DNA of 64,000 nt from an uncultured Acidobacteriota bacterium. GTDB taxonomy: Bacteria; Acidobacteriota; Thermoanaerobaculia; Multivoradales; UBA5704. The notes beneath the pieces were generated by a model, which was not told where the DNA came from, did no database searches, and saw only the letters and a program-made list of their open reading frames with translations. Location of the stretch: assembly GCA_963732005.1 (NCBI GenBank), contig CAVSXT010000005.1:2057315-2121314 (forward strand), written 5' to 3'. How positions within the stretch are numbered: the stretch's first letter is position 1; every line of letters starts with the position of its first letter. Shown here piece by piece: positions 1 through 64,000 of the stretch. A program made the position numbers and the translations under genes.

Positions 1-274
1 CTGACGGCGTGAAGCCCAGCATGCAACGCAGGACGACAAGGCAGATTGGCTGCTGGAGGGCGGCGGCGAGCACCGCCTCGGGGTCGAACTCCCTGAAGCC
101 GTGGGTGGCCATCTTGAGCCGCTCGTAGCCGTTCTCGAAAGCCGGGAACTCGACGAAGCCAGGACCCTTCGGCAGGATGAGGAAGTCCGACTCGAGGCTG
201 TCGATCACCACGGCAGCGAAGGCGTCGAGGTCCGCGGCCACCTCGGCGAAGGGCACTTCAAATGGGAACGTCAT
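1..274 (-). CDS. Hypothetical protein, partial (3' part lies outside the window); the gene immediately downstream of the DUF1156 methyltransferase
   Basis: Minus-strand reading frame from ATG (complement of 272-274), MTFPFEVPFAEVAADLDAFAAVVIDSLESDFLILPKGPGFVEFPAF..., with very high GC3 and no stop before position 1. It is missing from the ORF track because it runs off the edge. Its start overlaps the methylase stop by about 17 nt. Confidence 0.45.
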   Translation of the reverse strand, partial: MTFPFEVPFAEVAADLDAFAAVVIDSLESDFLILPKGPGFVEFPAFENGYERLKMATHGFREFDPEAVLAAALQQPICLVVLRCMLGFTPS

Positions 275-2435
275 CTTGCAAGGGGGCTCCGAGTTTGGTG
301 CCGATCTCGAACAACGGGCCGAGGGAGGGCTCGGCGCGGGCGTGCGCCTCGAGGGCAGCGGCGAGGATCGCTGAGGGATCCCAGCCGGCCACGGCGACCT
401 CAACGGCGGCGAGCTTCTCCGTCACCGGGCGTGTGGCGTCCCAGCTTTTTCGTAGGTTCCAGATCACCAGGCGGACGACGTGGCCGAAGACCACACAGCG
501 GACGTCTCCTGCCGTGACCTGAACGCCCCCCTCTGCGAGGCCGCGGAGGTCTTCGAGGACGAGGCTCACAATCGCCTCGCGAGAGCGGGCCAGCGTCCTT
601 TGGGGTGTTGCACCGGTGACGCGGCAGACGAAGACCGTGTCGACCGTCGAGGAGCCGGTGCCGCTGATGTGGATGGAGGCACCCATCTCGCCTGGGCACG
701 GCAACGCCGCAGTGCAGGCGAAGCGCGCGTCGAGAAGGCCGACCGCCACCGGGAAGTAGGCATCGACTCGATTGTGGTGGTAGGTGAAGACAAGCGGCGC
801 ACCCGACCTGAGTGCCCTGGCCATGCGCTGGAAGACTGCCGAAAGGCCGGCTGTGAAGTGCGGAAGCCCACGCTCGAGCGTCTCGTTGCCGGTCAGCTCA
901 TCGGCGTTGCGGGTCGAGGCGCCGCGGAAGGCCGCGTGTTGCTTGCCGACGAGTTTCCGCAGCCAGACGTAGCAAAAGTCCATCAGTTCGGCGTACTGGA
1001 CGTTCTGGAAGTAGGGCGGGTCGGTGAGGACCGCGTCGAGGCTCCCCGGCCGCAGCCGCGCACTCGTCGCGGTCGCGCAACGCAGGCTGACCTGGCGGCC
1101 GCCGTTGCCGATCGATTCGCCGCGGATCGGGACGACGGTCTTGCGTGAGGACTCGTGAAAAATCTCGAAGGGTTGGACGCAGAAGGACTTCGCGCGGACG
1201 TACTTCTCGACGATGTTCGACCAGCCGCCGCTGCCGACGACCGCTCCGCCGCCGTTGGTGATCCCGAGGAGGTTCGACTCGCAGGCGATGAGGCCCACTG
1301 GGAAGCCGTGGACTGAGAAAATGTCGAGCGACTTTAGGGCCATCGTATCGTAACGGCACAGCAGGTTTTGGTACCGGAGGAGGTCGGACAGGTTGGTGGC
1401 TAGTGCTTCACGTACCAACTTATCCCTCAGTGCCGCAATGCCACGCGCGCTGAGCTCCAGGCCGAGAAGCTGCCTTGCGTTGAACATCTCGCGATAGCGC
1501 CGGTAGCCCCAGCGGTGGAGTCGGTCGGTTTCGTCGCCCGATGGAATCTCGTCGTTTGGCACATAGCGCAACCGCGTGTGTCCGAGGCGAGCCGCTGCCT
1601 CTGTGTAGCGGTATAGATCCTCCGCGTCCGGGCGCTTGAAGAAGCGGCCAGTGTGCTCGCCGCGGCAGGAGTGGCAGTGATACTCGATAGCGAACATGCG
1701 GTGGCCGAGCGGGTTTTTGCCGTCGGGAAACTTCACGACGCTCCCGCAGGCCGGGCAAGCGCACGAGCCGCGGCGCGCCGGCCCACCGACGCGGAGAGCG
1801 GTGTGGCAAGTGCGGCAGGTACCGGGGGTCCTTCGGTCGACGACTTCGTTGAGCTCGCCACACGCGGCGCAGGCGAGAACGTTTCGCGGATGCCGCACGT
1901 TCTCCGCTACGAGATATCCGGGAAAGAGGTCCACCAGCGTAGAGCAGACGGCGCAGGGCGCCTGTTTCACCCAGAGCCAGTACTTCACCTCTGCGAGGCC
2001 CGCGCAGAGGTGACAGCTCGTCTGGTAGAGATGTCCCAGCTCCTGCCTGAGCTTTGCTACCAGCTCGACGCTCGCGGCGCGATAGGCTGCGGGGTTGAGC
2101 GGGGCGAGTTCCTGGCGAACGATCCACCAAGCCATTGGGTTGATGTCGAAGCCGACGACGTCGCACCCGATGCGGTTTGCCTCAAGGAGCGGCGTGCCAC
2201 CGCCCATGAAGGGGTCGGCAACTCGCTTACCGCGGTGATCGTTCGCGCGGTAGAAGGTCTCGCGCAGGGAACCCTCGCCGAATTCCGCGAGGAGGAGGGC
2301 GCGGAAGAGGGTGCCGGGGCGTCGCGCGAACCACTTGTGAACGGCGATGATTGGGCGGTAGCTTTGCTGGATCTGCTTCTCCCGAAGAGCCAGGTTCGCC
2401 ACGAAGGCGACGTCGAAGCGCCGCTCGATAGACAT
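258..2435 (-). CDS. DUF1156-family DNA methyltransferase (N6-adenine/N4-cytosine type, DPPY motif)
   Basis: Motif I-like DPFMGGGTPLLEANRIGCDVVGFDINP and motif IV LTDPPYFQNVQY. The N-terminus MSIERRFDVAFVANLALREKQIQQ...WFARRPGTLF is typical of DUF1156. Start chosen at the internal ATG (complement of 2433-2435); the ORF is open up to 2711 but the extension is Pro/Arg-rich and probably not translated. Confidence 0.8.
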   Translation of the reverse strand: MSIERRFDVAFVANLALREKQIQQSYRPIIAVHKWFARRPGTLFRALLLAEFGEGSLRETFYRANDHRGKRVADPFMGGGTPLLEANRIGCDVVGFDINPMAWWIVRQELAPLNPAAYRAASVELVAKLRQELGHLYQTSCHLCAGLAEVKYWLWVKQAPCAVCSTLVDLFPGYLVAENVRHPRNVLACAACGELNEVVDRRTPGTCRTCHTALRVGGPARRGSCACPACGSVVKFPDGKNPLGHRMFAIEYHCHSCRGEHTGRFFKRPDAEDLYRYTEAAARLGHTRLRYVPNDEIPSGDETDRLHRWGYRRYREMFNARQLLGLELSARGIAALRDKLVREALATNLSDLLRYQNLLCRYDTMALKSLDIFSVHGFPVGLIACESNLLGITNGGGAVVGSGGWSNIVEKYVRAKSFCVQPFEIFHESSRKTVVPIRGESIGNGGRQVSLRCATATSARLRPGSLDAVLTDPPYFQNVQYAELMDFCYVWLRKLVGKQHAAFRGASTRNADELTGNETLERGLPHFTAGLSAVFQRMARALRSGAPLVFTYHHNRVDAYFPVAVGLLDARFACTAALPCPGEMGASIHISGTGSSTVDTVFVCRVTGATPQRTLARSREAIVSLVLEDLRGLAEGGVQVTAGDVRCVVFGHVVRLVIWNLRKSWDATRPVTEKLAAVEVAVAGWDPSAILAAALEAHARAEPSLGPLFEIGTKLGAPLQDDVPI

Positions 2436-2700
2436 GGCAGACCGGGGTTCAGGAGAGCGCTTTGGCATGGCTGCGGCCGATGGCGCAAGTATAGCGTAAG
2501 ATGGGCGCCGCAGGTTGACGCGGGTGCCCGCGGCCGTCAGCAGGGCTGGTACCCGACTCTGCCGAAGCCGTGCAAGCCTAGAGGTGGACGCCGCCGGGTG
2601 GGGAGCCGGCAGCGGACGAGGCGGGCCGGGCGACCATGGGATACTGGAACGCGGCGGCGCGCCATGGCTCCACGGTTGCGAGGGCGCCGCCCACCTCTCC

Positions 2701-3666
2701 ATGAAAGCCATCGTCTACCGCGTCTACGGTCCGCCCGATGTCCTCGAATTGGCGGAGATCGAACAGCCGGCCGCCGGCGCCGACGAGGTCCTGATCGAGG
2801 TGCGCGCCGCCGCCGTCAATCCGCTGGACTGGCACTACATGCGAGGCATCCCGTATTTCATTCGGCTGCTGGCCGGCCTGCGCCGGCCGAAGATCACGCG
2901 ACTGGGCGTCGACGTGGCCGGCCGGGTCGAGGCGGTGGGTGTGAACGTCACGCGATTCAAGCCGGGCGACGAGGTGTTCGGCGGCTGCCGGGGGGCCTTT
3001 GCCGAGTATGCGTGTGCCGCCGAGCGGGCGTTGGCGATGAAGCCGGGGAACCTCACGTTCGAGCAAGCTGCGGCGGCGCCGGTGGCGGCATACACCGCCC
3101 TGCAGGGCCTTCGCAACCACGGACGGTTGCAGCCGGGGCAGCAGGTCCTGATCAACGGCGCGGCGGGAGGGGTGGGCACGTTCGCCGTGCAGATCGCCAA
3201 GTCGTTCGGCGCCTTGGTGACCGGTGTCTGCAGCGCGGGGAATGCCGGCATGGTCCGATCCCTCGGCGCGGACGAGGTGACCGATTATTCGCAGGAGGAT
3301 TTCACCAAGAGCGGCAAGCGTTACGACCTGATCCTCGACGCCGTCGGCAACCATCCGTTGCTGGCCTGCAGGCGCGCCCTGCAGCCCAAGGGGATCTACG
3401 TGATGGTCGGCGGGTCGGGAGGATTGATCGGGACGCTGGCTCGTGCGCTCGCGGCCGTCGTGCTGTCGCGGTTGGTGAGCCAGGACCTGCTCATGATGCT
3501 GACCAAGCCAAGCCAGGAGGACCTGACCATCATCCGCGAGCTGATGGCGGCCGGCAGGGTGACGCCGGTCATCGACCGGCGCTACGGCTTGAGTGAGGTC
3601 CCCGAGGCGATCCGGTATCTGGAAGCAGGACACGCTCGCGGCAAGGTGGTGATCAGCTTGGAATGA
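2701..3666 (+). CDS. Zinc-binding alcohol dehydrogenase / NADPH:quinone oxidoreductase family protein (MDR superfamily)
   Basis: MKAIVYRVYGPPDVLELAEIEQP... and the INGAAGGVGTFAVQIAKSFGA Rossmann motif. ATG at 2701; the long upstream extension in the ORF track is likely non-coding. Confidence 0.85.
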   Translation: MKAIVYRVYGPPDVLELAEIEQPAAGADEVLIEVRAAAVNPLDWHYMRGIPYFIRLLAGLRRPKITRLGVDVAGRVEAVGVNVTRFKPGDEVFGGCRGAFAEYACAAERALAMKPGNLTFEQAAAAPVAAYTALQGLRNHGRLQPGQQVLINGAAGGVGTFAVQIAKSFGALVTGVCSAGNAGMVRSLGADEVTDYSQEDFTKSGKRYDLILDAVGNHPLLACRRALQPKGIYVMVGGSGGLIGTLARALAAVVLSRLVSQDLLMMLTKPSQEDLTIIRELMAAGRVTPVIDRRYGLSEVPEAIRYLEAGHARGKVVISLE

Positions 3667-3691
3667 CGCACGCTGGACGCCGATCGCCAGC

Positions 3692-4354
3692 TCACACCCC
3701 GCCGAGTGCGATGCGGCGAAAGGTTTCCGCCAGGAGGTCGCGGAACCTCTCGAGCTGGCCTGGGGTGAGAGGTTTCAGCATCAAGGGTAAGGGGTGAGTC
3801 GGAAACTGCGCGACGAGCCAGGCCAGGACCCCTGGATCGATGCCGGAGTCTTTGCGTAGCGCCCACTCTAGATCTCGCGCCGGCGGGAAGCCGGCCTGGT
3901 CGAGGAAATAGAGATCGACGAGATCGCGGGGTTCGGAACGCGAGAGAATACAGGTCAACTTGCTCGCGCGCAGGTCGGCAAGCGACTCGATCACGATACC
4001 CTCGACCGGCGCTGGCGGCGGCGCGATGTCCGCGACCGGCTCGTAGACGAGGTCGACCTCGACGCTCTGTCCGTCTTGGGTTTCAAGGTGTGCACGAACA
4101 AGGTGGCCGGCGTCGCGGAGCAGCGAGCAGGAAGCCCCGGCCTCATCGGCGGCAGCAGGGAGCAGGCCGACAAGCGCTCGCATTTCCTCGGCATCATGCA
4201 CAAATAGATCGACGTCGCCGGTAGTTCGGTGACCAAGGTACGCCCCGGAGAGAGCCGCGCCGCCGCCGAGGTGGCAGGAGCTTCGCGTCTGGCAGGCTCG
4301 CACGAAACCGAGGGCGAAGTCCGGGACCACACGCCGATCGAAGGTGTTACGCAT
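3692..4354 (-). CDS. Nucleotidyltransferase, AbiEii/AbiGii-like toxin family (type IV TA-like)
   Basis: GGGAALSGAYLGHRTTGDVDLFVHD nucleotidyltransferase-fold motif in a protein of about 220 aa. Start at the internal ATG (complement of 4352-4354), which overlaps the stop of the upstream small gene. Confidence 0.65.
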   Translation of the reverse strand: MRNTFDRRVVPDFALGFVRACQTRSSCHLGGGAALSGAYLGHRTTGDVDLFVHDAEEMRALVGLLPAAADEAGASCSLLRDAGHLVRAHLETQDGQSVEVDLVYEPVADIAPPPAPVEGIVIESLADLRASKLTCILSRSEPRDLVDLYFLDQAGFPPARDLEWALRKDSGIDPGVLAWLVAQFPTHPLPLMLKPLTPGQLERFRDLLAETFRRIALGGV

Positions 4355-4700
4355 GGCGCACAAGGTCCTGACGCAATGGGGGCCACTGCGGCCGCGGCAG
4401 CTGCAGCAGCCAGGCCCACATCGACCGTGAGCGTCCCAGGTACCGGATGAGGAGCGGCCAGAGCGCGCGAATCTCGTCGGCGTTGACGAAGAGCCAGACG
4501 TCCCGGGTGTTCGCTTCTCGCAGCAGAGCTCCCATCCAATAAGCGCGCGCCTCCGGATCCGGGGAGGCAAGGTGCTCCTTGAGCTGCGCGACCGTGGCGC
4601 CCGTCCACCAGAGAAAGTAGGGCCTGGCTGTATCGTCAAGGAGTGCCGCCGTCGTCGGTGGCAGACGATCGGTGGGCGCTGAGGATTTCGAACTGCTCAT
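4347..4700 (-). CDS. Small protein upstream of, and overlapping, the NTase toxin gene; a putative cognate antitoxin-like partner
   Basis: 118-aa ORF (MSSSKSSAPTDRL...WLFVNADEIRALWPLL) whose stop overlaps the NTase start. No recognisable family; the role is inferred only from position. Confidence 0.4.
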   Translation of the reverse strand: MSSSKSSAPTDRLPPTTAALLDDTARPYFLWWTGATVAQLKEHLASPDPEARAYWMGALLREANTRDVWLFVNADEIRALWPLLIRYLGRSRSMWAWLLQLPRPQWPPLRQDLVRHA

Positions 4701-4772
4701 CGGAAGAATCCTGCCCCGGAAGGACCCTACCACGGCGGCGACTCTACCGGTCGAGCCTCCCGGCGAGCGGCT

Positions 4773-5324
4773 TCAGGTCTGGGCGAGGGCGTTGAGCTTC
4801 AGGATCGTGGTCCAGTTGCGGCTGGTCGCGGCGTCGCGGAGAGCCTTGCCGAAGCTGATCGCCAGCGGGCTGGCGAGGAGTCCCTCGTGGCACCAGAGAT
4901 AAGCCGCGCGCTCGCCGGCCGCCAAACGGTCCGGCGCCCAATCCTGACCGAGCAAGGGCTCCAGGCGCTGTCGGTCCGAGCGGTCGTTGAGGATGGCGAC
5001 GAGCAGGCGCGCGGGGTCGCCGGCGACGTCGAGCAGGGGATTGGCCGCGACGACGGCGGCGAGCTCTGCGGCCGTCAGCACGGTCACCCGAGAAGCGACT
5101 CCGAGACGCGCGACCAGCGATTCCTCGATGCGCGCGGCGACATCCTTGGCGCCGCCCTTGGCGCCGCCCGGCGCGGTGAACACGACGTTGCCGCTGTTGA
5201 GCAGCGTCCGCACGTCGCTGTAGCCCAGGCTCTCCACCGCCGCGCGCAGATCCGCCATCGCGATCCGCTTGGCCTTGCCGACGTTGATGCCGCGCAAGAA
5301 CGCCACGTGTGTGCTCGCCGGCAT
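4773..5324 (-). CDS. DUF1697 family protein
   Basis: N-terminal MPASTHVAFLRGINVGKAKRIAMADLR matches the DUF1697 signature; ATG start verified. Confidence 0.8.
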   Translation of the reverse strand: MPASTHVAFLRGINVGKAKRIAMADLRAAVESLGYSDVRTLLNSGNVVFTAPGGAKGGAKDVAARIEESLVARLGVASRVTVLTAAELAAVVAANPLLDVAGDPARLLVAILNDRSDRQRLEPLLGQDWAPDRLAAGERAAYLWCHEGLLASPLAISFGKALRDAATSRNWTTILKLNALAQT

Positions 5325-5352
5325 GGTCGTCCCATGCTAACACCAGGCGAGA

Positions 5353-6669
5353 TCAGGCGGGACCGCGGAGGCGCGCCAGACCGAAGAAGGGGTCGGGCCG
5401 GCGGCGGCCGAGGACGGTCTCGGCGACCTGCTGTCCCCAGGCGGGCGCGAACTTGAAGCCATGCCCGGAGCCGCCGCCGACCAGCCAGGCGTTGGCGGCC
5501 TCGGGATGGCGGTCGAGCACGAAGTTCTGATCGGGGGTGTTCTCGTACTGGCAGACGCGGGTCTCGACCAGCGGCGCGCCCGCCAGCGCCGGAAAGCGCC
5601 GGTCCAGCAGGGCACGAGCCCGCGCCAGCGCCTCGGGAGCCACGGTGCGCTCGCCGCCGGTCGGATCGAACGCCGGGCCGCGCGTGTCGTCGGCCACCTT
5701 GAAGCCCCGCCGCTCGTTGCCGGGGATGCCGTAGAACAGCCGCTCGCCCACCTCGATCCACACCGGCATCGCCGGCGGCTCGAAGCGCGGATCGCCGGCC
5801 GGGGTGCCGAAGAAGAAAACCTCCTGCTTGGTCGGCGCGATGCTGGCGCCGAGCACGCCGGGGAACAGCGCTCCGAGCCAGGGGCCGCAGGCGAAGACGT
5901 AGGCGTCGGCGCTCACCCGCGAGCCGTCGCTCAGGCGCAACGCCTGCATGCGGCCGGCGGCGACGGCCCCGGGCTCGACCCGCGCCAGCCGCATCTCGCC
6001 GCCGGCGGCGATCAGCGCCTCGACCGCGGCGGCGCACGCCTGCCGCGCCAGCAGGAAGCCCGCCCGCTCCTCCCACAGCGCCCAGCGCACGCCCGCGAAG
6101 GAGATCTGGGGAAAGCGCCGCGCCGCCTCGGCGGTCTCGAGGCGATGGTAGGGAAAACCCACCGCCCGCAGGTTCTCGGCCGCCTTGGCGACGAAGTCGG
6201 AGCCGTCCGCCACCATCCAGAGGGCCCCCGTCGGGTGAAAGAAGGTGCGGCCGGTGAGCCGCTCGAACTCCGCCCAGCGCTCGAAGGCCCTGGCCGCCAG
6301 CTCGACGTAGACCTTGTCGGCATAGACGGCGCGCAGCACCCGGGTCTCGCCCCCCGAGCTGGCGCGCGAGTTCCCCGGACCCCAGGCGTCGAGCAGCGTC
6401 ACCCTGGCTCCCAGCCGCCGCAGCGCCAGCGCGGTGAAAGCGCCAAAGGCGCCGGCGCCGACCACCGCGATCGTCGGCGCCGTCGCGGCGGGCGAGGTGC
6501 TCGCCGCTGGCTCGCCGGCCGCCGCCGGAGCTGCCTCCGGAGTCGCCGCCGGGGCCGCCGGCCGCGCCTTGGTATCCTCGCCACCCGCCGCAAGCCCGGG
6601 CACCAGCGTCGCCGCGGCGAGCCCTCCCAGCAGCGAGCGCCGCGATAGCTCCTGCGATCGGTCAGCCAT
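5353..6669 (-). CDS. FAD-dependent oxidoreductase (DAO family; sarcosine/glycine oxidase-like) with a Tat signal peptide
   Basis: Tat motif SRRSLLGGLAAA, dinucleotide-binding IAVVGAGAFGAFTA, and a DAO-like C-terminus. Start at the internal ATG (complement of 6667-6669). Confidence 0.8.
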   Translation of the reverse strand: MADRSQELSRRSLLGGLAAATLVPGLAAGGEDTKARPAAPAATPEAAPAAAGEPAASTSPAATAPTIAVVGAGAFGAFTALALRRLGARVTLLDAWGPGNSRASSGGETRVLRAVYADKVYVELAARAFERWAEFERLTGRTFFHPTGALWMVADGSDFVAKAAENLRAVGFPYHRLETAEAARRFPQISFAGVRWALWEERAGFLLARQACAAAVEALIAAGGEMRLARVEPGAVAAGRMQALRLSDGSRVSADAYVFACGPWLGALFPGVLGASIAPTKQEVFFFGTPAGDPRFEPPAMPVWIEVGERLFYGIPGNERRGFKVADDTRGPAFDPTGGERTVAPEALARARALLDRRFPALAGAPLVETRVCQYENTPDQNFVLDRHPEAANAWLVGGGSGHGFKFAPAWGQQVAETVLGRRRPDPFFGLARLRGPA

Positions 6670-6894
6670 GGACACACCTCTCAGTGGCGCGAATCGACGG
6701 TGGCATGGTAGCCGCCAGCGGGCGGCACTGTCGACCCGGCCCGGCCATCGACGGAGAGCCAAGGGTGGCGAGATTGCATTCCAACCGGCGGCGCCGCGGA
6801 AATGGCGATAGTCTTAGCCGTCGGCCGGTCGCCGGACGGGCCGGGGAGCCGGTGGCACGAGGCTTGCCGTGCAGTTGCTGGTGGAGGTGTCGCC

Positions 6895-7296
6895 ATGGCA
6901 CAACGGAAGAGCCAGGAAGAAACGCACAGCACCGAGGCCGGAACGGGACGTGCCGAACGCGGAGGCGGGTTCCCGGATGCCGACCAGGACTCCGGCGAGA
7001 CCGCGCCGGTGGCGCCTGATCCGCGGGACACCGGGCTCTTCGACGCCCGTGCGCGGACACCGGCGCGAGGGCTTGGGATCGAGGCCGGCGGTCAGGCCGG
7101 CGACACCGAGGGGGTGTCGCGGGAAGAGCTAGCCGGCCCGGAGAGCGTCGAGGAGCTGCTCGAAGAGGGCCAGGCCTTCGAGGCCGGCGTCATCAGCGGC
7201 GTCGAAAACGCGCCCGACGCCGATCAAGGGGAGGTGAGGACCCGCCAGGTGCCCGAGGACGACGTCCCGGAGGAGTATCTCGACGACGAGCGGTGA
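6895..7296 (+). CDS. Hypothetical highly acidic protein
   Basis: ORF with high GC3 and a Glu/Asp-rich C-terminus (EELLEEGQAFE...PEEYLDDER). No homology recognised. Overlaps the convergent LLM gene 3' end by about 70 nt. Confidence 0.35.
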   Translation: MAQRKSQEETHSTEAGTGRAERGGGFPDADQDSGETAPVAPDPRDTGLFDARARTPARGLGIEAGGQAGDTEGVSREELAGPESVEELLEEGQAFEAGVISGVENAPDADQGEVRTRQVPEDDVPEEYLDDER

Positions 7297-8375
7297 GCCC
7301 GGGTGCCGGTCGCGAGGATGGGGATCACCTCATCCCGGATCAGCTCCATCGAGCGCCGCACCTTGGCGTAGGGCAGGTCGCCGAAATTCAGCCAGGCGAT
7401 GACGTGGCGGACGCCCAGGCCGCGAAGCTCCGCGAGCTCTCGCAGGACGGTCTGCGGCGTGCCGATGCAGCCGCCGGTCACCTCGGGCAGGGGGTGGGGC
7501 TCCGCGCCGCCGGCGAGCCTGGCGGCGGCGCCGTCGTGGTCGTCGCCCCTGGGGTCGGCGTCGCCAGCGTCGCCGGCGTCGCCGTCGCCGTGGACCCGGC
7601 TGCCGACCGTGTTCTCCCAGCGTAGCGCCTGGCGGGCGTCGCTCAGCGCCTCTTCGTCGCTGGGCGCCAGCGCGACGCGGCGGAGGACCCGGAACTCGGC
7701 GACCTCGCGGTCGATCGCGGCCGCGGACAGGCCGAGTGCCGAGCGGCACGCCCGGTAGGCGGCAATGCATTCCGCGATCTGCGCGGCGGGCTTGAGGCCG
7801 AGCAGCAGCGGCACGCCGTCGAGCGCCGCCTGGCGCAGCGACTCCGGGCCCGAGCTGGCGCGCAGGAAGGGCGGAGACGAGCCGCGGAAGGGACGCGGCC
7901 GCAGGGTCACCCGGGGAATGTTCCAGAAGCGTCCCGCGTGGGCGAAGCTGGGCTGCGACAGGGCGGCGCGCAGGATCGCGGTCCCCTCCTCGAGGCGCGC
8001 CTGGCGCTCGTCGAGCGGCACGCCGAAGGCGCCGAGCTCGTAGGGGCTGAAACCAGGGCCCACCCCCACCAGCACCCGGCCCTGGCTCAGGTTGTCCACC
8101 CAGGCGATCTCCTCGGCGAGCCGCAGGGGGTGATGCAGGGGCAGGACGGCGACCGCATAGCCGATTCGCATCCGCCGCGTCCGCTGCGCCACCGCCGCCG
8201 CGTAGACCGACGGCGCGCCGACGAGCCCGAACGACGCCAGATGGTGCTCGGCGATCCAGACGCTGTCATAGCCGCCGGTCTCGGCGCGGTCCACCTCCCA
8301 GAGGGCCTGCTCGATCACCTCGCGGTCGGAGAGCGTGTCGGGCGCCGGCAGGAGCTGAAAGATTCCGATGTCCAC
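7224..8375 (-). CDS. LLM-class (luciferase-like) flavin-dependent oxidoreductase
   Basis: N-terminal VDIGIFQLLPAP...YDSVWIAEHHL luciferase-like monooxygenase signature. GTG start (complement of 8373-8375) with an AAGGAG Shine-Dalgarno sequence 5 nt upstream. Confidence 0.8.
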   Translation of the reverse strand: MDIGIFQLLPAPDTLSDREVIEQALWEVDRAETGGYDSVWIAEHHLASFGLVGAPSVYAAAVAQRTRRMRIGYAVAVLPLHHPLRLAEEIAWVDNLSQGRVLVGVGPGFSPYELGAFGVPLDERQARLEEGTAILRAALSQPSFAHAGRFWNIPRVTLRPRPFRGSSPPFLRASSGPESLRQAALDGVPLLLGLKPAAQIAECIAAYRACRSALGLSAAAIDREVAEFRVLRRVALAPSDEEALSDARQALRWENTVGSRVHGDGDAGDAGDADPRGDDHDGAAARLAGGAEPHPLPEVTGGCIGTPQTVLRELAELRGLGVRHVIAWLNFGDLPYAKVRRSMELIRDEVIPILATGTRAHRSSSRYSSGTSSSGTWRVLTSP

Positions 8376-8459
8376 ATGTTCTCCTTTTCGGTCGGCGCCG
8401 GTGCGGCGGGGCGCGGGTGGGCCAAGCAGAGCGATCAGATCGTGTCTTGCGCGGATTAT

Positions 8460-8529
8460 GGTACCAATGTACCAAAGTAGATGTCAATAGAAATAGAGGC
8501 TCGGCAGTCCTAATGCTGGTACATTGGTA
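8460..8529. promoter_or_regulatory. Perfect 13-bp inverted repeat (TACCAATGTACCA ... TGGTACATTGGTA) separated by 42 bp in the divergent promoter region; a candidate operator
   Basis: Read directly: 8462-8474 TACCAATGTACCA and 8517-8529 TGGTACATTGGTA are exact reverse complements. It lies between the divergent LLM gene (start 8375) and the RHH-like gene (start 8581) and spans an AT-richer TTGACA-like stretch (atgtcaatagaaatag). Confidence 0.5.
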
Positions 8530-8580
8530 GATGCGCACGGACCGAGAAGTCGAGGTCGTTGCCGAGAGGAGGCTCGCGAG

Positions 8581-8877
8581 ATGGCCAGCGCCAGAGGTAA
8601 CGCCGGTAGGGCGACATTCGAGGTGGAGCGCGTGCAGACGGGGGTCCGGATGGAGAAGCGGATCCTCAAGGTGCTCAAGGCGCTGGCGGAGCTGCACGAT
8701 CTCTCGCTCGGCGACCTGCTGGAGGGCATCGTGCTGCACGCCTTCGAGGGCAAGTCGCCGTTCGGGGCCGAGACCCTGCGCCAGGTGGTGGAGCTGAAGC
8801 GCATCTACGGCCTGGACCTCGACGCCGGCGCGAGCCACCGCTTGCGGGAAGCCGCCCGGAGGGGCCGCGGGCGCTGA
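8581..8877 (+). CDS. Small putative DNA-binding protein (ribbon-helix-helix/CopG-like)
   Basis: ATG at 8581 preceded by GAGAGGAGG. The sequence ...MEKRILKVLKALAELHDLSLGDLLEGIVLHAF... resembles RHH regulators. Weak assignment. Confidence 0.45.
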   Translation: MASARGNAGRATFEVERVQTGVRMEKRILKVLKALAELHDLSLGDLLEGIVLHAFEGKSPFGAETLRQVVELKRIYGLDLDAGASHRLREAARRGRGR

Positions 8878-8940
8878 GCGGCTCGCCGTGCACCGTGCGG
8901 TGGCAATGCCGTGCCGGAGGGAACGGAAGGAGTTGAGGCG

Positions 8941-10167
8941 ATGGAGCGGCGGCCGAATGGCCCGCCGGCGCCGGCGGGATATGATTCTGGGCTGGTGACC
9001 CTCTCCATTCTCGACGCTGTGCGCGATCCCACGGGACGGCGGGCGTTCCTGCGCCTGCCGGATGTGGTCTATGCCGGCGATCCCGGCTACTGCGCCTCGC
9101 GTCCCGGCGACGCCGTGGCGAGCCTGGAGCGGCGGGAGTTCGCGGAGCGCCAGCTGGCGATGGTGGCAGTTGCGGCAGGGCGGCCGGCGGCGCGGCTGGT
9201 GGCGCGGCTGTCGCCGACGCTGCGCGACGCATCCGGGCGGCCCTACGGCATGCTGGGGTTCGCCGAGGCGCTGGCCGGCGCGACCGGCGGCGCGGCGGCG
9301 GCGCGGCTGTTCGCCGAGGCGATCGCCTGGCTGCGGGCTGGCGGCGCCGGCGAGATCATCGGTCCGATGGACGGCGACACCTGGCACCGCCACCGCCTGA
9401 ACGTCGGCCCCTGGGACGAGGAGCCCTTCCTGCTCGAGCCCTACAACCCGCCGCACTATCGCGAGCTCTGGGAGGCGCAGGGGTTCGCCGTGCTGGAGCG
9501 CTACGGTTCGCTGCGGGTCGACGATCTGCCGGCCGTCGCCGCGCATCTCGAGCCGCGGCGGCGGCAGGCGCTCGACGCAGGCTACCGCCTGCGGCGGCTG
9601 GACATGGGCCGCTTCCGCGAAGAGCTGGGGGTGCTCTACCGGCTGTCGTGCGCCATCTTCGCCGGCAATTTCCTCTACACCGAGATCCCGGAGGCCGAGT
9701 TCGCAGCCCTCTACGTCGGCGCCCGCGGCCTGGTCGACCCGGATCTGGCGTGGATCGCGGAGGCTCCCGGCGGCGAGCCCGTCGGCTTCCTGTTCGCGTT
9801 TCCGGACCGCTTCCGCGAGGTGGCGGCGCTGCGCGGCGGGCGCGGGCCGGGCGCGTTGCTGCGCTACGGCGCGGCCCGCCTGCGGCGGCGCGGTAGGCTG
9901 CCGGCGGTGAACTTCAAGACCCTCGGCGTGCTCGCCGCGCACCGCCGCGCGGGCATCGCCGCAGCGCTCATGGGCCAGGGCCACCAGGTGGCGGCGGCCA
10001 AGGGCTACGCCATCGCCCACCACTGCCTGTTCCGGGAGGGCAACCCCTCCGGCCGTCTCGACGGCGGTCATGGCCGCGTGCTGCGCCGCTACCTGCTCTA
10101 CCGGCTGGCCACGGCGCCTGACGGCGGGCCGGCGGCGGTGGCGGCAACGGGGGCGGTGGCGGGGTGA
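8941..10167 (+). CDS. GNAT/FemAB-like N-acyltransferase superfamily protein (double-domain, about 408 aa)
   Basis: ATG at 8941 with GGAAGGAG upstream. Acyltransferase-like segments (PYGMLGFAE, GIAAALMGQGHQVAAAKGYAIAHHCLFREGNPS). The stop overlaps the next gene's GTG (GTGA). Confidence 0.6.
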   Translation: MERRPNGPPAPAGYDSGLVTLSILDAVRDPTGRRAFLRLPDVVYAGDPGYCASRPGDAVASLERREFAERQLAMVAVAAGRPAARLVARLSPTLRDASGRPYGMLGFAEALAGATGGAAAARLFAEAIAWLRAGGAGEIIGPMDGDTWHRHRLNVGPWDEEPFLLEPYNPPHYRELWEAQGFAVLERYGSLRVDDLPAVAAHLEPRRRQALDAGYRLRRLDMGRFREELGVLYRLSCAIFAGNFLYTEIPEAEFAALYVGARGLVDPDLAWIAEAPGGEPVGFLFAFPDRFREVAALRGGRGPGALLRYGAARLRRRGRLPAVNFKTLGVLAAHRRAGIAAALMGQGHQVAAAKGYAIAHHCLFREGNPSGRLDGGHGRVLRRYLLYRLATAPDGGPAAVAATGAVAG

Positions 10168-12188
10168 GGGCGGCCGGCGCGGGAGCAGACGGCGAGGGCG
10201 GGGAGCATGCCGCGGGTGCCGCGGGTGCCGGGGGCGCCGCGGGCGGCAGCGCCAACGTCATCGAGCTGCTGGCGGCGGCGGCGCGGCGACATCCCGAGCG
10301 GCCCGCGCTGGTGACCTCTGAGCCGGGCGGCCGGCAGCAGGGAATCACCTATGGCGCCCTGTGGCAGCGTGTCCGGCGGGTGGCGGCCGGCCTGCGGCAG
10401 GCCGGCCTCGCGCCGGGCGAGCGGGCGATCGTCATGATCCCGATGTCGATCGATCTCTACGTCGCCCTGCTGGCGCTGCTCGAGCTGGGCGCGGTGGCGG
10501 TGTTCGTGGATCCCTGGATCGGCTGGCGCCAGGTGGCCGCCTTCGCCGCCTTCGCGTCGCCCGCGGCCTACCTGGGAACGCCGCGCAGCCACCTGCTGCG
10601 CTGGCTCTCGCCGGCGCTGCGGCGGGTGCGGCTGACGGTCACCACCGGCCGGCGCTGGGGGCCGCTGCCGGCCGGCCGCAGCCTGGCGGAGCTGGCGGCG
10701 GCGGGCGCCGCGGCCGGTACGAGCGAGGGTGCCGCGGGCCACGCCGGCAGGGGTGGCGAGGGTGCCGGGAGCGAGGTCGCGGCAGCTGCCCGAGGCGATG
10801 CCGTCAGGAATGCCAGCGGTGAAGCGAGCAGGAGCGCCGACGCCGCCGGGGACGGGGTCGCAGGAGAGATCTTCCGGGCCGCTGCCGGCGACCCGGCGCT
10901 GATCACTTTCACCAGCGGCTCCTCGGGCGAACCCAAAGGAGCCAACCGCACGCATGGCTTCCTGCGCGCCCAGCACCTGGCCCTGGCCGCCGAGTTCCCG
11001 CTGGCGGCCGACGACGTGGACCTGACGATGTTCCCGGTCTTCGCCCTGCGCAACCTGGCGAGCGGCGTCACCTCGGTCGTCCCGGCGATGGACTTCGCCC
11101 GCGTCGACCGCGTCGACGGCGCGGCGCTGCTGGCGCAGATGGAGGCTCACGGCGTGACCACCTGCACGGCGTCGCCGCCGTTCTTCGACCGCCTCGCCGC
11201 GGCGATCGCGGCGGCCGGTGCCGGCGGGGGCGATGCGGGCGGGCGGCCCGACCAGGACCTGCCGCCCCCGGCGCCCTTGCGGCGGCTGCGCCGCCTGCTG
11301 ACTGGCGGCGCGCCGGTCGCCGACGAGCAGCTGGCGCTCTGGCGGCGGGCGCTGCCGGAGACCGAGATCGTGGTGGTGTACGGCTCGACCGAAGCGGAGC
11401 CGGTCGCCCACCTCACCGTCGAGGAGCGATTGGCCCTGTGCAGAGCCTCGGCCCCGGCCGCGGTCTTGCCGGGCGCGGCGCCGGTGGCCGGCTACTGCGT
11501 CGGGCCGCCGTGCGCCGCGGTGCGGGCGCGCGTCATCCGTATCCACGGTGGTGCGGTGACGCTCGACGGCGGTTGGGCGGCTTGGGAGGTGCCGGCCGGC
11601 GAGGTCGGCGAGCTGGTGGTCGCCGGCGACCACGTCTGCCAGGACTATTTTCGCAATCCCGAGGCGGTGGCGGAGAACAAGATCCGTGACGCCGAGGGGG
11701 TGATCTGGCACCGCATGGGGGACACCGGCCGCCTCGACGCGCAGGGCCGCTTCTGGCTCGCCGGCCGGGTGCACTCGACGATCTGGCGCGCCGGCCGGGC
11801 GGTGCACCCCCAGCTCGTGGAGCAGGCGGCGGCGCAGGCGCTGGGCCGCTCCGCGCAGGCCATGGCGGCGGTGGGGCTGCCGGACGAGGCGCTGGGCGAG
11901 CGGGTGGTGCTGGTGATCGAGGGCGAGGAGGACGCCGGCGTGCACGCCGCTCTCGCGGCGCGCCTCGGTGGCGGGACGGAGGCGGGCGGCGCGGAGCCAG
12001 GCGGCGCGGAGCCGGGCGGGGCGGAGCCGGGCGTCGGTATCGCGATCGACGAGGTCGTGTTCAGCCGCCAGCCGTTGCCGCGCGATCCGCGCCACCGCAG
12101 CAAGGTCGACTACGCGCAGCTGCGCCGGCGGCTGCTGCGCGGCGGCGGCGCCGGCGGGCGCCTGCCCGCGGCGGGGAGCGGCCGATGA
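10164..12188 (+). CDS. AMP-dependent synthetase/ligase (acyl-CoA synthetase / fatty-acyl-AMP ligase-like)
   Basis: AMP-binding motif ITFTSGSSGEPKG and the core YGSTEAEP...GDTGRLD. GTG start overlaps the preceding stop; its own stop overlaps the next ATG (ATGA). Confidence 0.85.
   Translation: MRAAGAGADGEGGEHAAGAAGAGGAAGGSANVIELLAAAARRHPERPALVTSEPGGRQQGITYGALWQRVRRVAAGLRQAGLAPGERAIVMIPMSIDLYVALLALLELGAVAVFVDPWIGWRQVAAFAAFASPAAYLGTPRSHLLRWLSPALRRVRLTVTTGRRWGPLPAGRSLAELAAAGAAAGTSEGAAGHAGRGGEGAGSEVAAAARGDAVRNASGEASRSADAAGDGVAGEIFRAAAGDPALITFTSGSSGEPKGANRTHGFLRAQHLALAAEFPLAADDVDLTMFPVFALRNLASGVTSVVPAMDFARVDRVDGAALLAQMEAHGVTTCTASPPFFDRLAAAIAAAGAGGGDAGGRPDQDLPPPAPLRRLRRLLTGGAPVADEQLALWRRALPETEIVVVYGSTEAEPVAHLTVEERLALCRASAPAAVLPGAAPVAGYCVGPPCAAVRARVIRIHGGAVTLDGGWAAWEVPAGEVGELVVAGDHVCQDYFRNPEAVAENKIRDAEGVIWHRMGDTGRLDAQGRFWLAGRVHSTIWRAGRAVHPQLVEQAAAQALGRSAQAMAAVGLPDEALGERVVLVIEGEEDAGVHAALAARLGGGTEAGGAEPGGAEPGGAEPGVGIAIDEVVFSRQPLPRDPRHRSKVDYAQLRRRLLRGGGAGGRLPAAGSGR
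11991..12035. repeat. 3 x 15-bp tandem repeat encoding (GGAEP)3 inside the AMP-ligase C-terminus
   Basis: gcggagccaggcggc / gcggagccgggcggg / gcggagccgggcgtc, read directly. Confidence 0.8.
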
Positions 12189-13150
12189 GCGACGGCGCCG
12201 CCACTCTCAGTCTCGCCTCGCCGTTCCCGCTCCGGCTGCGCGCCTATCTCGCGGAGCGCTTCCCGCTGCTCGGCCATGGCGTGCTCATCGCCGCCTACTA
12301 CTCCTCCAACCAGTTCCTCGCCCGCGTCCTCACCGCGCCCGGGCGGCCGATGCGCTACGACCTCTCGTCGCTGGCCGGCGCCGTCACCCTGTTCTGCTTC
12401 TTCTTCCACCTGCGGGTCTTCGACGAGCACAAGGATTACCGCGACGACTGCCTGCACTACCCCGAGCGGGTGCTGCAGCGGGGCCTCGTCTCGCTGGCGC
12501 AGCTGCGCCTGCTGGGCGGCGGCGCCATCGCCGTCGAGCTGGCGCTGGCCGCCGCCAACGGCCTGCCGGCGCTCATCGCGCTGCTCGCCGCGCTCGCCTT
12601 CTCGCTGCTGATGCTGCGCGAGTTCTTCGCCGGCGCCTGGCTGCGGCGCCACTTCCTGCTCTATGCCGCCTCCCACATGCTGATCATGCCGCTGCTGTCG
12701 CTGATGGTGTTCGCGTTCGCCACCGGCCGCTTCCCGTGGCAGGCGCCGGCCTGGTTCTGGGTTTACAGCTGGGTGGGCTTCTGCGTCACCTCCAACTGGG
12801 AGGTGTCGCGCAAGATCCGCGCGCCGGCCGACGAGATCGAGGGCGTCGAGAGCTACACCCGCGTCTTCGGCACCTACGGCGCCGCCTATGTGGTCCTCGG
12901 CATCCGCGTCCTCGACACCGGCATGGTGGCGCTGGTGGGCCACCACCTGGGCCTGCCGGCCAGCTTCTACGCCGCGCTGGTGGCGCTCTTCGTCCTCTGC
13001 CTCGGTGGCTTCTTCGACTACCGCTTCCGCACCAGCCGCGCCAGCGCCAAGCGCATGGAGCTCTTCGCCGGCATCTACATCATCGCCTTCGATCTCATCC
13101 TCGCCTTCGAGATCGGCCGCCGCTTCGGCATCGCTCCCCCGTGGCGCTGA
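12185..13150 (+). CDS. Polytopic membrane protein, UbiA-prenyltransferase-like (tentative)
   Basis: About 8 predicted hydrophobic helices and an Asp-rich loop, RVFDEHKDYRDD, reminiscent of the UbiA NDxxDxxxD motif. ATGA overlaps on both sides. Confidence 0.5.
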   Translation: MSDGAATLSLASPFPLRLRAYLAERFPLLGHGVLIAAYYSSNQFLARVLTAPGRPMRYDLSSLAGAVTLFCFFFHLRVFDEHKDYRDDCLHYPERVLQRGLVSLAQLRLLGGGAIAVELALAAANGLPALIALLAALAFSLLMLREFFAGAWLRRHFLLYAASHMLIMPLLSLMVFAFATGRFPWQAPAWFWVYSWVGFCVTSNWEVSRKIRAPADEIEGVESYTRVFGTYGAAYVVLGIRVLDTGMVALVGHHLGLPASFYAALVALFVLCLGGFFDYRFRTSRASAKRMELFAGIYIIAFDLILAFEIGRRFGIAPPWR

Positions 13151-16107
13151 TGAACGAGCCCGCAACGCCGAACGCCGCGGCCGCCGGCGACGCCCTGGTG
13201 GTGGCGGACCTGGCGAGCGCGGCCCGCCAGCGCGAGCGGCTGGGCGGCAAGGCCGCCAACCTTGCCCGGCTGGAGGCCCTGGGCCTGCCGGTGCCGCCCT
13301 GGTATGCGGTCACCACCGCGGCCTTCGCGGCGGCGGTCGACCCGGACCTGCGCGGGCGCATCGCGGCGCGGCTGGCGCCGTTCGCAAGGCAGGAGGGAAG
13401 CCCGCCGGGCCAGGTCCCGGTGGCCGCCGCCGGCGCGGCACGCGACCTGGAGGTGTCGACGCGCGAGCTCGACGCGGCGGCGCGCGACGTCCGCTCCTGG
13501 ATCGAGGCGCTGCCGCTGCCCGCGGGCCTGGGGGCAGCGATGGCGGCGGCGCACGCGGCGCGCATCGGCGCCGGCGCCTTCGTCGCGGTGCGCTCCTCGG
13601 CGGCCGGCGAGGACGCCGCCGGCGAGTCGTTCGCCGGACTGCACGACAGCTTCCTCTACGTGCGTGGCGAGACGGAGGTCGAGTCGGCGTTGCGGCGGGT
13701 CTGGTCGTCCGCCTACAGCGAGCGCGCCCTCGCCTACCGGCTGGCTCAGGGGCTGCCGCTGCTGGAGATCGCGGTGGCGGTGGTGGTGCAGGAGATGGTC
13801 ACGGCGCGCGCCAGCGGCGTGCTCTTCACCGCCGACCCGGCGACCGGCAGCGTCCACGACATCGTGATCAGCGCCCTCTACGGCGCCGGCGAAGGGCTGG
13901 TCAGCGCCGGCCTCGACGCCGACACCTTCGTGGTCGACAAGCAGAGCCTCGAGGTCGACCAGCGCCTCGCCGGCAAGCGCGAGCGGCTGGTCTTCGACGC
14001 CGAGGGTGGCAGCGGCTTGCGCCACGAGCCGGTGCCGGCGGCGATGCAGGAGGCGAGCAGCCTGAGCGCCGCCGAGGTCGGCGCCCTGGCGCGGCTCGGC
14101 CTGCTCGTCGAGCGGCACCACGGCTGCCCGCAGGACCTCGAGTTCGCCATCGACGAGGGCGGCCGCGCCTGGCTGCTGCAGGCGCGGCCGGTGACCACCG
14201 TCGCCGAGCTCGGGCCGGCGGCCGGCAACCGCCTGCTGTGGGACAACTCCAACATCATCGAGAGCTACTCCGGCGTCACCTCGCCGATGACCTTCAGCTT
14301 CATCCGGCGCGCCTACGCCATCGTCTATCACTGCTTTGCCGAGGTGATGGGCATCGAGCCGGGAAAGGTGCGCGCCCATCGCGTGGTCTTCGATCACATG
14401 CTCGGCCTGTTCCGCGGCCAGGTCTATTACAACCTCCGCAACTGGTATGCCCTGGTGCGGCTCTTCCCCGGCTACCAGTACAACCAGAAGTTCATGGAGT
14501 CGATGATGGGGGTGCGGGAGCCGGCCGCCGATCCCGCGGATGCCGCGGACACCGCGGGCACGCCGGCGCCAGTTGCCGGTGCGGCTCGCGTCGCCAGGAT
14601 CGCCGCGGCGCCGTCGCGCCTGCACCGCTACACCGTCGAGCTGCCGGCGCTGCTGCGCCTGGTGCTGCGTTCGGCGAGCAACTTCCTGCACATCCGGCGC
14701 ATCGTCGGCGACTTCCAGACGTCGTTCTCGGCGCTCTACGGCGAGTGGTCGGCGCGCGACTTCAGCGCCATGGCGCCGCACGAGCTGCTGGCCCTCTATC
14801 GCGAGATGGAGGACCGGCTGCTGTGGAACTGGAAGGCGCCGATCGTCAACGACTTCTTCGTCATGGTCTTCTACGGCACCCTCAAGCGGCTAGCCACGAG
14901 CTGGTGCGGCGACGCCTCGGGGTCGTTGCAGAACGACCTGATCTGCGGTGAGGGTGGCATCGAGAGCACCGAGCCGACCAAGATGCTGCTGGCGATGGCC
15001 GCGGCGGCGCGCCGGCGGCCGGAGGTGGTGGAGCTGCTGCGCGCGAGCCCTCCCCAGGTGCTGGCCGCGCAGGTGCCTGCGGACCCGCGCTGCGCCGAGC
15101 TGGCCGCGGCGGTGCGGCGCTACCTCGAGCTCTACGGCCTGCGCTGCATGAACGAGCTGAAGCTCGAGGAGCCGTCGCTGCGCGACCGCCCGGCATTCCT
15201 CTACCAGGTGCTGCGCAACTACCTCGCGGCGAGCGATGCCGCGGCCCTCGACGTCGCCGCCCTGGAGGCGCGGGAGGGCCAGATCCGCGCCGCGGCGGAG
15301 CGTCGCGCGGCGGCGGCGCTGGCGGCCCGGCGGGGCCTGCTGCCGCGCCGCGCGGTTTTCCGATGGGTGCTCGGCAACGCGCGCCTGGGGGTCAAGAACC
15401 GCGAGAACCTGCGTTTCGCCCGCACCCGCATCTACGGCCTGCTGCGCGAGCTGCTGCGCGCCGTGGGCCACCGCTTCACCGCGGCGGGGATCCTCGCCGC
15501 GCCGGAGGACGTCTTCTACCTCACGCTCGACGAGGTCTGGGACTACGTCGAGGGCATGGCGGTGACCACCGACCTGCGGGGTCTGGCGGCGCTGCGCCGC
15601 GCCGAGTTCGACCGCTACCGCGAGGTCGAGGCCCGGCCCGAGGACCGCTTCGAGACCTTCGGCATGGCCTACCACCGCAACCTCTTCCGGGGCCGGCCGC
15701 CGCGGCGCGTCGTTGCCGGGAGCGCAGGTGCCACTGCCGGGGGCGACGCGGGCGACGCGGGCGGGGCGGGCGACATGGGCGCCGGCGCGGCAGTCTTGCA
15801 GGGCACTCCCTGCTGTCCGGGGGTGGTGACCGGAGCGGTCAAGGTGATCCGCACGCCGGCCGACGACGCCAGCCTGGCGGGCGAGATCCTGGTCGCCGAG
15901 CGCACCGATCCGGGCTGGGTGCCGCTCTACCCGTCGGTCTCGGGCCTGCTCATCGAGCGCGGCAGCATCCTCTCGCACTCCGCCATCGTCGCCCGCGAGA
16001 TGGGCATCCCGACCATCGTCGGCATCCCGGGGTTGATCGCGGCGATGCGGACCGGCCAAAGGGTCCGCATGGACGGCGCCGCCGGCACCGTCGAGCTGCT
16101 GGACTAG
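13150..16107 (+). CDS. PEP-utilising enzyme (phosphoenolpyruvate synthase / rifampicin-phosphotransferase-like; PPDK N-terminal ATP-grasp plus mobile His domain)
   Basis: N-terminal GGKAANLARLEALGLPVPPWYAV (PPDK_N) and C-terminal GVVTGAVKVIRTP...GEILVAERTDPGW...ILSHSAIVAREMGIPTIVG (PEP-utilising mobile domain). ATG at 13150 overlaps the upstream stop. Confidence 0.8.
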   Translation: MNEPATPNAAAAGDALVVADLASAARQRERLGGKAANLARLEALGLPVPPWYAVTTAAFAAAVDPDLRGRIAARLAPFARQEGSPPGQVPVAAAGAARDLEVSTRELDAAARDVRSWIEALPLPAGLGAAMAAAHAARIGAGAFVAVRSSAAGEDAAGESFAGLHDSFLYVRGETEVESALRRVWSSAYSERALAYRLAQGLPLLEIAVAVVVQEMVTARASGVLFTADPATGSVHDIVISALYGAGEGLVSAGLDADTFVVDKQSLEVDQRLAGKRERLVFDAEGGSGLRHEPVPAAMQEASSLSAAEVGALARLGLLVERHHGCPQDLEFAIDEGGRAWLLQARPVTTVAELGPAAGNRLLWDNSNIIESYSGVTSPMTFSFIRRAYAIVYHCFAEVMGIEPGKVRAHRVVFDHMLGLFRGQVYYNLRNWYALVRLFPGYQYNQKFMESMMGVREPAADPADAADTAGTPAPVAGAARVARIAAAPSRLHRYTVELPALLRLVLRSASNFLHIRRIVGDFQTSFSALYGEWSARDFSAMAPHELLALYREMEDRLLWNWKAPIVNDFFVMVFYGTLKRLATSWCGDASGSLQNDLICGEGGIESTEPTKMLLAMAAAARRRPEVVELLRASPPQVLAAQVPADPRCAELAAAVRRYLELYGLRCMNELKLEEPSLRDRPAFLYQVLRNYLAASDAAALDVAALEAREGQIRAAAERRAAAALAARRGLLPRRAVFRWVLGNARLGVKNRENLRFARTRIYGLLRELLRAVGHRFTAAGILAAPEDVFYLTLDEVWDYVEGMAVTTDLRGLAALRRAEFDRYREVEARPEDRFETFGMAYHRNLFRGRPPRRVVAGSAGATAGGDAGDAGGAGDMGAGAAVLQGTPCCPGVVTGAVKVIRTPADDASLAGEILVAERTDPGWVPLYPSVSGLLIERGSILSHSAIVAREMGIPTIVGIPGLIAAMRTGQRVRMDGAAGTVELLD

Positions 16108-16138
16108 CGAGACGACCGTCGCGCCCCGCCGCGCCGGC

Positions 16139-17614
16139 TCAGGAATGAACCTGCAGCGGCTGGAAGGCGCCCCAGACGGCCAGGTCCGGGCGCCAGGCGG
16201 ATGCCAGGCCGGCCCACTGCAGCGCCAGGACCAGCGCGGCGGCGGCGAAGGCGAGGAGGAAAAGGCGCGCCGGCCAGGGGATGTCGGCCTCCTCCTCGGC
16301 CTCCAGGCCACCCTCGTCGCGGACCAGGGCGGCGTTCGCCAGGGAGACCGCCAGCACCACGGTGCTCACCGCCAGCAGGGGTGAGGGCGGGAGGCCCTGG
16401 ATCAGCCAGGGCGGCACGGCGACCGCCAGCCCGGCCGCGGCGCCGGCGGCGGCGCCCGCGAGCCAGGGCGCTGCCCGCAGGGCCCTCCAGGTGCGCGGGG
16501 TCCGCAGCTCAGGCGGCGACCCGGGCGCCGCGCGGCAACTCGGCCGCCGGCGCAGCAGGATCAGCAGCCCCGGCCGCAGGCAGAATGCGAGCACCGCGCC
16601 GGAGGCGGCCAGGTAGGGGCCGTAGGCAGGGTCGAAGGCCTGGCGGAAGCTGTTGGCGAGGATCAGGATGCAGAACGGCGGCAGCACGGCGCGGGCCAGG
16701 GTCTGCACCCGCGCCCCGCCCGGCCGCCCGCGGCGCCCGAGGTAAACCCAGATGGCAACGTAGGCGGCGAAGCCGATGAAGGCCGGCAGCGCCCACTGCC
16801 AGCTGCCCAGCGACCAGGCGCCGTAGGCGTAGAGGATGAACGCCAGCGTGCCGCCGGCGTTGAGCGCGCGTGTCCGCCAGACCAGCGCCGCCACCACCAG
16901 GCAGATGACCAGCAGCGAGAGGTTCTGGAAGATCACCTCGGCGAGCGGCTGGGCGGTGATCTTGCCCAGCACCACCGCCACCGCCAGCGGCACGAAGAGG
17001 TTGTCCGCCCCCTTCAGCGAGATGGCCTCGAAACCGGTCACCAGCGCCGCCACCAGCAGCGCGGCGAGCACGCAGACCGGGCGCGGCAGGGCGGTGAGCA
17101 GCAACATCGGGAGATGCATGGCGAGGAAGGCGATGACCAGGAAGACCATCGATCCCTCGAGGCTCTTGTACTCGTCCTCGACCTGGTAGCGCACCACGCC
17201 GTAGCGGCTGCCGATGAGCGCGGCGAAGGCGTCGCCGACCGCCAGCACCAGCAGCGCCGAGACATAGATCCAGGGCCGGTCGCGGGCGATGAGGAAGACC
17301 AGGAAGACCGCCAGCGGGTAGTACTCGACGCCGCGGCTGCGGCGGCTGACCCCATGCAGGCTGCGCAGGAAACCGAGGCGGCCGCCGAGCGCGAAGACGG
17401 CGGTGAGCGCCGCCGCCATCGCCAGCACCACCCACGGCGAGCGCACCAGGAACGGGAAGAACAGGCAGGCGATGCCGCCGCCCATGTGGACCAGCTTGCG
17501 CGTCCACTCGGCCTGCGGATTGCCGAAGCGCCGCCAGAGCTCGGCGGCGAGCAGCAGGCCCAGGAACACGCCGGACAGCACCGCCGCCCCCGGCAGGTCC
17601 GCGCGCCAGTCCAT
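16139..17614 (-). CDS. Membrane protein with an N-terminal polyprenol/dolichol-kinase (CTP-dependent, Sec59/VTE5/CdsA-superfamily)-like domain fused to a further multi-TM domain
   Basis: RKLVHMGGGIACLFFPF and VGDAFAALIGSRYG (a GDxxAxxIGxxxG motif). The ATG overlaps the BtaA-like stop (TGATG). Confidence 0.5.
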   Translation of the reverse strand: MDWRADLPGAAVLSGVFLGLLLAAELWRRFGNPQAEWTRKLVHMGGGIACLFFPFLVRSPWVVLAMAAALTAVFALGGRLGFLRSLHGVSRRSRGVEYYPLAVFLVFLIARDRPWIYVSALLVLAVGDAFAALIGSRYGVVRYQVEDEYKSLEGSMVFLVIAFLAMHLPMLLLTALPRPVCVLAALLVAALVTGFEAISLKGADNLFVPLAVAVVLGKITAQPLAEVIFQNLSLLVICLVVAALVWRTRALNAGGTLAFILYAYGAWSLGSWQWALPAFIGFAAYVAIWVYLGRRGRPGGARVQTLARAVLPPFCILILANSFRQAFDPAYGPYLAASGAVLAFCLRPGLLILLRRRPSCRAAPGSPPELRTPRTWRALRAAPWLAGAAAGAAAGLAVAVPPWLIQGLPPSPLLAVSTVVLAVSLANAALVRDEGGLEAEEEADIPWPARLFLLAFAAAALVLALQWAGLASAWRPDLAVWGAFQPLQVHS

Positions 17615-18825
17615 CAGCACACCTCCTCGAGGACGAAGGCGCTGTAAAAGAAAGCGCGGTCGTGCGCGAACAGCTCGGCGGCCTCGGCGTCGAGCGCGCG
17701 CACCCGCGGCACCCGCGGCGCCGCCGCCGCCGCCGGCGACGCAGCGGGCGCCGGCGGCGGGCAGCGGCGCGGCACCAGCATGTTCCAGTAGGCCAGGCGG
17801 GCGCCGGGGTTGGCGGCGGCCAGCAGGCCACGGAAGATGCGGGCGCAGGCCGGCGGATCGAGGTACTCGAAGATGTCCGACAGGTTGAAGCCGTCGAAGC
17901 CGCCGCCGCCGGCCGCGACGATCGCGGCGCCAACCTCGTCGATGGCTCCCAGGTGCAGCGCCAGCGCTTCCGGCCGGCTGTCGAGGCGCGCCCGCAACCG
18001 CGCCCAGACCTCGGGGCGCAGGTAGTGCGGCAGGGCGGTGTCGAAGCCGCCGGTCAGGATGTAGCGCACGTAGGGGTTGTCGGCGATCGGCAGCACGGTG
18101 AGCGCGTAGCGGGCGCGCCCCAGGATGCGCTCGGCCACCGAGCCCTCGACGTAGCGGAAGAACTCCGGATCGCGGCCCAGCCTGCCCATCGCCGCGCGGC
18201 TGAAGAAGAGGCGGAAGAGCAGCCGCCAGCGCCAGGTGTCCCAGCGCCGGCGGTAGAAGTCTGCCCGCCCGGCGGCGTCGCGCGGCGCCAGCAGCTCGCC
18301 GACGGTGCGGCGGCCATGGACGAGCGGCAGGACGCGGCGCCGGAAGAGGCCGAAGTAGTGCTCGAACTTGCCCCAGTGGATGACCCCGCCGGCCACCGCC
18401 GCGGCGTTGCGGTGCCAGTAGTCGCGGGTCTCCGGCGACAGCTCGCCGCCGAGGTCCGCGAGCGTCGCCAGCCGGTCCCGCTCCGGAACCGCCGGCCGCA
18501 CGCCGAGGAAGCCAAGCAGCGCCGCGTAGGGCAGGCGCCGGATCGCGGCGCGCTTGAGCTCGGCGAGCGCCAGCTGCGCCGGCGACAGGTCGACGGCCAC
18601 CACGTCGGCGCCCGCCGCCACCAGCGACAGGCAGTTGTCCCCGGCCGAGGCGATCCCCAGGATGCGCGCGCCCGGCCGCGGTCGCAGGGCGGCCACCAGG
18701 ACGTCCGCGTCCTCCCAGCAGTTGGCGTAGCGGACGAAGTCGAAGCGGGCCCGGTCCGCGATCCGGTCGGCGGGCGGCGCCGGATCGCCGTGAGCCTGGG
18801 CCGGCGCCGGCCGTTCGGGGTTCAT
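17614..18825 (-). CDS. DUF3419 / BtaA-like S-adenosylmethionine:diacylglycerol 3-amino-3-carboxypropyltransferase family protein
   Basis: FDFVRYANCWEDADVL...ILGIASAGDNCLSL is characteristic of DUF3419 (BtaA). ATG verified at the complement of 18823-18825. Confidence 0.7.
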   Translation of the reverse strand: MNPERPAPAQAHGDPAPPADRIADRARFDFVRYANCWEDADVLVAALRPRPGARILGIASAGDNCLSLVAAGADVVAVDLSPAQLALAELKRAAIRRLPYAALLGFLGVRPAVPERDRLATLADLGGELSPETRDYWHRNAAAVAGGVIHWGKFEHYFGLFRRRVLPLVHGRRTVGELLAPRDAAGRADFYRRRWDTWRWRLLFRLFFSRAAMGRLGRDPEFFRYVEGSVAERILGRARYALTVLPIADNPYVRYILTGGFDTALPHYLRPEVWARLRARLDSRPEALALHLGAIDEVGAAIVAAGGGGFDGFNLSDIFEYLDPPACARIFRGLLAAANPGARLAYWNMLVPRRCPPPAPAASPAAAAAPRVPRVRALDAEAAELFAHDRAFFYSAFVLEEVC

Positions 18826-18893
18826 GCCGGCATCATATCGACCCGCCGCTGAAGCCTTGCGCGATATACTTGAGGAAACGAGGAGAACCCTGG

Positions 18894-19526
18894 ATGAGCG
18901 ACCAAGGGCCGCAGGCCGCGGCGGAGCCCGGCAGCCTGCAGCTGGATCACGCCGAGTTCGCCGACGGGCAGCCGCAGCGCTGCGCCGTCTGCGGCCAGGC
19001 GCTGGCCGGCAGCTATTACGAGGTCGCCGGCCGCGTCTGCTGCGCGGCCTGCCACCAGCGGCTGGTCGGGGCCTTCGAGCGGCGGCCGGGACCTGCCGGC
19101 TTCCTGCGCGCGGCGGGCGCCGGACTGGCCGCCGCGGTGGTGGGGGCAGGGGTCTACTTCGGCGTCTCGGCGCTCACCGGGTATCACTTCGGCTTGATCT
19201 CGATCCTGGTGGGCTTCCTGGTCGGCAAGGCGGTGCACTGGGGCTGCGGCGGCCACGGCGGCGGGCTGTACCAGGCGCTGGCCGTCGTCCTCACCTACCT
19301 GGCGATCGTCGGCACCTACGTGCCGGCGGTCTACGCCGCCTACCAGCGCGCCGACGTCCCGAGCGCGGTGCTGGTCGCCGCGACGCTGCCTCTCCGGGGC
19401 GGCGTCGGCATGCTCGGCCTGATCGTCATCGCCGTCGGGCTCTACGAGGCGTGGCAGCTGAACCGCCGGCCCCGGCTGCAGACCTCCGGCCCGCACGCGC
19501 TGACGCCGGCGGCCTGGCGGCGATGA
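18894..19526 (+). CDS. Zinc-ribbon-containing membrane protein
   Basis: AGGAG followed by ATG at 18894. Contains CAVCGQ...CCAAC (CxxC...CxxC) followed by about 4 hydrophobic helices. The stop overlaps the next ATG (ATGA). Confidence 0.55.
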   Translation: MSDQGPQAAAEPGSLQLDHAEFADGQPQRCAVCGQALAGSYYEVAGRVCCAACHQRLVGAFERRPGPAGFLRAAGAGLAAAVVGAGVYFGVSALTGYHFGLISILVGFLVGKAVHWGCGGHGGGLYQALAVVLTYLAIVGTYVPAVYAAYQRADVPSAVLVAATLPLRGGVGMLGLIVIAVGLYEAWQLNRRPRLQTSGPHALTPAAWRR

Positions 19527-20551
19527 CCTGCGCCTGCGGCACCGAGGTGGCGCCGGCGCTGCTCGCCTGCCCCTCCTGCCATGCCCTGGTCCATGCCGCC
19601 GTGCTCAAGGGGCTGGCGTCGTCGGCCGAGGCCGCCGGCCGGAACGGCGATCCCGTCGCGGAGCTCGCCAGCTGGCGGCGGGCGCTGGAGCTGCTGCCTC
19701 CGGGGTCGAGGCAGGCGACACAGGTCGGGGCCAAGGTCGCCGCGCTGAGCGAGGCCGCCGCGATGGGGGGCCGGCCGGCCGCCGGCGCCGGTGCCGGCGC
19801 CGGCGCGCCCGCGGGCGGCGAGGCCGGAGACGGCGCGCGGCGGCGCTCCTGGAGCCTCCGCGGCGGCCTCGCGACCGGCCTCGCCTTCCTGGCGACCAAG
19901 GCCAAGCTGCTGCTGCTCGGGCTCACCAAGGCGGGGACGCTGCTCTCCATGCTGCTGACGGTGGGCGTCTACTGGACCATCTTCGGCTGGTGGTTCGCGG
20001 TGCTGGTGGTGCTGTCGATCTACGTGCACGAGATGGGGCACGTGGCGGCGCTGCGCCGCTTCGGCATCCAGGCCAGCGCGCCGATGTTCGTGCCCGGCCT
20101 GGGGGCGCTGATCCGCCTGCGCCAGCATCCGGCCAACCCGCGCGAGGACGCGCGAATCGGCCTGGCCGGCCCCATCTGGGGCCTCGGCGCCGCGGTCGTC
20201 GCCTACGCCGGCTTCCTGCTCGGCTGGGGACCGCTGTGGGCCGCCGTCGCGCGCTTCGGCGCCTGGGTCAACCTGTTCAACCTGCTGCCGGTCTGGCAGC
20301 TCGACGGCGGCCGGGCTTTCCGCGCGCTGTCGCGCCGGCAGCGCCTGGCGGCGGCGGCGGTGCTGGCCGGGCTGTGGGCGCTGAGCCGCGAGGGCCTGCT
20401 GCTGCTGCTGCTGATCGCGGCCGCGGTCCAGGCCTTCCGCCGCGACGCCCCGGAAACCGAGGACCCCATCGCGCTCGGCCAGTACGCCGGCCTCGCCGCC
20501 GCCCTGACGCTGCTCTGCCAGCTGCACGTCCCCCTCGCCGGCCCAAGGTAG
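19523..20551 (+). CDS. M50 family (site-2 protease-like) zinc metalloprotease with an N-terminal Zn-ribbon
   Basis: HEMGH (HExxH) and the LLPVWQLDGG motif. N-terminal CACG...CPSC. Confidence 0.75.
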   Translation: MTCACGTEVAPALLACPSCHALVHAAVLKGLASSAEAAGRNGDPVAELASWRRALELLPPGSRQATQVGAKVAALSEAAAMGGRPAAGAGAGAGAPAGGEAGDGARRRSWSLRGGLATGLAFLATKAKLLLLGLTKAGTLLSMLLTVGVYWTIFGWWFAVLVVLSIYVHEMGHVAALRRFGIQASAPMFVPGLGALIRLRQHPANPREDARIGLAGPIWGLGAAVVAYAGFLLGWGPLWAAVARFGAWVNLFNLLPVWQLDGGRAFRALSRRQRLAAAAVLAGLWALSREGLLLLLLIAAAVQAFRRDAPETEDPIALGQYAGLAAALTLLCQLHVPLAGPR

Positions 20552-20566
20552 CGCCGCCCGGCGGCC

Positions 20567-20614
20567 GCGGCGCTTCATGGCCGCGGTGCTTCACGGTCGC
20601 GGCGCTTCGCCAAC
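20567..20614. repeat. Three tandem copies of an approximately 16-bp unit (CCGCGGYGCTTCAYGG) between convergent genes
   Basis: ccgcggcgcttcatgg / ccgcggtgcttcacgg / tcgcggcgcttcgcca, read directly. Confidence 0.5.
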
Positions 20615-20618
20615 CTCC

Positions 20619-21695
20619 TCAGCGCGGCGGCGGCGCCAGCCGGGTGCTCTCGTCGCAGCCGCGGTCGTAGCCCAGGGCGCACGCCCGGCGGTACAGGGCG
20701 AGGGCGCGGGCCGGATCCTGGGGCACGCCGCGGCCATCGTCGTAGAGCGCCGCCGCGGCGAAGCAGCTCGGCGCATCGTGCCGCTCGCAGGCCCGGCGGT
20801 AGAGGGCCAGGGCGGCGGCGGGTTCGGCGGCGGGGACGCCGTGGCCCTGCTCGAGCGCCGCGGCGAGGTCGGCGCAGGCCTGAACGGCTCCCAGGTCGCA
20901 GGCCCGGCGGTAGAGCGCGGCGGCGCGCGTGGCGTCCGCGGGCATGCCGGCACCGTCGGCGTAGGCGGTCGCCAGCTGGTGGCAGCCCTGCGGGTCGCCG
21001 CCGTCGCAGGCCCGGGCATAGAGCGCCCGCGCCCGCGGCTCGTCGCGAGGCACTCCTTCCCCCGCCGCACAGAGGTCGCCGAGGTGGCCGCAGGCTCGCG
21101 CCTCGCCGCCGTCGCAAGCGGTGGCGAGGAGACCCGCGGCGCGGACGGGATCGTGCTCAATGTCGGCGTCGGCGTCGGCGTCGGCGCCGACGGCATACAG
21201 GGCGCCCAGCTCGCCGCAGCCGGCCGGGTCGCCGGCGTCGCAGGCCTGGGCGTAGTGCCCGGCGGCGGCCGCCGCATCCCGCGGCACGCCCAGGCCGGTG
21301 GACTCGACGACCGCGAGGTCGAAGCAACCGAGCGCCGAACCGCCGGCACAGGCCCGCCGGTAGAGCGCCGCGGCGGCCACGAGGTCGGCCGGCAGTCCCT
21401 CGCCCGAGCCGGTCATGACGCCCAGCTGGGTGCAGGCCCCGGCGTCGCCGCCGGCGCATGCCGCCCGGTACGCCGCGGCCGCCCGCCGGGGCGACGACTC
21501 GGCCGCCGTCCGGGCCGGCGCCGCCGGCGTGCCGGCGCAGGCCGCTACCGTCGCCAGCAGCGCCACCGTTGCCAACAGCGCCACCGTCGCCAACGTCGCC
21601 ACCAGCGCGGACCGCGCCGCCGGCTGCCGGCGAGCGCCTCGGGGCGAGCGCCGCGCGCGGGCCGGCGGCGCTGCTGAAGACGCTTCCGAGGACAC
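20619..21695 (-). CDS. Sel1-like repeat (SLR/TPR-like) lipoprotein
   Basis: Multiple repeats of A..LYRRAC.GG...GC..LG..Y..G.GVP.D. A hydrophobic segment with a lipobox-like LATVAACAG. The start is uncertain (GTG at the complement of 21693-21695 chosen; the ORF is open up to 22136). Confidence 0.6.
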   Translation of the reverse strand: MSSEASSAAPPARARRSPRGARRQPAARSALVATLATVALLATVALLATVAACAGTPAAPARTAAESSPRRAAAAYRAACAGGDAGACTQLGVMTGSGEGLPADLVAAAALYRRACAGGSALGCFDLAVVESTGLGVPRDAAAAAGHYAQACDAGDPAGCGELGALYAVGADADADADIEHDPVRAAGLLATACDGGEARACGHLGDLCAAGEGVPRDEPRARALYARACDGGDPQGCHQLATAYADGAGMPADATRAAALYRRACDLGAVQACADLAAALEQGHGVPAAEPAAALALYRRACERHDAPSCFAAAALYDDGRGVPQDPARALALYRRACALGYDRGCDESTRLAPPPR

Positions 21696-21733
21696 GCCGG
21701 AGGACCTTCGAGGGCGCCGAGCCGCGGCCGGCC

Positions 21734-23095
21734 TCAGGGGACGAAATGGTTCGCGGCGCAGGCGTCGTCCAGCCGGTAGGCGTCCAGGGCCACCGCGAAA
21801 TGGAGGTTGGAAGATTGGGTGGTGATCACCCATGCCTGCTCGGCCGCCGGGTCGGCCTTCGGATTGCCGCCGGCGCTGGTGCCGTTGAGGTCGATGTAGA
21901 ACCAGCCGAACGCGAACGGGACCGGGAGCTGCGCGCTCGACACCGGGGTCCGCTGCGTCGCCGCCGGGAACGGCAGGAAGGGAGGCACCGGCGGCATCGG
22001 CGATGGCGGACACGGCAGAGGCGGGTTGCAGGTGCCGTTGCCGGTTACCACGGCGTGCTCCTGCTCGTCGAACATGACGAAGCCCTCCTGCCCTAGCGGG
22101 AACCATGCCGGACTCACGCCCGGCTGCGCCGGACACGCGAAGGGCTGCTGCATCACCTTGCTGTCGCGCCAGACCAGGAGGTCCGTGCCGCCGTTGAAGC
22201 CGCCGCCGGTCGCGAACTGCGCCGCGAAGGTCGTCGCCAGGGGCTCGCGGTGGTCGACCGCCGTCCAGCCGTCGAAGCGGCCGTAGAAGGTGTAGCGCCC
22301 CGGAGTGGAGGTCGCCGGGTTGCTGCCGTCGGCTTCGATCGCCACCATGTCGGAGCCTTCGGCGAAGCCCTTGGTAGCGTTGACGATGTACCAGCTGCCC
22401 CAGAGCACGTTCTGGTCCGTCACGACGCCGGCGTTGTTGGGCGCGAAGTAGCCGATGTCGCCAGGGTAGTCGGTGGAGCAGCGGCTCACCGTGTCGACGG
22501 TGACGTAGCCGCGCGCGATGTTGTCGCCGTAGAGCAGGCCCGCGCAGAGATTCGCGAGGACGGGCGAGGGCAGGCCGCTCAGGGCATGCTGCAGGTGGGT
22601 CAGGTAGATGGCGGGCAGGGGAGGGAGCGGCAGGAAGCCGTCGCAGCTGGCGAAGTCGATGTCCTGGGAGAGCCCACCCCGCGGGCTGATGGTGTCGGTC
22701 GGATCCTGGCCGGCGGAGGCGGTGCGCGGCAGGTTGCCGGAGATGACGATGTCGCGGAGATTGATGGTCTGGACGTCGAAACCGGTGAGATAGACGTCGA
22801 AGGCGAGCACCGGCACGTCCAGGTCCGTCCAGAGGACGACATGGGTGAGGACGGCGGCCGCGGCGGCGTTGTTGATCGAGAACAGGGTGGTCAAGCCGTT
22901 CGGGTCGTTGAGGTCCACCTCGAAATAGGGCAGCAGCAGGGTCGCGCCCGGGCTGGTGTCGGTGGCGCAGATCGTGGCCGACGCCGGAGCGAGGGCGCCG
23001 GACAGCAAAGCCAGCGCCGCCGCCGTCGCCAGCCAGGCAACGCGGCGCGACCGGGACGGTAGTGGCGAGACGGGCACTTGCGAGGTGGGCGGCAT
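21734..23095 (-). CDS. Secreted hypothetical protein
   Basis: Signal-peptide-like N-terminus (RRVAWLATAAALALLSGALAPASA). No family recognised. Confidence 0.55.
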   Translation of the reverse strand: MPPTSQVPVSPLPSRSRRVAWLATAAALALLSGALAPASATICATDTSPGATLLLPYFEVDLNDPNGLTTLFSINNAAAAAVLTHVVLWTDLDVPVLAFDVYLTGFDVQTINLRDIVISGNLPRTASAGQDPTDTISPRGGLSQDIDFASCDGFLPLPPLPAIYLTHLQHALSGLPSPVLANLCAGLLYGDNIARGYVTVDTVSRCSTDYPGDIGYFAPNNAGVVTDQNVLWGSWYIVNATKGFAEGSDMVAIEADGSNPATSTPGRYTFYGRFDGWTAVDHREPLATTFAAQFATGGGFNGGTDLLVWRDSKVMQQPFACPAQPGVSPAWFPLGQEGFVMFDEQEHAVVTGNGTCNPPLPCPPSPMPPVPPFLPFPAATQRTPVSSAQLPVPFAFGWFYIDLNGTSAGGNPKADPAAEQAWVITTQSSNLHFAVALDAYRLDDACAANHFVP

Positions 23096-23312
23096 GCGGT
23101 CCTCCAGCGAGTACGATGTCCGACTACACGGAGTGCTGAGCCGCTGTAAATGCTATTACAGCATTGGCGACCGGTCAAGAACGGCGGGCTCGTGGGAATT
23201 TCCGAGGGCGCCACCGGCTCGTGCGTCACCGGGCGCGCCGGCTTGCCGCAACCTGCTATGAAGAGTGCCCCAGGCGCCGGAGCTCGGCGCCGGGCTGGAG
23301 GAGAGAACGCCG

Positions 23313-24365
23313 ATGCCGATCGACCAGCAGCGATTCCCCGTTTCCACCGCCGCCGCCGCCGCCGCCGCTCCCGTCGCCACCGCCACCGCCGGCTGGCGCG
23401 CCGCCGCTCCCGTCGCCACCGCCACCGCCGGCTGGCGCGCCGCCGCCGGCGTGCTGCTGCTGCTGGCGCTGCTGTCGCTCGGCGCCGCACCCGGCGAGAC
23501 CGCCGCTCCGGCCCGGCGCGGCACGGCAGGCGGAGCGGGCAATGCCCCCGCGGGTTTCGAGATCGCGCAAGAGGCCCGCTTCAGCGAGCAGCGCAACGCC
23601 GGCGGCGGCTGGGATCGCCTGGTGGTGGAACCGGGCTTCCAGGTCACGCGCGTGGCGCTGACGCCCAAGCATCCGATCGATCTGCTGGTGATCCAGCGCC
23701 TGCAGAGCCTCTCGCATTCCGACGCCGAGAGCGAGGAATCGACCCTGACGGTGAGTGGCTGGATCGACGGCGCGTCGCGCTTCGATCGTCGCCTGTGGAG
23801 TTTCACCGACGCGGCGGACGAGGGCGGCATCCCGCGCGATCGCGAGCTCTACGAGGCGACCAAGCTGGGGTGCTGCGGCGGCGAGGACGTGCACGACTAC
23901 TACAGCCTGGTCAGCGGCCGGCTGGTGGGCACCGCGACCGCCGAGGCCGCCGCGAACATCGCCATTCCCAACACGCCGACCTGGCGGATCGTGGCCTACC
24001 AGGGGGCCAACGGCCAGCGGCCGCCGCAGACGCCGGCGCCGATCGCCAACCTGCTGGGGGTCCTGACCCTGGGCTCCGACGACGGGGTGCGCCGGCGGGT
24101 CGCGGTCACCGCGCCGGGCATCGATGCCTGGACGCCGCGCCTCGCCCTGCGCCTGACCGGCAAGAGCGAGGAGACCACCCGCCTGGACCTGTGGGCCGCC
24201 AACGCGAACCCGTCGGCGGCCGGCATCAAGGGGTGCGAGGTGCGGCTGGTCTTCGAGGACACCAAGACCCTCGTCGTCCCGATCGCGGCGGACGACTTCG
24301 ATCTCGCCCACGCCGTCCTGCCGGCGGGCTTCCAGCTCGCGCGGCTCGACGGCGCGGGCCGCTGA
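23313..24365 (+). CDS. Secreted hypothetical protein containing a recent 13-aa tandem duplication
   Basis: GGAGGAGAG followed by ATG at 23313. Hydrophobic signal-like segment after an Ala-rich repeat region. No family recognised. Confidence 0.5.
   Translation: MPIDQQRFPVSTAAAAAAAPVATATAGWRAAAPVATATAGWRAAAGVLLLLALLSLGAAPGETAAPARRGTAGGAGNAPAGFEIAQEARFSEQRNAGGGWDRLVVEPGFQVTRVALTPKHPIDLLVIQRLQSLSHSDAESEESTLTVSGWIDGASRFDRRLWSFTDAADEGGIPRDRELYEATKLGCCGGEDVHDYYSLVSGRLVGTATAEAAANIAIPNTPTWRIVAYQGANGQRPPQTPAPIANLLGVLTLGSDDGVRRRVAVTAPGIDAWTPRLALRLTGKSEETTRLDLWAANANPSAAGIKGCEVRLVFEDTKTLVVPIAADDFDLAHAVLPAGFQLARLDGAGR
23367..23444. repeat. Perfect 39-bp tandem duplication (2 copies)
   Basis: gctcccgtcgccaccgccaccgccggctggcgcgccgcc occurs twice back to back, giving AAPVATATAGWRA twice in the protein. 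Confidence 0.9.
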
Positions 24366-24408
24366 CGGCTGCGACGGTCCGCCCGATCGCATCGTACATA
24401 ATGAATGC

Positions 24409-25722
24409 ATGCGCCGGCGCGGCCACTTCGCGCGGCTGCTGGTAGCCGCATTCGGGCTGGCGGGGCTGGCCGGCTGCAGCCATGCGCAGGGCTCGCCGCC
24501 GGCAGCGGCCCCCCAGCCCGCGGACGGCGCGCTGGCGGTGCGGCGCGGCAGCCTGCGCCCGCAGCTGCTGCTCAGCGGCGAGATCCGGGCGGCGGCAGCC
24601 GTGCCGCTGGTGACGCCGGCGACGTCCGACTTCCAGCTGACGCTGACCTGGCTTGCCGAGGACGGCTCGACGGTCGCCGCCGGCCAGCCGGTGGCGCAGT
24701 TCGACAACTCCGCGTGGGTGGCGCAGATCGAGGAGAAGCGTTCCGCCGTCACCGCCGCCGTGGCCGAGCTGGCGCGGCTGCGGGCCGACGGCCTCGCCAA
24801 GCTGGCCGACCTGGCCTTCGCCGTCGAGCAGAAGCGCCACGACCTCGCCAAGGCGCGCACCGCCGCCGCGGTGCCGGCCGAGCTGCTGTCGGCGTTCGAC
24901 TACCAGGATTTGCAGCTGAAGCTAAAGAGCGCCGAGACCGAGCTGGCCAAGGCCGAGAAGGACCTGGCCACCGAGCGCGGCGCCGGCGCCGCCGACCTCG
25001 GCGTGCAGGAGGTGGCGCTGGCCAAGGCGCGCCGTGAGCTGGCAGCCGCCGAGTCCGGCGTCCGCGACCTCACCGTGCGGGCGCCGCAGGCGGGCACCGT
25101 GCTGATCGCCGACCACCCCTGGGAAGGCCGCAAGGTGCAGGTGAGCGACAACCTGTGGCCGGGCATGGCCGTGGCGACGCTGCCGGATCTGTCCTCGACG
25201 CTGGTGGAGGCGGCGCTCTCCGACGTCGACGACGGCCGGGTGACGCCGGGGATGGCGGCGGCCTGCATCGTCGACGCCTTCCCGGACGAGGTCTACGCCG
25301 GGCGCGTGGCCGAGGTCGCGGCGGTGGCCCGCGAGTCGGGCCGCAGCGCGCTGCTGCGCTACTTCCCGGTGCGCATCGCGCTGGCGCCGCTGCCGCTTTC
25401 CCGGCGCAGCCGGTTGCGCCCGGGCATGTCGGTGCGGGTCGAGATCGCCGCGGCGCCGGTGCGCGACGCGCTGCTGGTGCCGCGGGCGGCCCTCGACCTC
25501 GCGTCGCGGCCGCCGCGGGCGCTGCTGGCCGGCGGCGGCGCGGCGGCGGTGCGGCTGGGCCCCTGCGATTCCTTCTGGTGCGTCGCCGAGAGCGGCGTCG
25601 CGGCCGGCCAGGCCCTGCGGCGGCGCGGCGGCGGCGACACCGCCGACACCGCCGACACCGCCGATTCCTCCCATGCCGCCCATGCCTCCCATGCCTCAGA
25701 CACCGCGGGGGAGGGGCGATGA
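24409..25722 (+). CDS. HlyD-family periplasmic adaptor (membrane fusion protein) 1, lipoprotein-type signal
   Basis: LAGC lipobox, coiled-coil and beta-barrel segments typical of HlyD/MacA-like adaptors. C-terminal DTADTADTAD / SHAAHASHAS low-complexity tail. Confidence 0.8.
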   Translation: MRRRGHFARLLVAAFGLAGLAGCSHAQGSPPAAAPQPADGALAVRRGSLRPQLLLSGEIRAAAAVPLVTPATSDFQLTLTWLAEDGSTVAAGQPVAQFDNSAWVAQIEEKRSAVTAAVAELARLRADGLAKLADLAFAVEQKRHDLAKARTAAAVPAELLSAFDYQDLQLKLKSAETELAKAEKDLATERGAGAADLGVQEVALAKARRELAAAESGVRDLTVRAPQAGTVLIADHPWEGRKVQVSDNLWPGMAVATLPDLSSTLVEAALSDVDDGRVTPGMAAACIVDAFPDEVYAGRVAEVAAVARESGRSALLRYFPVRIALAPLPLSRRSRLRPGMSVRVEIAAAPVRDALLVPRAALDLASRPPRALLAGGGAAAVRLGPCDSFWCVAESGVAAGQALRRRGGGDTADTADTADSSHAAHASHASDTAGEGR

Positions 25723-26996
25723 CCGCCTTTGTTCGCGACGCCGCCGGGCGCCCGCGCCGGCCGGCGATGCCGATCGCGCTGGCGGCGGTCGCCGTCCTCG
25801 CCCTGGCCGGCGTCGCCGCCGTCGCGCTCGGCGCCCGCATGCAGCGGACGGCCCTGGCCGTCGGCGGCGAATGGGCCGAGGTGCATCGCGAGGACCTGGT
25901 GATCGCGGTGCCGGTGAGCGGCAGCCTCGCCGCCATCGACGCCGCCCGCCTGGGCCCGCCGGCGATTGGCGGCGACATCTTTCGCGTCAAGATCACCTTC
26001 ATGGCGCCGGAAGGCAGGACGGTGCGCCGCGGCCAGCCGGTGCTGGCGTTCGACCCCGCGGAGCTGCAGAAGAACCTGCAGGTCAAGGAGGCCGAGCGCG
26101 ACTCGGCCGAGGAGAAGCTGAAGCAGCGGCGCGCCACGCTCGACATCTCGCGCCGCGACGACGAGCTGAAGCTGGCCCAGGCGGCGGCCGACGAGCGCAA
26201 GGCGGCGCTGAAGCTCGCCGTGCCGCCCGAGCTCAAGCGGCGGCACGAGCTCGAGGACGCGCGTGCCGACCTCGAGCTGGCGCAGCACGAGAACGCCTAC
26301 TACCGCGAGCGCCTGCGCCTGACCGGCGGCGCCGGCGACGCCGAGCTGCGGGCACTCGCCGAGCAGCGCGACCTGGCGGCGGCGCGGGTCGCCGAGACGC
26401 GGACCGAGATCGCCAGCCTGCAGGTGGCCGCTCCCCGCGACGGCACGGTGGTCTACGTGGCGGACCGCAAGGGGGTGAAGAAGAAGGTGGGAGACTCGGT
26501 CTGGCGCCGGGAGGTGGTGCTCGAGATCCCCGACCTGCGGCGCCTGCAGGCCGAGGGCGAGATCGACGAAGGCGACGCCGGCCGCGTCGCCGCCGGCCAG
26601 GTGGTCACGCTGCGCCTCGACGCGCATCCCGAGACCGCCTTCACCGGCCGGGTGCGCACCCTGCTCGGCGCCGTCGAGGCCCGTTCGCCCGCCGACCCCG
26701 CCAAGGTGGCGAAGCTGAAGATCGGCCTGGACCGCACCGAGCCGCTGCTGATGCGGCCGGGCATGCGCTTCGCCGGCGACGTCGAGGTGCAGCGCGCGCC
26801 CGGGGCCCTGGTGGCGCCGCTCGACGCGGTGGTCAACCGCGCCGACGGACCGCTGGTCTATCGCCGGACCGGCTTCGGCAGCGAGGCGGTGCGGCCGCGG
26901 CTCGGCCGCCACAACGACCGCTGGGTGGAGGTGCTGGCCGGCCTCCGTGCCGGCGACCTGGTGCGGCGCGCCGGCGGGCCGCGGGAGGGCGGATGA
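25719..26996 (+). CDS. HlyD-family periplasmic adaptor 2
   Basis: ATGA overlap with adaptor 1. N-terminal TM anchor, long coiled coil (KNLQVKEAERDSAEEKLKQ...) and a conserved C-terminal beta domain. Confidence 0.8.
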   Translation: MTAFVRDAAGRPRRPAMPIALAAVAVLALAGVAAVALGARMQRTALAVGGEWAEVHREDLVIAVPVSGSLAAIDAARLGPPAIGGDIFRVKITFMAPEGRTVRRGQPVLAFDPAELQKNLQVKEAERDSAEEKLKQRRATLDISRRDDELKLAQAAADERKAALKLAVPPELKRRHELEDARADLELAQHENAYYRERLRLTGGAGDAELRALAEQRDLAAARVAETRTEIASLQVAAPRDGTVVYVADRKGVKKKVGDSVWRREVVLEIPDLRRLQAEGEIDEGDAGRVAAGQVVTLRLDAHPETAFTGRVRTLLGAVEARSPADPAKVAKLKIGLDRTEPLLMRPGMRFAGDVEVQRAPGALVAPLDAVVNRADGPLVYRRTGFGSEAVRPRLGRHNDRWVEVLAGLRAGDLVRRAGGPREGG

Positions 26997-28372
26997 AGCG
27001 TCGCCTCGCCCTGGCGGCGCTCGGGCTGGCGGCCCTGGCGGCGCTCGCTGCCACCCTGCCTTCGGTGGCCCGCCTGGGGCGGGCAGGGGCGCCCGGCGGG
27101 CCCGGCGGGCCGGCGGGAGGGTTGGTGGATGGCGTTGGCGCCGGCGGCGGTGGCGTGCCGGTGGCGGCGGTGGTGCGGCGCGACTTCGTCCATCTGGTGC
27201 CGGCCGAAGGCAACCTGCGGGCCGTACGCTCGACGGCGGTGCTGGTGCCGGCGGCGGCTCCGGGCTCGTTCCGCCTCGCCTGGCTGGCGCCGGACGGCAG
27301 CCGGGTGCGCGCCGGCGAGGTGGTGGCGCGGTTCGATCCCACCGACATCGAGAAGGCGCTCGCCGACGCCGAGGGCGATCTGGCCACCTCGCGGCTCAAG
27401 GCGGGCAAGCAGCGCGCGACCGATCTGGCCGAGATCTACAAGCTCGAGCGCGACGCGGCGATGGCGCGCAGCGAGCTCGAACAGGCCAAGCGCTTCCAGA
27501 AAAAGGACACCCTGATCTTCTCGCGCAACGACATCATCGAGTCGGGGATCGACGAGGAGCTGGCGGCGCAAAAGGAGCAGCATGCGCGCCATGTGCAGGC
27601 CAGCCGGCAGGAGCTGCAGCGGGCGGACGTCGGGTTGCTCGGCGTGGACACCCGCCAGGCCGAGCTCAAGATCCGCCAGGCGCGCGAGGGCCTGCGCGCG
27701 CTGCTGGTGAGGGCGCCCAACAACGGGGTGCTGATCCTCAAGCGCGACCAGCGGCTCGAGGTGCCGCACGTCGGCGACCAGGTGTGGACCGGCAGCACCC
27801 TGGCGGAGGTGCCGGAGCCGGCGGCGATGGAGGCCGAGGTCTACGTGCTGGAAGCCGACGCCGGCGGGCTGGCGGCCGGCCGGCCGGCGACGGTCGCCGT
27901 CGAAAGCGCGCCCGGCGTCGAGCATGCGGCGCGCATCGCGCGCGTCGATGCGCTGGCCAAGCCGCGCCTGCGCGGCTCGCCGGTGCAGTTCTTCGCCGTC
28001 ACCCTGCAGCTCGATCGCACCGATCCGCGGGTGATGAAGCCGGGCCAACGGGTGCAGGCGACGCTGCGGCTCGCCGAGCGGCGCGGTGCGCTGGTGGTGC
28101 CGCGGCAGGCGGTGTTCCAGCGCGATGGCCACGACGTCGTCTATCGCCGGCGCGCCGGCGGCGGCTTCGACGCGGTGCCGGTGACGCTGGGGCCGGCGGA
28201 CCTGGCGACCACCGTCCTGGACTCGGGAGTCGCCGCCGGCGACCTGCTGGCGTTGCGCGATCCGACCGGCGCCGGGCGGTCCACGGGAGCGGCGGCGGCG
28301 GGGGCGGGGGCGGCGGCCGCACCGCGGGTGCCGCGCATCGGGCCGCCGCCGGCGGAGGTCGGGCTGCCATGA
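26993..28372 (+). CDS. HlyD-family periplasmic adaptor 3
   Basis: ATGA overlap with adaptor 2. Same architecture; paralogous to adaptors 1 and 2. Confidence 0.8.
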   Translation: MKRRLALAALGLAALAALAATLPSVARLGRAGAPGGPGGPAGGLVDGVGAGGGGVPVAAVVRRDFVHLVPAEGNLRAVRSTAVLVPAAAPGSFRLAWLAPDGSRVRAGEVVARFDPTDIEKALADAEGDLATSRLKAGKQRATDLAEIYKLERDAAMARSELEQAKRFQKKDTLIFSRNDIIESGIDEELAAQKEQHARHVQASRQELQRADVGLLGVDTRQAELKIRQAREGLRALLVRAPNNGVLILKRDQRLEVPHVGDQVWTGSTLAEVPEPAAMEAEVYVLEADAGGLAAGRPATVAVESAPGVEHAARIARVDALAKPRLRGSPVQFFAVTLQLDRTDPRVMKPGQRVQATLRLAERRGALVVPRQAVFQRDGHDVVYRRRAGGGFDAVPVTLGPADLATTVLDSGVAAGDLLALRDPTGAGRSTGAAAAGAGAAAAPRVPRIGPPPAEVGLP

Positions 28373-28406
28373 GGCGCCGCCGCTGGGCTGGCAGGAGGCG
28401 GCGGCG

Positions 28407-29657
28407 ATGAGCCCGGCCGAAGCGGTGCGCTCGGCGCTCGAGAACCTGGCCGCGCACAAGCTGCGCTCGGTGCTCACCATGCTGGGCATGATCTTCGGCG
28501 TTGGCGCGGTGATCGCCATGCTCTCGATCGGCGCCGGCGCCGAGCGCCAGGCGCTGGCGATGATCGAGCGCCTGGGCCTGCGCAACGTGCTGGTGCGGGC
28601 GAAGGCCTTCAAGGACGACGAGCTGCAGGAGATCCGCCGCAAATCGCCGGGGGTGTCGGCGCGCGATGCCGCCGCCATCGCCGAGGCGGTGCGCGGCGTG
28701 CGCCTGGTGGCGCCGCGCATCCGCATCGAGCCCTATAAGGTGCGGTCGGCGTCCGGCCGGGCGCCGGGGGCCGAGGTGTACGGGGTCAGCGCGGCGCAGG
28801 CCGAGCTCTCGCACCTGGTGGTGGCCGAGGGGCGTTTCCTCGATCCCCTGGACGAGCGGCAGCACGCCCAGGTGGGGGTCATCGGACCGGCGGTGCGGCG
28901 CGAGCTCTTCGGCTTCGGGCCGGCGCTCGGCCAGCGGCTCAAGATCAACGACGTCTGGCTCGAGGTGGTGGGGGTGCTGGCCGGCGACGAGGGGGCCGCG
29001 GGCGCCGCCGGCAGCACGTTCGAGGGCGTCGCGGTCGGCTCGGTGGCGCACGAGATCTACCTGCCTGCCGCCACCGCCGAGCGGAAGTTCGAGCATCCGG
29101 TGCTGCAGTCGCCGCTCGACGAGATCGTGGTCAGCCTGGCGCCGGGCACCGGCGGCGGCGAGGCGGCGTCGCTGATCGACGATCTGCTGGCGCGCCTGCA
29201 CGGCGGCGCCGCCGATTACGAGGTGGTGGTGCCGGAGGCGCTGCTGGCGCAGAGCCGGCGCACCCAGCGGCTGTTCAACCTGGTGATGGGCTGCATCGCC
29301 GGCATCTCGCTGCTGGTGGGCGGCATCGGCATCATGAACATCATGCTGGCGACGGTGCTGGAGCGCACCCGCGAGATCGGCGTCCGCCGGGCGGTCGGCG
29401 CGCGCCGCGGCGACATCCGCTTCCAGTTCGTGGTCGAGTCGTTCGCGATCAGCCTGATCGGCGGCCTCACCGGAGTGACCGCCGGAGTGGTGATCGCCCG
29501 CGTCGTCGCCGCCTTCGCCGGCTGGCAGACGGAGGTGACCGGCGCCTCGATCCTGCTGTCGACCGGCGTCGCCATGACCGTCGGCCTGGTCTCCGGCATC
29601 TATCCCGCCACTCGTGCCGCCGCCCTCGACCCGATCGAAGCCCTGCACTACGAGTAG
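28407..29657 (+). CDS. ABC transporter permease, FtsX/MacB-like (permease only, no fused ATPase)
   Basis: AGGAGG followed by ATG. An N-terminal TM helix, a large periplasmic domain and a C-terminal FtsX 3-TM bundle (LERTREIGVRRAVGARRGDI). Confidence 0.85.
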   Translation: MSPAEAVRSALENLAAHKLRSVLTMLGMIFGVGAVIAMLSIGAGAERQALAMIERLGLRNVLVRAKAFKDDELQEIRRKSPGVSARDAAAIAEAVRGVRLVAPRIRIEPYKVRSASGRAPGAEVYGVSAAQAELSHLVVAEGRFLDPLDERQHAQVGVIGPAVRRELFGFGPALGQRLKINDVWLEVVGVLAGDEGAAGAAGSTFEGVAVGSVAHEIYLPAATAERKFEHPVLQSPLDEIVVSLAPGTGGGEAASLIDDLLARLHGGAADYEVVVPEALLAQSRRTQRLFNLVMGCIAGISLLVGGIGIMNIMLATVLERTREIGVRRAVGARRGDIRFQFVVESFAISLIGGLTGVTAGVVIARVVAAFAGWQTEVTGASILLSTGVAMTVGLVSGIYPATRAAALDPIEALHYE

Positions 29658-29797
29658 GCGGAGCGCGCGAAATCCGGCCTGTGGAGCAGCCCTGCTGCGA
29701 GCGCCTTGAGCACGGCGCGGGTGCGATCGCGCACGCCGAGCTTGGCGAGGATGCTGGAGACCTGGCCGCCGGGCGCCCGTGACATCATCATGCGTGC

Positions 29798-31183
29798 ATG
29801 CGCGAGCCGACTGCGCGACCCTACGACGCCGTGGTGGTGGGGGCCGGAATCTCCGGGCTGGCGGCCGCCTTCCGGCTGGTGCGGGCCGGCCTGCGGGTGG
29901 CGGTGCTCGAGGCGTCGTCGCGACCGGGAGGCGCGCTGCTCACCCACGAGACGAAGGGGTTCCGCTTCGAGCTCGGACCCAACACGGTGCTCGAGAGCGA
30001 TCCGAGCCTGCCGGCGTTGATCCGCGACAGCGGCCTGGAGGGCGAGCGCGTCGTCGCCGCGCCGGCGGCGCGCCGGCGGTGGGTCTGGCACGGGGGCAGG
30101 CTGCGCGAGCTGCCGGGCGGACCGCGCGCCTTCCTGCTCAGCCCGCTGTTTCCGCCGGCCGCCAAGCTGCGGCTGCTGCGCGAGCCCTGGGTGCCGGCGC
30201 CGGCGGTGGGTGGGCAGGACGAGGAGACGATCGCCGCCTTCGTGCGGCGCCGGCTGGGTGAGGCGTTCCTGGAGCGGGCGGTGGGGCCGTTCGTCTCCGG
30301 GGTCTTCGCCGGCGATCCCGAGCGGTTGGCGGTGCGCTGGGCGGCGCCCAGGATCGCGGCGCTGGAAGCCGAGCACGGCAGCCTGATCCGCGGCGCCCTC
30401 GCCCGCCGCAAGGGCGCTCCGCGGGCGCCGCGAGGGGCCATGGTCTCGCTGCGCGGCGGCCTCGAGCAGCTGCCGCGGCACCTGGCGAGAGAGCTCGGCG
30501 TGGTGCGCTATGGGATCGCCTGCCGGGGGGTGCGGCGCGACGGCGAGCGCTTCCTGGTCGAGCACGCCGGCGGTGCCGTCGGCGCGCGGCGGGTGCTGCT
30601 GGCCGTCCCGGCGGACGTAGCGGCGGCGCTGCTCGCGGAGGTGACGGGAGGGCGCAGCCGGCTGCTGGCCGAGATCCCGTATGCCGCGGTGGCGGTGGTG
30701 GCGGCCGGTTACCGCCGCCAGGACGTGGCGCAGCCGCTGGACGGCTTCGGCTTCCTGCGCGCCCTGGGCGGCGGTGGCGCCGGCCTGCGGCTGCTCGGGT
30801 GCCTGTTCACCTCCAGCCTCTTCCCCGACCGCGCGCCGGAAGACTGCGTGGCGCTCACCGCGTTCTTCGGCGGCCGCACCGACCCCGAGGCCGCCGCCTG
30901 GAGCGACGAGCGGCTCGGCGCCGTGGCGCAGGAGGAGCTCGGCCGCGCCCTGGGGGTGCGCGGCCAGCCGCTGGCGAGCGTCGTGCGCCGCTGGCCCCGG
31001 GCCATTCCGCAATACGAGCTGGGACATGGCCGCTTCGTCGCGCTGCAAGCCGAGCTCGAGCGCGACCTGCCGGGCCTGTACCTGGCGGGCAACTACCTGC
31101 ACGGCGTCTCGGTCGCCGATTGCGTGCGCGACGCCACGGCCCTGGCGGCGCGGGTCGCCGCCGGCGGCGCGGGCCGGGCCTGA
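29798..31183 (+). CDS. hemY: Protoporphyrinogen oxidase (HemY/PPOX family, FAD-dependent)
   Basis: N-terminal [16 protein letters not shown] and the family-typical C-terminus ...[16 protein letters not shown]. Confidence 0.8.
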
Positions 31184-31233
31184 GCCTGGACGGAGCGGGG
31201 AACGGGCCGGTTCCGGGCGAACGAGAATCAGGG

Positions 31234-31623
31234 TCAGTCGGTCCAGATCGCTTGGCTATAGTGCCGCCGGATGGCATCGTCCTTGGTGAGGAGCGGCGCC
31301 GGGCGCACGGCCGCCTGACCGACCAAAAGGCGATCGAATGGATCGCGAGTCCACGACTGTTGTATCGCCGCTGCGATCACCTGGGGAAAGGGCAGATCGC
31401 AGATCTTCAGGCCGATCTCCCGGTTCAGGGCCGCGACCACCTCACGGCCAGGCTTGACAGTACGCTGAATCTCGAACAGGTACTCGAGCTCGAGCTCGAC
31501 TGCAGGTGAGATCATGAGCTCGCTGGTGTCGAGCAACCGGCGCACAGCGGCAGGCAAGAGCTCGAGGCGACCCGCGAACAGCCAGGCCACGACGTGCGTG
31601 TCGAGATAGATCAGGGCCGCCAT
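31234..31623 (-). CDS. vapC: PIN-domain toxin (VapC-like)
   Basis: N-terminal MAALIYLDTHVVAWL PIN motif. 129 aa. Overlaps the upstream antitoxin gene. Confidence 0.8.
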   Translation of the reverse strand: MAALIYLDTHVVAWLFAGRLELLPAAVRRLLDTSELMISPAVELELEYLFEIQRTVKPGREVVAALNREIGLKICDLPFPQVIAAAIQQSWTRDPFDRLLVGQAAVRPAPLLTKDDAIRRHYSQAIWTD

Positions 31624-31832
31624 TCGCCGGACCAGTCGAGGTGCACGAGATCCTCAGGGGCAGCACGCAGATAGTCTCGCGGTGTGAGGCGCTCGATCCT
31701 GCTCGGCGGCTCCTCGCAGACGATCTTGAGCAGCTTGCCCCGCCGCTCGATCTCGACCGGCACACCGGTTTCCAGTACCTGGTCCAGGATGCGGTAGATG
31801 TTCTCGCGCAGCTTCGAGGCCTTGAGTCGCAT
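31611..31832 (-). CDS. Phd/YefM-type antitoxin
   Basis: MRLKASKLRENIYRILDQVLETGVPVEIERRGKLLKIV is typical of Phd/YefM. ATG at the complement of 31830-31832. Confidence 0.75.
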   Translation of the reverse strand: MRLKASKLRENIYRILDQVLETGVPVEIERRGKLLKIVCEEPPSRIERLTPRDYLRAAPEDLVHLDWSGEWRP

Positions 31833-31925
31833 GGGTAGCAGGTTATCTTGATCTCGTACGTTTGTCAATCGAAGTACGTACGATTCGCTGGATTAGAGGG
31901 GTGGGCGCGCCCCGCCAGGCCCCGA

Positions 31926-34691
31926 TCAGCGAAGGCGGATTGCTGAAGAGGTGCCGTGGGAATCCGCCGCGCCGCCGGCGAAGGTGCCGGCGAGGCTGGT
32001 GGCGCCGCCGGCCAGGCGCCAATTGAAGGTGCCGCTGACGGTACCGTGTGGTCCGCGCTCGACGAAGCGCAGCCGCACCTCGCGGCCGTCGATCGAGCCG
32101 GTCAGGTCGACCGGCGCGCGGGCGAGGAGCTGGCGGCCGTCCACCGCCCACCGCTCGCCCTCGCCGCTGATGCGGGTACCCTCCTGGCGCAGCGCGATGC
32201 GATAGGTCACCTGCAGGCCGCGATCCTCGCCGAGGCTGGTCGGATCGACGCGGTTGGTGACCTCCCACCAGCCGGCGATGTCGCCGGGAGCGCCGGAGGC
32301 GCCGGCGCTGCCGGCGCCTGGGGCCGGCGCCGGGGGCAGACCCTGGCTGGCGGCGCCTCCTCGCGGGCGGCCGGCGGCTGGCGGCGCGGTGCCTTCGGCG
32401 GCCTGCGGTCGCTGGTCGTCATCGCCGTCCGCCTGGTCGCCCGGTGCCGCGGCGGCCCCGGGCGCCGCAAGGGGCACGGTGGCGGCGGTGGCGGTTCCGG
32501 GTTCGCCGGGAGAGCCTACACCTGACCCCCCGCGCTGGTCGCCGGCCTCGGTGTCGGTGTCGGCCTCGGCCGCCGGCGCCGGTCGCGTCTGGTTCCACTC
32601 CACGGCGGGGGTCGGACCGCCGGCGCCGGGACAGGAGGGGGCGGGACCGAGGCCGGCGAGGAACAGCTCGCGTAGCGGCGGCTCGCCGCCGGCAGGGGCG
32701 CAGCCGTCGTCGAGCGCCAGTCCGGTGGCCGGATCGATCGGCAGGGAGGCGACGCCTGCCGGCGGTTCCCACCAGGCGGGCGCCTGGCGATTGGCGTAGA
32801 GCCGGCTCATCAGGCGCCGGAAGACCGGCGCCGCCAGCCGGCCGCCGGTCGCCTGGTTGGCAATCGGCCGCGGCTCGTCGAAGCCGATCCAGACGCCGGT
32901 CACCACCTCGGTGGTGAAGCCGATGAACCAGACGTCGTTGCCGGCGGTGCTGGTGCCGGTCTTGCCGGCGGCGCGCCCGGCGAATCCCGGCGGCAGGCCA
33001 GGCGCGCCGCTGCCGCGGATCAGCGCCTCGCGCAGGGCGTCGTCGAGGAGGTAGGCGACCGCCGGATCGAGTACCTGCCGGCGGGTGGGCGGCGGCGCGG
33101 TCCACAGCGTGGTGCCATCGGCGCGCTCGACGCGGAGCACCGTCCGCGGCGCGACCTGCCAGCCCAGCGTGGCGAAGGCGGCATAGGCGGCGGTGAGCTC
33201 GAGCGGCGCCACCGAGACCGTTCCCAGCGGCATCGAGGGCTCCCGCGGCACCGGCGCGGTGATGCCGTCGGCGGCGGCAAGCGCGGTGATGCGGTCGTAG
33301 CCGACGGCCTCGGCCAGCCGCACGGTGGGCACGTTCTTGGAGCGCGCCAGCGCCTCGCGCAGGCTCACCCGGCCGTCGAAGGCGCCGTCGTAGTTGCGCG
33401 GCTCCCAGGTGCCGCCGCCGGCGAGCGGCACCACCAGCGGGGTGTCGGCGATCTGCTGGCTCAAGGGGTAGCCGCGGGCCAGGGCGGCGGCATAGACGAA
33501 GGGTTTCCAGGCGCTGCCCGCCTGGCGCCGGGCGTGCGCCACACGGTCGAACTGCGAGGTACGGTAGTCGCGGCCTCCGACCCAGGCGAGCACGTCGCCG
33601 CTGGCCGCCTGGAGGGTCACCACCGCGCCCTCGAGGTCGCGATCCTCGTCGGCCTGGCCGCCGGCGGCAGCCGCGGCGCGCGAGAAGCGTCCGAGCTTGC
33701 CGGACTCGATCGCGTGCAGCTGGCGCTCGAGCTCCTCTTCGGCGGCATGCTGGGCCGCGAGGTCGAGCGTCGTCCAGACCCGCACCGGAGTGGTGTAGAG
33801 ACCCTCGCCGAAGCGCTCCTCGAGCTCGTGCCGCACTTCGTCGACGAAGTAGCGGGCCACCAGCGGTCCCTGCTGCGCGTGCGCCGGCGGCGCATGGACG
33901 CCGAGCGGCTCGCGCGCCGCGGCGGCGGCGAGCTCCGGCGCCACCCTGCCCTGCGCCGCCATGCGCGCCAGCACCAGGTTGCGCCGCGCCAGGGCGCGCT
34001 CCGGATGGCGCCGCGGATCGTAGCGGCTCGGCGCCTTGGGCAGCGCGGCGAGCAGCGCCGCCTGTGCCAGGTCGAGCCGCTCGGCCGGCCGGCCGAAGTA
34101 CTGCCAGGCCGCCGCCTCGATGCCGCGGGCGCCGTTGCCGAAGGAGATGTGATTGAGGTAGAGCTCGAGGATCTCGCGCTTGCTGAAGTGGGCCTCGAGC
34201 TGTTGCGCGACGCGGATCTCGAGCAGCTTCCTGGCCGTCGTCCGCTGCTCGCCGGGGATCTCCTGGGGGTAGAGGTTGCGTGCCAACTGCATGGCAATGG
34301 TGCTGAACCCCTGCGCGAAGCTGCATGCGCGCAGGTCGGCGGCGAGCGCGCCGGCGACGCGGCGCCAATCGACGGCGCCGTGATCGAGGAAGCGCCGGTC
34401 TTCGATCGCCACGAAGGCGGCCGGTAGGTGCGCGGGCAGGGAGGCCAGGCGGACCTCCTGCAGGTCGTCGCGGTCGAGCGTCGCGATCACCTGGCCGTGC
34501 CGGTCGAGCAGCAGCGGCGCGCCGCCGGGCCGGAAGGCGGCGAGACGAGCGGCGTCGGGGCAGCCGGCGAAGTCGCAGGTCTGCCAGGCGGCGCCGCCGG
34601 TCAGCGCCAGCGCGTAGCCGATGGCGAGCGCCACCGCCAGGGTGCGCCGCAGCGCCGGCCGGCGGGCCACCGGTCTCCAGATCGCGTCCAT
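31926..34691 (-). CDS. Class A penicillin-binding protein (PBP1A family transglycosylase/transpeptidase) with a roughly 230-aa C-terminal extension
   Basis: GT51 motifs (FVAIEDRRFLDHGAVD, RKLLEIRVAQQLE) and transpeptidase motifs (SAWKPF, SRN-like, KTGT). The start is ambiguous (ATG at 34691 or the ORF start at 34751). Confidence 0.85.
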   Translation of the reverse strand: MDAIWRPVARRPALRRTLAVALAIGYALALTGGAAWQTCDFAGCPDAARLAAFRPGGAPLLLDRHGQVIATLDRDDLQEVRLASLPAHLPAAFVAIEDRRFLDHGAVDWRRVAGALAADLRACSFAQGFSTIAMQLARNLYPQEIPGEQRTTARKLLEIRVAQQLEAHFSKREILELYLNHISFGNGARGIEAAAWQYFGRPAERLDLAQAALLAALPKAPSRYDPRRHPERALARRNLVLARMAAQGRVAPELAAAAAREPLGVHAPPAHAQQGPLVARYFVDEVRHELEERFGEGLYTTPVRVWTTLDLAAQHAAEEELERQLHAIESGKLGRFSRAAAAAGGQADEDRDLEGAVVTLQAASGDVLAWVGGRDYRTSQFDRVAHARRQAGSAWKPFVYAAALARGYPLSQQIADTPLVVPLAGGGTWEPRNYDGAFDGRVSLREALARSKNVPTVRLAEAVGYDRITALAAADGITAPVPREPSMPLGTVSVAPLELTAAYAAFATLGWQVAPRTVLRVERADGTTLWTAPPPTRRQVLDPAVAYLLDDALREALIRGSGAPGLPPGFAGRAAGKTGTSTAGNDVWFIGFTTEVVTGVWIGFDEPRPIANQATGGRLAAPVFRRLMSRLYANRQAPAWWEPPAGVASLPIDPATGLALDDGCAPAGGEPPLRELFLAGLGPAPSCPGAGGPTPAVEWNQTRPAPAAEADTDTEAGDQRGGSGVGSPGEPGTATAATVPLAAPGAAAAPGDQADGDDDQRPQAAEGTAPPAAGRPRGGAASQGLPPAPAPGAGSAGASGAPGDIAGWWEVTNRVDPTSLGEDRGLQVTYRIALRQEGTRISGEGERWAVDGRQLLARAPVDLTGSIDGREVRLRFVERGPHGTVSGTFNWRLAGGATSLAGTFAGGAADSHGTSSAIRLR

Positions 34692-35020
34692 GAGTACATG
34701 CAGGCGTCGCCCGCTCTCGCGCAGTCGTAGGTCTAGCCATTGCCGGTCCATGAGACGGGGGTAGAAGCAAAGGTTCTGCCAAGCGGGCGCAGCGCACCTC
34801 GGCCGCCTCGCGGTCCGGGTGCCGCGGCGAGCCCGCCGCGCGGCGAAGGCCGGCCCGGACCCGGGTGGCGCGGCGCCGGAGCGGAGAATGGATCAAATTA
34901 CATCCTTGCGGCTTTCAATCGATGCAAGCTTTCTGAGCCGGCTATGGCGGCGCGCCGGCGGCGGGAGCGTCTCGACCGCAACGTGATGGGTGGTACAATC
35001 CGCGCCGCACTCCCGAACCC

Positions 35021-37816
35021 ATGCCAATCGCGAGCTTCGATCCCTCGAGGTATGACTGGAACGCCTGCGCGGTGCCGCCGCTGGTGACCGCGGCAGCGAT
35101 GTTGTTGCTTGGCGCGACGGTGATGGTGCGCGGCCGGGGCGCTCGCGAGGCCCGTCCTTTCGCATGGCTGGCGGCGGCGATTTGCATATGGCTCTTCTGC
35201 TTTTCGTTCATGTACCTAGCTGCGGACGAACGCGTGGCGCTGGTCTGGGCGAAGGCGGCCTATCTCGGGATCACCTTCATTCCGGCCGCGCTCTATCACT
35301 TCACGCTGGCGGTGACGCGCAGCGAGCGCCGGCGTTGGGCCTGGGCCGGTTGGGCGGCGTCGGCGCTGTTTTGCGCGCCGGCGGTCGCCGGCGATGCGCT
35401 GCTGCGCGACCTGTACCATTACTGGTGGGGTTTCTATCCGCGCTTTCGTTGGCTGGGCGCGCCGTTCCTCGCGTACTTCTTCGCCATGCTGGCGCTCGGC
35501 CAGTACGAGCTGTGGAGCGACTACCGGCGGTCCGAGCCGGGGACGACCCGCCGTGTGCGCACCCGGGCGCTGATGATCGGCCTGGCGATCGCGTACCTGG
35601 GGTCGTGCGACTTCCTCGCGGCCTACGGCGTGCCGCTGTATCCGTTCGGCTATCTGCCGGTCCTCGCGTTCATCCTGATCGTCGTGCACGCCATCCGCCG
35701 TCACCGGCTGGTGGATCTCACGCCGGCCTTCGCGGCCGAGCAGATCCTGGCCACCGTCGCCGACCCGGTGATCGTCTGCGATCGCGAGGGGCGCATCCGG
35801 TTCACCAACCAGGCGGCCGCCAACGTCTTCGGCTACAGCGGCGGCGAGCTGGCCGGCGCGCCGATCGATTGCCTGGAGGAGCCGCCGGCGGCGCTGGCGG
35901 AACGCCTGCGGGCGGACGCGGCCCTGGTGGTGCGGGACGAGGAGATGGTCTTTTGCGACCGCGCCGGCGACCGGATCGAGGTCCGGGTGTCGCTGTCGCC
36001 GCTGCTCGACGAGCGGCGGACACCGGTCGGGGTCGTGCTGATCGCTCGCGACGTCCGCGCCCGCAAGCGCGTCGAAGCGGCGTTGCGCGAATCGGAAGAG
36101 CGCTATCGCTTGCTTTTCGAGCGCAACCAGGCCGGGGTCTTCCGCACCTCCGTTGCCGGCGTGATCCTCGATTGCAACGATGCCTTCGCACGCATCCTGG
36201 GTTTTGCCGCCCGCGGCGAGTGCATCGGCAAGAGCATGCTCCATCATTACAAGGACCTGTGGGAACGCACCGAGCTGCTGCAGAAGATGCGTTCCCTGGG
36301 CGGGCTCGCCGACGAGGAAGTGGCCTTGCAGCGGATCGACGGCAGCCCTGCCTGGGTGCTCGCCAACGCCACCCTGCTGGCGCCGCTGGCGCCTGGGGAA
36401 GGTGCCTTCGAGGTGCTGGAAGGGACCGTGATCGATATCACCCAGCGCAAGAACGCCGAGCGGACGATCGTTTATCAGGCCTACCATGATGCGCTGACCG
36501 GCCTGCCCAATCGCATGCTGTTCTACGACCGGCTGGCCGAGGCGCTCACCCTGGCGCGGCGCGAGGAGCGCGGCCTGGCGGTGCTGTTCCTGGACGTCGA
36601 TCAGTTCAAGCTGGTCAACGACACGCTCGGGCACGCCGCCGGCGACCGCCTGCTGGTGGAGATCGCGCGGCGGCTGCAGCAATTGGTGGGGGAGGGCGAT
36701 GCGGTGGCGCGCGTCGGCGGCGACGAGTTCACGCTGCTGCTGCACCTCGTCGAGGCGGGAGACGATGCGGTACGGGCGGCGCGGAAGATCCTGGCAGCGG
36801 TCGCCAGGCCGGTCGAGGTCGACGGCCAGCGGCTGTTCCTCACCGCCAGCATCGGCATCAGCATTTATCCGGCCGACGGCGAGGAGCCGGAAGCCCTGCT
36901 GACCAACGCCGACATCGCCATGTATCGCGCCAAGGAGCTCGGGCGCAACCGCTATCAGCTCTGCACGCCGGCGATGAACGCCAAATCGGTGGCGCGGTTG
37001 ACGCTCGAGCGCGACCTGCGCCTGGCGGTGGAGCGCGGTGAGCTCGCCCTGCTGTACCAGCCGCAGGTGCGCACCGCGACCGGCCGCGTCGTGGGCGTCG
37101 AGGCGCTGTTGCGCTGGAACCACCCGCAACGCGGGCTGGTGGGGCCCGCCGACTTCATCGGCATCGCCGAGGAGACGCGGCTGATCCTGCCGATCGGCGA
37201 GTGGGTGCTGCGCACCGCCTGCGAGCAGGCGCGGCGCTGGCACCTGGACGGCTGTAACGTGCGCATCGCGGTCAACCTGTCGGCGCTGCAATTCCAGCAG
37301 CGCGGTTTGGTGGCGCTGGTGCAGGACGTCCTGGCGGAGACCGATCTGGATCCCGGACGCCTGGTGCTCGAGATCACCGAGAGCGCCGCGATGCACGACG
37401 CCGCGCTGACCGTCGAGGTGCTGTCGATGCTGCGCGCCATGGGGCTGCGCGTCGCCATCGACGATTTCGGCACCGGCCACGCCTCGTTGTCCTACCTGCG
37501 GCAGTTCCCGATCGATGCGCTGAAGATCGATCGCAGCTTCGTCTCGGACCTCGCGGCGCGCCGCGAGGGCTCGGAGATCGTCGATGCCATCATCGGGTTG
37601 GCCCACGGCCTCGACCTCGAGGTGATCGCCGAAGGAGTCGAGACCGAGGACCAGCTGCGCTTCCTGACCGAGCGCGGCTGCGAGGAGTACCAGGGTTTCC
37701 TGATCAGTCAGCCGCTTGCCGCGACCGAGGTGCCGAGGCTGTTGGACCAGGTGCAGACCGCGGTCGCCGCCGGCGGCGCGGTGCTGCGGCCGGCCGAGTC
37801 GGCGCCGCCGATGTAG
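35021..37816 (+). CDS. Membrane sensor with a polytopic N-terminal domain, two PAS domains, a GGDEF diguanylate cyclase domain and an EAL phosphodiesterase domain
   Basis: GGDEF present (RVGGDEF), EAL present (EALLRW...), and DDFGTGHASLSYL. N-terminal hydrophobic helices. Confidence 0.9.
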   Translation: MPIASFDPSRYDWNACAVPPLVTAAAMLLLGATVMVRGRGAREARPFAWLAAAICIWLFCFSFMYLAADERVALVWAKAAYLGITFIPAALYHFTLAVTRSERRRWAWAGWAASALFCAPAVAGDALLRDLYHYWWGFYPRFRWLGAPFLAYFFAMLALGQYELWSDYRRSEPGTTRRVRTRALMIGLAIAYLGSCDFLAAYGVPLYPFGYLPVLAFILIVVHAIRRHRLVDLTPAFAAEQILATVADPVIVCDREGRIRFTNQAAANVFGYSGGELAGAPIDCLEEPPAALAERLRADAALVVRDEEMVFCDRAGDRIEVRVSLSPLLDERRTPVGVVLIARDVRARKRVEAALRESEERYRLLFERNQAGVFRTSVAGVILDCNDAFARILGFAARGECIGKSMLHHYKDLWERTELLQKMRSLGGLADEEVALQRIDGSPAWVLANATLLAPLAPGEGAFEVLEGTVIDITQRKNAERTIVYQAYHDALTGLPNRMLFYDRLAEALTLARREERGLAVLFLDVDQFKLVNDTLGHAAGDRLLVEIARRLQQLVGEGDAVARVGGDEFTLLLHLVEAGDDAVRAARKILAAVARPVEVDGQRLFLTASIGISIYPADGEEPEALLTNADIAMYRAKELGRNRYQLCTPAMNAKSVARLTLERDLRLAVERGELALLYQPQVRTATGRVVGVEALLRWNHPQRGLVGPADFIGIAEETRLILPIGEWVLRTACEQARRWHLDGCNVRIAVNLSALQFQQRGLVALVQDVLAETDLDPGRLVLEITESAAMHDAALTVEVLSMLRAMGLRVAIDDFGTGHASLSYLRQFPIDALKIDRSFVSDLAARREGSEIVDAIIGLAHGLDLEVIAEGVETEDQLRFLTERGCEEYQGFLISQPLAATEVPRLLDQVQTAVAAGGAVLRPAESAPPM

Positions 37817-37904
37817 GCGGTCCGCTGGCCCGCCCGGGGGCCGCGACGCACTGCCGGCCGGGAGTTTGGATTGGGCCTGCTTTCTGGTTCGGGTTGCCTC
37901 CTCC

Positions 37905-37919
37905 TTACCGTGGTAATAT
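37905..37919. promoter_or_regulatory. Palindrome TTACC-GT-GGTAA overlapping a TAATAT -10-like element immediately upstream of vapB; a candidate autoregulatory operator and promoter
   Basis: 37905-37916 ttaccgtggtaa, whose half-sites are reverse complements. TAATAT lies 7 nt before the ATG at 37926, and no Shine-Dalgarno sequence is present, suggesting a leaderless transcript. Confidence 0.4.
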
Positions 37920-37925
37920 ACCCTT

Positions 37926-38186
37926 ATGGCGATTGCTCACTCGAAGCTGACGGCGCAGGGTCAGATCTCCGTGCCGGCCGAGGTCAGGCGGCGGCTCGGC
38001 ATTGGACCGGGCTCGATCCTGGAATGGGAGCAGGAGGACGGGCGAATCGTGGTCCGGCGGGCCGGCCGCTACAGCTCGGAGGAGATCCATCGAGCGCTCT
38101 TCCCCGAGGCACCTCGACCCCGGACGCTCGCAGAGCTCGAGCAGGGTGTGTCGCGGCACGTGAAGAGCCGCCATGCGCGCCGTTGA
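37926..38186 (+). CDS. vapB: AbrB/MazE/SpoVT-family antitoxin (VapB-like)
   Basis: ISVPAEVRRRLGIGPGSILEWEQEDGRIVV swapped-hairpin motif. Confidence 0.75.
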   Translation: MAIAHSKLTAQGQISVPAEVRRRLGIGPGSILEWEQEDGRIVVRRAGRYSSEEIHRALFPEAPRPRTLAELEQGVSRHVKSRHARR

Positions 38187-38559
38187 CACCAACCTGCTGG
38201 TCCGGCTGGCGACGCGGGACGACGTTCGGCAGACCGCCGCCGCCGAGGCCTTCGTGGCCGGCGGCGCCTGGGTCCCTCATCTCGCCCTGATCGAGGCCAT
38301 GTGGGTGCTGGCATCGCTCTACGAGCTTGGTCCCGAGAAGATCGCGACGGCCGTCGCGATGTTCCTGCATCACCGAGATCTCACCATTCAAGACGCCGAG
38401 GTGGTGGCGGCTGCGCTCGAGCAGTTTCGGCAGCGCCCGGGGCTGGGCTTCTCCGATTGCCTGATCCTGGAGACGGCGCGGAAGGCCGGCCATCTGCCGC
38501 TCGGGACGTTCGACCGCGAGCTCGGCAAGCTGGCAGGGGCGCAGCGCCTGGAATCCTGA
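38173..38559 (+). CDS. vapC: PIN-domain toxin (VapC-like)
   Basis: MRAVDTNLLVRL...GFSDCLILETARKAG. Overlaps the vapB stop. Confidence 0.8.
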   Translation: MRAVDTNLLVRLATRDDVRQTAAAEAFVAGGAWVPHLALIEAMWVLASLYELGPEKIATAVAMFLHHRDLTIQDAEVVAAALEQFRQRPGLGFSDCLILETARKAGHLPLGTFDRELGKLAGAQRLES

Positions 38560-38579
38560 ATGGGGCAGGCGGCCCCGCG

Positions 38580-39713
38580 TCAGCCGGCAGCGGTCGCTCC
38601 GTCCAGGGCCGCGAGCGCGAAGGCGTAGGCGCCGAGGGCCACGGCGTGGCTGGTGCCGAGGCGCGACAGGCCGACGCCGGTGCGCTTGAGCGGGTCGTGG
38701 AGGACGCGGCGGGCGGAGCCGGGGACGGCGAGCGTCGTCGTGTTACCGGCGAGGAAGGCGCGGCGCTCGGCCTCGTCCTCGAGGTTCCAGGCGGTCAGCT
38801 CGAGGCGTGGCACGTCGCCGCCGTCGAGGCGCTTCAGGCGGCCGTTCAGTTGGCCGACCAGGGCCGGCAGGAAGTGCGGCGCGGCGGCGGCGAGCCCGCC
38901 GCCGACCACCACCAGCCCGTCGAGCAGGGTGAGGGCGTTGGCGATGGCGTCGCCGGCCACCTCGCCGAGGCGGCGAAAGGCCTCGCGCGCCGCCGGCGCG
39001 TCGCCGGGCGTCTGGCCGCGGGCGATGGCGTCGATCGTCTTCGGCTCGGGCGCGGCGGCGAGCGGCAGGCCGGCTGCCTGGGCGTAGGTCCGGCGCACCG
39101 CGCGAAGGCTGGCGCCTTCCTCGGCGAAGCAATCGCCGTCGAGCTTGTTGCGCATCAGCCAGATCTCGCAGGCGGCGCTGTTGTCGCCGGCGTAGAGCTC
39201 ACCGGCGCGCACGATGCCGCCGCCGAAGCCGGTGCCCAGGGTGACGCCGAGGAGGTTGCGGAAGCGCTTCAGGCTGCCGGCAGCCGCCAGGGCGCGGTTG
39301 ACCTCCGGCAGCAGGCCGTGGAGCGCCTCGCCGTAGGTGAAGAGGTCGCCGTCGTTGTTGATGAAGACCGGCACGCCGAAGCGCTCTTCGAGTAGCGGCC
39401 CGAGCGGGACGCCGCCGCGGAAGCCGGGCAGGTTGGGAAGGTCGCCGATGATCCCCGCGGGGTAGTCCGCGGGCCCGGGAAAGGCAAAGGAGAGCGCCGC
39501 CGCGCCGCCGCCGGCCGCGGTCCAGAGGCGGGAGAAGCCCTCGACGATCTGGCCGAGGCAGCGGTCGAGATCGTCGCCGTGGGCGGGCAGGGTGACCGGT
39601 GCGGCGACCTCGCGGTTGCCGGCGATCGCCGAGAAGGTGAGGTTGGTGCCGCCGGCGTCGAGAGTCAGGACGGTGCGGCGGTCTGCCGCGAAGCGGTTGA
39701 GTGGATCCGCCAC
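38580..39713 (-). CDS. ROK-family sugar kinase (glucokinase / N-acetylglucosamine kinase-like)
   Basis: LTLDAGGTNLTFSAI N-terminal ATP-binding motif and the ROK-like core GVTLGTGFGGGIV. Confidence 0.8.
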   Translation of the reverse strand: MADPLNRFAADRRTVLTLDAGGTNLTFSAIAGNREVAAPVTLPAHGDDLDRCLGQIVEGFSRLWTAAGGGAAALSFAFPGPADYPAGIIGDLPNLPGFRGGVPLGPLLEERFGVPVFINNDGDLFTYGEALHGLLPEVNRALAAAGSLKRFRNLLGVTLGTGFGGGIVRAGELYAGDNSAACEIWLMRNKLDGDCFAEEGASLRAVRRTYAQAAGLPLAAAPEPKTIDAIARGQTPGDAPAAREAFRRLGEVAGDAIANALTLLDGLVVVGGGLAAAAPHFLPALVGQLNGRLKRLDGGDVPRLELTAWNLEDEAERRAFLAGNTTTLAVPGSARRVLHDPLKRTGVGLSRLGTSHAVALGAYAFALAALDGATAAG

Positions 39714-39726
39714 CGGGCTGTCTCTC

Positions 39727-40962
39727 CTAGGCCGGTCCGGCGGCGGGCGAGGCAGTCGGCAGCTCCCCCGGGCGCGGCGGGCGGGGCGGGTGCGGTGGTT
39801 GGGCGCCGGCCCCGCGCTGGGCGGCTAGCGCCAGGATGGTGAGGTAGGCGAAGGCGGCGACGGGCACCAGGAACGCCAGCCGCACACCGTGGTGGTCGGC
39901 GACCAGGCCCATGAGCGCCGGCAGCACCGCTCCGCCGACGATCGCCATGCACATCAGGCCGGAGAGCGCGCCGGTCCGCTCGGGGCGGCTTTCGACGGTG
40001 AGCGCGAAGACCAGCGGCCAGACGTTGGCGAAACCCAGGCCGCAGGCGGCGATGCCGGCGAGCGCCAGCGGCCGCGAACCGAGCAGGAGCAGCCCGAGCC
40101 CGCCGAGGCCCAGCAGCGCCGAGACCAGGAAGAAGCGGCGGGCGCCGATGAAGCTCAGCACCGCCGCGCCCAGGAGGCGTCCGGCGGCGAGCGCGAGGAA
40201 GAACAGGCCGGGGCCGAAGCGGGTTGCCGACGAGGCCAGATCCATGTCGAAGGCGCGGGCGAGCAGGGTGGCGAGCCAGGAGTTGAGCCCCACCTCGGCG
40301 CCGACGTAGAGGAAGATGCCGAGCACGGCAAGCGCCACCGGCGGCTGGGCGAGCAGGGCGAGGCTGCTGGCGACGCCGGCCGGGGTCTCGTCGGCGTGGG
40401 ACTCGGCGACCGGCACGGCTGCGACGAGCAAGAGGGTGAGCAGCGTCACGCCGGCGAACACCGGAAAGATGTGGTACCAGGCAAATCCCAGCACCACCAG
40501 CTGCGCCGTGAGGTAAGGACCGGAGATCGAGCCCAGGCTCTTGACGAACTGGGCGAAGGTGAGATTGCGGGCATAGCGCCCCGGGGCGCTGACGTCGCGC
40601 ATGATCGGGTTGCCGGCCACCTGCAGTGCCGCCATGCCGGCGCCGATGAGGAAGATGGCGCCGAGCAGCAGCCCGTAGTGCGCCACGGACAGGCAGGGGA
40701 TCAGCTGCCCGGCGAGCACCACGGCAAGCGACGCCGTCATGAGGAACTTCCTGCCGCGGCGATCGGCGACCACTCCGGCGGGTACCGAGAACAGCGCGAA
40801 GGCGATGAAGCCGAAGAACGGCAGCAGCCCGGCCTGGGCGCCGCTGAGCTGGAACTCCCGCTCCGCGAAGCCGACCAGGGTGCCGACGGCGTCGACGAAC
40901 CCCATGACGAAGAAGCCCAGGAAGATGGGGAGTGTCCGGAATCGCAGGCGACACCTCCGCAA
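39727..40962 (-). CDS. MFS transporter (FucP / glucose-galactose transporter-like)
   Basis: 12-TM MFS topology; FLGFFVMGFVDAVG N-terminal motif. Probable TTG start (complement of 40960-40962), and the start is uncertain. 13 nt upstream of the ROK kinase gene. Confidence 0.7.
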   Translation of the reverse strand: MRRCRLRFRTLPIFLGFFVMGFVDAVGTLVGFAEREFQLSGAQAGLLPFFGFIAFALFSVPAGVVADRRGRKFLMTASLAVVLAGQLIPCLSVAHYGLLLGAIFLIGAGMAALQVAGNPIMRDVSAPGRYARNLTFAQFVKSLGSISGPYLTAQLVVLGFAWYHIFPVFAGVTLLTLLLVAAVPVAESHADETPAGVASSLALLAQPPVALAVLGIFLYVGAEVGLNSWLATLLARAFDMDLASSATRFGPGLFFLALAAGRLLGAAVLSFIGARRFFLVSALLGLGGLGLLLLGSRPLALAGIAACGLGFANVWPLVFALTVESRPERTGALSGLMCMAIVGGAVLPALMGLVADHHGVRLAFLVPVAAFAYLTILALAAQRGAGAQPPHPPRPPRPGELPTASPAAGPA

Positions 40963-41215
40963 AGGTCCGGCGGGAGAGCAGTCTGGATCATACAGGAGGG
41001 GGGTGGGCTGGGAGGGGTGGCGGGGCGGCGGCGGCCCGGGTGCGGGGCCTCGGGATCTCCGGATGCAGCGCCTCGAGGCAGCGGGTTGAGGCAGCGGGTT
41101 GGTTGTGCGTATACTCGGCTCCGCTCCCGGGGAGGGCAGGAGGAGCGGGGATCGGCCCTTTTCCGGCCGTCGCACCCGCAAAGCCCCCGGCGAGTTCTCT
41201 TTGCAAGCCCCAATT

Positions 41216-41302
41216 GGAGGTGTGGCCGAGTGGACAATGGCAGCAGACTGTAAATCTGCCGGGCTAAGCCCTACCTAGGTTCGAATCCTAGCGCCTCCAC
41301 CA
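41216..41302 (+). tRNA. tRNA-Tyr (anticodon GTA), with encoded CCA
   Basis: GGAGGTG acceptor arm paired with CGCCTCC; anticodon loop CTGTAAA; long variable arm CGGGCTAAGCCCTACC; T-arm CTAGG-TTCGAAT-CCTAG; 3' ACCA. Confidence 0.9.
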
Positions 41303-41630
41303 ATGGAATCAATGAATTAGAGCGAGAAGCTGCCGGCTCCATACGCTGCAGTTGGACCAAATCTGGCCACTTAGGAAATTTTGCCGATGGTCTCGAGCGG
41401 TGCATCGGCCGCGGTGGCAAGGTCACCTGGTGGGGGGCCGCATTCCCTTGATGGATCGGGAAGAGTAAGTCGGCGACCATCGCCGGCAGCACCGATAGCC
41501 GACCTCATCGACCGCCGGGACGCGGTGTGCGCAGTGGCGATGCAGCCGGCACTGGAGGGCGGAGGTACCTTCCTGCACGACAAGGTCGCTTGGCGCGCGC
41601 CGCGGGCAAGCGCCGCGGCGCGCGTGGTGG

Positions 41631-42515
41631 TCAGAAGCGAGCAGGGGGACAATGAGGGATCAGCGTGGTAGCGAGCGGCCCGCAATCAGTGACATCGGGC
41701 CACGGGAGCAACGTGCCAGGCGTCGTGCAGAGCCGGTGGAAGTGAAGGAAGTGCATCTCAGCCTGCGCGGGCCCCCCGGTTGAAGCACCGAGCGTCGAGA
41801 GCGGGATGTTGACGAGCCAGGCCTCGACATCGTTGCCTCCTGTCGTCAAGGTGATGTTGCCTTTGTTGCTCTGGAAGACCACCTGCTGGCCAGCCGAGAT
41901 CGTTATGGTCACCTTGACGACGTCGGCAATAGCCCTCCTGGTAACGACGCTGATGTTCTTGTTCATCATGTCGGCATAGTACCAACGGACGATCAAACCG
42001 CTGCCCGAAGCGAGCTGATCCGTCGACCAGGTGCCGTTCATGACCCACAATCGAGCCGAAGCGAGGCCGGCGGGGAAGGCGTTAGCCGTGACCTCCGGCA
42101 GCAGCGGCTGTCCAGGATTCGCGTCGGCCATGTTGCAGGTCCAGCCGAAATGGGTTTTGGGTTCGGCGGGAGACAGGCACGGTCCTACCACGGGAGCAGG
42201 CAAGGGAGTCGCTGCTGCACTTACCGGCGACACTCCGATGTCCTCCTCATCGAGAGGGAAGGCGATGAGAGCATCCTTGGCGAGATTCTGCGCCGGTGGA
42301 ATGTAGAGCCAGTTCTGGCGTGCAGTGGCAATCTGCCCCGGCGGCAGGGCTGGCAGGCACAGCATGGGGGTGTGGCGGTCCGGCGAGCCGATCGGAAGGG
42401 GTTGGCCGGAGGTGTCGTAATCGTAGGCATTGGGCAAGACGATGACGACGCTCTGGCCGGCGGCTGGCACGCACGCGCAGAGTCCGGTCACGTAGAGGTT
42501 CAGATTAAAGGTCAT
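41631..42515 (-). CDS. Hypothetical protein translationally coupled to the CHAT-domain protein (ATGA overlap)
   Basis: ATG (complement of 42513-42515) preceded by AAGGAGG at 7-nt spacing. The CHAT ORF stop overlaps this start. No family recognised (MTFNLNLYVTGLCACVPAAGQSVVIVLPNAY...). Confidence 0.6.
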   Translation of the reverse strand: MTFNLNLYVTGLCACVPAAGQSVVIVLPNAYDYDTSGQPLPIGSPDRHTPMLCLPALPPGQIATARQNWLYIPPAQNLAKDALIAFPLDEEDIGVSPVSAAATPLPAPVVGPCLSPAEPKTHFGWTCNMADANPGQPLLPEVTANAFPAGLASARLWVMNGTWSTDQLASGSGLIVRWYYADMMNKNISVVTRRAIADVVKVTITISAGQQVVFQSNKGNITLTTGGNDVEAWLVNIPLSTLGASTGGPAQAEMHFLHFHRLCTTPGTLLPWPDVTDCGPLATTLIPHCPPARF

Positions 42516-45500
42516 CGCGAGATCCTCCTTTCGGTGGTGGCCACCTGGAACAATTGAAATCCGCCCCACGCTGCGACCTCGTGCAATACGGGGTCGCGTC
42601 CGTGCAGCAGCTCAAGTTGGGTGTTGCGAAGAGCCGCGGCCGGGCCTTCGGCGGAGCGGAGGCGGCGATAGAAGCGTGCGAAAAACTGCTCGGCGGAGGC
42701 GTCGTCGACGCTTCCCAGCGCCGCCACTACGGCAGGTACGCCGGTGGCTAGAAAGGCCTCGACCAGGCCGCGCGAGCCTTCGGTATCTTGGCTGCCGGCG
42801 GCCCGGCAGGAGGAAAGCACCACGAGTCGCGTGCGGCCGGCCGCAAGGCGTCGAATGTCGCCGGCGCTCAAGGCCACCTTGTCCTCAGTGCTGGCCCGCG
42901 CGAGGGGCAGGAGAGAGAGGTCCGGCTGCTGGTCATCGGCGAGCACATGCGCGGCCAAGTGCACGATTGCAAATCGACCGAAACCGCGGGAGAACGCGGC
43001 GGCGGTTGCGTCCTGGCCGAGGCTGAGAACTGAGTTGGGGCGGTAGAGATCGGCGATCGCAGTGGCCTCTCGCCGGGCGCTGGGGAGCGGTTCCAGAAAG
43101 GAGAAGATCGCTGCGTCCAGACGAGGGTCTCCCAGCACGAAGGCGCTTGCGAGCGCCTGCCCCGAAGTTGCACCCCTCGGATCGGCCAATGCCGCGCTGG
43201 GTACGATCACCACTTCATGGTCGGCGACGAGCGGTTGTCCTGCCGGGCCGGCCAGTGCCGCGAAGGGGACGCGGCGCAGGCTCTTGTCAGGGGAGACGAG
43301 CAATGTGGTGACACCGAAAATGTCAGGAGCGATGGGATCGATCAAGACCGAAGAGAGCTTGCGCAGTGCCTCACGCGCGTCCTGCGGGCCAGAGTCCAGG
43401 AATTGCACCCAGGTTTCTAGGTCCGCGGCCGCGATGGACTCGATGTGGAAGCGAATGCGACCCTTGGTCATCACCCAGATTAGCAGCTGGTGAGGGAGCA
43501 CGGCGAACTCGACGAGAGCCCGTGCGCGATCCAGGCGATGCGTCAGGCCAGCGTCGGCCGCGGGGAGGTGGAGGGTGTCGCGCAGGGCGCGGGCGCGCGC
43601 TTCGTCGGCAATCGCAAAGAGGGCCGCCGGGGTCGCATGGGCCTCGATCGAGGTGGACATCCACTGGTCATAGACGGTGCGCGACTGAGAGAGGAAGGCA
43701 GTGCGAGACTCTCCAGCGTCGAGATGGACGCGTTGCGCCTCGACCTCCAGTAGAGCCTTGTGCAGCGACGCGGCTGCCGCAGCGCTATCGTGATTCGCGG
43801 TTTGGGCGAAGGCGAGCTCGGTCAGAAAATGGATCAGGCGCACCGCATCGTGCAAGGCTTGTGCGACGGCGGTTGCGCGCGCCAGCTCGGTAGCGGCTTT
43901 CACAGGAGCGGTTTTGAGGAGCAGATGCCCGCGCTCGGTCCAGATGTCCGCCAGCCATTGTCGGCGAGAGTCCGGATCGGCAAGCGCCGCGGCGGCGCCT
44001 TCAGCGGCCTTGAGATCCTGTAGAGCGCTCGCCTTACGACCGAGCGCCGCCCGTGCCCGTGCGCGGGTCAAGAGAGCGTACGCAGCTCCCGCCTGCCCGA
44101 GCGAGGGGCCCGATCGCTCAACGAGGCGGTCGGCGAACGCCAGCGCAGCGTGGGGAAGATTTGAGTCCTGCGCTGCCTGGCAAAGAGTCGCATAGGCGAC
44201 GATGAGGCGCCGCGGGTCGCCCGCCTGTACCGCAAGGCGACTACCCTGGTATAGCCAGGGCCATGCTGCAGGCCGTTGACCCAGGAGCCACAGGCTCTCG
44301 TAAAGGTTGAGAGCCACGCCCGCGCGCTCGGCCAGCGCACCCGAGTGCTGCGCAAGCACTTGGGCGTCATGGTAGTCGCGCAAGCAGTCGCCATTGCGTC
44401 CGGAATGGCTGAGGCTGGCACCTCGCAGCCAGAGCAGGCGCAGGCGGAGCGACGGGTATCGCCCGTGTAGGTCGCGATCGAGGGCCGTCAGGATGGTTAT
44501 GGCGCTGCCGAAATGGCCGCTCTGATAGGCGCAGAGGCCGCGGCCATACTCTGCCCACCAGGCGAGTGCCGGGACCGTGCGAGCCAGCTGCCGTGCAGCA
44601 GGCACAAGCAGCGCCTCCCCTCGTTTGCCCTCGTTGACCTGACAGGTTGTCAAGCCTGCCGCCACCTGGCTTACGCTGCGGGCAAGCGAAGGCAGGCGGC
44701 GAGGCTCTGCCTGGCGCAGGAGCGCCGTCGCCTCGACAAGCATGGAATCCGAGCAGCAGGCGGCTACACTCTGGCCGATACGCGTCATGAGGTCGAGGAG
44801 CCTGGCGGCAGCAGCGTCTTGGCCGCGCTGCACGGCTTCGGCCCAGCGGGGCAGCAGCCGCTCCTCGGCGAGCTTGCGCATCTCGCGCGGGAAGCTGGAG
44901 ATGAGGACGTTCGCTTCGGCGCAGGGCAATGGACAGGCCTCGAATCGCGCGAGTGCTGAGGGCCAGGCCGCCGTTGGATCCCCGGCGAGGCCTCGTGCGC
45001 CGACAGCGCCGTCGGTGAGCGAGGGTGACACCGCTTCCGGAGCAGCGAGGAAAGCGGCGTGCAGTGCGAGAGTCCAGTTGACTCTTGCCTCGGGCAGGAG
45101 AGGCGAGAGTTCGAGCGCTGTCTCGATTGCATCGAGCGCTGCAAGGCGCCCGGGGCCGTCCAACGCCGTGAGGTGAGTGAGATAAAACGCTCCGAGGTCA
45201 TTCAGGATGCACGCGTTGCGCGGACTCATGGCTGCGGCGTGTCTGAGAGCTGCCTCGGCCAGACGGTGATGTCCAAGTACCGCGCGCGCGACGCCAAGGT
45301 CGGCTAGCGCGTCCGCGCTTGGCGCTTGTGTCGCCCGCCGCTCGATGGCGTGTAGGGCGGCGATCTCGGAGCCGGTGGCAGGTGCCACGAGCGCGCCGGC
45401 GGCGAGCGGTTCAGCGAGCACCCCGCCAGCGAACCAAGGCCCTGAAGCCAGCGGACGAGCAAGGGCATCTCGGAGTCGTGCCCGCTCGGTGGAGCAGCTC

Positions 45501-45544
45501 GACCAGGGGGCGACAGTGACCTGCCTGCAGGCAGTGCCGGGCAC
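42512..45544 (-). CDS. CHAT-domain (caspase-like peptidase) protein with a long helical/TPR-like N-terminal region
   Basis: C-terminal CHAT domain IVHLAAHVL...LVVLSSCRAAGS...GLVEAFLATGVPAVVAALGSVDD with a His/Cys dyad. GTG start at the ORF track position; the true start is uncertain. Confidence 0.75.
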   Translation of the reverse strand: MPGTACRQVTVAPWSSCSTERARLRDALARPLASGPWFAGGVLAEPLAAGALVAPATGSEIAALHAIERRATQAPSADALADLGVARAVLGHHRLAEAALRHAAAMSPRNACILNDLGAFYLTHLTALDGPGRLAALDAIETALELSPLLPEARVNWTLALHAAFLAAPEAVSPSLTDGAVGARGLAGDPTAAWPSALARFEACPLPCAEANVLISSFPREMRKLAEERLLPRWAEAVQRGQDAAAARLLDLMTRIGQSVAACCSDSMLVEATALLRQAEPRRLPSLARSVSQVAAGLTTCQVNEGKRGEALLVPAARQLARTVPALAWWAEYGRGLCAYQSGHFGSAITILTALDRDLHGRYPSLRLRLLWLRGASLSHSGRNGDCLRDYHDAQVLAQHSGALAERAGVALNLYESLWLLGQRPAAWPWLYQGSRLAVQAGDPRRLIVAYATLCQAAQDSNLPHAALAFADRLVERSGPSLGQAGAAYALLTRARARAALGRKASALQDLKAAEGAAAALADPDSRRQWLADIWTERGHLLLKTAPVKAATELARATAVAQALHDAVRLIHFLTELAFAQTANHDSAAAAASLHKALLEVEAQRVHLDAGESRTAFLSQSRTVYDQWMSTSIEAHATPAALFAIADEARARALRDTLHLPAADAGLTHRLDRARALVEFAVLPHQLLIWVMTKGRIRFHIESIAAADLETWVQFLDSGPQDAREALRKLSSVLIDPIAPDIFGVTTLLVSPDKSLRRVPFAALAGPAGQPLVADHEVVIVPSAALADPRGATSGQALASAFVLGDPRLDAAIFSFLEPLPSARREATAIADLYRPNSVLSLGQDATAAAFSRGFGRFAIVHLAAHVLADDQQPDLSLLPLARASTEDKVALSAGDIRRLAAGRTRLVVLSSCRAAGSQDTEGSRGLVEAFLATGVPAVVAALGSVDDASAEQFFARFYRRLRSAEGPAAALRNTQLELLHGRDPVLHEVAAWGGFQLFQVATTERRISR

Positions 45545-45732
45545 CGCAAATGCCGCAAGCAGACAGACCCAGCGAATGAGACTGGTCAGATCAGCCTCCT
45601 GTAAAACGACAGCCCGAGTCGCTGCGCGGAGCGGAAGGGGCGGAGATGTTTGGCGTCCACCGTTCTTCTCCTCTGACGTGCTTAGACGGCCGTGCCGGCG
45701 TTTTTTCGCGGGTGCGGCGCGCAGACCTCTGA

Positions 45733-47199
45733 CTACGGCTCCCTGACAACGAAAAAGAACGGGTCAATGGATGGCTGCACGGGGTAACCTGCGAGGTCCG
45801 TCAGGACATGCCGTTTCCAGTCGACGTTACGTAAATACCTGACCTTGACGTGCTTGGGGATCTTGGTGGGGTCAGGGTTGTTATAGGCGGAGAAGATGCC
45901 GTAGAAATCCTTCCCGACTGCGATCAGGTGGTCGTAATCGCCGAGCGTGTTGTTGCCTTGGCAGGAGCCTGGAACATCCTGCGTGTTCGCCAGCATTTCG
46001 TGGACGGCTGGCGCGGTAGCGAAGCGGTTGTCCGAGATCTCGATGTGGGTTTCCCAGTAGTGGCTACCAGGAGTGCCGGTAAGCTTCTGGTAGAGGAAGC
46101 CGACCTGCCCCAGGTTGTTGACCGCAAGCGCCGGATTGGTAGCAGCGACGACCTGCCGTAGATCATGACTCCATCGGGCACCGCCGTCATACGAGGAGCG
46201 GAGATGCAGAGTGAAGGTGTCAGCGGTGGTGCCGTCAGCCCAGGCGATGTATAAAATCTTGCTCTTGCCTCGCCGCGGATCGACGGCGAGCGCGAGGTTG
46301 CCGCGGACCCTCTGAGTGCCGAGATACAGGTTGGGGAGCGAGATAGCGACAGCGCAAGCCGCGCAGACGCCGGGGACACCTCCCGCGCTAATTGCCTGAT
46401 AGGGATTCGATGCAGCCCCCCAGGCGTCGTCTCTGACGACGATCACATCGGCGATCGCGGGAGGTATGCACGACCTCGGATGCAAGAAGGCCAGGTACAC
46501 AGTGCCGTTAGGATGAATCGCCGGACGAATGGAAGTGCCGTCCATGCACCCGAGGGTCCGGGCATCGAGAGATAGGGGGCCGACAAAGTTGTCCAGCGGC
46601 GGGGCTTTCGCCGCGTCGAGTGATTGCTCGACGGCCGCTGACCGGTAGTAAGGTGCATCGAGGTTGTTGTAACCTACGTAAACGCGGTCGACGCCAGGGT
46701 TCAGGGCGGTCGCCTCCTCGACGTCGGGCTGGTCGCCGTCTTGGATCTGGATGAGATCGGTCATCGCGCCAGGCGCCAGTAAGTTGACCTGGCGTAGCAG
46801 GTCGACCTTCTTGTTGTCGTTACGCAGGATGCCCGCGTAAAGAACGCCAGAGGTTTGGGAAAATCGCAAGGTGATGTCGCACATGGCGGACCCGCCCGGC
46901 AAGACGCCCGGCAAGACAACGTTGAGAAGCCAGGTCATGCCGCCGTCGGTCGAGACGAAGATCGGCGCCTCGCTCGATTCGAGAGGGTCGGGTGTTAGGG
47001 CAGATGCTGCCATCTGAAGAGGGTTTGCCGGGTTGACCGCGATGCTCGGCTCGGCGTCGCAGTTGGATTCTCCACTTAGAGACCGCGGGATGACGTCGAC
47101 CACCTGGATCGTCGGAAGATGAGCACAGTGCAGCCCGAGCAGACTCAGAAGGAGGAGCAACCAGTTCTGCGGTGCCGCGAGAGGCGAGGGCCTCGTCAT
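45733..47199 (-). CDS. Secreted BNR/Asp-box repeat protein (sialidase-fold-like)
   Basis: Signal peptide MTRPSPLAAPQNWLLLLLSLLGLHCAH and Asp-box motifs STDGGMTW and SYDGGARW. Confidence 0.65.
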   Translation of the reverse strand: MTRPSPLAAPQNWLLLLLSLLGLHCAHLPTIQVVDVIPRSLSGESNCDAEPSIAVNPANPLQMAASALTPDPLESSEAPIFVSTDGGMTWLLNVVLPGVLPGGSAMCDITLRFSQTSGVLYAGILRNDNKKVDLLRQVNLLAPGAMTDLIQIQDGDQPDVEEATALNPGVDRVYVGYNNLDAPYYRSAAVEQSLDAAKAPPLDNFVGPLSLDARTLGCMDGTSIRPAIHPNGTVYLAFLHPRSCIPPAIADVIVVRDDAWGAASNPYQAISAGGVPGVCAACAVAISLPNLYLGTQRVRGNLALAVDPRRGKSKILYIAWADGTTADTFTLHLRSSYDGGARWSHDLRQVVAATNPALAVNNLGQVGFLYQKLTGTPGSHYWETHIEISDNRFATAPAVHEMLANTQDVPGSCQGNNTLGDYDHLIAVGKDFYGIFSAYNNPDPTKIPKHVKVRYLRNVDWKRHVLTDLAGYPVQPSIDPFFFVVREP

Positions 47200-47250
47200 G
47201 ATGATCTCTCGTGTCACGAAAGTGCGTCGGGCAGAAGGCCGGCGTGTCGA

Positions 47251-48078
47251 TCAGTTGGTCTGAACCGCGATGATCGAGCGGATCTGCTCGAGCCGGTCCA
47301 GCGACAGGACATCGAGTTCGTCAAGGGCCGTCAGTCCGAGTAGGTGCAGCACCGGCATCCCTCTCTCCTTTTGGTCGCGCTGCAAGATCAGGATCTGCAC
47401 GGTTCCTGTGCGCAACTTGGGTGAGGCCCGCCACAGCAAGTCCGTGCTGTTGGGAAAGAGGACGTGCAAGGCGGACGGCGGCTCGCCCATAAGGACGGAG
47501 TGGACTTCGATCGTAGCCACCCACCAATCGGGGTCGTGCTCAGCGATGAGGGGCGGGGCGCCGTATGACGACGCGGGGCAGGTCGCCTTGACGGTACCTA
47601 CGACGATAAGCTGGGCGCGGGCGACGCGATCGCGGAGCTGGGCGGCGAACGCCCTGTTCTCGGCATCGCGGATCCGCGCTGGAAGGCTCGCGCCCTCCGT
47701 GGGGTTCATGTGGTATATCTCAACTACGGCCAAGGTGTCGCCGAAGAGCCAGCTGCGAGTCAAGAAGATCGCGGCATCTCCGATTTTGAGGAGCGAGTCG
47801 CCCTTGAGCCTCACGGTGACGCGTTTTCCTTTCAGGGAATAGTATGGCCCCGCCACTGGCCGATAAACTTGGTCTACTTGGATCACCGCTGTACGAGAGT
47901 CGACGGGGAAGGCCGGTTCGGTCGCAGTTCCAATTGCCTTCACGGTGCCTTGGAATATGAACTGCGACCGGCTCAGCAGCGCATCAAGACCTTGGGCGCC
48001 CGCGAGCGCGGAAAGAGAAAGAGCCAAGGTGCCGAGGAGCGAGAGCTGGCGTGCTGTTGAGCAGCGTGACACCGCCAT
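47251..48078 (-). CDS. Secreted hypothetical protein
   Basis: Internal ATG followed by the signal peptide MAVSRCSTARQLSLLGTLALSLSALAGAQG. No family recognised. Confidence 0.5.
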   Translation of the reverse strand: MAVSRCSTARQLSLLGTLALSLSALAGAQGLDALLSRSQFIFQGTVKAIGTATEPAFPVDSRTAVIQVDQVYRPVAGPYYSLKGKRVTVRLKGDSLLKIGDAAIFLTRSWLFGDTLAVVEIYHMNPTEGASLPARIRDAENRAFAAQLRDRVARAQLIVVGTVKATCPASSYGAPPLIAEHDPDWWVATIEVHSVLMGEPPSALHVLFPNSTDLLWRASPKLRTGTVQILILQRDQKERGMPVLHLLGLTALDELDVLSLDRLEQIRSIIAVQTN

Positions 48079-48398
48079 CGTTCGCCCCCGCGCTCGACTC
48101 CTGGATTGTGGGGCACCCATGCGAGTCTCCGATGGCGACGGCCGTGAGTGTCGCGGGGCCGGAGAGGGGCGGATGCTCAGTCTGCCCCGATGGTGGAAGA
48201 GTCTACGAGGCAGTCCGACTGAGGGCAAGCATTTTGATGCATTGCGATATCGACAAATGAGGTGGTTCTTACAGTCCGGATCGGCGGTGGAGCAGGAAGG
48301 CGAGGCTGCCATAGGCGCTCACTTCGATCGCTCAAGGAGGCGATCGATGAAGAAATGCGGCAGCGTGCACGGCGACGCCATTTGCGAGGAAAATAACC

Positions 48399-48782
48399 AT
48401 GCCCGACAGAACCAAGAAGACCCCAAGAGCGAACACCACTGTGAAGAGCGAAGAGCGGAACCTGTTTCGCGAATTGATGTCTGGCGTGAAGGCGATGCAG
48501 CAACACCGCGAAGGGCGACTCACCTTGCGGAGCCACCACGTCCTGCCGATCACGCTTCCTCCCTTGAATCCGCAGCTCGTGCGCGACACGCGTGAAGCGT
48601 TGCACATGTCACGACAGGTGTTTGCGTTGAAGCTGGGCGTGAAGCCCCGCACGCTCGAACGCTGGGAGCAAGGACGTAGCAAACCAAACGAGCAGGCGGC
48701 AGCACTGATCTGGTTGGTGCGGAAATATCCGGACACTCTCGAGCGTATCGAGTCCCTGAGTGTTGGTGAGAGCAAGGCCTGA
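48399..48782 (+). CDS. XRE-family HTH protein, COG2944/HigA-MqsA-like antitoxin-type regulator (no cognate toxin identified)
   Basis: TREALHMSRQVFALKLGVKPRTLERWEQGRSKPNEQAAALIWLVRKYPDTLERI is characteristic of this antitoxin family. The start is uncertain (no Shine-Dalgarno sequence at 48399). Confidence 0.6.
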   Translation: MPDRTKKTPRANTTVKSEERNLFRELMSGVKAMQQHREGRLTLRSHHVLPITLPPLNPQLVRDTREALHMSRQVFALKLGVKPRTLERWEQGRSKPNEQAAALIWLVRKYPDTLERIESLSVGESKA

Positions 48783-48820
48783 ATGAGTGAGGGTTGCGGG
48801 CATGAGCGCGGCCGTGGCCT

Positions 48821-49879
48821 CTACGCCAGGATCTGCTCGATGCAGGCTGCCGCGCCGGGCAGCTGCCGGTACTCGAGGCAGCGTGACCGCTGGCGCTCGC
48901 GCAGCTCTTCCAGGTCTTGACGCAACGCACCGAACGCTGCGGCGGCCGCCTCCGGGTTGGCGCACCGCAGGTGGCGAAACTCGAGGGGCACGGGGTCGGG
49001 CGGCAGGACCGCGCCAGCGGCGACACGCAGCAGATTTCCGGGGACCGGGCCGGGCCTGCCCGGGCGCGGCAGGGCGGCCGGATCCACCAGAGCGAGCGGG
49101 ACGCCCATGGCCGCCGCGCGAGCGGCCAGGACGGAGCGGCAGTTGGCGGTGATCAGGAGGTCGTGGCGCGCGACCTCGGCCTCGAGCTCGCCGTAGGGGA
49201 GGTCCTCTCGGATGACCCGCGCCTGGCGAAGAAACGGCAGGGAGGGGTCGAGCGGGCTCAGCACACTGAGCTCGACGTCGAGCTGGGAAAGACCTTGGAA
49301 GGCCAGGCGCTCGGCGGCCGGAAATTCCGGAAAGGCATGCATCCAGGGCGCGGCCGCCCACAGCCAGCGGTGGTGGCGCCGCGGGCGGCCCGCCCTCGCG
49401 CCGGCCGAGAACACGAGCTGTTCCGCACGGGGCGCCTCGCCGTAGGTGAAGGGCCGCGGCAGGATGACCGCGACGCCGGGCGGGAGCGGGCAGACGAAGG
49501 AATCGCCGCAAGGATCCAGCGCCGCGATGCGGACGCCGGCCGCCTGCCAGAGCGCCAGCAGCGCCTGGGTCAGCTGGGGGAAGATCGGCACCTGGAAGAA
49601 GGCGCGAAAGCTCGCCAGCACGATGAGGTCGGGAGCACGATCCATCGGGCGCACCTCGACGTCGAGGCCGCTCTGCCCGCGCTGCTTTTCGAGCAGGGCA
49701 AACCCGCGCAGGCGGCGCAGCAGACCGTCGACCCGGGGATGCGGGTCCCAGGCGCGGAGCAGCTCCGCATAACGGATCCGAAAACGTTCCCTGGACAAGC
49801 CCCGCGCCAGCCGGATGAGCGCCGTCAGCTCGCCGATGCTCCCCGCCATGAGGTGAGTGCTGGTCGAGGGGAAGACCAT
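48821..49879 (-). CDS. Putative GT-B fold glycosyltransferase (MurG/GT28/MGT-like)
   Basis: Two-lobe pattern: an N-terminal domain (MVFPSTSTHLMAGSIGELTALIRLARGL) and a C-terminal nucleotide-sugar lobe (DLLITANCRSVLAARAAAMGVPLALV). Weak assignment. Confidence 0.45.
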   Translation of the reverse strand: MVFPSTSTHLMAGSIGELTALIRLARGLSRERFRIRYAELLRAWDPHPRVDGLLRRLRGFALLEKQRGQSGLDVEVRPMDRAPDLIVLASFRAFFQVPIFPQLTQALLALWQAAGVRIAALDPCGDSFVCPLPPGVAVILPRPFTYGEAPRAEQLVFSAGARAGRPRRHHRWLWAAAPWMHAFPEFPAAERLAFQGLSQLDVELSVLSPLDPSLPFLRQARVIREDLPYGELEAEVARHDLLITANCRSVLAARAAAMGVPLALVDPAALPRPGRPGPVPGNLLRVAAGAVLPPDPVPLEFRHLRCANPEAAAAAFGALRQDLEELRERQRSRCLEYRQLPGAAACIEQILA

Positions 49880-49907
49880 GAGCACCCACGGACGGCGTCG
49901 CCGGCCC

Positions 49908-50729
49908 TCAGGAGATCGTCGTGACATGCGGTTGGAGCAGACCTGCGATCGTCCCCTCGAGCGCCAGCAGCGGCGGCCGGCCCGCCTCGCGATGCCGCCG
50001 CCGCGCCTCGACCAGCGAGGCCAGCAGCGCATCCTCGGCGGTGTTGAGATTGAGATGGATCTCGCGAAACTCGAGGGCCTCGGCCCGCGCCCCGCGAGCG
50101 AGCAGCCACGACAGCAGATCGCCGAGATGCGGGTGGCGCCGCACCAGGTCGGGCGGCACGCCGTCGAGCAGCCCGGCGCCGAATCCCACGCAACCGCACC
50201 AGCGGGTGCTGCCGGCCAGCTGGCCGGCGGCCGGCTTCTCGCGCACGCTCAGCACGCGGCCGGCAGCGTCGGTCACCACGTTGCACAGGATCCTGTGCGA
50301 CTCCGAGTCGCGCACGACGCCCACCAGCAGATCGGGCGCCGCCGCCCGCCCGGCCAGCGCGCGGAACGGCGACGAGTCTTCGTAGTACTCGTCGCCGAGG
50401 AGCACGAGCGCCGCATCTCCTGCCAGCCACGGCGCCAGCGACAGCAGGCCCAGGATCGGACCGAGGGGCTCGGCTTCGGCCACGCAGGAGATGGTCACTC
50501 CCGTCGGCGGCGTGTAGAGGGCGAGCGCCGAGCGCACGCTGCCGGCGAAGGTCGCCGAGGTCGCAACCAGGATCTCGGCGACGCCCGCCTCGGCACACTG
50601 CTCGATCTGGCGCATCAGGAGCGGCTGGTCGAAGACCGGCAGCAGGCACTTGGGCAGCACCTGGCCCAGGGTGCCGAGGCGGGAGCCCCTGCCCCCGGCC
50701 AGGATGACCGCCCGCGGATACGGGACCAT
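49908..50729 (-). CDS. Sugar-1-phosphate nucleotidylyltransferase (NTP_transferase, RmlA/GlmU-like)
   Basis: RAVILAGGRGSRLGTLGQVLPKCLLPV signature. ATG at the complement of 50727-50729 (the TTG called in the track lies 9 nt upstream). Confidence 0.8.
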   Translation of the reverse strand: MVPYPRAVILAGGRGSRLGTLGQVLPKCLLPVFDQPLLMRQIEQCAEAGVAEILVATSATFAGSVRSALALYTPPTGVTISCVAEAEPLGPILGLLSLAPWLAGDAALVLLGDEYYEDSSPFRALAGRAAAPDLLVGVVRDSESHRILCNVVTDAAGRVLSVREKPAAGQLAGSTRWCGCVGFGAGLLDGVPPDLVRRHPHLGDLLSWLLARGARAEALEFREIHLNLNTAEDALLASLVEARRRHREAGRPPLLALEGTIAGLLQPHVTTIS

Positions 50730-50843
50730 GGGCGCCAACGGTAGCCGCTGCTCGCTCCCGCCGCAAGTCCGGGGAAATGCTAAGGTGCCGGCGTACGCGG
50801 CGATTTCGCGGCGATCCTGCCGCTACCCGCGACGCAATGTTCC

Positions 50844-51773
50844 ATGAGGTCGACGCATGGAGGACGGCGAGCTGGTCGAGGTCGCTGCCGAAGGGCGCCC
50901 GGCTCGCCTGCCCGGCGAGGACCACAGCGGCCATGGCAGCCTGGTCAGCCCGGCTATTTCGCCGCGCTGAAGATCCCGCTGCTCGCCGGCCGGACCTTCA
51001 GCGAGCGCGACGACCGCAAGAGCCTGCCGGTGACCATCCTTGGCCGTTTCGCGGCGGCCCGCCTCTGGCCGGGACAGAATGCGGTCGGCCGGCGCGTCAC
51101 CTTCGGCCGGATCCCGAGCCGGCCGGACGCGCCATGGTGGACGGTGATTGGAGTGGTGGGCGACGTGCGCGACACCGACCTCGCCGTCGCGCCGGAGATG
51201 GAGGTCTACATCCCGCAGCTGCAGCTTCCGGTCGGGACCTCGACGCTGGTCGTGCGCGCCGCGGGCGACCCGCGGAGACTGGTCGGACCGATCCGCCGCG
51301 CCATCCGGAGGCTCGACGCGGACCTGCCGCTCGACAAGGTGCAGACCCTGGCGCGGGTCGTCTCGTCGGCGCTCGCCGGCCGGCGCGTCAGGACCTGCCT
51401 GCTGGGCATCCTTGCCGCCCTGGCGCTGGTGCTGGCGGTCGTCGGGGTCTACGCGCTGGTCAGCGGCTCGGTCGGCGAGCGGGTGCACGAGATCGGCATC
51501 CGCATGGCCCTGGGCGCCAGGGGCGACGAGGTGGTGCGAATGATCGTTCGGCAGGGGATGCGGCTGGTCGCCGCCGGCCTGCTGCTCGGGCTGGCGGGTG
51601 CCTATGCTTTCAGCCGGCTGCTGGCAGGCCAGGTCTACGAGGTCGCGGTCGCGGACCCGTGGACCTACCTCGGCGCGGCGGGGTTTCTCGCGGCCTTTGC
51701 CTTGCTCGCCAACTGGCTGCCGGCGCGGCGGGCGAGCCGCGTCGATGCGCTCGAGGCAATGCGCTGCGAGTGA
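50844..51773 (+). pseudogene. Truncated FtsX/MacB-type ABC permease: only the C-terminal roughly 270 aa; the N-terminal TM helix and most of the periplasmic domain are missing
   Basis: The protein-like sequence starts abruptly at ...PGYFAALKIPLLAGRTFSERDD and continues through the FtsX 3-TM bundle (VHEIGIRMALGARGDEVVRMIV...). The first 37 codons of the ORF are Arg/Gly junk. There is no upstream partner. Confidence 0.55.
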
Positions 51774-51785
51774 AGACAAGCAGCG

Positions 51786-51830
51786 CCGGCCCGCCCTCGA
51801 TCCCGGAGGCGGGAGCGGGAGCGGGCCGGC
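51786..51830. terminator. GC-rich hairpin (GCCGGCCCGC ... GCGGGCCGGC) between convergent transcription units; a possible bidirectional terminator
   Basis: 10-bp perfect inverted repeat read directly. No clear U-tract, so the call is tentative. Confidence 0.3.
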
Positions 51831-51905
51831 GGTCTGCCGTTGCAATGGGCCGTTGCCGCGTCTGCAGGCGGTTCCTTCAACGAAGCCGCTGCGGTACGGT
51901 GCGGG

Positions 51906-52052
51906 TCAGGGCTTGCAGGGTTCGGTGTGCCCCGAGGGCGTGAGGTTGCAGGAGCCCCCGGCGATCTCCGCCAGATCCAGGTCTCTCGCCGGGGTGATCA
52001 GATTCAGCACGGTCTCTTTCGACAGGACCAACTGCTTCTTCCTTTTCTTCAC
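51906..52052 (-). CDS. Small ORF (48 aa) resembling a RiPP/bacteriocin precursor peptide: Lys-rich N-terminus, double-glycine-type leader (DLDLAEIAGG) and a Cys/Ser/Thr/Pro-rich 15-aa core (SCNLTPSGHTEPCKP)
   Basis: Hand translation of the minus strand: GTG(52052) AAG AAA AGG ... TGA(51906-51908) gives MKKRKKQLVLSKETVLNLITPARDLDLAEIAGGSCNLTPSGHTEPCKP. AAAGGGG Shine-Dalgarno sequence 5 nt upstream. An AT-rich promoter-like stretch (TTCAAC...TATAGCATAAG) lies immediately upstream. Not in the ORF track (below 60 aa). Confidence 0.55.
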   Translation of the reverse strand: MKKRKKQLVLSKETVLNLITPARDLDLAEIAGGSCNLTPSGHTEPCKP

Positions 52053-52114
52053 GTTCGCCCCTTTCTTATGCTATACGACTGTTGAACTAGCCTCTTATAC
52101 ATCGTTTCCATGGT

Positions 52115-53482
52115 TCAGGACAAGGGGATCGGCAAGGTGGAGATCAGTAGCGCCCGATCCCAGGCCGGATCGACGTGAGAGACAGCCGCGAGGAGAGCCA
52201 GTCCGATGCCCGTGGCGCCCCTGGCGAACCCGGGCTCGTCCAACCACTCGCCACGATAGGTGATGCGAAAGCCGGCAATGCCGACGCCAGGCGTGCGCTG
52301 GGCGAGCGCCCGGTCGAGCCAGCGGCGCGCGGCCTCGGCGAAGGCCGTCTCGCCGGTCGCCTGATAGAGCCGGTTGAAGACGTGGCCGATACCGGCCGGC
52401 CCGTCGGAGAGCCCGGCGCCGGCGCCGCCGGCCATGCCGGGATGGCCGGGATGGCGGGCGGCCGCGGCGAGCGCCACGCGCCGGCCGGCGGCTTCCCAGG
52501 CCGGCTCGCCGGCGCCACGCGCCGCCAGCAGCAGGCTGGCGGCGATGCCGAGATCCCCGACCCGCCAGGCGAGTGGGCTACCCCGCGCCGCGGCGCCGGG
52601 GAAGTGGAACTGAGGAAAGCGGTAGCCGCTCTCGGGAGGCTGCTCGCGCGCCAGCAACCAGGAGACCGTGGCCGCGAGCAGCGGCCGCGCCGCGGGGGCG
52701 GCGACACCGGCCTGACAGGCGGCACCCAGCAGCGCGATGACGCCCGCGATCCCCTGGCCCATGCCGAGGACATAGGCGCCCTGCGGGAGCTCGCCGCGGA
52801 ATGGAGGAGGCAGGTCGCCCACCGGGCTGAAGAAGGCGGCACCTTCCGGATGGCGCTCGGCGCGGCGCGCCAGCTGGGTGACCACCGCCTCCAAGCATTG
52901 CGCCGCGTTAGGCCGCGGCAGCCGCTCGAGCGCGTAGACGCCCAGCCCCACCAGGCCGGTGAAGAGGTCGTAAGCGCCCTCCCAGGACGAGCGCGAAAGG
53001 CCACGCAGGAGGACCTCGTCCACCTCGCGGTTGCCGTCCTCCTCGTCCGCGAACAGTCGCCCAGCCAGGTGGGCCGCGGCCCAGGCGATCCCCGGAAATC
53101 CGAGGTACAGGCTGGTGCCCAGGCGCAGGCCGGCGGCGGCCTCGGTGGCCTGGTCGAGCAGGTCGATGGCGACGTCGGCATGGGCATCGCCGGCGCCGTG
53201 AAGCGCAAGGTAGGCATGGAGGAGGCACTGCCCCACGCGGCCGCTGCTCAGCGCGTTCTCCCAGATCGGAACGCCCTCGGGCCGGAGGTTGCGGGGAAAG
53301 CAGCTGACGCCGCGGGCGGTGACGGCGGCGATGTCGCCGGCCGCCGCCAGCGCTCGGGTCGCGGCCTCGCCGGCCAGGAGGGGGCTCCAGGGGAGGCTCA
53401 CGCCCGGATCATGTGGGACCCGGCGGAGCGGGTCAATCGTCGCCGCCAGCGCCCTGCTCTCCCCGCGACGGGGGCGGGGCAC
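52115..53482 (-). CDS. LanC-like (lanthionine synthetase C-like, alpha/alpha-toroid with GxxG repeats) protein lacking the canonical Zn-ligand Cys/His motifs
   Basis: Repeated GxxG-containing helices (SLYLGFPGIAWAAAHL, DLFTGLVGLGVYALE, GMGQGIAGVIALLGAA, LSDGPAGIGHVFNRLYQATGE). Where LanC has SWCHG and GLCHG, this protein has GMGQG and LSDGPAG. Start uncertain: GTG at 53482 chosen; the ATG at 53638 would overlap the divergent gene by 110 nt. Confidence 0.55.
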   Translation of the reverse strand: MPRPRRGESRALAATIDPLRRVPHDPGVSLPWSPLLAGEAATRALAAAGDIAAVTARGVSCFPRNLRPEGVPIWENALSSGRVGQCLLHAYLALHGAGDAHADVAIDLLDQATEAAAGLRLGTSLYLGFPGIAWAAAHLAGRLFADEEDGNREVDEVLLRGLSRSSWEGAYDLFTGLVGLGVYALERLPRPNAAQCLEAVVTQLARRAERHPEGAAFFSPVGDLPPPFRGELPQGAYVLGMGQGIAGVIALLGAACQAGVAAPAARPLLAATVSWLLAREQPPESGYRFPQFHFPGAAARGSPLAWRVGDLGIAASLLLAARGAGEPAWEAAGRRVALAAAARHPGHPGMAGGAGAGLSDGPAGIGHVFNRLYQATGETAFAEAARRWLDRALAQRTPGVGIAGFRITYRGEWLDEPGFARGATGIGLALLAAVSHVDPAWDRALLISTLPIPLS

Positions 53483-53527
53483 TCGGGGCAGCAAGTAGAC
53501 TAGAAGCTCCGACTGCGAGGCCAGACC

Positions 53528-54595
53528 ATGGATGAGAAACGGCTGGATTGGAGCACTTCGTACGTGGTTCCCGCGAGCCTTCGCTTCCGGCTGACGCCTG
53601 CCGGAAAGCTCCGCGCGGATGCCGAGTGGGCTCCCCATGTGATGACCGAGCAGGCCGAGGTGGCAGCCGATCAGGTCGAGCTGCTGCTCGGTTTCGCGAG
53701 CCCCCTGGTGGCCGAGGCGGCGTTCGCGCGCGCGGCGGAGACCTGGGACCTCGACCGCGAGACCTACGGCCTGCTGCTCGAGACCTGGATCGCCCGCGGC
53801 CTGCTGCGGCCGGTCGACGCCGGCGCCTACGCGACCACGCGCCTGGCGCTGTTCGCCGAGGCGGTCGCGGAAAAGGCCGCGACTGCATCTCCGGTCTTCC
53901 CGCTGCGCTCGCACTTCGCCATGCAGCAGCCGGTGCTGTTCGTGCCCGGGCTGGGCACCCGCGAGATCCACGACGGCCGGCGCTTTCCCTGGGTCGCCGT
54001 CCTCGAGACCGCCTTCCCGCTCATCCAGGCCGAATTCATCGCGCTTCTCGCCAGCTCCGACTTCTTGCGGGTCAACCCCGACTTCACCCATCAGGGAGAA
54101 TGGGCGGCGGCCTACCTCTGGGCTCACGGCGAGAGAATCGACGCGATCTGCCGCCAGTGTCCGGAAACCACCCGCCTGTTGACCTCGATCCCCGGAGTCT
54201 CGCAATTCGGCCTGGCGATGTTCTCGGCCCTCGCCCCGCACACCCGGATCGCGCCGCACCATGGCGTCACCAACGCGATCCTGCGCTGCCAGCTGCCGCT
54301 AAGGGTGCCGCCCGGCTGCAAGCTGAAGGTCGGAGATCACGAGCTCGAGCAGCAGGAAGGGCGCTGCATCGTCTTCGACGACTCCTTCCTGCATTCGGCC
54401 TGGAACGATAGCGACCAGGCGCGCTTCGTCCTGCTGTTCGACTTCTTCCACCCCGACCTGACCGGCGACGAGATCGAGTATCTGGCGCGGCTGCCGGCGA
54501 AGCAGGCCATGGCCAAGCACCACCTCGCCCAGGCGGTCGGTGGCCCGAAGGCGGAGTGGGCGAAGCAAGGGCCCGCCGGCGGCCCTGCCGGGTGA
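53528..54595 (+). CDS. Aspartyl/asparaginyl beta-hydroxylase family (Fe(II)/2-oxoglutarate oxygenase) protein with a roughly 150-aa N-terminal extension
   Basis: C-terminal KLKVGDHELEQQEGRCIVFDDSFLHSAWNDSDQARFVLLFDFFHP matches Asp/Asn beta-hydroxylase (LpxO/AspH). The N-terminal 150 aa are of unknown function. Confidence 0.75.
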   Translation: MDEKRLDWSTSYVVPASLRFRLTPAGKLRADAEWAPHVMTEQAEVAADQVELLLGFASPLVAEAAFARAAETWDLDRETYGLLLETWIARGLLRPVDAGAYATTRLALFAEAVAEKAATASPVFPLRSHFAMQQPVLFVPGLGTREIHDGRRFPWVAVLETAFPLIQAEFIALLASSDFLRVNPDFTHQGEWAAAYLWAHGERIDAICRQCPETTRLLTSIPGVSQFGLAMFSALAPHTRIAPHHGVTNAILRCQLPLRVPPGCKLKVGDHELEQQEGRCIVFDDSFLHSAWNDSDQARFVLLFDFFHPDLTGDEIEYLARLPAKQAMAKHHLAQAVGGPKAEWAKQGPAGGPAG

Positions 54596-54695
54596 CGGCG
54601 CCCTGAGCAGACCTGAGCAGCCGTCGTCCGGTGCCGCGGCCCCTCCTGCGGCCGCTTCGCCGGACATCTCCTGCAACGGAACGGGACAGGAAGCA

Positions 54696-56282
54696 ATGGA
54701 CAAAGCCACGAACAGATGGATTGCGCGCTCGGCCCTGCCCGCCGTCGTGGCGGCGCCAACCCGAGAGGCCGGCGGGGGGTGGCCGAGGGCCACCGCGGCG
54801 CGGCCGTGGGTCTGGGGGGCCATTGCCTGCTGGGCCGCCGTGGTCGGCTTTCTCGGCTGGCGCTTTCGGGGCCAGGCGCTCGACGACTTCTTCATCACCT
54901 ATCGCTATAGCCTGAACCTCGCCGAAGGACGGGGCTTCGTGTTCAACGCCGGCGAGCGGGTGTTCGCGCTCACCAACCCGGGGCTGGCGCTGGTGCTGGC
55001 CCTGGGCCGGACGCTGACCGGTCTGGAAGTGCCGCTGCTGGCTTCGGCGCTCTCGGGCCTGGCGCTGCTGGCGGTGGCGGTCCTACTGCTGCTCGAGGCG
55101 CGGGCGCTGGGACGGGCGCCGGAAGCGCTGCTCGGCGGCACGCTGCTGGTGACCTCCTCCTTCCTCTGGGTGCTGCAGGGCGGCGAGGGGATGGTGATGC
55201 TCGCCCTGCTGCTGCTGGCCGCGCGGTGGGGAGCCGACCGGCCGGTCCTGGCCGGCCTGCTGGCGGGTTTTGCCGTCTGGTGCCGCCCGGAGGCCGCGAT
55301 CGGCGCCGGCCTGCTGGCGATCCTCTTGTGGCGGGAGCGCAAGCGGTTGCCGTGGCGCCTGGCTGCCACCGCGGCTGCCGTCGTCCTGCTCGGCGTGCTG
55401 CTCGCCTGGCTCTATTTCGGCAACGCCATCCCGAACTCCCTGGCCGCGAAGCGCGCCCTGGCGGCGGGCAGCTCGGGGCTGGGCTTCTGGCCGCAGTCGG
55501 CGGAGCTGGCACGGCGTCATGCGGGGCAACTATGGCCGGCGGTCGTCGGGCTCGGACTGCTGGGGCAGTGGCCCCTGCTGCGCTCCGGGGGCCGCTGCCT
55601 GCGGCTGCTCTCCCTGCTGGCGCTGAGCCTCACGGTGATCTATCCGCTCCTCGGCGTGCCCTATGCGCCGTGGTACGTGCTGCCGATGGCCGTGGCGATG
55701 CTGTACGGGCTCGGTTTCCTGATCGGGTTGCCGGCGCGGCTGAAGGCCACGGCCACCCCGCTTGCCGGCCGGGCGCTCGCCACGGCCGCCGCCGCGCTGG
55801 CCCTCGCGGCGGTGGTGATCTCGCTGGCGCCGGCCGAGGCCCGGCGGCTGCGCCGGTTCACCTGGCCGCCCTACATGCGGGCCTACCAGCGGGCGGCGGA
55901 GTGGCTGAACGCCAACACGGCGCCGGCTGCGGCGGTGTCGTATTTCGAGGTCGGGGCGCTCGGCTATTTCAGCGATCGGACGGTGATCGACATGGTCGGC
56001 ATTGTGACGCCCGAGCTCTTGCCTTACGTGCGGCGTCGCGATTTCGCCGGCGCCTTCCTGGCCCGTCCCGGTGCCTTCGCTCTCGTGGATCCGGACCAGG
56101 GTCCCTTCATGCCGGCCGATAGGCCCTGGTTCAAACGCGCCTACCAGCCCGTGGCCACGTTCGGCGAGCAGGGGAGGCTGGTCCTGTATGAGCGCCGCGT
56201 CGACGTCGGCCTGCCGCGGGCACCGTCGCCCGGCGGCGATCCGGACGCGGGCGGCGGCAGCGGCAGCAACGCAACGCGCTGA
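54696..56282 (+). CDS. GT-C fold membrane glycosyltransferase-like protein (ArnT/PMT-superfamily-like), paralog A
   Basis: About 11 TM helices with a first-loop motif DDFFITYRYSLNL. ATG at 54696. The 3' end overlaps convergent paralog B by about 142 nt. Confidence 0.55.
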   Translation: MDKATNRWIARSALPAVVAAPTREAGGGWPRATAARPWVWGAIACWAAVVGFLGWRFRGQALDDFFITYRYSLNLAEGRGFVFNAGERVFALTNPGLALVLALGRTLTGLEVPLLASALSGLALLAVAVLLLLEARALGRAPEALLGGTLLVTSSFLWVLQGGEGMVMLALLLLAARWGADRPVLAGLLAGFAVWCRPEAAIGAGLLAILLWRERKRLPWRLAATAAAVVLLGVLLAWLYFGNAIPNSLAAKRALAAGSSGLGFWPQSAELARRHAGQLWPAVVGLGLLGQWPLLRSGGRCLRLLSLLALSLTVIYPLLGVPYAPWYVLPMAVAMLYGLGFLIGLPARLKATATPLAGRALATAAAALALAAVVISLAPAEARRLRRFTWPPYMRAYQRAAEWLNANTAPAAAVSYFEVGALGYFSDRTVIDMVGIVTPELLPYVRRRDFAGAFLARPGAFALVDPDQGPFMPADRPWFKRAYQPVATFGEQGRLVLYERRVDVGLPRAPSPGGDPDAGGGSGSNATR

Positions 56283-58048
56283 GGCACGCGCTGCCGCGCG
56301 CTCAGCGGTCGCCGGACCGTGGAAGCGGCAGGCCGCAGCCAGTCACGGCTCTCGCAGGCGCGGATCCGGTCGTCGGTGAGCGGTACCGGGCGCTCGATCA
56401 CCCGCACCTGCTTGCCGCCGCGCAGGTGGACGTTGGGCAGGAAGCATTCCACGTAGCCGGGCGGCGGCTGCCGTTCGTGCGCCATCAGGACGCGCCCGCC
56501 GGCCGCCAGCGGCGCGCGCGCGATCACCCGATCGTTGAGGCCCAGGGTGTCCACCACGGCGACGTGCGGCAGGACCCAGCCGGCGAGGCCGACGCCGCTC
56601 GTCGCCATCACCGGCCGGCCGCTCCAGGAGATGCGGGCGCCGTCCTGCCGCGACGGAAACCGCTCGGTCAGCCAGATCAGGCAGACCGCGTGCTCCTGCC
56701 GGCGCAGGCCGATGGCGTGGCCGATCAGCGTCGCCTGCCAGCCATCCCAGGCCGCGACGATGGGCCGCACCGGCGGCGGGAAGTCCCCGGCCAGCGGCCA
56801 GCGCAGGAAGGAGGTCTGCTCGCGGCTCAGGAGATCCCTGGTGCGCCACCAGTACAGCCATGGCAGCGGCCAGGAGGCGAGCAGGAAGACGCTCAGCGTC
56901 GCGACGGCGGCGGCGCCACCGAGACCGGCGGCGTCGACCAGCGCCAGCGCCGAGAGCAAGAGCAACGGGATCAGGTAGCTAAAGACGCGGTACTCGAAGT
57001 GATCGCCGCCGACGATGAGTGTGTAGTAGGCGACGTGGGTCACCACCACCGCCGGCGCGAGCACTCTCGCCAGCCGCGCCGCCACGGGCCGGGTGCTCGG
57101 GACGCGCCGCGGCGAGAGCAGGCCGCGGCAAGCCGCCGCCACGGCCAGCGCCAGCCAGACCCAGGTGCCGTTCTCGACCACGAAGCTGGCGAGGTAGCGC
57201 CAGCCCATCTCGGGCCACGGCGCCGGCACCTTGGCGTAATAGGTGTTTGGCAGCCAGGAGCCGTAGGTCCAGCGGCGCCACAGCAGGTGAGCGGCGATGG
57301 CCAGCAGCGGGCTCGCCGCGAGGACCGTCGCGCGCACCGGCCTGGCGTGCGACGGGGCGGCGGCGAGCAGGAGCAGCGCCGTGGCCGGCACCGTCAACAG
57401 TCCATCCGGCCGCGCCAGGCAGGAGAGCGCGGCGGCGGTCGACAGCCGCAGGCCCCAGGCCAGGCCGGCCTCGTCGCCGCCCACGAGTCCGAGGGCTTCG
57501 AGCAGCCACCAGGTGAAGCAGAGGTTCCAGAGCTGGGTCTCGAGCCCGGAGCTCAACCAGGTCAGGAAGGTGGTGTTGGTGCAGATACCCAGCAGGACGA
57601 GGGCCGCCAGCAGGGTCCGCCGCCGGTCCAGCCGGGGTGAGAGCCGCAGGCGTCCGCCGGCGCGCCAGACGAGCGCCAGCGTCGCGAGCCCGCAGAGCAG
57701 GCTCAGCCAGCAGGAGGTGCGCGGCGGATCGATCCCCGTCAACCGCCAGGCGGCGCCGAGCAGCAGCGCCCACAGGAGGCTGGTGTAGCCCTCGACCGGC
57801 AGGAACGGCGGCGGGTTCCAGATCAGGCCGTATCCCGCCAGCAGGTTGGAGACATAGCGGAACGTGATGTAGGCGTCGTCGGTCTGGAACCAGAGCAGCT
57901 TCCAGCCGGCGACGGCGACCAGCAGCGCCGCGCCGAGCACCCAGTAGCGCGCGGCTCCGGGGGCCGGCCCGCGACGCCGGCCCGGCAGGTCCCCTGGCGA
58001 GCTCGCTTGCTCCGGTTCCAGGGTTGCCGCCGTCGGGGTCGGGCTCAT
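56141..58048 (-). CDS. GT-C fold membrane glycosyltransferase-like protein, paralog B, translationally coupled to cydB
   Basis: First-loop motif TDDAYITFRYVSNL. Polytopic. Its ATG (complement of 58046-58048) overlaps the cydB stop (ATGA). Confidence 0.6.
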   Translation of the reverse strand: MSPTPTAATLEPEQASSPGDLPGRRRGPAPGAARYWVLGAALLVAVAGWKLLWFQTDDAYITFRYVSNLLAGYGLIWNPPPFLPVEGYTSLLWALLLGAAWRLTGIDPPRTSCWLSLLCGLATLALVWRAGGRLRLSPRLDRRRTLLAALVLLGICTNTTFLTWLSSGLETQLWNLCFTWWLLEALGLVGGDEAGLAWGLRLSTAAALSCLARPDGLLTVPATALLLLAAAPSHARPVRATVLAASPLLAIAAHLLWRRWTYGSWLPNTYYAKVPAPWPEMGWRYLASFVVENGTWVWLALAVAAACRGLLSPRRVPSTRPVAARLARVLAPAVVVTHVAYYTLIVGGDHFEYRVFSYLIPLLLLSALALVDAAGLGGAAAVATLSVFLLASWPLPWLYWWRTRDLLSREQTSFLRWPLAGDFPPPVRPIVAAWDGWQATLIGHAIGLRRQEHAVCLIWLTERFPSRQDGARISWSGRPVMATSGVGLAGWVLPHVAVVDTLGLNDRVIARAPLAAGGRVLMAHERQPPPGYVECFLPNVHLRGGKQVRVIERPVPLTDDRIRACESRDWLRPAASTVRRPLSARQRVPQRVALLPLPPPASGSPPGDGARGRPTSTRRSYRTSLPCSPNVATGW

Positions 58049-59121
58049 CGCCGGGGGCTACTCGCGGCGCGGCGCCGGGAGCCAGGGAGCCGCTCCGGCA
58101 GGCGACCGAAGATGCGATAGAGGTAGAAGAACGCCGGCAGCAGCGCCATGGCGCCGGCGGCCAGCGCGCCGAGCAGGAAGCGCAGGGTCGCGGTGGGCGC
58201 GGCGGCGCCGGCAAGCGTGAGGTCGGGGGGGACCAGGAACGGGTACTGCGCGACGGCCCAGCCGGCGACGATGAGGCTGGCCTGTGCGGCGGCGGCGGCG
58301 CGGGCGAGGCGGTAGCGGCGGCGTGCCAGGGCCGTCAGGGCGGTGACGGCACAGGCGCCGGTTGCCGCGTGCAGGGCCCAGGACCAGGGCGTGCGGGTCA
58401 GCTCGTGCAGCAGGCCGGGGGCCTGCCACCAGGCAGTGGCCAGCACGCCGGCGGCGAGCGGCGCGAGCAGCACGCCGGCGGCCAGGGCGCGCCGGCGGAA
58501 ATCGTCGCTCAGCTCGGCCGCGTCGCCCGGATCCTCGCTGCCGTCCGCAGCGTGGCGAGCGTCGTGCGCCAGATAGACGGCGGCGAGAAAGGCGAACAGC
58601 ACCAGGGTGAAGGCGCCGACGGCGAAGGGGAAGGGGCCGATCCAGGCGGTCAGGTAGTCGGTGGCCGCGGCCGGTGGGCGGAGCCTGCCGGTGGCGATGG
58701 CGCCGACGACGATGCCGAGGAGCAGAGGCGTCGCCAGGCTCGCGGCGGCGAAGAGCCGTCCCCACGATCCGGCGGCGGCCTCGCCCGCGGGGTCGCCGTA
58801 GGAGCGGAAGCTGAACGCGGCGCCGCGGGCGACGATGCCGAGCAGCATGAGCAGCAATGGCACATGCAGGACGGTGGCGAGGCGCGCGAACGCCGGCGGG
58901 AAGGCGGTGAAGAGGACGACGATGGCGAGGATCAACCAGATGTGGTTGGCCTCCCAGATCGGGCCGATGGAGTGGGCGATCAGCCGGCGCTGGCGCGCCG
59001 CCCGCGGCCCGCGCGCCAGCAGGTCCCAGACGCCGCCGCCAAAATCGGCGCCGCCGCTCAGGGCATAGGCGATCAGGGAGATGGCGATCGCGAGGCCGGC
59101 CAGGTCCTCAAGCGCCGGCAT
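58045..59121 (-). CDS. cydB: Cytochrome bd ubiquinol oxidase subunit II
   Basis: ADFGGGVWDL and IGPIWEANHIWLI signatures. Confidence 0.85.
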   Translation of the reverse strand: MPALEDLAGLAIAISLIAYALSGGADFGGGVWDLLARGPRAARQRRLIAHSIGPIWEANHIWLILAIVVLFTAFPPAFARLATVLHVPLLLMLLGIVARGAAFSFRSYGDPAGEAAAGSWGRLFAAASLATPLLLGIVVGAIATGRLRPPAAATDYLTAWIGPFPFAVGAFTLVLFAFLAAVYLAHDARHAADGSEDPGDAAELSDDFRRRALAAGVLLAPLAAGVLATAWWQAPGLLHELTRTPWSWALHAATGACAVTALTALARRRYRLARAAAAAQASLIVAGWAVAQYPFLVPPDLTLAGAAAPTATLRFLLGALAAGAMALLPAFFYLYRIFGRLPERLPGSRRRAASSPRR

Positions 59122-60475
59122 CGCCGGCCTCCCGCCGGTTGGCGCCGTTGCCGGGTAAGCCGAGGTCGGTGCCGCTGGCGGCGCTCATCGTCGACAGCAC
59201 GTGGCGGCGCAGCAGGTGGACGACGATGCCGCCGAGCAGCACGTAGACGACAGTGATGACGGCGAAAGGCGCCGTGAGCCCCGGCATCGGCGTCACCGCG
59301 TCGGCGGTGCGCATCACGCCCTGGATGATCCAGGGCTGCCGGCCCAGCTCGGTGACCGACCAGCCGCTCTCGACGGCGATGACGCCGAGGGGCGCGGCGC
59401 CCACCAGGCAGCGCAGCAGCCAGCGGCGATCGGGTACGCCGCGCCTTCGCCATGCCGTCACGCCCGCCAGCGCCGCCGCCGCGGCCAGCAGGGTGCCGCA
59501 GGCGGCCATGATCTGGAAGGCGGTGTGGACCAGTACGACGTTGGGCCGATCGGCCGGCGGCACCGACTCGAGGCCGGCGACGACGGCATGCCGGTCGTGA
59601 TAGGCGAGCAGCGACAACCCGGCGGGTATCTCGATCGCGCCGCGGGTGGTGCCGGTCGCGGGATCCGGCATGCCGCCGATGCGCAGCGGCGCGCCGGCCT
59701 CGGTTCGCCACTGTCCTTCCATGGCGGCGAGCTTCATCGGCTGGTAGACCCCCAGCATCTGACCCAGCAGGTCGCCCGAGAGCGGCTCGAGCACCGCCGC
59801 CGGACCGCCCACCATCAGGGCGATGCCGAGAGCGGCGCGATGGAAGCGGTCGCCGGGGCGGCGCAGCAGCGCGGCGGCATGGATGCCCGCCACCGCGAAG
59901 CCCACCGCCGCGTAGGCCGCGAGCACCATGTGCAGGGCCTGCGGACCGGCCGCCGGATTGAGCATCGCAGCCAGCGGGTGGAGATGAGTCAGCCGGCCGC
60001 CGGCGAGCTCGAATCCCGCCGGCGTGTTCATCCAGGCGTTGGCGCTGACCACGAACACCGCGGAGAGGGTGCCGGCGACGGCCACCACGACGCCCGCCGC
60101 GAGATGAGCGCGCGGCGACACCCGGTTCCAGCCATAGAGATAGATGCCGAGGAAGATGGCTTCGGCGAAGAAGGCAAAACCCTCGAGCGAGAAGGGCATG
60201 CCGATGACCGCCCCGGCGGCCTGCATGAAGCGCGGCCAGAGCAGTCCGAGCTCGAAGGAGAGCACGGTGCCGGACACCGCGCCGACCGCGAACAGGATGG
60301 CCGTGCCGCGCGCCCAGCGGCGGGTGAGGTCCAGGTAGACGGGATCGCCGGTCCGGCGCCACCACGTCTCGGACGCCACCATCAGAACCGGCATCGCCAT
60401 GCCGGCGATGGCGAAGAGGATGTGAAACATCAGCGACACCGCCATCTGGCTGCGTGCCGCCAGCAGGTCCGACAT
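59108..60475 (-). CDS. cydA: Cytochrome bd ubiquinol oxidase subunit I (short Q-loop / CioA-like length)
   Basis: MFHILFAIAGMAMP...GWNRVSPRAHL...GRQPWIIQGVMRTADA. The 3' end overlaps the cydB start. Confidence 0.85.
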   Translation of the reverse strand: MSDLLAARSQMAVSLMFHILFAIAGMAMPVLMVASETWWRRTGDPVYLDLTRRWARGTAILFAVGAVSGTVLSFELGLLWPRFMQAAGAVIGMPFSLEGFAFFAEAIFLGIYLYGWNRVSPRAHLAAGVVVAVAGTLSAVFVVSANAWMNTPAGFELAGGRLTHLHPLAAMLNPAAGPQALHMVLAAYAAVGFAVAGIHAAALLRRPGDRFHRAALGIALMVGGPAAVLEPLSGDLLGQMLGVYQPMKLAAMEGQWRTEAGAPLRIGGMPDPATGTTRGAIEIPAGLSLLAYHDRHAVVAGLESVPPADRPNVVLVHTAFQIMAACGTLLAAAAALAGVTAWRRRGVPDRRWLLRCLVGAAPLGVIAVESGWSVTELGRQPWIIQGVMRTADAVTPMPGLTAPFAVITVVYVLLGGIVVHLLRRHVLSTMSAASGTDLGLPGNGANRREAGDAGA

Positions 60476-60511
60476 GCGCACAGCCTAGCAAATCGCCGGC
60501 TGCCCGCCAGG

Positions 60512-62455
60512 CTACCCGCAGGGCAGTGCCGAGGTGTCCTGCAGCGGCGGCGCAGCGGTGCCGATCGGGTTGGTGTAGGTCCGCTGGCGGCCGGTCTGGG
60601 TGTCGGTGACCGTCACCGTGAAGCCGACGTTGGTGGCCGCGGCATAAAAGATCCAGAAGCTGTGATTGACCGCGCAGCCGTCCAGCACCTTGATCAACAT
60701 CTCCGGGTTGTCGGCGGCGAAGAACCAGAAGAGCCCGCCCTGGGCGACGCCCAGACTCTGCAGGGGGATCGCCTGGGCGTCTCCCGAATCGCCGCCGCCG
60801 AGGTGGAAGCGCACCGCGACCTGGAAGCGGCCGTCGATGCACACCGCGGTGCCGGTGGATGCGCAGGTGCTCTGGGGCGCCGCGCCGGCGGCAACCCCGG
60901 CGGTGCCGGCAGTGCCCGGCGCCATCATCGGCGAGGGTTCGGCGGGCCAGCTCGCGGTCCAGAACGGCTCGCCGGCGGTGCCGGCGCCAAGGGCGCCGGC
61001 GGCGGCGTCCGGCGTCGGCGGCGGGTCGGCGGGCCAGCTCGCGGTCCAGGTGGGCTCCGGAGCGTCGAGCGCGAGGCCGCCGCCGGGTGGCGGCTCGACC
61101 GGGCCTGACGCCTCGCCCCTGGGGGAAGCATCGCCGTCGATGCAGGCGAAGGCGGAGGTGTCCTCGATCGGCGCGGCGGCGACGCCGTCGCGGTTGGTGT
61201 AGGGCTTGGCGCGGCCGGTGCGGGTGTCGAGCACCGTCACCGTGAAGCCGACGTTGGTGGCGGCGGAGGCAAAGACCCAGAACTCCTGGTTGAGGGGGCA
61301 GCCGTCGAGCACCTTGACCAGCAGCTCGGGGTTGTCGGCGGTGAAGAACCAGAACAGACCGCCGCGCGCGACCCCCAGGCCGGCCAGCGGGATCGCCTGA
61401 CCGTTGCCCGACTTGCCGCCGCTCTGGGCAGTGGCGAACGCCGCGGTGATCTGCCAGCGCCGGTCGCCCGGCTGGTCGTCGAGGCAGAGGGTGGCGCCGG
61501 CGGGCGTGCACTGGAAGGTGGCGCGGCCGATCCGCGCGACGGCGGTCTCGGCGAACCAGAGGTTGCCGTCGGGGCCGGCGGCGATCCCTTGCGGGCCGGC
61601 GTTGGCGGTGGGCACCGCCACCTCGGCGACGACGCCGGCGGTGGAGATGCTGCTGATCTTGTCGGTCTCGGGTTCGGTGAACCAGAGCTTGCCGTCGGGG
61701 CCGGTGGCGATGCCGTAGCCCGGACCGATGCTGGGGAGCTCGGTCACCGTGCCGCTGGTGGCGATCCTGCCGATCCGCTTCGCCAGGCGCTCGGTGAACC
61801 AGAGCGCGCCGTCGGGGCCGACGGTGATGACGAACGGCTGGCTGCTTGCCGTCGGCACCGGATACTCGGTGATCACGCCCTTGGGGGTGATGCGTCCGAT
61901 CTTGTTGGCGGCCGCCGCCGATTCGGTGAACCAGAGCGCGCCGTCCGGCCCGGTGGCGATGAAGGCAGGATCGGTCCCGGCCGGCAGCGTGTATTCCGTG
62001 AACACTCCGCCGGTCGAGATGCGGCCGATCTTGCTGGTGGCGAGCTCGGTGAACCAGAGCGCCCCGTCGGGACCCGCGGCGATGCCCTGCGGTCTGGCGC
62101 CCGGGGTGGGGATGGAGTACTCCGAGAGCGCGCCGGCGGTGGTGATCCTGCCGATCTGGCTGGCCGTGAGCTCGGTGAACCAGAGGGCGCCGTCGGGACC
62201 CGCGGCGATGCCGACGGGTGCGCTGTGGGGAGTCGGGATGGGGAACTCGGTGATGGTCCCGCCGATGGTGATGCGCCCGATCTGGTTGGCGCCTTCCTCG
62301 GTGAACCAGACCGCGCCGTCGGCGCCGGCGACGATCCCGGTGGGGCCGCCGTTGGCCGACGGCAGGACGTATTCGCCGATCGCGACGGCGCGCGCCGCCC
62401 CGCGCAGCCCGACGAAGAGCACGATTGTCAAAGCGAGGCGGCGAGCGGTGCGCAT
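60512..62455 (-). CDS. Secreted Vgb-like (streptogramin-lyase-fold) beta-propeller protein with two tandem copies of an unidentified roughly 110-aa C-terminal domain
   Basis: ATG (complement of 62453-62455) with AGGAGG upstream. Signal peptide MRTARRLALTIVLFVGLRGAARA. Six or more repeats of GPDGxLWFTE...IGRI. Duplicated C-terminal segments containing GGLFWFF.ADNPE.L.KVLDGC...FW.F.AA.TNVGFTVTV.DT.TG. Confidence 0.7.
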   Translation of the reverse strand: MRTARRLALTIVLFVGLRGAARAVAIGEYVLPSANGGPTGIVAGADGAVWFTEEGANQIGRITIGGTITEFPIPTPHSAPVGIAAGPDGALWFTELTASQIGRITTAGALSEYSIPTPGARPQGIAAGPDGALWFTELATSKIGRISTGGVFTEYTLPAGTDPAFIATGPDGALWFTESAAAANKIGRITPKGVITEYPVPTASSQPFVITVGPDGALWFTERLAKRIGRIATSGTVTELPSIGPGYGIATGPDGKLWFTEPETDKISSISTAGVVAEVAVPTANAGPQGIAAGPDGNLWFAETAVARIGRATFQCTPAGATLCLDDQPGDRRWQITAAFATAQSGGKSGNGQAIPLAGLGVARGGLFWFFTADNPELLVKVLDGCPLNQEFWVFASAATNVGFTVTVLDTRTGRAKPYTNRDGVAAAPIEDTSAFACIDGDASPRGEASGPVEPPPGGGLALDAPEPTWTASWPADPPPTPDAAAGALGAGTAGEPFWTASWPAEPSPMMAPGTAGTAGVAAGAAPQSTCASTGTAVCIDGRFQVAVRFHLGGGDSGDAQAIPLQSLGVAQGGLFWFFAADNPEMLIKVLDGCAVNHSFWIFYAAATNVGFTVTVTDTQTGRQRTYTNPIGTAAPPLQDTSALPCG

Positions 62456-62682
62456 GACTTCCACATCCTCCTGCAATGTCAATGATAGGCCAATTGCGGA
62501 CCGGTGGCATCCGCGAAGCGCGGGAGGCGGCTGGGAAGGGGGATGGAGGGGGCGGGCTGGGGGCGGTCCGCGGTGGCGGCAGCGGCCCGCGAGGGGGCGG
62601 CGACTCGTGGCGGTGGCGATCCGGAGCGGCGGCGGTCCGCGCTGGCGTCGGCCCCGCGGCGAGGGCAGCTGGGCGCTACCGG

Positions 62683-64000
62683 CTACTGGAAATAGCCGGT
62701 GACGTCGACGATGACGTGGACGGTGCCGGACAGGGCTGCCAGCACGTCGATGCTGCCCGAGCCCTCGCCGCTCAGCCGCAGGATGGCGTTGTTGGCGCGG
62801 GTCGTGCCGGCGGGGAAGTTGATGGTGCTGGTTCCGCCCGGTTGCTGATCGGCGGCGTAGAGGGTCAGGTATCCGGCGGTTGCCGGTCCGGTGACGGTGA
62901 TATTGGCTGCCAGCGCTTTGGCCGTGCTGGGGATGCCGCAACTGCCGGCCAGGGGAAAGCTGCGGGTCTGGTTCGACTGCAGGCCGGGGCCGCCGGTGGG
63001 TCCGGCGGGTCCGCGGGTGTCGACCGCGCGGCAGGGAGTCACGGTGTAGTAGCGGGTGTTCTGGGGCAGGCCGATGGCGCAGAAACCGCCGGACGCGTTG
63101 ACCCATTCTTCTTGCAGGAGGAAGTCGCGCGCGCCGAGGCGAACGTTTGCGACGGAGCCGTTGGCAGTGGTGTAGACGCTGCCGAACGTGAAGTTGCACA
63201 GGTCGGCGACCTCGTTACCGGCGTTGTCGTACCAGGCGTCGCCGTGGGGGTCGGTGACCGCTTCGTCGAGCTCGTGGGTCATGATCGACGCCATGCCGTC
63301 GGCGCCCTCGTTGCCGTTGGGATCGTTGCCGGGTGAGCCGATGCAGGAGTCCGGGCAGGCCACGGGGTTGCCGACGAAGGCGTACTGGCTGACGACGGTG
63401 CCGAAGGCTGCCGAAGCGTGCCAGCCGCAATAGACCGTGCAGAAGCCGGAGGTCTCGGCGACGTCGGCCGAGGTGAGGACGAAGTAGACGCCGTTGCCGT
63501 CGAGCGGCAGGGAGCCGCCGGCGATCGCCGCCGAGACGATGGTGTAGATATCGCCATCGTCCAGCGAGGTGCCGAGCGAATAGGCGTCGAAGGCCGCGCC
63601 GCCGAAGGTCACCGAGTTGCTGATAGTCCGGTTGGAGCCATCGAAGTAGGTGGTGTTGATGGCGTACAGAGCACTGCCGCCGAGGTTCTTGGCCCAATCC
63701 GGCAAGATCGTCGTGGCGGTGTCCGAGCCCCAGCTGCCATACCAGATGAAATAGACGTGCGTGGTGCCCAGCAGCACCGGACCGCCGTGGTAGAAGATGC
63801 CGTTGCTCGAGACGGTAGGGTTGGGGATCCTGATCCCAGGCACGTTCGGCCGGCGTATGCCGTGGCCCTTGCCGTCGGGTACCAGGCCGGAAGCCTGGCC
63901 GGGTTCCAGGCAGGAAGCCTGGCCGGGATCACCGGCCGGTGGGGTGGGACTGGCGGCGGTATCCGTCGTCACGGTCGCCGCGCGCGCTCCTGCCGGGGCC
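62683..64000 (-). CDS. PHI-1/EXORDIUM-like (phosphate-induced protein 1 family) domain protein with a C-terminal PCRxxDTRG-type domain; the 5' end is outside the window
   Basis: YFVLTSADVAETSGFCTVYCGWHASAAF matches the Phi_1 conserved region. The C-terminal YTVTPCRAVDTRG...LTLYAADQ...VIVDVTGYFQ domain is of a common type with no assigned function. The ORF is open to the window edge. Confidence 0.6.
   Translation of the reverse strand, partial: APAGARAATVTTDTAASPTPPAGDPGQASCLEPGQASGLVPDGKGHGIRRPNVPGIRIPNPTVSSNGIFYHGGPVLLGTTHVYFIWYGSWGSDTATTILPDWAKNLGGSALYAINTTYFDGSNRTISNSVTFGGAAFDAYSLGTSLDDGDIYTIVSAAIAGGSLPLDGNGVYFVLTSADVAETSGFCTVYCGWHASAAFGTVVSQYAFVGNPVACPDSCIGSPGNDPNGNEGADGMASIMTHELDEAVTDPHGDAWYDNAGNEVADLCNFTFGSVYTTANGSVANVRLGARDFLLQEEWVNASGGFCAIGLPQNTRYYTVTPCRAVDTRGPAGPTGGPGLQSNQTRSFPLAGSCGIPSTAKALAANITVTGPATAGYLTLYAADQQPGGTSTINFPAGTTRANNAILRLSGEGSGSIDVLAALSGTVHVIVDVTGYFQ

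Follow-up and report, generated by a model that had tools for sequence, protein, structure and literature searches.

A putative two-gene Type II-like restriction-modification system built from a DUF1156-like DNA methyltransferase and a predicted PD-(D/E)XK endonuclease

The window analyzed here is a stretch of 64,000 nucleotides from an uncultured Acidobacteriota bacterium (contig CAVSXT010000005.1), and its first edge holds two overlapping minus-strand genes, a DNA methyltransferase and the 5' part of a predicted restriction endonuclease (Table 1). The longest minus-strand open reading frame (ORF) listed around the methylase runs from 2711 to 258 and would encode 817 aa, whereas translation from the ATG at 2435 gives a protein of 725 aa that is 100% identical to a database protein (P0001). 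We reject the 817-aa version on three grounds. First, the additional 92 codons show no codon periodicity (GC of 68/74/70% by codon position, as against 67/49/81% in the methylase gene). Second, P0001-like homologs align with the start at 2435, sharing the consensus “MxIExxFD”, and tblastn alignments with related loci begin at methylase residue 1–3 wherever upstream DNA is present. Third, a divergent dehydrogenase gene has its ATG at 2701 and would be overrun by the longer frame. The frame is thus open for 92 codons farther upstream, as a first-pass annotation had stated, but these codons carry no coding signal and are best read as non-coding. The length of 726 aa given there is in fact 725 aa plus the stop codon. 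Its description of the methylase as shorter than typical holds against the ~950-aa DUF1156 methylases of DUF499 systems but not within the protein’s own clade, where homologs span 718–740 aa and 725 aa is the usual length.

Table 1. Features at the edge of the window and in its neighborhood (positions are those of the window)
Feature	Position	Strand	Remarks
Predicted restriction endonuclease gene, 5' part, 91 codons, ATG 274..272	1..274	-	Continues beyond position 1
Methylase/endonuclease overlap, 17 nt	258..274	-	TGA 260..258, ATG 274..272
DNA methyltransferase gene (725 aa + stop)	258..2435	-	Group-alpha amino-methyltransferase, DUF1156-like N-terminus
Motif IV, catalytic site, D472-P-P-Y475	1011..1022	-	Invariant in homolog alignment
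Central insert between motifs I and IV, putative target-recognition domain	1665..2015	-	Invariant Cys columns
Motif I, AdoMet-binding site, D74-P-F-M-G-G-G-T81	2193..2216	-	Invariant in 30 homologs
DUF1156-like N-terminal segment, residues 12–51	2283..2402	-	Pfam DUF1156 22.6 bits
Methylase-dehydrogenase intergenic region, contains open 92-codon extension	2436..2700	.	Without codon periodicity
AbiEii ORF	3692..4639		AbiEii 51 bits
DUF1697 ORF	4773..5324		DUF1697 123 bits

The methylase stop codon lies within the start of the co-directional gene, whose frame is open for 91 codons from its ATG to position 2, where it runs off the window. With GC of 67/40/88% by codon position this gene is clearly coding, in agreement with the very high GC3 remarked on in the first-pass annotation, and it is absent from the ORF list because ORFs that run off the sequence are not listed. 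The 91 visible codons correspond to residues 1–91 of a database protein of 349 aa (P0123) that is encoded on the same contig as P0001, so that the gene would end ~775 bp past the window edge. The short overlap of the two genes suggests translational coupling, in which the methylase would be translated first. On the other side of the methylase, the AbiEii and DUF1697 neighbors that had been pointed out are both present; the dehydrogenase gene, which has host-like GC, stands between the AbiEii pair and the methylase, and the AbiEii pair forms a module of its own.

The methylase has the core of a class-I SAM methyltransferase fold, with the FMGGG(T) of motif I at residues 76–81 (window 2210..2193) and the DPPY of motif IV, which had already been recognized from the sequence, ~390 aa farther on. 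The Cys-rich insert between them is predicted to be rich in beta strands (residues 138–267 of the model) and contains six invariant CxxC pairs (C141/144, 161/164, 189/192, 207/210, 227/230 and 254/257) that would form three Cys4 zinc ribbons, with zinc binding as a prediction. Two Pfam families match the protein below their gathering scores, DUF1156 (22.6 bits against 24, at residues 104–143 of the 817-aa ORF) and N6_N4_Mtase (21.8 against 26.7); hence, the earlier label of a DUF1156-family enzyme captures a weak likeness, but one that fails to reach the gathering score and amounts to a distant resemblance. Within the DUF1156-like segment the homologs share a near-invariant “REKQIQQxYRPIIAVHKWFARRPG”, and pLDDT values below 50 at residues 21–40 of the predicted structure indicate a region that would be disordered when free. 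It may be a DNA-contacting loop like that of the MANTIS methylase MtsC, in which loop residues 37–58 insert into the minor groove (PMC12839542; bioRxiv 10.64898/2026.09.23.753747). In MANTIS, a related system, the DPPY methyltransferases act on adenine (PMC12839542; bioRxiv 10.64898/2026.09.23.753747), and by analogy the product of the methylase is probably N6-methyladenine.

P0123, with its 349 aa, is a predicted PD-(D/E)XK restriction endonuclease composed of an all-helical N-terminal domain of ~200 aa and a C-terminal PD-(D/E)XK domain, with no helicase. An alignment of 30 homologs, with a mean column identity of 65%, shows no variation at E212, P242-D243 and E257-A-K259. The AlphaFold2 (AF2) model (mean pLDDT 83.3) presents helix 203–221, strands 244–247 and 252–260, helix 264–282 and strand 293–299, an order that fits the PD-(D/E)XK core, granting that one short strand before residue 244 was missed by DSSP. 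The best structural matches are restriction enzymes, the group of BstEII, NgoMIV, Cfr10I, PspGI and EcoRII-C, with a correspondence that holds at the fold level only (9–17% identity). No sequence relative in the PDB emerged from single-sequence or profile searches; the nuclease alone matched nothing at threshold in Pfam, and its 91-aa window fragment nothing at threshold in NCBIfam or PADLOC. The phage collection searched contained no homolog of the nuclease, a literature search returned no paper on the BstEII structure, and the searches made found no characterized member of either the methylase or the nuclease family.

To place the pair in a wider context we draw on 81 related loci with upstream DNA, taken from the best matches of a genome-contig search (the source genome is not among the 80 best). 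In every one of these loci, which come from many phyla, the gene immediately upstream of the nuclease, on the same strand, is the methylase; 66 of the 81 have an overlap of 17 or 20 nt between the genes, and the identities of the two proteins to those of the window co-vary (r = 0.73). The downstream gene, for which an unrelated housekeeping function had been the outcome that would count against the first-pass annotation, is the predicted functional partner of the methylase and not a housekeeping gene. Species-representative genomes that carry the pair number at least 583 and range from Desulfobacterota to a methanogenic archaeon, and more than 5,500 protein clusters at 90% identity are counted; cultured carriers include Desulfocicer vacuolatum DSM 3385, Desulforudis sp. 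Tu-874 and Desulfovibrio sp. OH1186_COT-070. Its GC is below that of the flanks in 48 of 62 loci (65.7% against 72.2% here), and on this compositional ground the module was probably acquired horizontally. Clustering of the flanking genes revealed no third gene conserved within ±8 kb of the pair across the 81 loci. ABC ATPases make up the biggest cluster (10 loci), ahead of sigma-54 activators (9) and aminotransferases (6); these, like the glycosyltransferases and WYL regulators, were rejected as a third component because they are generic families. As this genome is read only to position 1, relatives serve as the guide to its left flank, and the two closest of them (83% and 78% identity) have unrelated housekeeping genes on both sides.

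The DUF499-centered BREX-related systems comprise Hma (Type-1 BR) and MANTIS (Gao_RL, Type-2 BR) (PMC12839542; bioRxiv 10.64898/2026.09.23.753747), and the truncated multi-gene phage-defense system that the first-pass annotation had proposed would correspond to one of these, with a DUF499 ATPase, a helicase-nuclease and a DUF3780 protein lying beyond position 1. The window does open at the edge of a predicted defense system of which the overlapping gene is a part, but that system, judging from the related loci, consists of two genes only. The methylase is related to those of the BREX-related systems: like them it has a DUF1156-like segment, a group-alpha core, a central insert with DPPY ~390 aa after motif I and a helical C-terminal region, its N-terminus and core being partly shared with the HmaB and DUF1156_antiphage models. 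The two motifs stand at residues 241–245 and 621–624 in MtsC and at 76–80 and 472–475 here. The likeness is limited, however, in that the NCBIfam equivalog NF042963 (“DUF1156_antiphage”), which has a cut-off of 1000 bits, gives a score of 91, and PADLOC HmaB yields a partial match of 73 bits. DUF499 genes do adjoin DUF1156 methylases on haloarchaeal plasmids (~875–890 aa, 30% identity to the methylase), as read from the record annotation, but flank clustering places none around the 81 loci of the present clade, which shows that it is another clade of the methylase family that associates with DUF499. The same clustering yields no conserved gene of DUF499 size, no helicase cluster and no conserved small gene beside the pair that might be the stand-alone DUF3780 protein, a component of Type-2 BR only. 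Moreover, the methylase is ~150–240 aa shorter than the DUF499-linked ones (875–890 aa on the plasmids; profiles of 960–973 positions), and the Hma and MANTIS effectors are SF2 helicases fused to an REase or HKD/PLD domain, whereas the effector here is a small stand-alone PD-(D/E)XK nuclease. The sequence of this genome analyzed here does stop at position 1, which leaves room for further genes; even so, with the closest relatives flanked by housekeeping genes on either side, we regard a truncated BREX-related system as extremely unlikely.

A sister subfamily of the nuclease (365–370 aa, 28% identity; hhalign probability 99.8%, E 2e-27) bears on its function. In four of four contexts, with examples on the Microbacterium plasmid pMspBDGP8A and in Cellulomonas fengjieae and Actinomyces wuliandei, this nuclease sits directly behind a beta-class N6_N4_Mtase of 297–308 aa (PF01555, 124 bits), so that the order of methylase then nuclease, with genes abutting or overlapping, is the same in both branches although the sister methylase is of unrelated architecture. 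The nucleases are homologous over near their full length and keep both the PD...ExK residues and GTARDK. Pairing of a nuclease with unrelated methylases is a classic signature of restriction endonucleases, and the exchange of the methylase among distant relatives therefore supports reading the nuclease as one. It also bears on the idea that the two proteins form one obligate complex (Type IIB, IIH or III-like), in which the nuclease would recognize no DNA by itself and would be targeted by the zinc-ribbon domain of the methylase. Strict linkage, overlapping genes, co-varying identities, the large recognition insert (~390 aa) between the methylase motifs and the unusual conservation of both proteins are what such a complex would lead one to expect. 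Yet the sister subfamily retains the entire nuclease, helical domain included (columns 37–347), next to a methylase that has no such insert, and the structural neighbors of the nuclease are autonomous Type IIP/IIF enzymes; we thus judge an obligate complex improbable.

The nuclease could also serve something other than restriction, such as methyl-directed cleavage, repair or recombination (as in Hjc, RmuC or CDIN1), or act as an addiction toxin restrained by the methylase without an anti-phage role. The sub-threshold Pfam matches of the 30 family members, every one of which lies below its gathering score, include TPD (PF14811; the CDIN1/C15orf41 family of predicted PD-(D/E)XK nucleases) in 29 and RmuC in six, next to EcoRII-C in 16 and PDDEXK_11 in 15. 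TPD, EcoRII-C and PDDEXK_11 are PD-(D/E)XK families, in keeping with the nuclease assignment. The similarity to TPD is weak but consistent and covers the helix and PD motif at residues 200–246; the best member reaches E 1.6e-4, whereas P0123 itself scores 13.3 bits against a gathering threshold of 27 bits. One database record names a member of the nuclease family “C15orf41 family protein”, and the high conservation of the family would likewise suit a role of this kind. Against it stand the linkage to a DNA methyltransferase in each of the 81 loci described above and, with a different methylase, in all four sister contexts; the varied surroundings and low GC expected of mobile restriction-modification systems; and top structural matches that are restriction enzymes. 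Addiction behavior is itself known from Type II systems and for this reason constitutes no alternative to one. Overall, a non-restriction nuclease appears very unlikely.

We conclude, with a probability of about 80%, that these two genes by themselves make up a putative Type II-like restriction-modification system. The methylase has both an AdoMet-binding and a catalytic motif, each invariant, the nuclease is encoded by a separate adjacent gene and combines a predicted nuclease fold with intact catalytic residues, no extra gene is conserved and neither protein contains a detectable ATPase domain. For its operation we infer catalytic activity of both proteins, each acting independently, at a common recognition sequence and with a defense phenotype. 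The AdoMet-dependent group-alpha methylase, using motif I, its zinc-ribbon target-recognition insert and the DPPY of motif IV, would protect the host chromosome by placing N6-methyladenine within a specific sequence. The nuclease, starting 17 nt before the methylase stop, would be translated by ribosomes finishing the methylase and, with its helical N-terminal domain and PD-(D/E)XK domain (E212, D243, E257 and K259), would carry out Mg2+-dependent cutting of the same sequence where it is unmethylated in incoming phage or plasmid DNA. That the methylase would work without an ATPase loader is an assumption, given that the related MtsC methylates only with MtsA, MtsB and ATP (PMC12839542; bioRxiv 10.64898/2026.09.23.753747), whereas the relatives’ loci provide the methylase here with no such partners.

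Compared with the classical Type II enzymes (BstEII, NgoMIV, Cfr10I, PspGI and EcoRII-C), the pair has the same arrangement of a methylase and a separate nuclease without an ATPase or specificity subunit, and the same nuclease core with an invariant E...PD...ExK signature. It differs in showing no detected sequence similarity to any solved enzyme, in the extra all-helical N-terminal domain of its nuclease and in a large DUF1156-like group-alpha methylase in place of a small orthodox one. Enzymes of the CCGG family (NgoMIV/Cfr10I/EcoRII-C) share a catalytic core and, following the catalytic Lys, an R-(D/E)-R motif for recognition; after its own predicted catalytic Lys the present nuclease carries an invariant “DDGTARDK”.

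For annotation, this means that it would be wrong to count the DUF1156-like methylase as a truncated Hma, BREX-related or MANTIS system, and that the 349-aa “hypothetical protein” downstream should become a putative Type II restriction endonuclease, a relabeling that applies equally to the thousands of metagenomic and genomic loci represented by the clusters and species counted above. The pair would also offer an ATPase-independent comparator to the ATPase-dependent methylases of BREX-related systems. A more speculative and, in our estimate, doubtful view is that the pair branched off from the BREX-related methyltransferases as a stand-alone form, losing the DUF499 loader and the helicase effector and taking up a classical restriction endonuclease in their place. 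On the same view, no prokaryotic family may be closer than that of this nuclease to the nuclease domain of human CDIN1 (C15orf41), a protein for which, to our knowledge, no biochemical function is established. If the offshoot view is true, nature would have supplied in this pair a “minimal” counterpart with which to study the ATPase requirement of MtsC- and HmaB-type methylases. Apart from that, it is an ordinary, so far uncharacterized restriction-modification system. The family stands out for its conservation and its wide phylogenetic spread, and a single methylome or cleavage assay would give many genomes a recognition sequence. The identity of the nuclease across very distant phyla (~57–65%) is unusually high for Type II endonucleases, and such conservation may reflect some constraint in addition to plain restriction.

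The methylase gene at the left edge of the window and the nuclease gene that overlaps its stop appear, judged from sequence, to form a new, uncharacterised Type II-like restriction-modification (RM) system. The 725-residue methylase is 100% identical to the database protein P0001, and a protein database search returned more than 100 homologs in the same length class (718–740 residues). The first-pass annotation had noted 92 further open codons upstream of the chosen ATG; the longer frame is indeed there, but it is the kind of chance open frame that high-GC genomes commonly carry, because its GC by codon position (68/74/70%) lacks the periodicity found inside the gene (67/49/81%), the proteins of the clade alignment begin at the equivalent methionine (consensus MxIExxFD), tblastn matches at related loci whose upstream DNA was covered start at query residue 1–3, and a divergent zinc-dehydrogenase gene begins within the extension.

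Coordinates of the features discussed (window positions unless a locus is named)
Feature	Position	Strand	Detail
Longest methylase ORF	2711 to 258	-	817 aa
Methylase gene	ATG at 2435, stop TGA 260..258	-	725 aa
Downstream gene, 5′ part	ATG 274..272, open to window edge	-	91 codons; GC3 88%
Zinc-dehydrogenase gene	starts 2701	opposite to methylase	
AbiEii-type candidate	3692-4733 region	-	Pfam 51 bits
ORF preceding AbiEii-type gene	4347-4733	-	128 aa
Second low-GC island	~40000-50000	-	62-68% GC
CHAT-domain ORF	42512-45544	-	1010 aa
Island neighbours	41631-42569, 45733-47217, 47251-48312, 48821-50032		
Sister RM pairs	L083 4886-6921; L084, L085, L087 ~4100-6110		
NotI-like and Vsr genes	L085 217-1174		
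DUF1156 trio, Halorussus lipolyticus plasmid	L089 803-15981		~875-915 aa each

The earlier description of a coding, high-GC3 minus-strand gene that overlaps the methylase stop and reaches position 1 held in every detail, the stop lying 17 nt inside this gene. The two closest methylase relatives (83% and 78% identity) have the same 17-nt overlap followed by a gene for a product of 351 or 348 aa, neither with a Pfam annotation. A search with a relative's downstream protein retrieved P0123 (349 aa), encoded on the same 2,979,791-bp contig as P0001; since its residues 1–91 are identical to the window fragment, P0123 is what the cut-off gene encodes in full.

On several counts, P0123 is a putative restriction endonuclease. 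E212, P242-D243 and E257-A-K259 are invariant in the family alignment, and this E...PD...ExK pattern is the signature of PD-(D/E)XK nucleases. In the AF2 model (pLDDT 83.3) the N-terminal half is all-helical, and the C-terminal half (helix 203–221, strands 244–247 and 252–260, helix 264–282, strand 293–299) fits the PD-(D/E)XK core, granted that one short strand before residue 244 went uncalled by DSSP. Foldseek gave BstEII as the sole confident match (E 2.4e-3, probability 1.00); a sequence search of the PDB found no relative. All Pfam matches are sub-threshold, yet they consistently name families of nucleases: TPD is matched by 29 of the 30 members, EcoRII-C by 16 and PDDEXK_11 by 15. The TPD match (PF14811, the human CDIN1/C15orf41 family) covers residues 200–246 with a best E of 1.6e-4, and one public record calls a family member "C15orf41 family protein"; this bacterial family of restriction endonucleases may be remotely linked to a biochemically uncharacterised human disease gene. 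An invariant DDGTARDK (residues 263–270) lies 4–11 residues past the catalytic E-A-K and may be a specificity determinant; its position resembles that of the R-(D/E)-R motif with which NgoMIV/Cfr10I-type enzymes recognise DNA, but it ends in lysine.

A scan across species, each represented by one genome, found the nuclease encoded in at least 583 genomes, the best 80 loci spanning Desulfobacterota, Acidobacteriota, Verrucomicrobiota, Chloroflexota, Thermotogota, Planctomycetota, Nitrospirota, Bacillota, Gammaproteobacteria, Spirochaetia and one Methanomicrobiales archaeon. A methylase homolog stands directly upstream on the same strand at all 81 loci with upstream DNA, overlapping the nuclease gene by 17 or 20 nt in 66 of them. 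When every flanking ORF 100 aa or longer was clustered, out to 8 kb on either side of the pair, no conserved third gene emerged, the biggest clusters being ABC ATPases (10 loci), sigma-54 activators (9) and aminotransferases (6). Module GC averages 4 points under that of the flanks and is lower in 48 of 62 loci (65.7% against 72.2% in the window). The constant pairing, the lack of a conserved third gene and the lower GC together argue for a complete, mobile two-gene unit rather than the truncated multi-gene defence system proposed initially.

Curated models recognise the methylase only faintly: Pfam DUF1156 and N6_N4_Mtase fall below their gathering scores (22.6 against 24 bits; 21.8 against 26.7), PADLOC HmaB reaches 73 bits with partial profile coverage, and NCBIfam "DUF1156_antiphage" gives 91 bits, far under its equivalog cut-off of 1000. 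The clade itself is large and tightly conserved (mean column identity 70% across 30 diverse members). Motif I (D74-PFMGGGT) and the previously noted DPPY (motif IV, D472-PPY) are invariant in this alignment and some 390 residues apart; between them, alignment and structure model place an inserted region, rich in beta strands, in which six CxxC pairs are invariant and which we read as three Cys4 zinc ribbons, presumably zinc-binding, forming the target-recognition domain. The DPPY motif and the adenine specificity of related enzymes make N6-adenine the likely target. The same group-alpha layout is described for methylases of DUF499-centred BREX-related systems and is seen in the solved MtsC of MANTIS (motif I 241–245, central recognition domain, DPPY 621–624).

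The pair shares this methylase architecture with Hma, BREX-related and MANTIS systems but, by its relatives' flanks, lacks their DUF499 ATPase, helicase-nuclease and DUF3780 protein; whereas MtsC needs an ATPase, the window's BREX-related-type methylase appears to work without one. The DUF1156–DUF499 association invoked at first is real, but it belongs to a different clade: the nearest plasmid-borne homologs, on haloarchaeal plasmids, are about 875–890 aa long, 30% identical and flanked by genes annotated as DUF499. On the Halorussus lipolyticus plasmid, a 16-kb stretch has three separate genes annotated as DUF1156 domain-containing around a single DUF499 gene and an AAA ATPase, an unusual methylase multiplicity for a BREX-related locus. 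In the features testable from sequence, the pair matches Type II RM systems and would work alike.

Beyond the observed gene architecture, motifs, fold and co-occurrence, we infer the two proteins' activities and specificity, their independent action, and the phenotype. The methylase would be translated first, the 17-nt overlap coupling nuclease synthesis to it; it would mark host DNA, probably as m6A, with the zinc-ribbon insert reading the site, and the nuclease would cut unmarked DNA through D243, E257 and K259 with Mg2+. The main rival, an obligate methylase–nuclease complex, is less likely, since a branch that uses a different methylase conserves the nuclease throughout, including its N-terminal domain. 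This distant branch (28% identity; hhalign probability 99.8%, E 2e-27, 295 columns) keeps PD...ExK and GTARDK, and in four of four contexts examined (a Microbacterium plasmid, Cellulomonas, Desulfarculus and Actinomyces) it lies directly behind an unrelated, orthodox beta-class N6_N4_Mtase of 297–308 aa. Its nucleases (365–370 aa; ~1,600 protein clusters, mostly Actinomycetota) are annotated everywhere as hypothetical proteins. In retaining a methylase partner but exchanging its type, the nuclease family behaves like restriction endonucleases. The very wide distribution and unusual conservation of the nuclease/methylase family are mildly notable, as are the apparently ATPase-free working of a BREX-related-type methylase and the sub-threshold CDIN1 (TPD) likeness. 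The Desulfarculus locus also carries, 3 kb upstream of its RM pair, a NotI-like protein (weak Pfam match) and a Vsr mismatch endonuclease, which suggests a cluster of RM systems.

Elsewhere in the window, a low-GC segment (64–68%), divided from the RM pair by the dehydrogenase gene of host-like GC, holds an AbiEii-type nucleotidyltransferase toxin candidate whose probable true start is ATG 4354 (220 aa) rather than TTG 4639. The ORF preceding it, with an 8-nt overlap, matched no Pfam, NCBIfam or PADLOC family and is a candidate non-canonical antitoxin. A second low-GC island of co-directional ORFs, set in a background of 72–77% GC, includes four neighbours with no Pfam match and an ORF with a C-terminal CHAT protease domain (184 bits), and may represent a further locus of defence or conflict.

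Follow-up and report, generated by a model that had tools for sequence, protein, structure and literature searches.

A tightly coupled four-gene operon is the larger part of a conserved six-to-seven-gene enzyme set with a putative membrane-associated pathway

Results

The four plus-strand genes at 8941-16107 of the 64-kb window (the whole stretch of DNA analysed here) are the larger part of a functional unit, which is a set of six to seven enzyme genes. A convergent gene pair immediately downstream of the operon belongs to the set, as does, in most other lineages, a paralogue of HMG-CoA reductase. The sequence-only reading, which had treated the four genes as the unit, was therefore incomplete. 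Its statement that the combination is not a textbook pathway holds, and no description of the seven-gene set was found in literature searches.

Operon structure

The operon is predicted to encode a tandem GNAT (gene 1, 8941-10167, 408 aa), an ANL adenylating enzyme (gene 2, 10164-12188, 674 aa), a divergent UbiA prenyltransferase (gene 3, 12185-13150, 321 aa), and an ATP-grasp/phosphohistidine enzyme (gene 4, 13150-16107, 985 aa). All open reading frames lie where they had been placed before, and the genes are tightly coupled as described. Third-position GC in these frames is 0.90, 0.92, 0.96, and 0.95, respectively, and second-position GC is 0.47-0.60, a pattern that is the coding signature of a genome of 72-77% GC. 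The junctions had been given as GTGA, ATGA, and ATGA. The first two were confirmed at 10164-10167 and 12185-12188, but at the third the gene 3 stop TGA (13148-13150) and the gene 4 ATG (13150-13152) share one nucleotide (cTGATGa). The letters ATGA are present at 13150-13153, but the TGA there is out of the frame of gene 3. Gene 4 has an alternative start, GTG at 13141, and independent gene prediction for a public contig that encodes identical proteins again gives the 985-aa product and the 1-nt overlap.

Short stop/start overlaps are frequent in high-GC operons, so these overlaps alone are weak proof of a functional link, and the stoichiometric complex once proposed from them is not implied. 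We consider the linkage of the four genes to be non-random because their order is conserved across related loci.

Gene products of the operon

Gene 1, the marker of the cluster, is a tandem-GNAT acyl-CoA-dependent N-acyltransferase of the MshD/Eis type. Its CoA-type motif is invariant, and it is 8-16% identical to its structural neighbours, which include Eis aminoglycoside acetyltransferases. The GNAT part of the earlier identification was correct, whereas the FemAB-like part was rejected in favour of the MshD/Eis type. Pfam backs the identities of the other three genes, in line with the AMP-ligase and UbiA-like assignments made before.

Gene 2 is probably an acyl-CoA ligase of the ANL superfamily of adenylating enzymes. 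It matches PF00501 (AMP-binding) with 167 bits and carries complete adenylation motifs, namely TSGSSGEPKG (250), YGSTE (406), GDTG (519), and the A10 lysine in SKVDY (646). The nearest NCBIfam model is PRK09274 (364 bits, cut-off 478), followed by OleC (219 bits, cut-off 900). Gly/Ala-rich low-complexity insertions are found in the 674-aa protein and are absent from relatives outside its own lineage, where homologues have ~500 aa (500 aa in locus L001). A 15-nt tandem repeat lies within the gene at 11977-12033.

Gene 3 is a divergent UbiA-superfamily membrane prenyltransferase, with a PF01040 (UbiA) score of 36.6 bits against a cut-off of 34.2. The first Asp-rich motif of UbiA proteins is the diphosphate/Mg motif, and here it reads D80-x3-D84-x3-D88 and is invariant in 44 homologues, in which a downstream segment, P-E-R-x-L-x-x-G, is mostly conserved. 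The second Asp-rich motif is non-canonical (N204-W-E-x-S-R-K-I-R...E217). The protein is the best conserved of the set (48-76% identity across phyla) and is remote from the UbiA/MenA-type equivalogs, for which its highest score is 75 bits and the cut-offs start at 239 bits.

Domain matches place gene 4 in the Rph/PigC/RedH group of enzymes, which consist of an ATP-grasp domain, a central domain, and a swivelling phosphohistidine domain, and we regard it as a putative ATP-dependent phosphotransferase. The Pfam search gave PPDK_N (255 bits) and PEP-utilizers (77 bits) and no PEP-utilizers_C domain. The protein scores 867 bits against NF004881 (cut-off 883), and its scores against the models of the Rph/PigC/RedH group are 324 (Rph), 308, and 364 bits, with cut-offs of 999, 1300, and 1350. 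The catalytic-type His943 is located in GSILSHSAIVAREMGIP (codon 15976-15978). The nearest solved structure is the Listeria rifampin phosphotransferase 5fbs, to which only the end domains match. Sequence identity across phyla is 45-68%. The earlier label of PEP-synthase/rifampicin-phosphotransferase-like enzyme is thus right for the family, but a true PEP synthase was rejected: the C-terminal domain that binds PEP/pyruvate is missing, and the PpsA score is 272 bits (cut-off 740). No protein of the set meets any named NCBIfam equivalog cut-off.

The convergent pair and an upstream open reading frame

The convergent pair is located on the minus strand, and its two genes are coupled by a 1-nt TGATG overlap. 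One gene (16139-17614, 491 aa from ATG 17614, alternative start GTG 17620) encodes a polytopic polyprenol-kinase-like membrane protein, in which the N-terminal half resembles polyprenol, dolichol, and phytol kinases and a variable transmembrane domain makes up the C-terminal half. Its invariant motifs are E-x2-R-K-x2-H, D130-x2-A-A-x2-G, (K-S-x-E)-G-S, and G-x-D-N-x3-P, and its homologues are annotated as 'phytol or dolichol kinase' at JGI and, in one case, as 'diacylglycerol/polyprenol kinase family' at NCBI. Searches of Pfam, PDB sequences, and PDB folds gave no match, and the motif region aligns with Escherichia coli CdsA in hhalign without significance. The kinase assignment comes from these motifs and third-party annotation only. 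The other gene (17614-18825, 403 aa) encodes a putative DUF3419 (BtaA-family) SAM-dependent transferase, which matches PF11899 over its full length with 199 bits and has weak matches to an N-terminal SAM-methyltransferase-like motif at residues 43-94. DUF3419 is also found in unrelated clusters, such as a KAS III/CoF-synthetase context on a Rhizobium plasmid, and BtaA-type chemistry is therefore not guaranteed. No BtaB-type N-methyltransferase was found in the conserved set or beside the DUF3419 gene.

A small open reading frame precedes the operon on the plus strand (8581-8877; 98 aa from ATG 8581, 75 aa from ATG 8650). It has coding-type GC3 and a GAGGAGG motif 10 nt 5' of ATG 8581. Its counterpart in L004, the closest relative, shares 99% identity, and none was found in the other loci compared. 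No match was found in Pfam or NCBIfam. Its sequence, by appearance alone, suggests a possible ribbon-helix-helix-type regulator. The open reading frame is lineage-specific and may or may not belong to the unit.

Conservation across lineages

The ligase gene adjoins the GNAT gene in 58 of the 63 loci with at least 2 kb of downstream sequence, and the ligase, UbiA, and PEP-like genes follow the GNAT gene in the same order in 37 of the 45 related loci with enough downstream sequence. These same-order loci come from Acidobacteriota, Planctomycetota, Verrucomicrobiota/Lentisphaerota, Legionellales, Desulfobacterota, and Gemmatimonadota, and in Bacillota and Alphaproteobacteria the set co-occurs with its genes rearranged. 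The sequence-only reading would have been refuted had homologues of the four genes never co-occurred elsewhere, but they do. The GNAT gene was also found without the rest of the set nearby (L003, L010, L016, L040, and L072).

In at least eight phyla or classes, the convergent pair occurs together with the four genes. The DUF3419 and kinase-like genes lie within 10 kb, convergent or colinear, in 20 of the 37 same-order loci, and the DUF3419 gene always adjoins the kinase-like gene, even where the pair is separated from the other four. In two such cases the pair is intact at a distance from the other genes, either ~200 kb away on the same chromosome (L085 versus L021) or on the same contig (L084 versus L016). 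A class-I-like HMG-CoA-reductase paralogue abuts the DUF3419 gene in 18 loci of several phyla; none is present within the window. No further gene family is conserved around the set in the compared loci, and where a single locus has an insertion within the set, the inserted genes are unrelated or mobile.

All seven genes are found on one strand, in permuted order, in the cultured Brevibacillus laterosporus B9 and on a 137-kb plasmid of Roseinatronobacter sp. S2. Three pairs are preserved in both (UbiA-PEP, DUF3419-kinase, and GNAT-ligase). The Brevibacillus locus contains an additional, translationally coupled cytochrome P450 gene and lies beside FecCD iron-siderophore permeases and an ABC exporter.

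Discussion

There is about an even chance, in our judgement, that the set constitutes a single membrane-associated pathway whose product is an amino lipid or metabolite that bears an isoprenoid and is N-acylated. We infer its chemistry, including all substrates and the order of steps, from the properties of the enzyme families. The ligase would convert a carboxylic acid to an acyl-CoA, and the tandem GNAT would use this thioester to N-acylate an amine. The likeliest amine would be a 3-amino-3-carboxypropyl (homoserine-type) group moved from SAM to a lipid hydroxyl by the BtaA-like enzyme, as in the BtaA reaction, in which diacylglycerol receives the C4 amino-acid part of SAM. The UbiA enzyme would attach an isoprenoid chain from a prenyl diphosphate, and the two phosphotransferases may phosphorylate a lipid alcohol stepwise to the diphosphate donor for UbiA, or recycle it into this donor. 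The first phosphorylation would be that of a CTP-type membrane kinase, like the CTP-dependent prenol kinases VTE5, Sec59, and FOLK, which feed UbiA-family enzymes. The second would be carried out through phosphohistidine by the Rph/PigC-like enzyme; in this way Rph, PigC, and RedH transfer phosphate to an oxygen atom of hydrophobic substrates, but we know of no phosphate monoester acceptor in the Rph/PigC group. The alcohol may come from the HMG-CoA-reductase paralogue, where present, in the form of mevalonate or through four-electron reduction of the ligase-made acyl-CoA; HMG-CoA reductase turns CoA thioesters into primary alcohols. Against this pathway stand the non-canonical second Asp-rich motif of the UbiA protein, the missing reductase paralogue here, and the GNAT-only genomes.

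Parts of the set resemble known systems. In the BtaA/BtaB betaine-lipid (DGTS) pathway of Rhodobacter, Agrobacterium, and algae, BtaA, a SAM-dependent enzyme to whose Pfam family the DUF3419 protein belongs, places a homoserine-type group on a membrane lipid hydroxyl, and DUF3419 has reportedly been tied to betaine lipids in published work. That pathway has a BtaB-type N-methyltransferase, unlike the conserved set, in which DUF3419 is instead locked to the lipid-kinase-like protein, GNAT, ligase, UbiA, and phosphotransferase. Phytol/prenol salvage (VTE5, VTE6, and HPT or chlorophyll synthase) also requires a COG0170-type membrane kinase, a UbiA enzyme, and a second phosphorylation. However, no VTE6 (DUF92) homologue was seen in the cluster, where the ATP-grasp/phosphohistidine enzyme adjoins UbiA, and the kinase-like protein has the extra C-terminal transmembrane domain; the cluster carriers, moreover, are not known to be phototrophs. 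Gene 4 shares its three-domain architecture and catalytic-type histidine with Rph and PigC/RedH, but it scores at most one third of their equivalog cut-offs, its central domain does not align with Rph structures, and the gene context is wholly different. Archaeal DGGGP synthase (UbiA family) and the CDP-archaeol synthase CarS provide the same pairing of UbiA with a CTP-transferase-superfamily membrane protein. The weak matches of the Brevibacillus UbiA homologue to PRK12884 ('prenyltransferase', E 1.6e-7) and PRK12883 (GGGP geranylgeranyltransferase, E 1.1e-6) are far under the cut-offs and a resemblance only, and the cluster has no GGGP synthase or G1P dehydrogenase. Couples of ligase and GNAT for N-acylation are found in fungal SidI/SidF, mammalian ACSM/GLYAT, and mycothiol MshD systems, with no sequence-level membership here, and the cluster has no hydratase or hydroxylase partners. 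In the recently found OlsH/OlsI ornithine-lipid route of planctomycetes, members of a phylum in which the present cluster also occurs, an ATP-dependent adenylating enzyme makes the N-acyl amino acid first; OlsH belongs to the GH3 type, and OlsI is an alpha/beta-hydrolase (PMC12493201). Unlike the present cluster, that route involves neither UbiA nor a phosphotransferase nor DUF3419.

It is possible, though rather unlikely, that the same enzymes make a diffusible specialised metabolite instead of a membrane lipid, such as a prenylated N-acyl amino acid, an antibiotic, a signal, or a siderophore-like compound. The PEP-like enzyme would then activate an oxygen for condensation, as PigC and RedH do, or phosphorylate the final product, and these prodiginine ligases are among the nearest named relatives of gene 4. 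The set is patchily distributed: among 185,579 species genomes, at least 436 pattern-matched stretches contain relatives of the marker GNAT. A plasmid carries one copy, and the Brevibacillus locus has its coupled P450, permeases, and exporter. The combination of HMG-CoA reductase, acyl-CoA ligase, and GNAT also resembles the fungal logic by which SidI and SidF attach mevalonate-derived acyl groups to siderophores. However, the set has no conserved companion among transporters, regulators, or the classical core enzymes (NRPS, PKS, or terpene synthase). Two of its seven members are polytopic membrane enzymes, another is of a family (BtaA) whose substrate is a membrane lipid, and the cross-phylum identities of the UbiA and PEP-like proteins are high for a secondary-metabolite cluster. 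The patchy distribution, plasmid copy, and Brevibacillus P450 fit a specialised metabolite and a membrane lipid equally well.

A salvage route for isoprenoid acids or alcohols with no novel end product, in which GNAT and DUF3419 are accessory, is improbable. Five of the seven enzymes could form a linear chain with family-typical chemistry at each step: acid to CoA thioester (ligase), alcohol (reductase paralogue), phosphate (membrane kinase), diphosphate (PEP-like enzyme), and finally an ordinary prenylated product, e.g., a quinone (UbiA). Phytol salvage in plants and cyanobacteria, by VTE5, VTE6, and then the UbiA-family HPT, is a precedent, and the second kinase of farnesol/geranylgeraniol salvage is said in a review to be missing in many organisms. 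This chain leaves no role for the tandem GNAT and DUF3419, which are the most cluster-specific proteins and as strictly conserved as the others. In addition, the ligase always pairs with GNAT and not with the reductase, which is absent from the window, and the UbiA protein is remote from UbiA/MenA-type equivalogs.

Far less probable still is an antibiotic-inactivation island, in which a rifamycin-type phosphotransferase and an Eis-like acetyltransferase modify drugs beside unrelated neighbours. The rifampin phosphotransferase structure and the Eis neighbours of gene 1 point this way, but gene 4 is far below the Rph cut-off and aligns only in its ATP-grasp and His domains, gene 1 has low identity to its structural neighbours, and both are in cross-phylum synteny with UbiA, ligase, lipid-kinase-like protein, and DUF3419. 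Chance packing of four unrelated housekeeping genes in a compact high-GC genome, where stop/start overlaps are common, has practically no probability and is refuted by the synteny data, both same-order and reordered, and no gene reaches the cut-off of a named housekeeping equivalog.

The membrane-associated acylated and/or phosphorylated product that the sequence-only reading had suggested is plausible. If the membrane-associated pathway is correct, its predicted product would be a lipid or lipid-like metabolite, poor in phosphorus, N-acylated, and bearing an isoprenoid.

Organization of the unit in the window

The real unit in the window consists of six genes (8941-18825) in two convergent transcription units, and it is part of a seven-gene set whose conservation reaches from Acidobacteriota as far as Bacillota. 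The sequence-only reading had described a translationally coupled four-gene operon, which is right in part, but four genes are too few, as the unit extends to six here and to the seven-gene set elsewhere. The four plus-strand ORFs recognized in that reading (8941-10167, 10164-12188, 12185-13150, and 13150-16107) are borne out by their GC3 of 0.90-0.96, with a second-position GC of 0.47-0.60, a pattern absent from the other reading frames of the same DNA. The GC content is 66-78% in the window as a whole and 72-77% over the locus. Start/stop overlaps had been claimed at all three junctions, and they are present at the first two (GTGA, 10164-10167; ATGA, 12185-12188), but the third is cTGATGa rather than an in-frame ATGA: the TGA stop (13148-13150) and the ATG (13150-13152) have one base in common. 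A public contig with identical proteins, called independently, has the same 985-residue gene 4 product and the same 1-nt overlap. The motif GGAAGGAG is located upstream of the ATG at 8941. The operon ends 31 bp from the convergent gene, which encodes a polytopic membrane protein (16139-17614, minus strand) and is coupled with a DUF3419 gene (17614-18825, minus strand) via a TGATG overlap. The seventh family, an HMG-CoA-reductase paralogue of other lineages, was not found in the 64-kb window by tblastn.

Just upstream of gene 1 is a small plus-strand ORF (8581-8877) with a ribbon-helix-helix-type look (…MEKRILKVLKALAELHDLSLGDLLEGIV…), which is kept solely in L004, a 94%-identical relative. A family search with this ORF gave no match, and its sequence suggests that it may be a lineage-specific operon regulator. 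A luciferase-like (LLM-class) oxidoreductase gene (7224-8375, minus strand) is divergent from the operon and adjoins the cluster in the window and L004 only. The sole sigma-70-like site in the region (8487-8458) is promoter-like and lies on the side of this oxidoreductase. That the oxidoreductase may act as a substitute reductase for the absent HMG-CoA-reductase paralogue is pure speculation.

In the rest of the window, no isoprenoid or lipid genes were found at 23-41 kb. Three HlyD-type membrane-fusion paralogues in succession, followed by a MacB/FtsX permease, are encoded at 24538-29657 (plus strand), and such a consecutive run of three adaptor genes is unusual. A tRNA-Tyr gene (41216-41302, plus strand) is followed by ~7 kb of lower-GC DNA (62-67%, 41.3-48.8 kb), which codes for a 1010-residue CHAT-domain protein (42512-45544, minus strand) and three further ORFs without a family match. 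This stretch looks like an island inserted at the tRNA gene.

Family assignment of the encoded proteins

The operon proteins belong to their superfamilies and to no named functional family. Gene 1 contains two consecutive GNAT folds, an arrangement of the tandem-GNAT MshD/Eis/MAB_4324 type. In its C-terminal domain, the acyl-CoA pyrophosphate-binding motif (R/Q-x-x-G-x-G/A) is present as H334-R-R-A-G338, and residues H334, R335, R336, and G338 do not vary among 15 homologues. The protein scores below the Pfam GNAT gathering threshold (PF00583, 13.4 bits vs 20.7); its homologue in Brevibacillus is above it (43.6 bits). The FemAB-like identity proposed from sequence is ruled out by the fold: gene 1 has neither the FemAB sequence family nor the two-domain FemX-like fold of an aminoacyl-tRNA-dependent transferase.

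Gene 2 was taken to be an AMP-ligase, and this holds, as it is an ANL adenylating enzyme (PF00501, 167 bits) with all of the A3, A5, and A7 motifs and the A10 lysine (residues 250, 406, 519, and 646). Its nearest NCBIfam model is PRK09274, 'fatty acid CoA ligase family', of which it is not a member (364 bits, below the cut-off of 478). It is also not the olefin beta-lactone synthetase OleC (219 and 194 bits vs cut-offs of 900 and 850), and the neighbourhoods of the loci compared show no conserved OleA, OleB, or OleD family. The protein has 674 residues, ~170 more than the ~500 of relatives outside its own lineage, and this extra length comes from Gly/Ala/Pro-rich low-complexity insertions, four in number (10164-10250, 10695-10868, 11208-11276, and 11967-12032), one of which is a 15-nt tandem repeat of 3.8 copies coding for GGAEP repeats.

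Gene 3 passes the UbiA model narrowly (PF01040, 36.6 bits vs 34.2). Its first Asp-rich motif (N/D-x3-D-x3-D) is present, and D80, D84, and D88 are invariant in 44 homologues. The description as a UbiA-like membrane protein is upheld. Across these homologues there is no second Asp-rich motif D-x3-D, and a conserved block N204-W-E-x-S-R-K-I-R...E217-x2-G is found instead, whose Glu residues may keep the UbiA function.

Gene 4 contains a PPDK-type ATP-grasp domain (PPDK_N, 255 bits) and a mobile phosphohistidine domain (77 bits) with His943 within an SHSAI motif. This is the architecture of the Rph/PigC/RedH group, with an ATP-grasp N-domain, a central domain, and a swivelling domain carrying the catalytic His, and Pfam Rph_4th is recorded in the homologues from L001 (one of the related loci) and the identical public contig. 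In Pfam, the C-terminal PEP/pyruvate-binding TIM-barrel domain is lacking, and the scores for PpsA (pyruvate, water dikinase) are below the cut-offs (TIGR01418, 272 bits vs 740; NF005057, 286 vs 598), which disposes of the earlier PEP-synthase label; we use "PEP-like enzyme" for gene 4 below. It is not an Rph, PigC, or RedH equivalog either (324/999, 308/1300, and 364/1350 bits), and it falls just under NF004881 (867 vs a cut-off of 883; the Brevibacillus homologue, 789 vs 883). The closest solved structure is Listeria rifampin phosphotransferase, of which only the two end domains match.

The membrane protein of the convergent pair has 491 residues, of which the N-terminal 220 are well conserved, and the C-terminal half is variable among homologues. 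Its invariant motifs are E-x2-R-K-x2-H, D-x2-A-A-x2-G, (K-S-x-E)-G-S, and G-x-D-N-x3-P, and the COG0170 signature D-x2-A-x3-G ... K-[ST]-x-E-G is present and invariant. We take these motifs to be the signature of the CdsA/dolichol-kinase/phytol-kinase superfamily. Many homologues are named phytol or dolichol kinase by JGI, and one is called 'diacylglycerol/polyprenol kinase family protein' by NCBI; the window protein has a 100% identical counterpart on a 2.98-Mb public contig. No Pfam or NCBIfam match was obtained for it and 19 homologues, and sequence and fold searches of the PDB were both empty. Alignment of its profile with Escherichia coli CdsA by hhalign matched the motif block at a non-significant probability of 0.5%.

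The DUF3419 protein (17614-18825) has a full-length domain (PF11899, 199 bits, profile positions 8-382 of 385). No methyltransferase family that could be a BtaB partner is conserved in the neighbourhoods compared. DUF3419 was also seen in another, conserved-looking context on Rhizobium sp. plasmid pMK-2 (1-6155 of the fetched locus), in the order KAS III, NAD(P) oxidoreductase, MBL-fold hydrolase, CoF synthetase, DUF3419, and hypothetical protein. This different context suggests that DUF3419 enzymes are not limited to betaine-lipid synthesis.

Conservation of the set across loci

A profile scan with gene 1 over one genome per GTDB species gave at least 436 stretches with relatives, and the window proteins were compared with the best 80 loci by tblastn. 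Among these 80, the ligase adjoins the GNAT in 58 of the 63 loci whose downstream sequence reaches 2 kb or more, and the order GNAT-ligase-UbiA-PEP is found in 37 of the 45 that have 7.5 kb or more. The four genes of the sequence-only reading thus do co-occur elsewhere, as seen with the gene 1 profile as the query. Labels for these loci are Thermoanaerobaculia, Holophagales, Pirellulales and other Planctomycetota, Victivallales/Lentisphaeria, Verrucomicrobiota, Legionellales, Desulfobacterota, and Gemmatimonadota. In the loci compared, the proteins share 35-65% (GNAT), 38-56% (ligase), 48-76% (UbiA), and 45-68% (PEP-like enzyme) identity with those of the window. Homologues of gene 1 at 58-66% identity are nearly all from Acidobacteriota MAGs (Thermoanaerobaculia and Holophagales). 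An actinomycete origin, to which the high GC content had pointed, was rejected because Thermoanaerobaculia MAGs provide the closest homologues. The closest relative, L004 (a Thermoanaerobaculia MAG), is 90-97% identical over the whole locus, with an identical layout.

In 20 of the 37 complete loci, the DUF3419 and membrane-protein pair is no more than 10 kb away, either convergent as in the window or colinear upstream (DUF3419-membrane protein-GNAT-ligase-UbiA-PEP; L043, L049, L051, L056, L058, L065, L071, L074, and L076). Where it is not near, the pair is intact ~200 kb off in one 8.8-Mb chromosome, and the L016 contig has it as well. The class-I-like HMG-CoA-reductase paralogue directly adjoins DUF3419 in 18 loci, two of them Thermoanaerobaculia (PF00368, 372 bits; TIGR00533, 332-345 bits vs a cut-off of 441.8). 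When the remaining ORFs of the loci were clustered, no conserved neighbour family other than this paralogue was found.

Foreign genes were seen within the operon in single genomes. At the GNAT/ligase junction, L023 and L025 have an AAA-ATPase gene with an uncharacterised partner, resembling a defence system; at the ligase/UbiA junction, L063 and L074 have a Fic-domain protein; L043 has a radical-SAM protein and a membrane protein on the opposite strand (4670-7517); and a sulfatase-like gene and an FG-GAP-like gene occur in single loci. These inserts are either unrelated genes or mobile ones and offer no clue to function, and the operon tolerates insertions at gene junctions. A 66-residue ORF between ligase and UbiA in L001 was considered as a carrier protein and rejected; nothing in the window corresponds to it, and it is treated as a spurious ORF within a spacer.

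Five loci (L003, L010, L016, L040, and L072) have the marker GNAT without ligase, UbiA, and PEP-like genes within 10 kb, and in L003 the GNAT is followed by xanthine-dehydrogenase-type genes. Holophagales-type loci have a conserved gene of ~530 codons before the GNAT, which has no family match. On a 2.2-Mb metagenome contig, a 532-residue ORF (P0284) runs in-frame from the GNAT into the N-terminal part of the ligase and then into degenerate sequence; this is either a real GNAT-ligase fusion that was later frameshifted or a long-read assembly error.

Cultured carriers with a permuted gene order

A search for cultured carriers from a Pirellulales GNAT returned metagenomic proteins only, and a tblastn search against PLSDB plasmids found two cultured bacteria. 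In Roseinatronobacter sp. S2, the set is on a 137-kb plasmid (NZ_CP121116.1, ~128.2-136.7 kb) as six overlapping genes with the reductase gene just upstream, and the RefSeq order is UbiA family prenyltransferase, PEP/pyruvate-binding domain protein, DUF3419 family protein, two hypothetical proteins, and AMP-binding protein. Brevibacillus laterosporus B9 (1.38-Mb replicon) has the order reductase-UbiA-PEP-DUF3419-membrane protein-GNAT-ligase. A cytochrome P450 gene (17016-18242 of the fetched locus, L087), translationally coupled, is added to this operon, which together with the P450 occupies 6854-18242 of L087 (~463.3-474.7 kb of NZ_CP011076.1), with genes for two FecCD iron-siderophore permeases and an ABC exporter upstream (3727-5804) and an ETX/MTX2-family pore-forming toxin gene downstream (19135-20088). 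The proteins of the cultured carriers are 30-48% identical to the window proteins, and none of the Brevibacillus proteins of the set reaches a named NCBIfam equivalog.

The order in these carriers is unlike the acidobacterial one, yet UbiA-PEP, DUF3419-membrane protein, and GNAT-ligase are still neighbours, as the same three pairs. Together the seven families make up one conserved unit, and two of its members are polytopic membrane enzymes. The strongest evidence for their acting in one process is that the set has survived rearrangement in phyla very distant from each other.

Discussion

The set is an uncharacterised pathway assembled from known enzyme families. Based on family properties, the GNAT motif points to the use of a CoA thioester and the ligase to carboxylate adenylation; the UbiA protein probably binds an allylic or other diphosphate via its intact first Asp-rich motif; the PEP-like enzyme is predicted to transfer phosphate via a histidine; and DUF3419 is a putative SAM-dependent enzyme of the BtaA family. 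BtaA-type enzymes take the 3-amino-3-carboxypropyl group from SAM. We give an even chance to a pathway leading to a prenylated, N-acylated, amino-bearing lipid or lipid-like metabolite, and any single step of it is much less certain. In such a pathway, the ligase would make an acyl-CoA and the GNAT would move the acyl group to an amine, whose most economical source within the set would be the 3-amino-3-carboxypropyl group. The UbiA protein would attach an isoprenoid. The CTP-type kinase and the Rph/PigC-type enzyme would phosphorylate a lipid alcohol, most simply in succession, giving the diphosphate donor for UbiA, and the reductase paralogue would yield an alcohol, either mevalonate or a reduced acyl-CoA.

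A particular route to the donor, as yet undescribed, can also be put forward, which we consider unlikely. A carboxylic acid would be converted to a CoA thioester by the ligase, to an alcohol by the HMG-CoA-reductase paralogue, and to a monophosphate by the CTP-type membrane kinase. The PEP-synthase/Rph-type phosphohistidine enzyme would then form the diphosphate, which would make it the long-sought prenyl-phosphate kinase. With the resulting prenyl or allylic-alkyl diphosphate, UbiA would give a phosphorus-free, homoserine-headed, N-acylated isoprenoid ether lipid. If this is true, it would add a new class to the membrane lipids of bacteria, one common to soil Acidobacteriota, Planctomycetota, Victivallales, Desulfobacterota, Gemmatimonadota, and some Bacillota.

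Set against the lipid pathway that we favour, the same enzymes may make a diffusible specialised metabolite, a possible but distinctly less probable reading, in whose favour are the patchy distribution, the existence of a plasmid copy, and the P450 and siderophore-transport neighbours in Brevibacillus. A plain salvage route for prenols or isoprenoid acids is quite improbable, and a drug-inactivation island is very hard to credit. Chance juxtaposition of the genes can practically be dismissed.

The closest known systems each have one or two elements in common with the set, and none has the whole of it: the BtaAB betaine-lipid pathway, phytol salvage into UbiA-family enzymes, the Rph/PigC/RedH phosphotransferases, the ligase and GNAT couples for N-acylation (such as SidI/SidF or MshD), the archaeal pair of DGGGP synthase and CarS, and the aminolipid route of OlsH/OlsI (PMC12493201). 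In the Lipocone survey (PMC12419801), the neighbourhoods of UbiA and of HMG-CoA reductase are different systems. No description of the gene combination was found in the full-text literature searched, where coverage of subscription journals is thin and an earlier description is possible.

The set is widely distributed and apparently never characterised before. It joins seven families seldom found together, namely UbiA, an Rph/PigC-type phosphotransferase, a BtaA-like SAM enzyme, a lipid-kinase-like membrane protein, a tandem GNAT, an acyl ligase, and an orphan HMG-CoA-reductase paralogue, a combination that would be unexpected to a specialist in bacterial lipids or isoprenoids. As the complete seven-gene set is present in cultured Brevibacillus laterosporus B9 and on the Roseinatronobacter sp. 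S2 plasmid, the question is directly testable. Should the PEP-like enzyme act as a kinase on prenyl phosphates, it would close a gap in prenol salvage. If the product is a diffusible metabolite, the set would represent a new biosynthetic logic usable in genome mining. If it is a membrane lipid, it would be a new lipid class for abundant, poorly cultured phyla of soils and sediments, and could provide a new biomarker.

Follow-up and report, generated by a model that had tools for sequence, protein, structure and literature searches.

A DUF3419 (BtaA-family) gene coupled to a polyprenol-kinase-like membrane protein gene in a cluster shared by several bacterial phyla

In genomes and metagenomes alike, genes of the BtaA family are routinely taken to mark betaine-lipid (DGTS) synthesis and a membrane remodelling that spares phosphorus. 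BtaA uses diacylglycerol and SAM to form diacylglyceryl-O-homoserine, which BtaB then N-methylates (PMC10685587). Whether a BtaA-like (DUF3419) gene that has no BtaB beside it, and overlaps the gene of a membrane protein (MEM), still points to this pathway is the question raised by a 64,000-nucleotide stretch of DNA from an uncultured Acidobacteriota bacterium (contig CAVSXT010000005.1), which was analysed as a whole and is here called the window. A sequence-only reading of the locus had seen in the pair a possible unusual lipid head-group pathway, with betaine lipids (DGTS) or homoserine lipids as the products to look for, and had grouped it with a convergent four-gene operon as what looked like a membrane-lipid remodelling island. 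The features of the locus are as follows.

17614..18825, minus strand: DUF3419 (BtaA-family) class-I SAM-dependent transferase, 403 aa (Pfam PF11899)
17612..17616, minus strand: TGATG stop/start overlap from DUF3419 to MEM (direct sequence reading)
16922..17614, minus strand: MEM N-terminal domain, residues 1-231, polyprenol-kinase-like, CTP_transf_1 superfamily (hhalign)
16139..16921, minus strand: MEM C-terminal accessory domain, residues 232-491, with the stop codon (AF2 helices)
13150..16107, plus strand: Rph/PEP-synthase-like ATP-dependent phosphotransferase, 985 aa (Pfam PPDK_N, PEP-utilizers)
12185..13150, plus strand: UbiA-like membrane prenyltransferase, 321 aa (Pfam PF01040)
10164..12188, plus strand: acyl-adenylate/CoA ligase, 674 aa (Pfam AMP-binding, E 6.9e-49)
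8911..10167, plus strand: two-domain GNAT-like acyltransferase (weak GNAT Pfam matches, clearer in an orthologue)

Direct reading of the sequence confirmed the coordinates of the two minus-strand genes and the TGATG junction at which they had been described as joined. The A is common to the DUF3419 stop codon TGA (17616-17614) and the MEM start codon ATG (17614-17612), and MEM is a 491-aa membrane protein encoded by the ORF at 16139-17614 on the minus strand. The convergent four-gene operon is likewise real, with overlaps at every junction (GTGA at 10164, ATGA at 12185 and TGATG at 13150). An ORF at 11968-16107 was rejected as a high-GC artefact, the real genes being those at 12185-13150 (UbiA-like) and 13150-16107 (985 aa). 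Alignment indicates that the true start of the GNAT-like protein is probably M84, at position 9160. No terminator was found in the 31-bp gap between the convergent genes, Rfam gave no riboswitch or other RNA element except a tRNA-Tyr far from the pair, and PADLOC returned no match to anti-phage defence. The upstream neighbours of the pair are a 210-aa protein without a family and an M50 peptidase.

Comparison of 76 loci, fetched with MEM as the query, revealed that DUF3419 and MEM are adjacent (at most 90 nt apart) in 73 and share a 4-nt overlap in 51. The DUF3419 family was found in 80 of the 83 sequences compared, namely 82 fetched loci and the window. The pair occurs in Acidobacteriota, Planctomycetota, Verrucomicrobiota, Kiritimatiellota, Lentisphaerota and Gemmatimonadota, and was also seen on one alphaproteobacterial plasmid and in Brevibacillus. 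Its adjacency is beyond chance, and DUF3419 and MEM form the translationally coupled, nearly invariant core of a larger conserved cluster.

The first gene had been read as BtaA-like, and the HMM search that had been suggested bears this out: its product is a full-length match to PF11899 at E 1.5e-58, with 199 bits (cutoff 28) and coverage of positions 8-382 in a model of 385. The result named as refuting that reading, assignment to a family other than BtaA, did not arise. The SAM motif ILGIASAGDN is encoded at 18634-18663 and the acidic motif VVAVDLS at 18583-18603, and a large helical insertion rich in W, R and F spans about residues 82-283. A fold search with the AF2 model (pLDDT 85.9) retrieved a generic class-I SAM-enzyme core; since this is the fold of ordinary class-I methyltransferases, it does not separate methyl transfer from transfer of the 3-amino-3-carboxypropyl (ACP) group. 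The only activity among characterised PF11899 members is ACP transfer (PMC10685587). The protein shares 44-55% identity with cluster-linked homologues in other phyla, and hundreds of DUF3419 proteins are of near-identical length. Homologues are labelled SAM:diacylglycerol ACP transferase or BtaA family at JGI and NCBI. A plasmid collection contained three DUF3419 matches only, none of them at a btaAB locus. That no BtaB-like methyltransferase adjoins the pair held up, as Pfam and NCBIfam scans found no methyltransferase among the scanned window neighbours, and all-against-all ORF clustering of about 80 loci gave no recurrent one.

MEM carries the motifs EWTRKLVH (residue 36), GDAFAALIGSRYG (residues 127-139 of 491; 17198-17236), KSLEGS (150) and GADNLFVP (202), the second being the GDxxAxxIGxxxG motif recognised by the sequence-only reading. 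We take the set GDxxAxxxGxxxG ... K(S/T)xEGS ... DN(L)xVP to be a signature of the polyprenol-kinase family. Neither MEM nor 19 diverse relatives matched any Pfam or NCBIfam model, even at E 10, and a PDB search with the MEM profile gave no match. Residues 3-231 align with stand-alone proteins of 200-280 aa (hhalign probability 100%, E 1.7e-53), of which three of 16 pass PF01148 (best 33.7 bits against a 24-bit cutoff). The kinase-like domain proposed for MEM is thus recovered by the profile bridge and not by direct Pfam or NCBIfam models, and it is only through this bridge that the N-terminal domain is assigned as Sec59/VTE5-type polyprenol-kinase-like, within the CTP_transf_1 superfamily. 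All 25 cross-phylum invariant residues of MEM fall in this domain; those invariant in 19 sequences from eight phyla include D128, G135, Y138, G139, K150, S151, E153, G154, E196, G202, D204, N205 and P209. JGI names MEM homologues phytol or dolichol kinase.

In size and helix count the N-terminal domain resembles the Sec59/DolK, VTE5 and FOLK kinases. Three things set MEM apart from them: it falls below Pfam and NCBIfam thresholds and is linked through intermediates only, most lineages add an accessory membrane domain of 260 aa, and its gene is joined to that of a SAM enzyme through overlapping codons. Like VTE5-type kinases, it is paired in the genome with an enzyme of the UbiA family; VTE5 itself supplies VTE2, a UbiA-family prenyltransferase of plants and cyanobacteria. 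The kinase-like family also occurs in UbiA + CTP_transf_1 pairs and in pairs with HMG-CoA reductase (HMGR), both without DUF3419. By analogy, and given its UbiA and HMGR neighbours, MEM may carry out CTP-dependent phosphorylation of an isoprenoid alcohol.

The extra membrane domain attributed to MEM is present, at about 260 aa (residues 232-491) and not the 340 first estimated. It has about eight AF2-predicted helices and zero residues invariant across phyla, gave no BLAST alignment with the Brevibacillus or Roseinatronobacter versions, and is missing from two otherwise complete clusters (L086 and L089). A VTE6-like second kinase was considered for this domain and rejected, as none of its polar residues is invariant, intact clusters can lack it and no separate gene then stands in for it. 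Two longer MEM 'fusions' were left out of the evidence: P0260, an apparent artefact with a low-complexity tail, and P0285, in which half of DUF3419 reads through into MEM by fusion or frameshift.

The phosphotransferase of the convergent operon matches PPDK_N (E 1.9e-75), PEP-utilizers (E 9.4e-22) and Rph_4th, and its catalytic His motif GSILSHSAIVAREMGIP is intact (SHSAIVARE). It has the same three parts as Rph and PEP-synthase-like kinases (a PPDK_N ATP-grasp domain, Rph_4th and a mobile domain that bears the catalytic His), but groups with the uncharacterised NCBIfam entry PRK06241.2-2, at 867 bits, slightly under the cutoff of 883; at 322 bits against a cutoff of 999, it is not an Rph equivalog. 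The UbiA-like protein passes PF01040 (E 3.8e-9; 36.6 bits, cutoff 34.2). Its first Asp-rich motif is intact (FDEHKDYRDD...RVLQRG; the pattern DExKDxxxD...RxxxRG is invariant in the alignment), and the second is degenerate (E206/E217 with R209, K210, P214, G220 and Y224). Its profile matches DGGGP synthase 6m31, the best PDB sequence match, though a weak one (E 4e-4), and chlorophyll synthase (E 1e-3). Archaeal DGGGP synthase and CarS likewise place a UbiA-family enzyme beside a membrane protein of the CTP_transf_1 superfamily; unlike that system, the cluster has no GGGP synthase, and the MEM motifs are kinase-type and not CdsA/CarS-type.

The ligase contains the motifs TSGSSGEPKG, GSTEAEP and MGDTG and scores 364 bits against NCBIfam PRK09274, below the cutoff of 478, with OleC beta-lactone synthetases next best. 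The GNAT-like protein is 32% identical (E 5e-36) to a Brevibacillus orthologue with a clear Pfam GNAT match (E 4e-11), and its profile retrieved only N-acetyltransferases from the PDB. A SidF-like identity is not supported for it, as the same PDB search gave no SidF.

That the convergent operon is linked to the pair, as had been suspected, was borne out by co-linear occurrence of the same six families in Brevibacillus, Roseinatronobacter and several PVC, Gemmatimonadota and Planctomycetota loci. DUF3419, MEM, the Rph/PEP-synthase-like enzyme (PEPS), the UbiA-like enzyme, the acyl-adenylate ligase (AMP) and a GNAT or formyltransferase, joined in some lineages by a class-I-type HMGR, make up a six-to-seven-gene cluster present in at least eight bacterial phyla, for which literature searches found no published description. 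The order in Brevibacillus is HMGR-UbiA-PEPS-DUF3419-MEM-GNAT-AMP; a co-linear cluster lies on a 137-kb plasmid of Roseinatronobacter, the same genes are co-linear in L086, L088 and L089, and a Planctomycetota locus (L064) has a co-directional row of seven genes. PEPS was found in 37 loci, the UbiA-like enzyme in 31 and the ligase in 32, and all three lie within 10 kb in 23 of the 43 loci with enough flank. The pair stands without any full scored partner set within 10 kb in 19 of these 43, at least four of which have PEPS and/or UbiA matches at the flank edge. HMGR was found in 15 of the 43 and in 29 loci overall, and is absent near the window copy and its nearest relatives. A Formyl_trans_N protein takes the place of GNAT in three loci from three phyla (L062, L064 and L042). 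The cluster is very widespread and frequent in soil Thermoanaerobaculia, and MEM has 671 representatives at 50% identity (E < 1e-30). Its patchy distribution is HGT-like, consistent with horizontal mobility, and in L088 it is bordered by DDE transposases. ORF clustering of the loci gave no recurrent transporter, cyclase or regulator.

The best explanation, at a little short of an even chance, is that the product of the cluster is not DGTS but a homoserine-type lipid or membrane-bound metabolite, N-acylated and anchored by an isoprenoid. The families, the coupling of the genes and their joint occurrence in different phyla are observed; the chemistry is inferred from them. At the cytoplasmic face of the membrane, the MEM N-terminal domain would act on an isoprenoid substrate, either an alcohol or a phosphate, like the CTP-dependent Sec59/VTE5 kinases, and the UbiA-like enzyme would join a prenyl chain to an acceptor. 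The Rph-like enzyme might use ATP, through its swivelling His, to phosphorylate a hydroxyl of a hydrophobic intermediate. DUF3419, seated on the membrane beside MEM by its W/R/F-rich helical insertion, would move the ACP group from SAM onto the hydroxyl of a lipid. This step would parallel that of BtaA, except that the acceptor would be the isoprenoid lipid handled by MEM and UbiA and not diacylglycerol. The new alpha-amino group, which BtaB would trimethylate, would receive an N-acyl group through the ligase and GNAT, or in some lineages a formyl group. Where present, HMGR could provide mevalonate for the isoprenoid part or as an acyl donor. For the Rph-like enzyme and HMGR, these roles are guesses. 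The more specific proposal of an undescribed lipid class, with an isoprenoid anchor, an ether-linked homoserine whose source is SAM and a cap that is N-acyl, N-mevalonyl or N-formyl, is possible but doubtful.

The cluster DUF3419 shares with BtaA/BtaB and with BTA1 of algae and fungi a full-length PF11899 domain with a SAM-binding Rossmann core, a presumed membrane lipid substrate and a predicted ether-linked homoserine. In those systems BtaB is adjacent or fused (BTA1) and the amine is trimethylated, whereas the cluster loci have no BtaB, DUF3419 has a polyprenol-kinase-like membrane protein as its obligate partner in an isoprenoid and not a glycerolipid context, and the predicted fate of the amine is acylation or formylation. 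A diacylglycerol-based (DGTS) pathway is not supported: the conserved partners, namely UbiA, the kinase-like MEM and, in 29 loci, HMGR, are isoprenoid-type, and no N-methyltransferase recurs, an N-acyltransferase (GNAT or formyltransferase) and an adenylating ligase being kept instead. For the same reasons the label 'phospholipid-remodelling island' stays a guess. HMGR-bearing clusters have the three enzyme classes of a branch of fungal siderophore synthesis, in which HMG-CoA reductase, the mevalonyl-CoA ligase SidI and the GNAT transacylase SidF attach mevalonate to an amine as its N-acyl group (PMC3709128); the likeness is one of enzyme class, and the cluster differs in having no hydratase and, in the window copy, no HMGR.

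An unlikely alternative is that DUF3419 is a methyltransferase and that the product is a prenylated molecule, of quinone-like or terpenoid type, which is also methylated, with the ligase and GNAT decorating another part of it. Its logic parallels phytol salvage into tocopherol, in which the VTE5 kinase is followed by a UbiA-family prenyltransferase and then by SAM methyltransferases. DUF3419 has weak NCBIfam matches to demethylmenaquinone methyltransferase, UbiA + kinase-like pairs occur without DUF3419, and other PEP-synthase-like enzymes phosphorylate phenolic or hydrophobic hydroxyls (rifampicin, phenol, acetovanillone). Against it, the exchange of GNAT and formyltransferase needs an amine, which ACP transfer would supply, and ACP transferases are the only characterised PF11899 members (PMC10685587). 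Still less probable is an accessory secondary-metabolite cluster, the product being a diffusible terpenoid or meroterpenoid and not a membrane lipid. The HGT-like spread (the Roseinatronobacter plasmid and the L088 transposases), OleC synthetases as the ligase's second-best NCBIfam matches and an embedded HMGR, as in terpenoid clusters, are consistent with it, but the 671 MEM representatives and very wide occurrence in soil Thermoanaerobaculia, the two or three integral membrane enzymes and the lack of a recurrent transporter, cyclase or regulator argue the other way. The enzymology of this alternative overlaps that of the isoprenoid-anchored homoserine lipid; only the fate of the product differs. 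An ordinary BtaA for DGTS, with btaB at another genomic site and MEM and the convergent operon unrelated or loosely related, would accord with the strong PF11899 match, the database labels and the 19 loci without partner sets, but is very improbable given the nearly invariant, overlapping MEM adjacency in six or more phyla, the recurrence of the gene set as a single operon in distant phyla, the zero recurrent methyltransferases in about 80 loci and the isoprenoid, not glycerolipid, partners.

The combination of seven families matches no pathway that we found and suggests a product, either a lipid or a membrane-bound metabolite, that is new to science. It offers a testable role for PRK06241-type 'PEP synthases' and for the 450-aa kinase-like family, to which no Pfam entry corresponds, and two of the carriers, Brevibacillus laterosporus and Roseinatronobacter sp. 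S2, are in culture and open to experiment. If the isoprenoid-anchored product is real, its makers would be abundant, mostly uncultured soil and aquatic Thermoanaerobaculia, other Acidobacteriota, PVC phyla and Gemmatimonadota, and the BtaA family would be one of general lipid ACP transferases, not specific to DGTS. A large BtaA subfamily, common in soil Acidobacteriota and PVC phyla, is found without BtaB in a fixed cluster of isoprenoid type; for these lineages, DGTS annotations and the ecological inferences derived from them would then be wrong.

Full-length membership of the DUF3419/BtaA family (PF11899) was confirmed for the first gene of the pair, with a Pfam match of E = 1.5e-58 covering model positions 8-382 of 385. 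Its stop codon and the ATG of its membrane-protein partner (MEM) have one base in common in a TGATG junction, so that the coupling proposed in the sequence-only reading is also present. A Pfam and NCBIfam scan of the neighbours revealed no methyltransferase near the pair, in agreement with the earlier remark that no BtaB-like enzyme adjoins it. The pair and the genes upstream of it, in a window of ~73% G+C, are as follows:

16139-17614, minus strand: MEM, 491 aa, with GDAFAALIGSRYG at residues 127-139
17614-18825, minus strand: DUF3419 protein, 403 aa
18894-19526, upstream of and divergent from DUF3419: 210-aa protein without family
19523-20551, upstream of and divergent from DUF3419: M50-family peptidase

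Identical copies of both pair proteins are present in public data, where the first is labelled "DUF3419 family" or "SAM-diacylglycerol ACP transferase" (ACP, 3-amino-3-carboxypropyl) and MEM "hypothetical" or "dolichol kinase". The nearest GTDB locus (L006), 96% identical, comes from a MAG of the Thermoanaerobaculia (Acidobacteriota), and only this relative shares the 210-aa protein and the M50 peptidase. An M50/CBS peptidase near the cluster of another locus, L062, is unrelated to that of the window.

MEM matched no Pfam or NCBIfam model, even at E 10. Alignments of thirteen close and nineteen phylum-spanning homologues placed all 25 invariant residues within the first ~210 residues, including E36, R39, K40, H43, R91, G95, D128, G135, Y138, G139, K150, S151, E153, G154, E196, G202, D204, N205 and P209. 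A search with the most divergent MEM N-domain retrieved stand-alone proteins, 200-280 aa long, in which these residues are conserved; 3 of 16 pass or hit PF01148 (CTP_transf_1; best 33.7 bits against a 24-bit cutoff). Profile-profile comparison of the MEM and stand-alone alignments gave a probability of 100% (E 1.7e-53, MEM residues 3-231). Through this profile bridge, the N-domain is assigned to the CdsA/Sec59/VTE5 superfamily, as had been proposed; its motif pattern is presumably of the kinase rather than the cytidylyltransferase type. The extra membrane domain is likewise present, but comprises ~260 rather than 340 residues, with about eight predicted helices and no invariant residue. BLAST of this C-terminal domain against the Brevibacillus and Roseinatronobacter versions yielded no alignment. 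Clusters that are complete in other respects lack it, and no gene replaces it there; we regard it as accessory. At 50% identity, 671 representatives of this large two-domain family score E below 1e-30, almost all with a length close to 450 aa. The 654-aa metagenomic protein P0285 joins the C-terminal half of DUF3419 to a full MEM by read-through: the two may be naturally fused, or the 4-nt overlap may hold a frameshift or a gene-calling error. Two loci without a DUF3419 gene encode stand-alone kinase-like proteins: one of 230 aa beside HMG-CoA reductase (HMGR) and a CDP-alcohol phosphatidyltransferase (L090, 744-3918), and one of 272 aa with a 4-nt overlap with a 394-aa UbiA protein (L091, 1494-3493).

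A plasmid tblastn search with the DUF3419 protein gave matches in Roseinatronobacter sp. S2 and Brevibacillus laterosporus, both with the co-directional row (HMGR)-UbiA-PEP/pyruvate-binding protein-DUF3419-439-aa membrane protein-GNAT-AMP-binding protein. The operon convergent on the window pair contains the same families, and pairwise comparison confirmed the homology of each:

8911-10167, plus strand: GNAT-like
10164-12188, plus strand: adenylating ligase
12185-13150, plus strand: UbiA-like
13150-16107, plus strand: Rph/PEP-synthase-like, 985 aa

The operon junctions are stop/start overlaps at 10164 (GTGA), 12185 (ATGA) and 13150 (TGATG), like that of DUF3419/MEM. M84 (9160) is the probable start of the GNAT-like ORF and aligns with the first Met of its 281-342-aa homologues; a 117-aa ORF without family (8524-8877) lies upstream. 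A 1379-aa ORF (11968-16107) was rejected as a high-GC read-through artefact, overlapping the UbiA-like gene in a different frame and the Rph-like gene from 13150. Elsewhere, the window carries HlyD-like and MacB/FtsX-like efflux genes (25155-29657), a flavin amine-oxidase/phytoene-desaturase-family gene (29798-31183) and its sole tRNA, tRNA-Tyr GTA (41216-41302).

To survey the locus, 80 GTDB loci were fetched with a MEM profile and scored for all families. In 73 of the 76 loci evaluable for both genes, the distance from DUF3419 to a downstream MEM is at most 90 nt, and 51 of these show a 4-nt overlap. The PEP-synthase-like enzyme is present in 37 loci, the ligase in 32, UbiA in 31 and GNAT in 23; the first three all occur within 10 kb in 23/43 loci with enough flank, and lie at the flank edge in several more. 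HMGR immediately precedes DUF3419 in 29 loci (clustering gives 28), overlaps it by 4 nt in L062, and is class-I-like (TIGR00533, 329 bits, below the 442 cutoff). A Formyl_trans_N protein takes the place of GNAT in three loci from three phyla. No further recurrent family, and in particular no methyltransferase, was found among the surveyed loci. Hosts include Acidobacteriota, Planctomycetota, Verrucomicrobiota, Kiritimatiellota, Lentisphaerota and Gemmatimonadota, together with one alphaproteobacterial plasmid and one Bacillota genome. Metagenomic variants have a short MEM (L086, L089) or HMGR and flanking transposases (L088); in the latter, an alphaproteobacterial-type copy, DDE transposase and HTH genes on both sides (1-2546; 13420-14477) suggest recent mobility. 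The recurrence of the same families across loci, in one row elsewhere, therefore joins the convergent operon to the DUF3419/MEM pair far more strongly than the proximity first noted.

The operon enzymes were characterized by profile and motif analysis. The Rph-like enzyme keeps the catalytic His motif, comes close to the PRK06241.2-2 cutoff (867 against 883 bits) but falls far short of that for Rph (322 against 999), and has PigC/RedH among its NCBIfam matches. The UbiA-like protein narrowly passes the PF01040 cutoff, has an intact Asp-rich motif 1 and a degenerate motif 2, and is nearest to DGGGP synthase and chlorophyll synthase among solved structures. The ligase has the adenylation core motifs and ranks fatty-acid CoA ligase PRK09274 first, then OleC beta-lactone synthetases. 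The profile of the two-domain GNAT matches N-acetyltransferases exclusively among PDB entries.

For the cluster, the gene families, their translational coupling and conserved co-occurrence, the exchange of GNAT for a formyltransferase, and the absence of BtaB from the surveyed loci are established; it is very probably a genuine system of several genes rather than a DGTS locus of the btaAB type. BtaA transfers the ACP group of SAM to a lipid hydroxyl, leaving a free alpha-amine that BtaB methylates (PMC10685587). In the cluster, an amine-acylating module would stand where BtaB does, and we propose, with slightly less than even confidence, that ACP is transferred to an isoprenoid lipid whose new amine is then N-acylated or N-formylated. 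Judging from gene content, an isoprenoid is a more probable acceptor than diacylglycerol, since the obligate partner is polyprenol-kinase-like, the cluster includes UbiA and in many cases HMGR, and the kinase-like family accompanies UbiA or HMGR even in loci without DUF3419. The Rph-like enzyme could phosphorylate a hydroxyl of a hydrophobic substrate, or could prepare an oxygen atom for condensation in the manner of PigC/RedH. The trio of HMGR, ligase and GNAT is reminiscent, by analogy only, of the fungal conversion of mevalonate into an N-acyl group (PMC3709128). Alternatively, DUF3419 may be a methyltransferase of a pathway to prenylated compounds, which we consider unlikely. Still less probable is a diffusible natural product in place of a membrane lipid, which would leave the enzymology unchanged and alter the fate of the product. 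An ordinary BtaA with btaB elsewhere in the genome, set beside the conserved co-occurrence, is the most improbable reading.

Full-text literature searches found no published description of this gene combination, and mentions of DUF3419 in the literature searched concern DGTS or are incidental. Precedents exist for every enzyme family, but none was found for their combination or the implied product. That the cluster defines a new lipid class is possible, if doubtful. On Rhizobium sp. plasmid pMK-2 (L004, 817-7155), a DUF3419 protein 30% identical to that of the window occurs in a context unlike this cluster, in the order KAS III, NAD(P) oxidoreductase, MBL-fold hydrolase, CoF-synthetase-type adenylating enzyme, DUF3419 and 368-aa hypothetical protein, which likewise suggests that the roles of PF11899 extend beyond DGTS synthesis.
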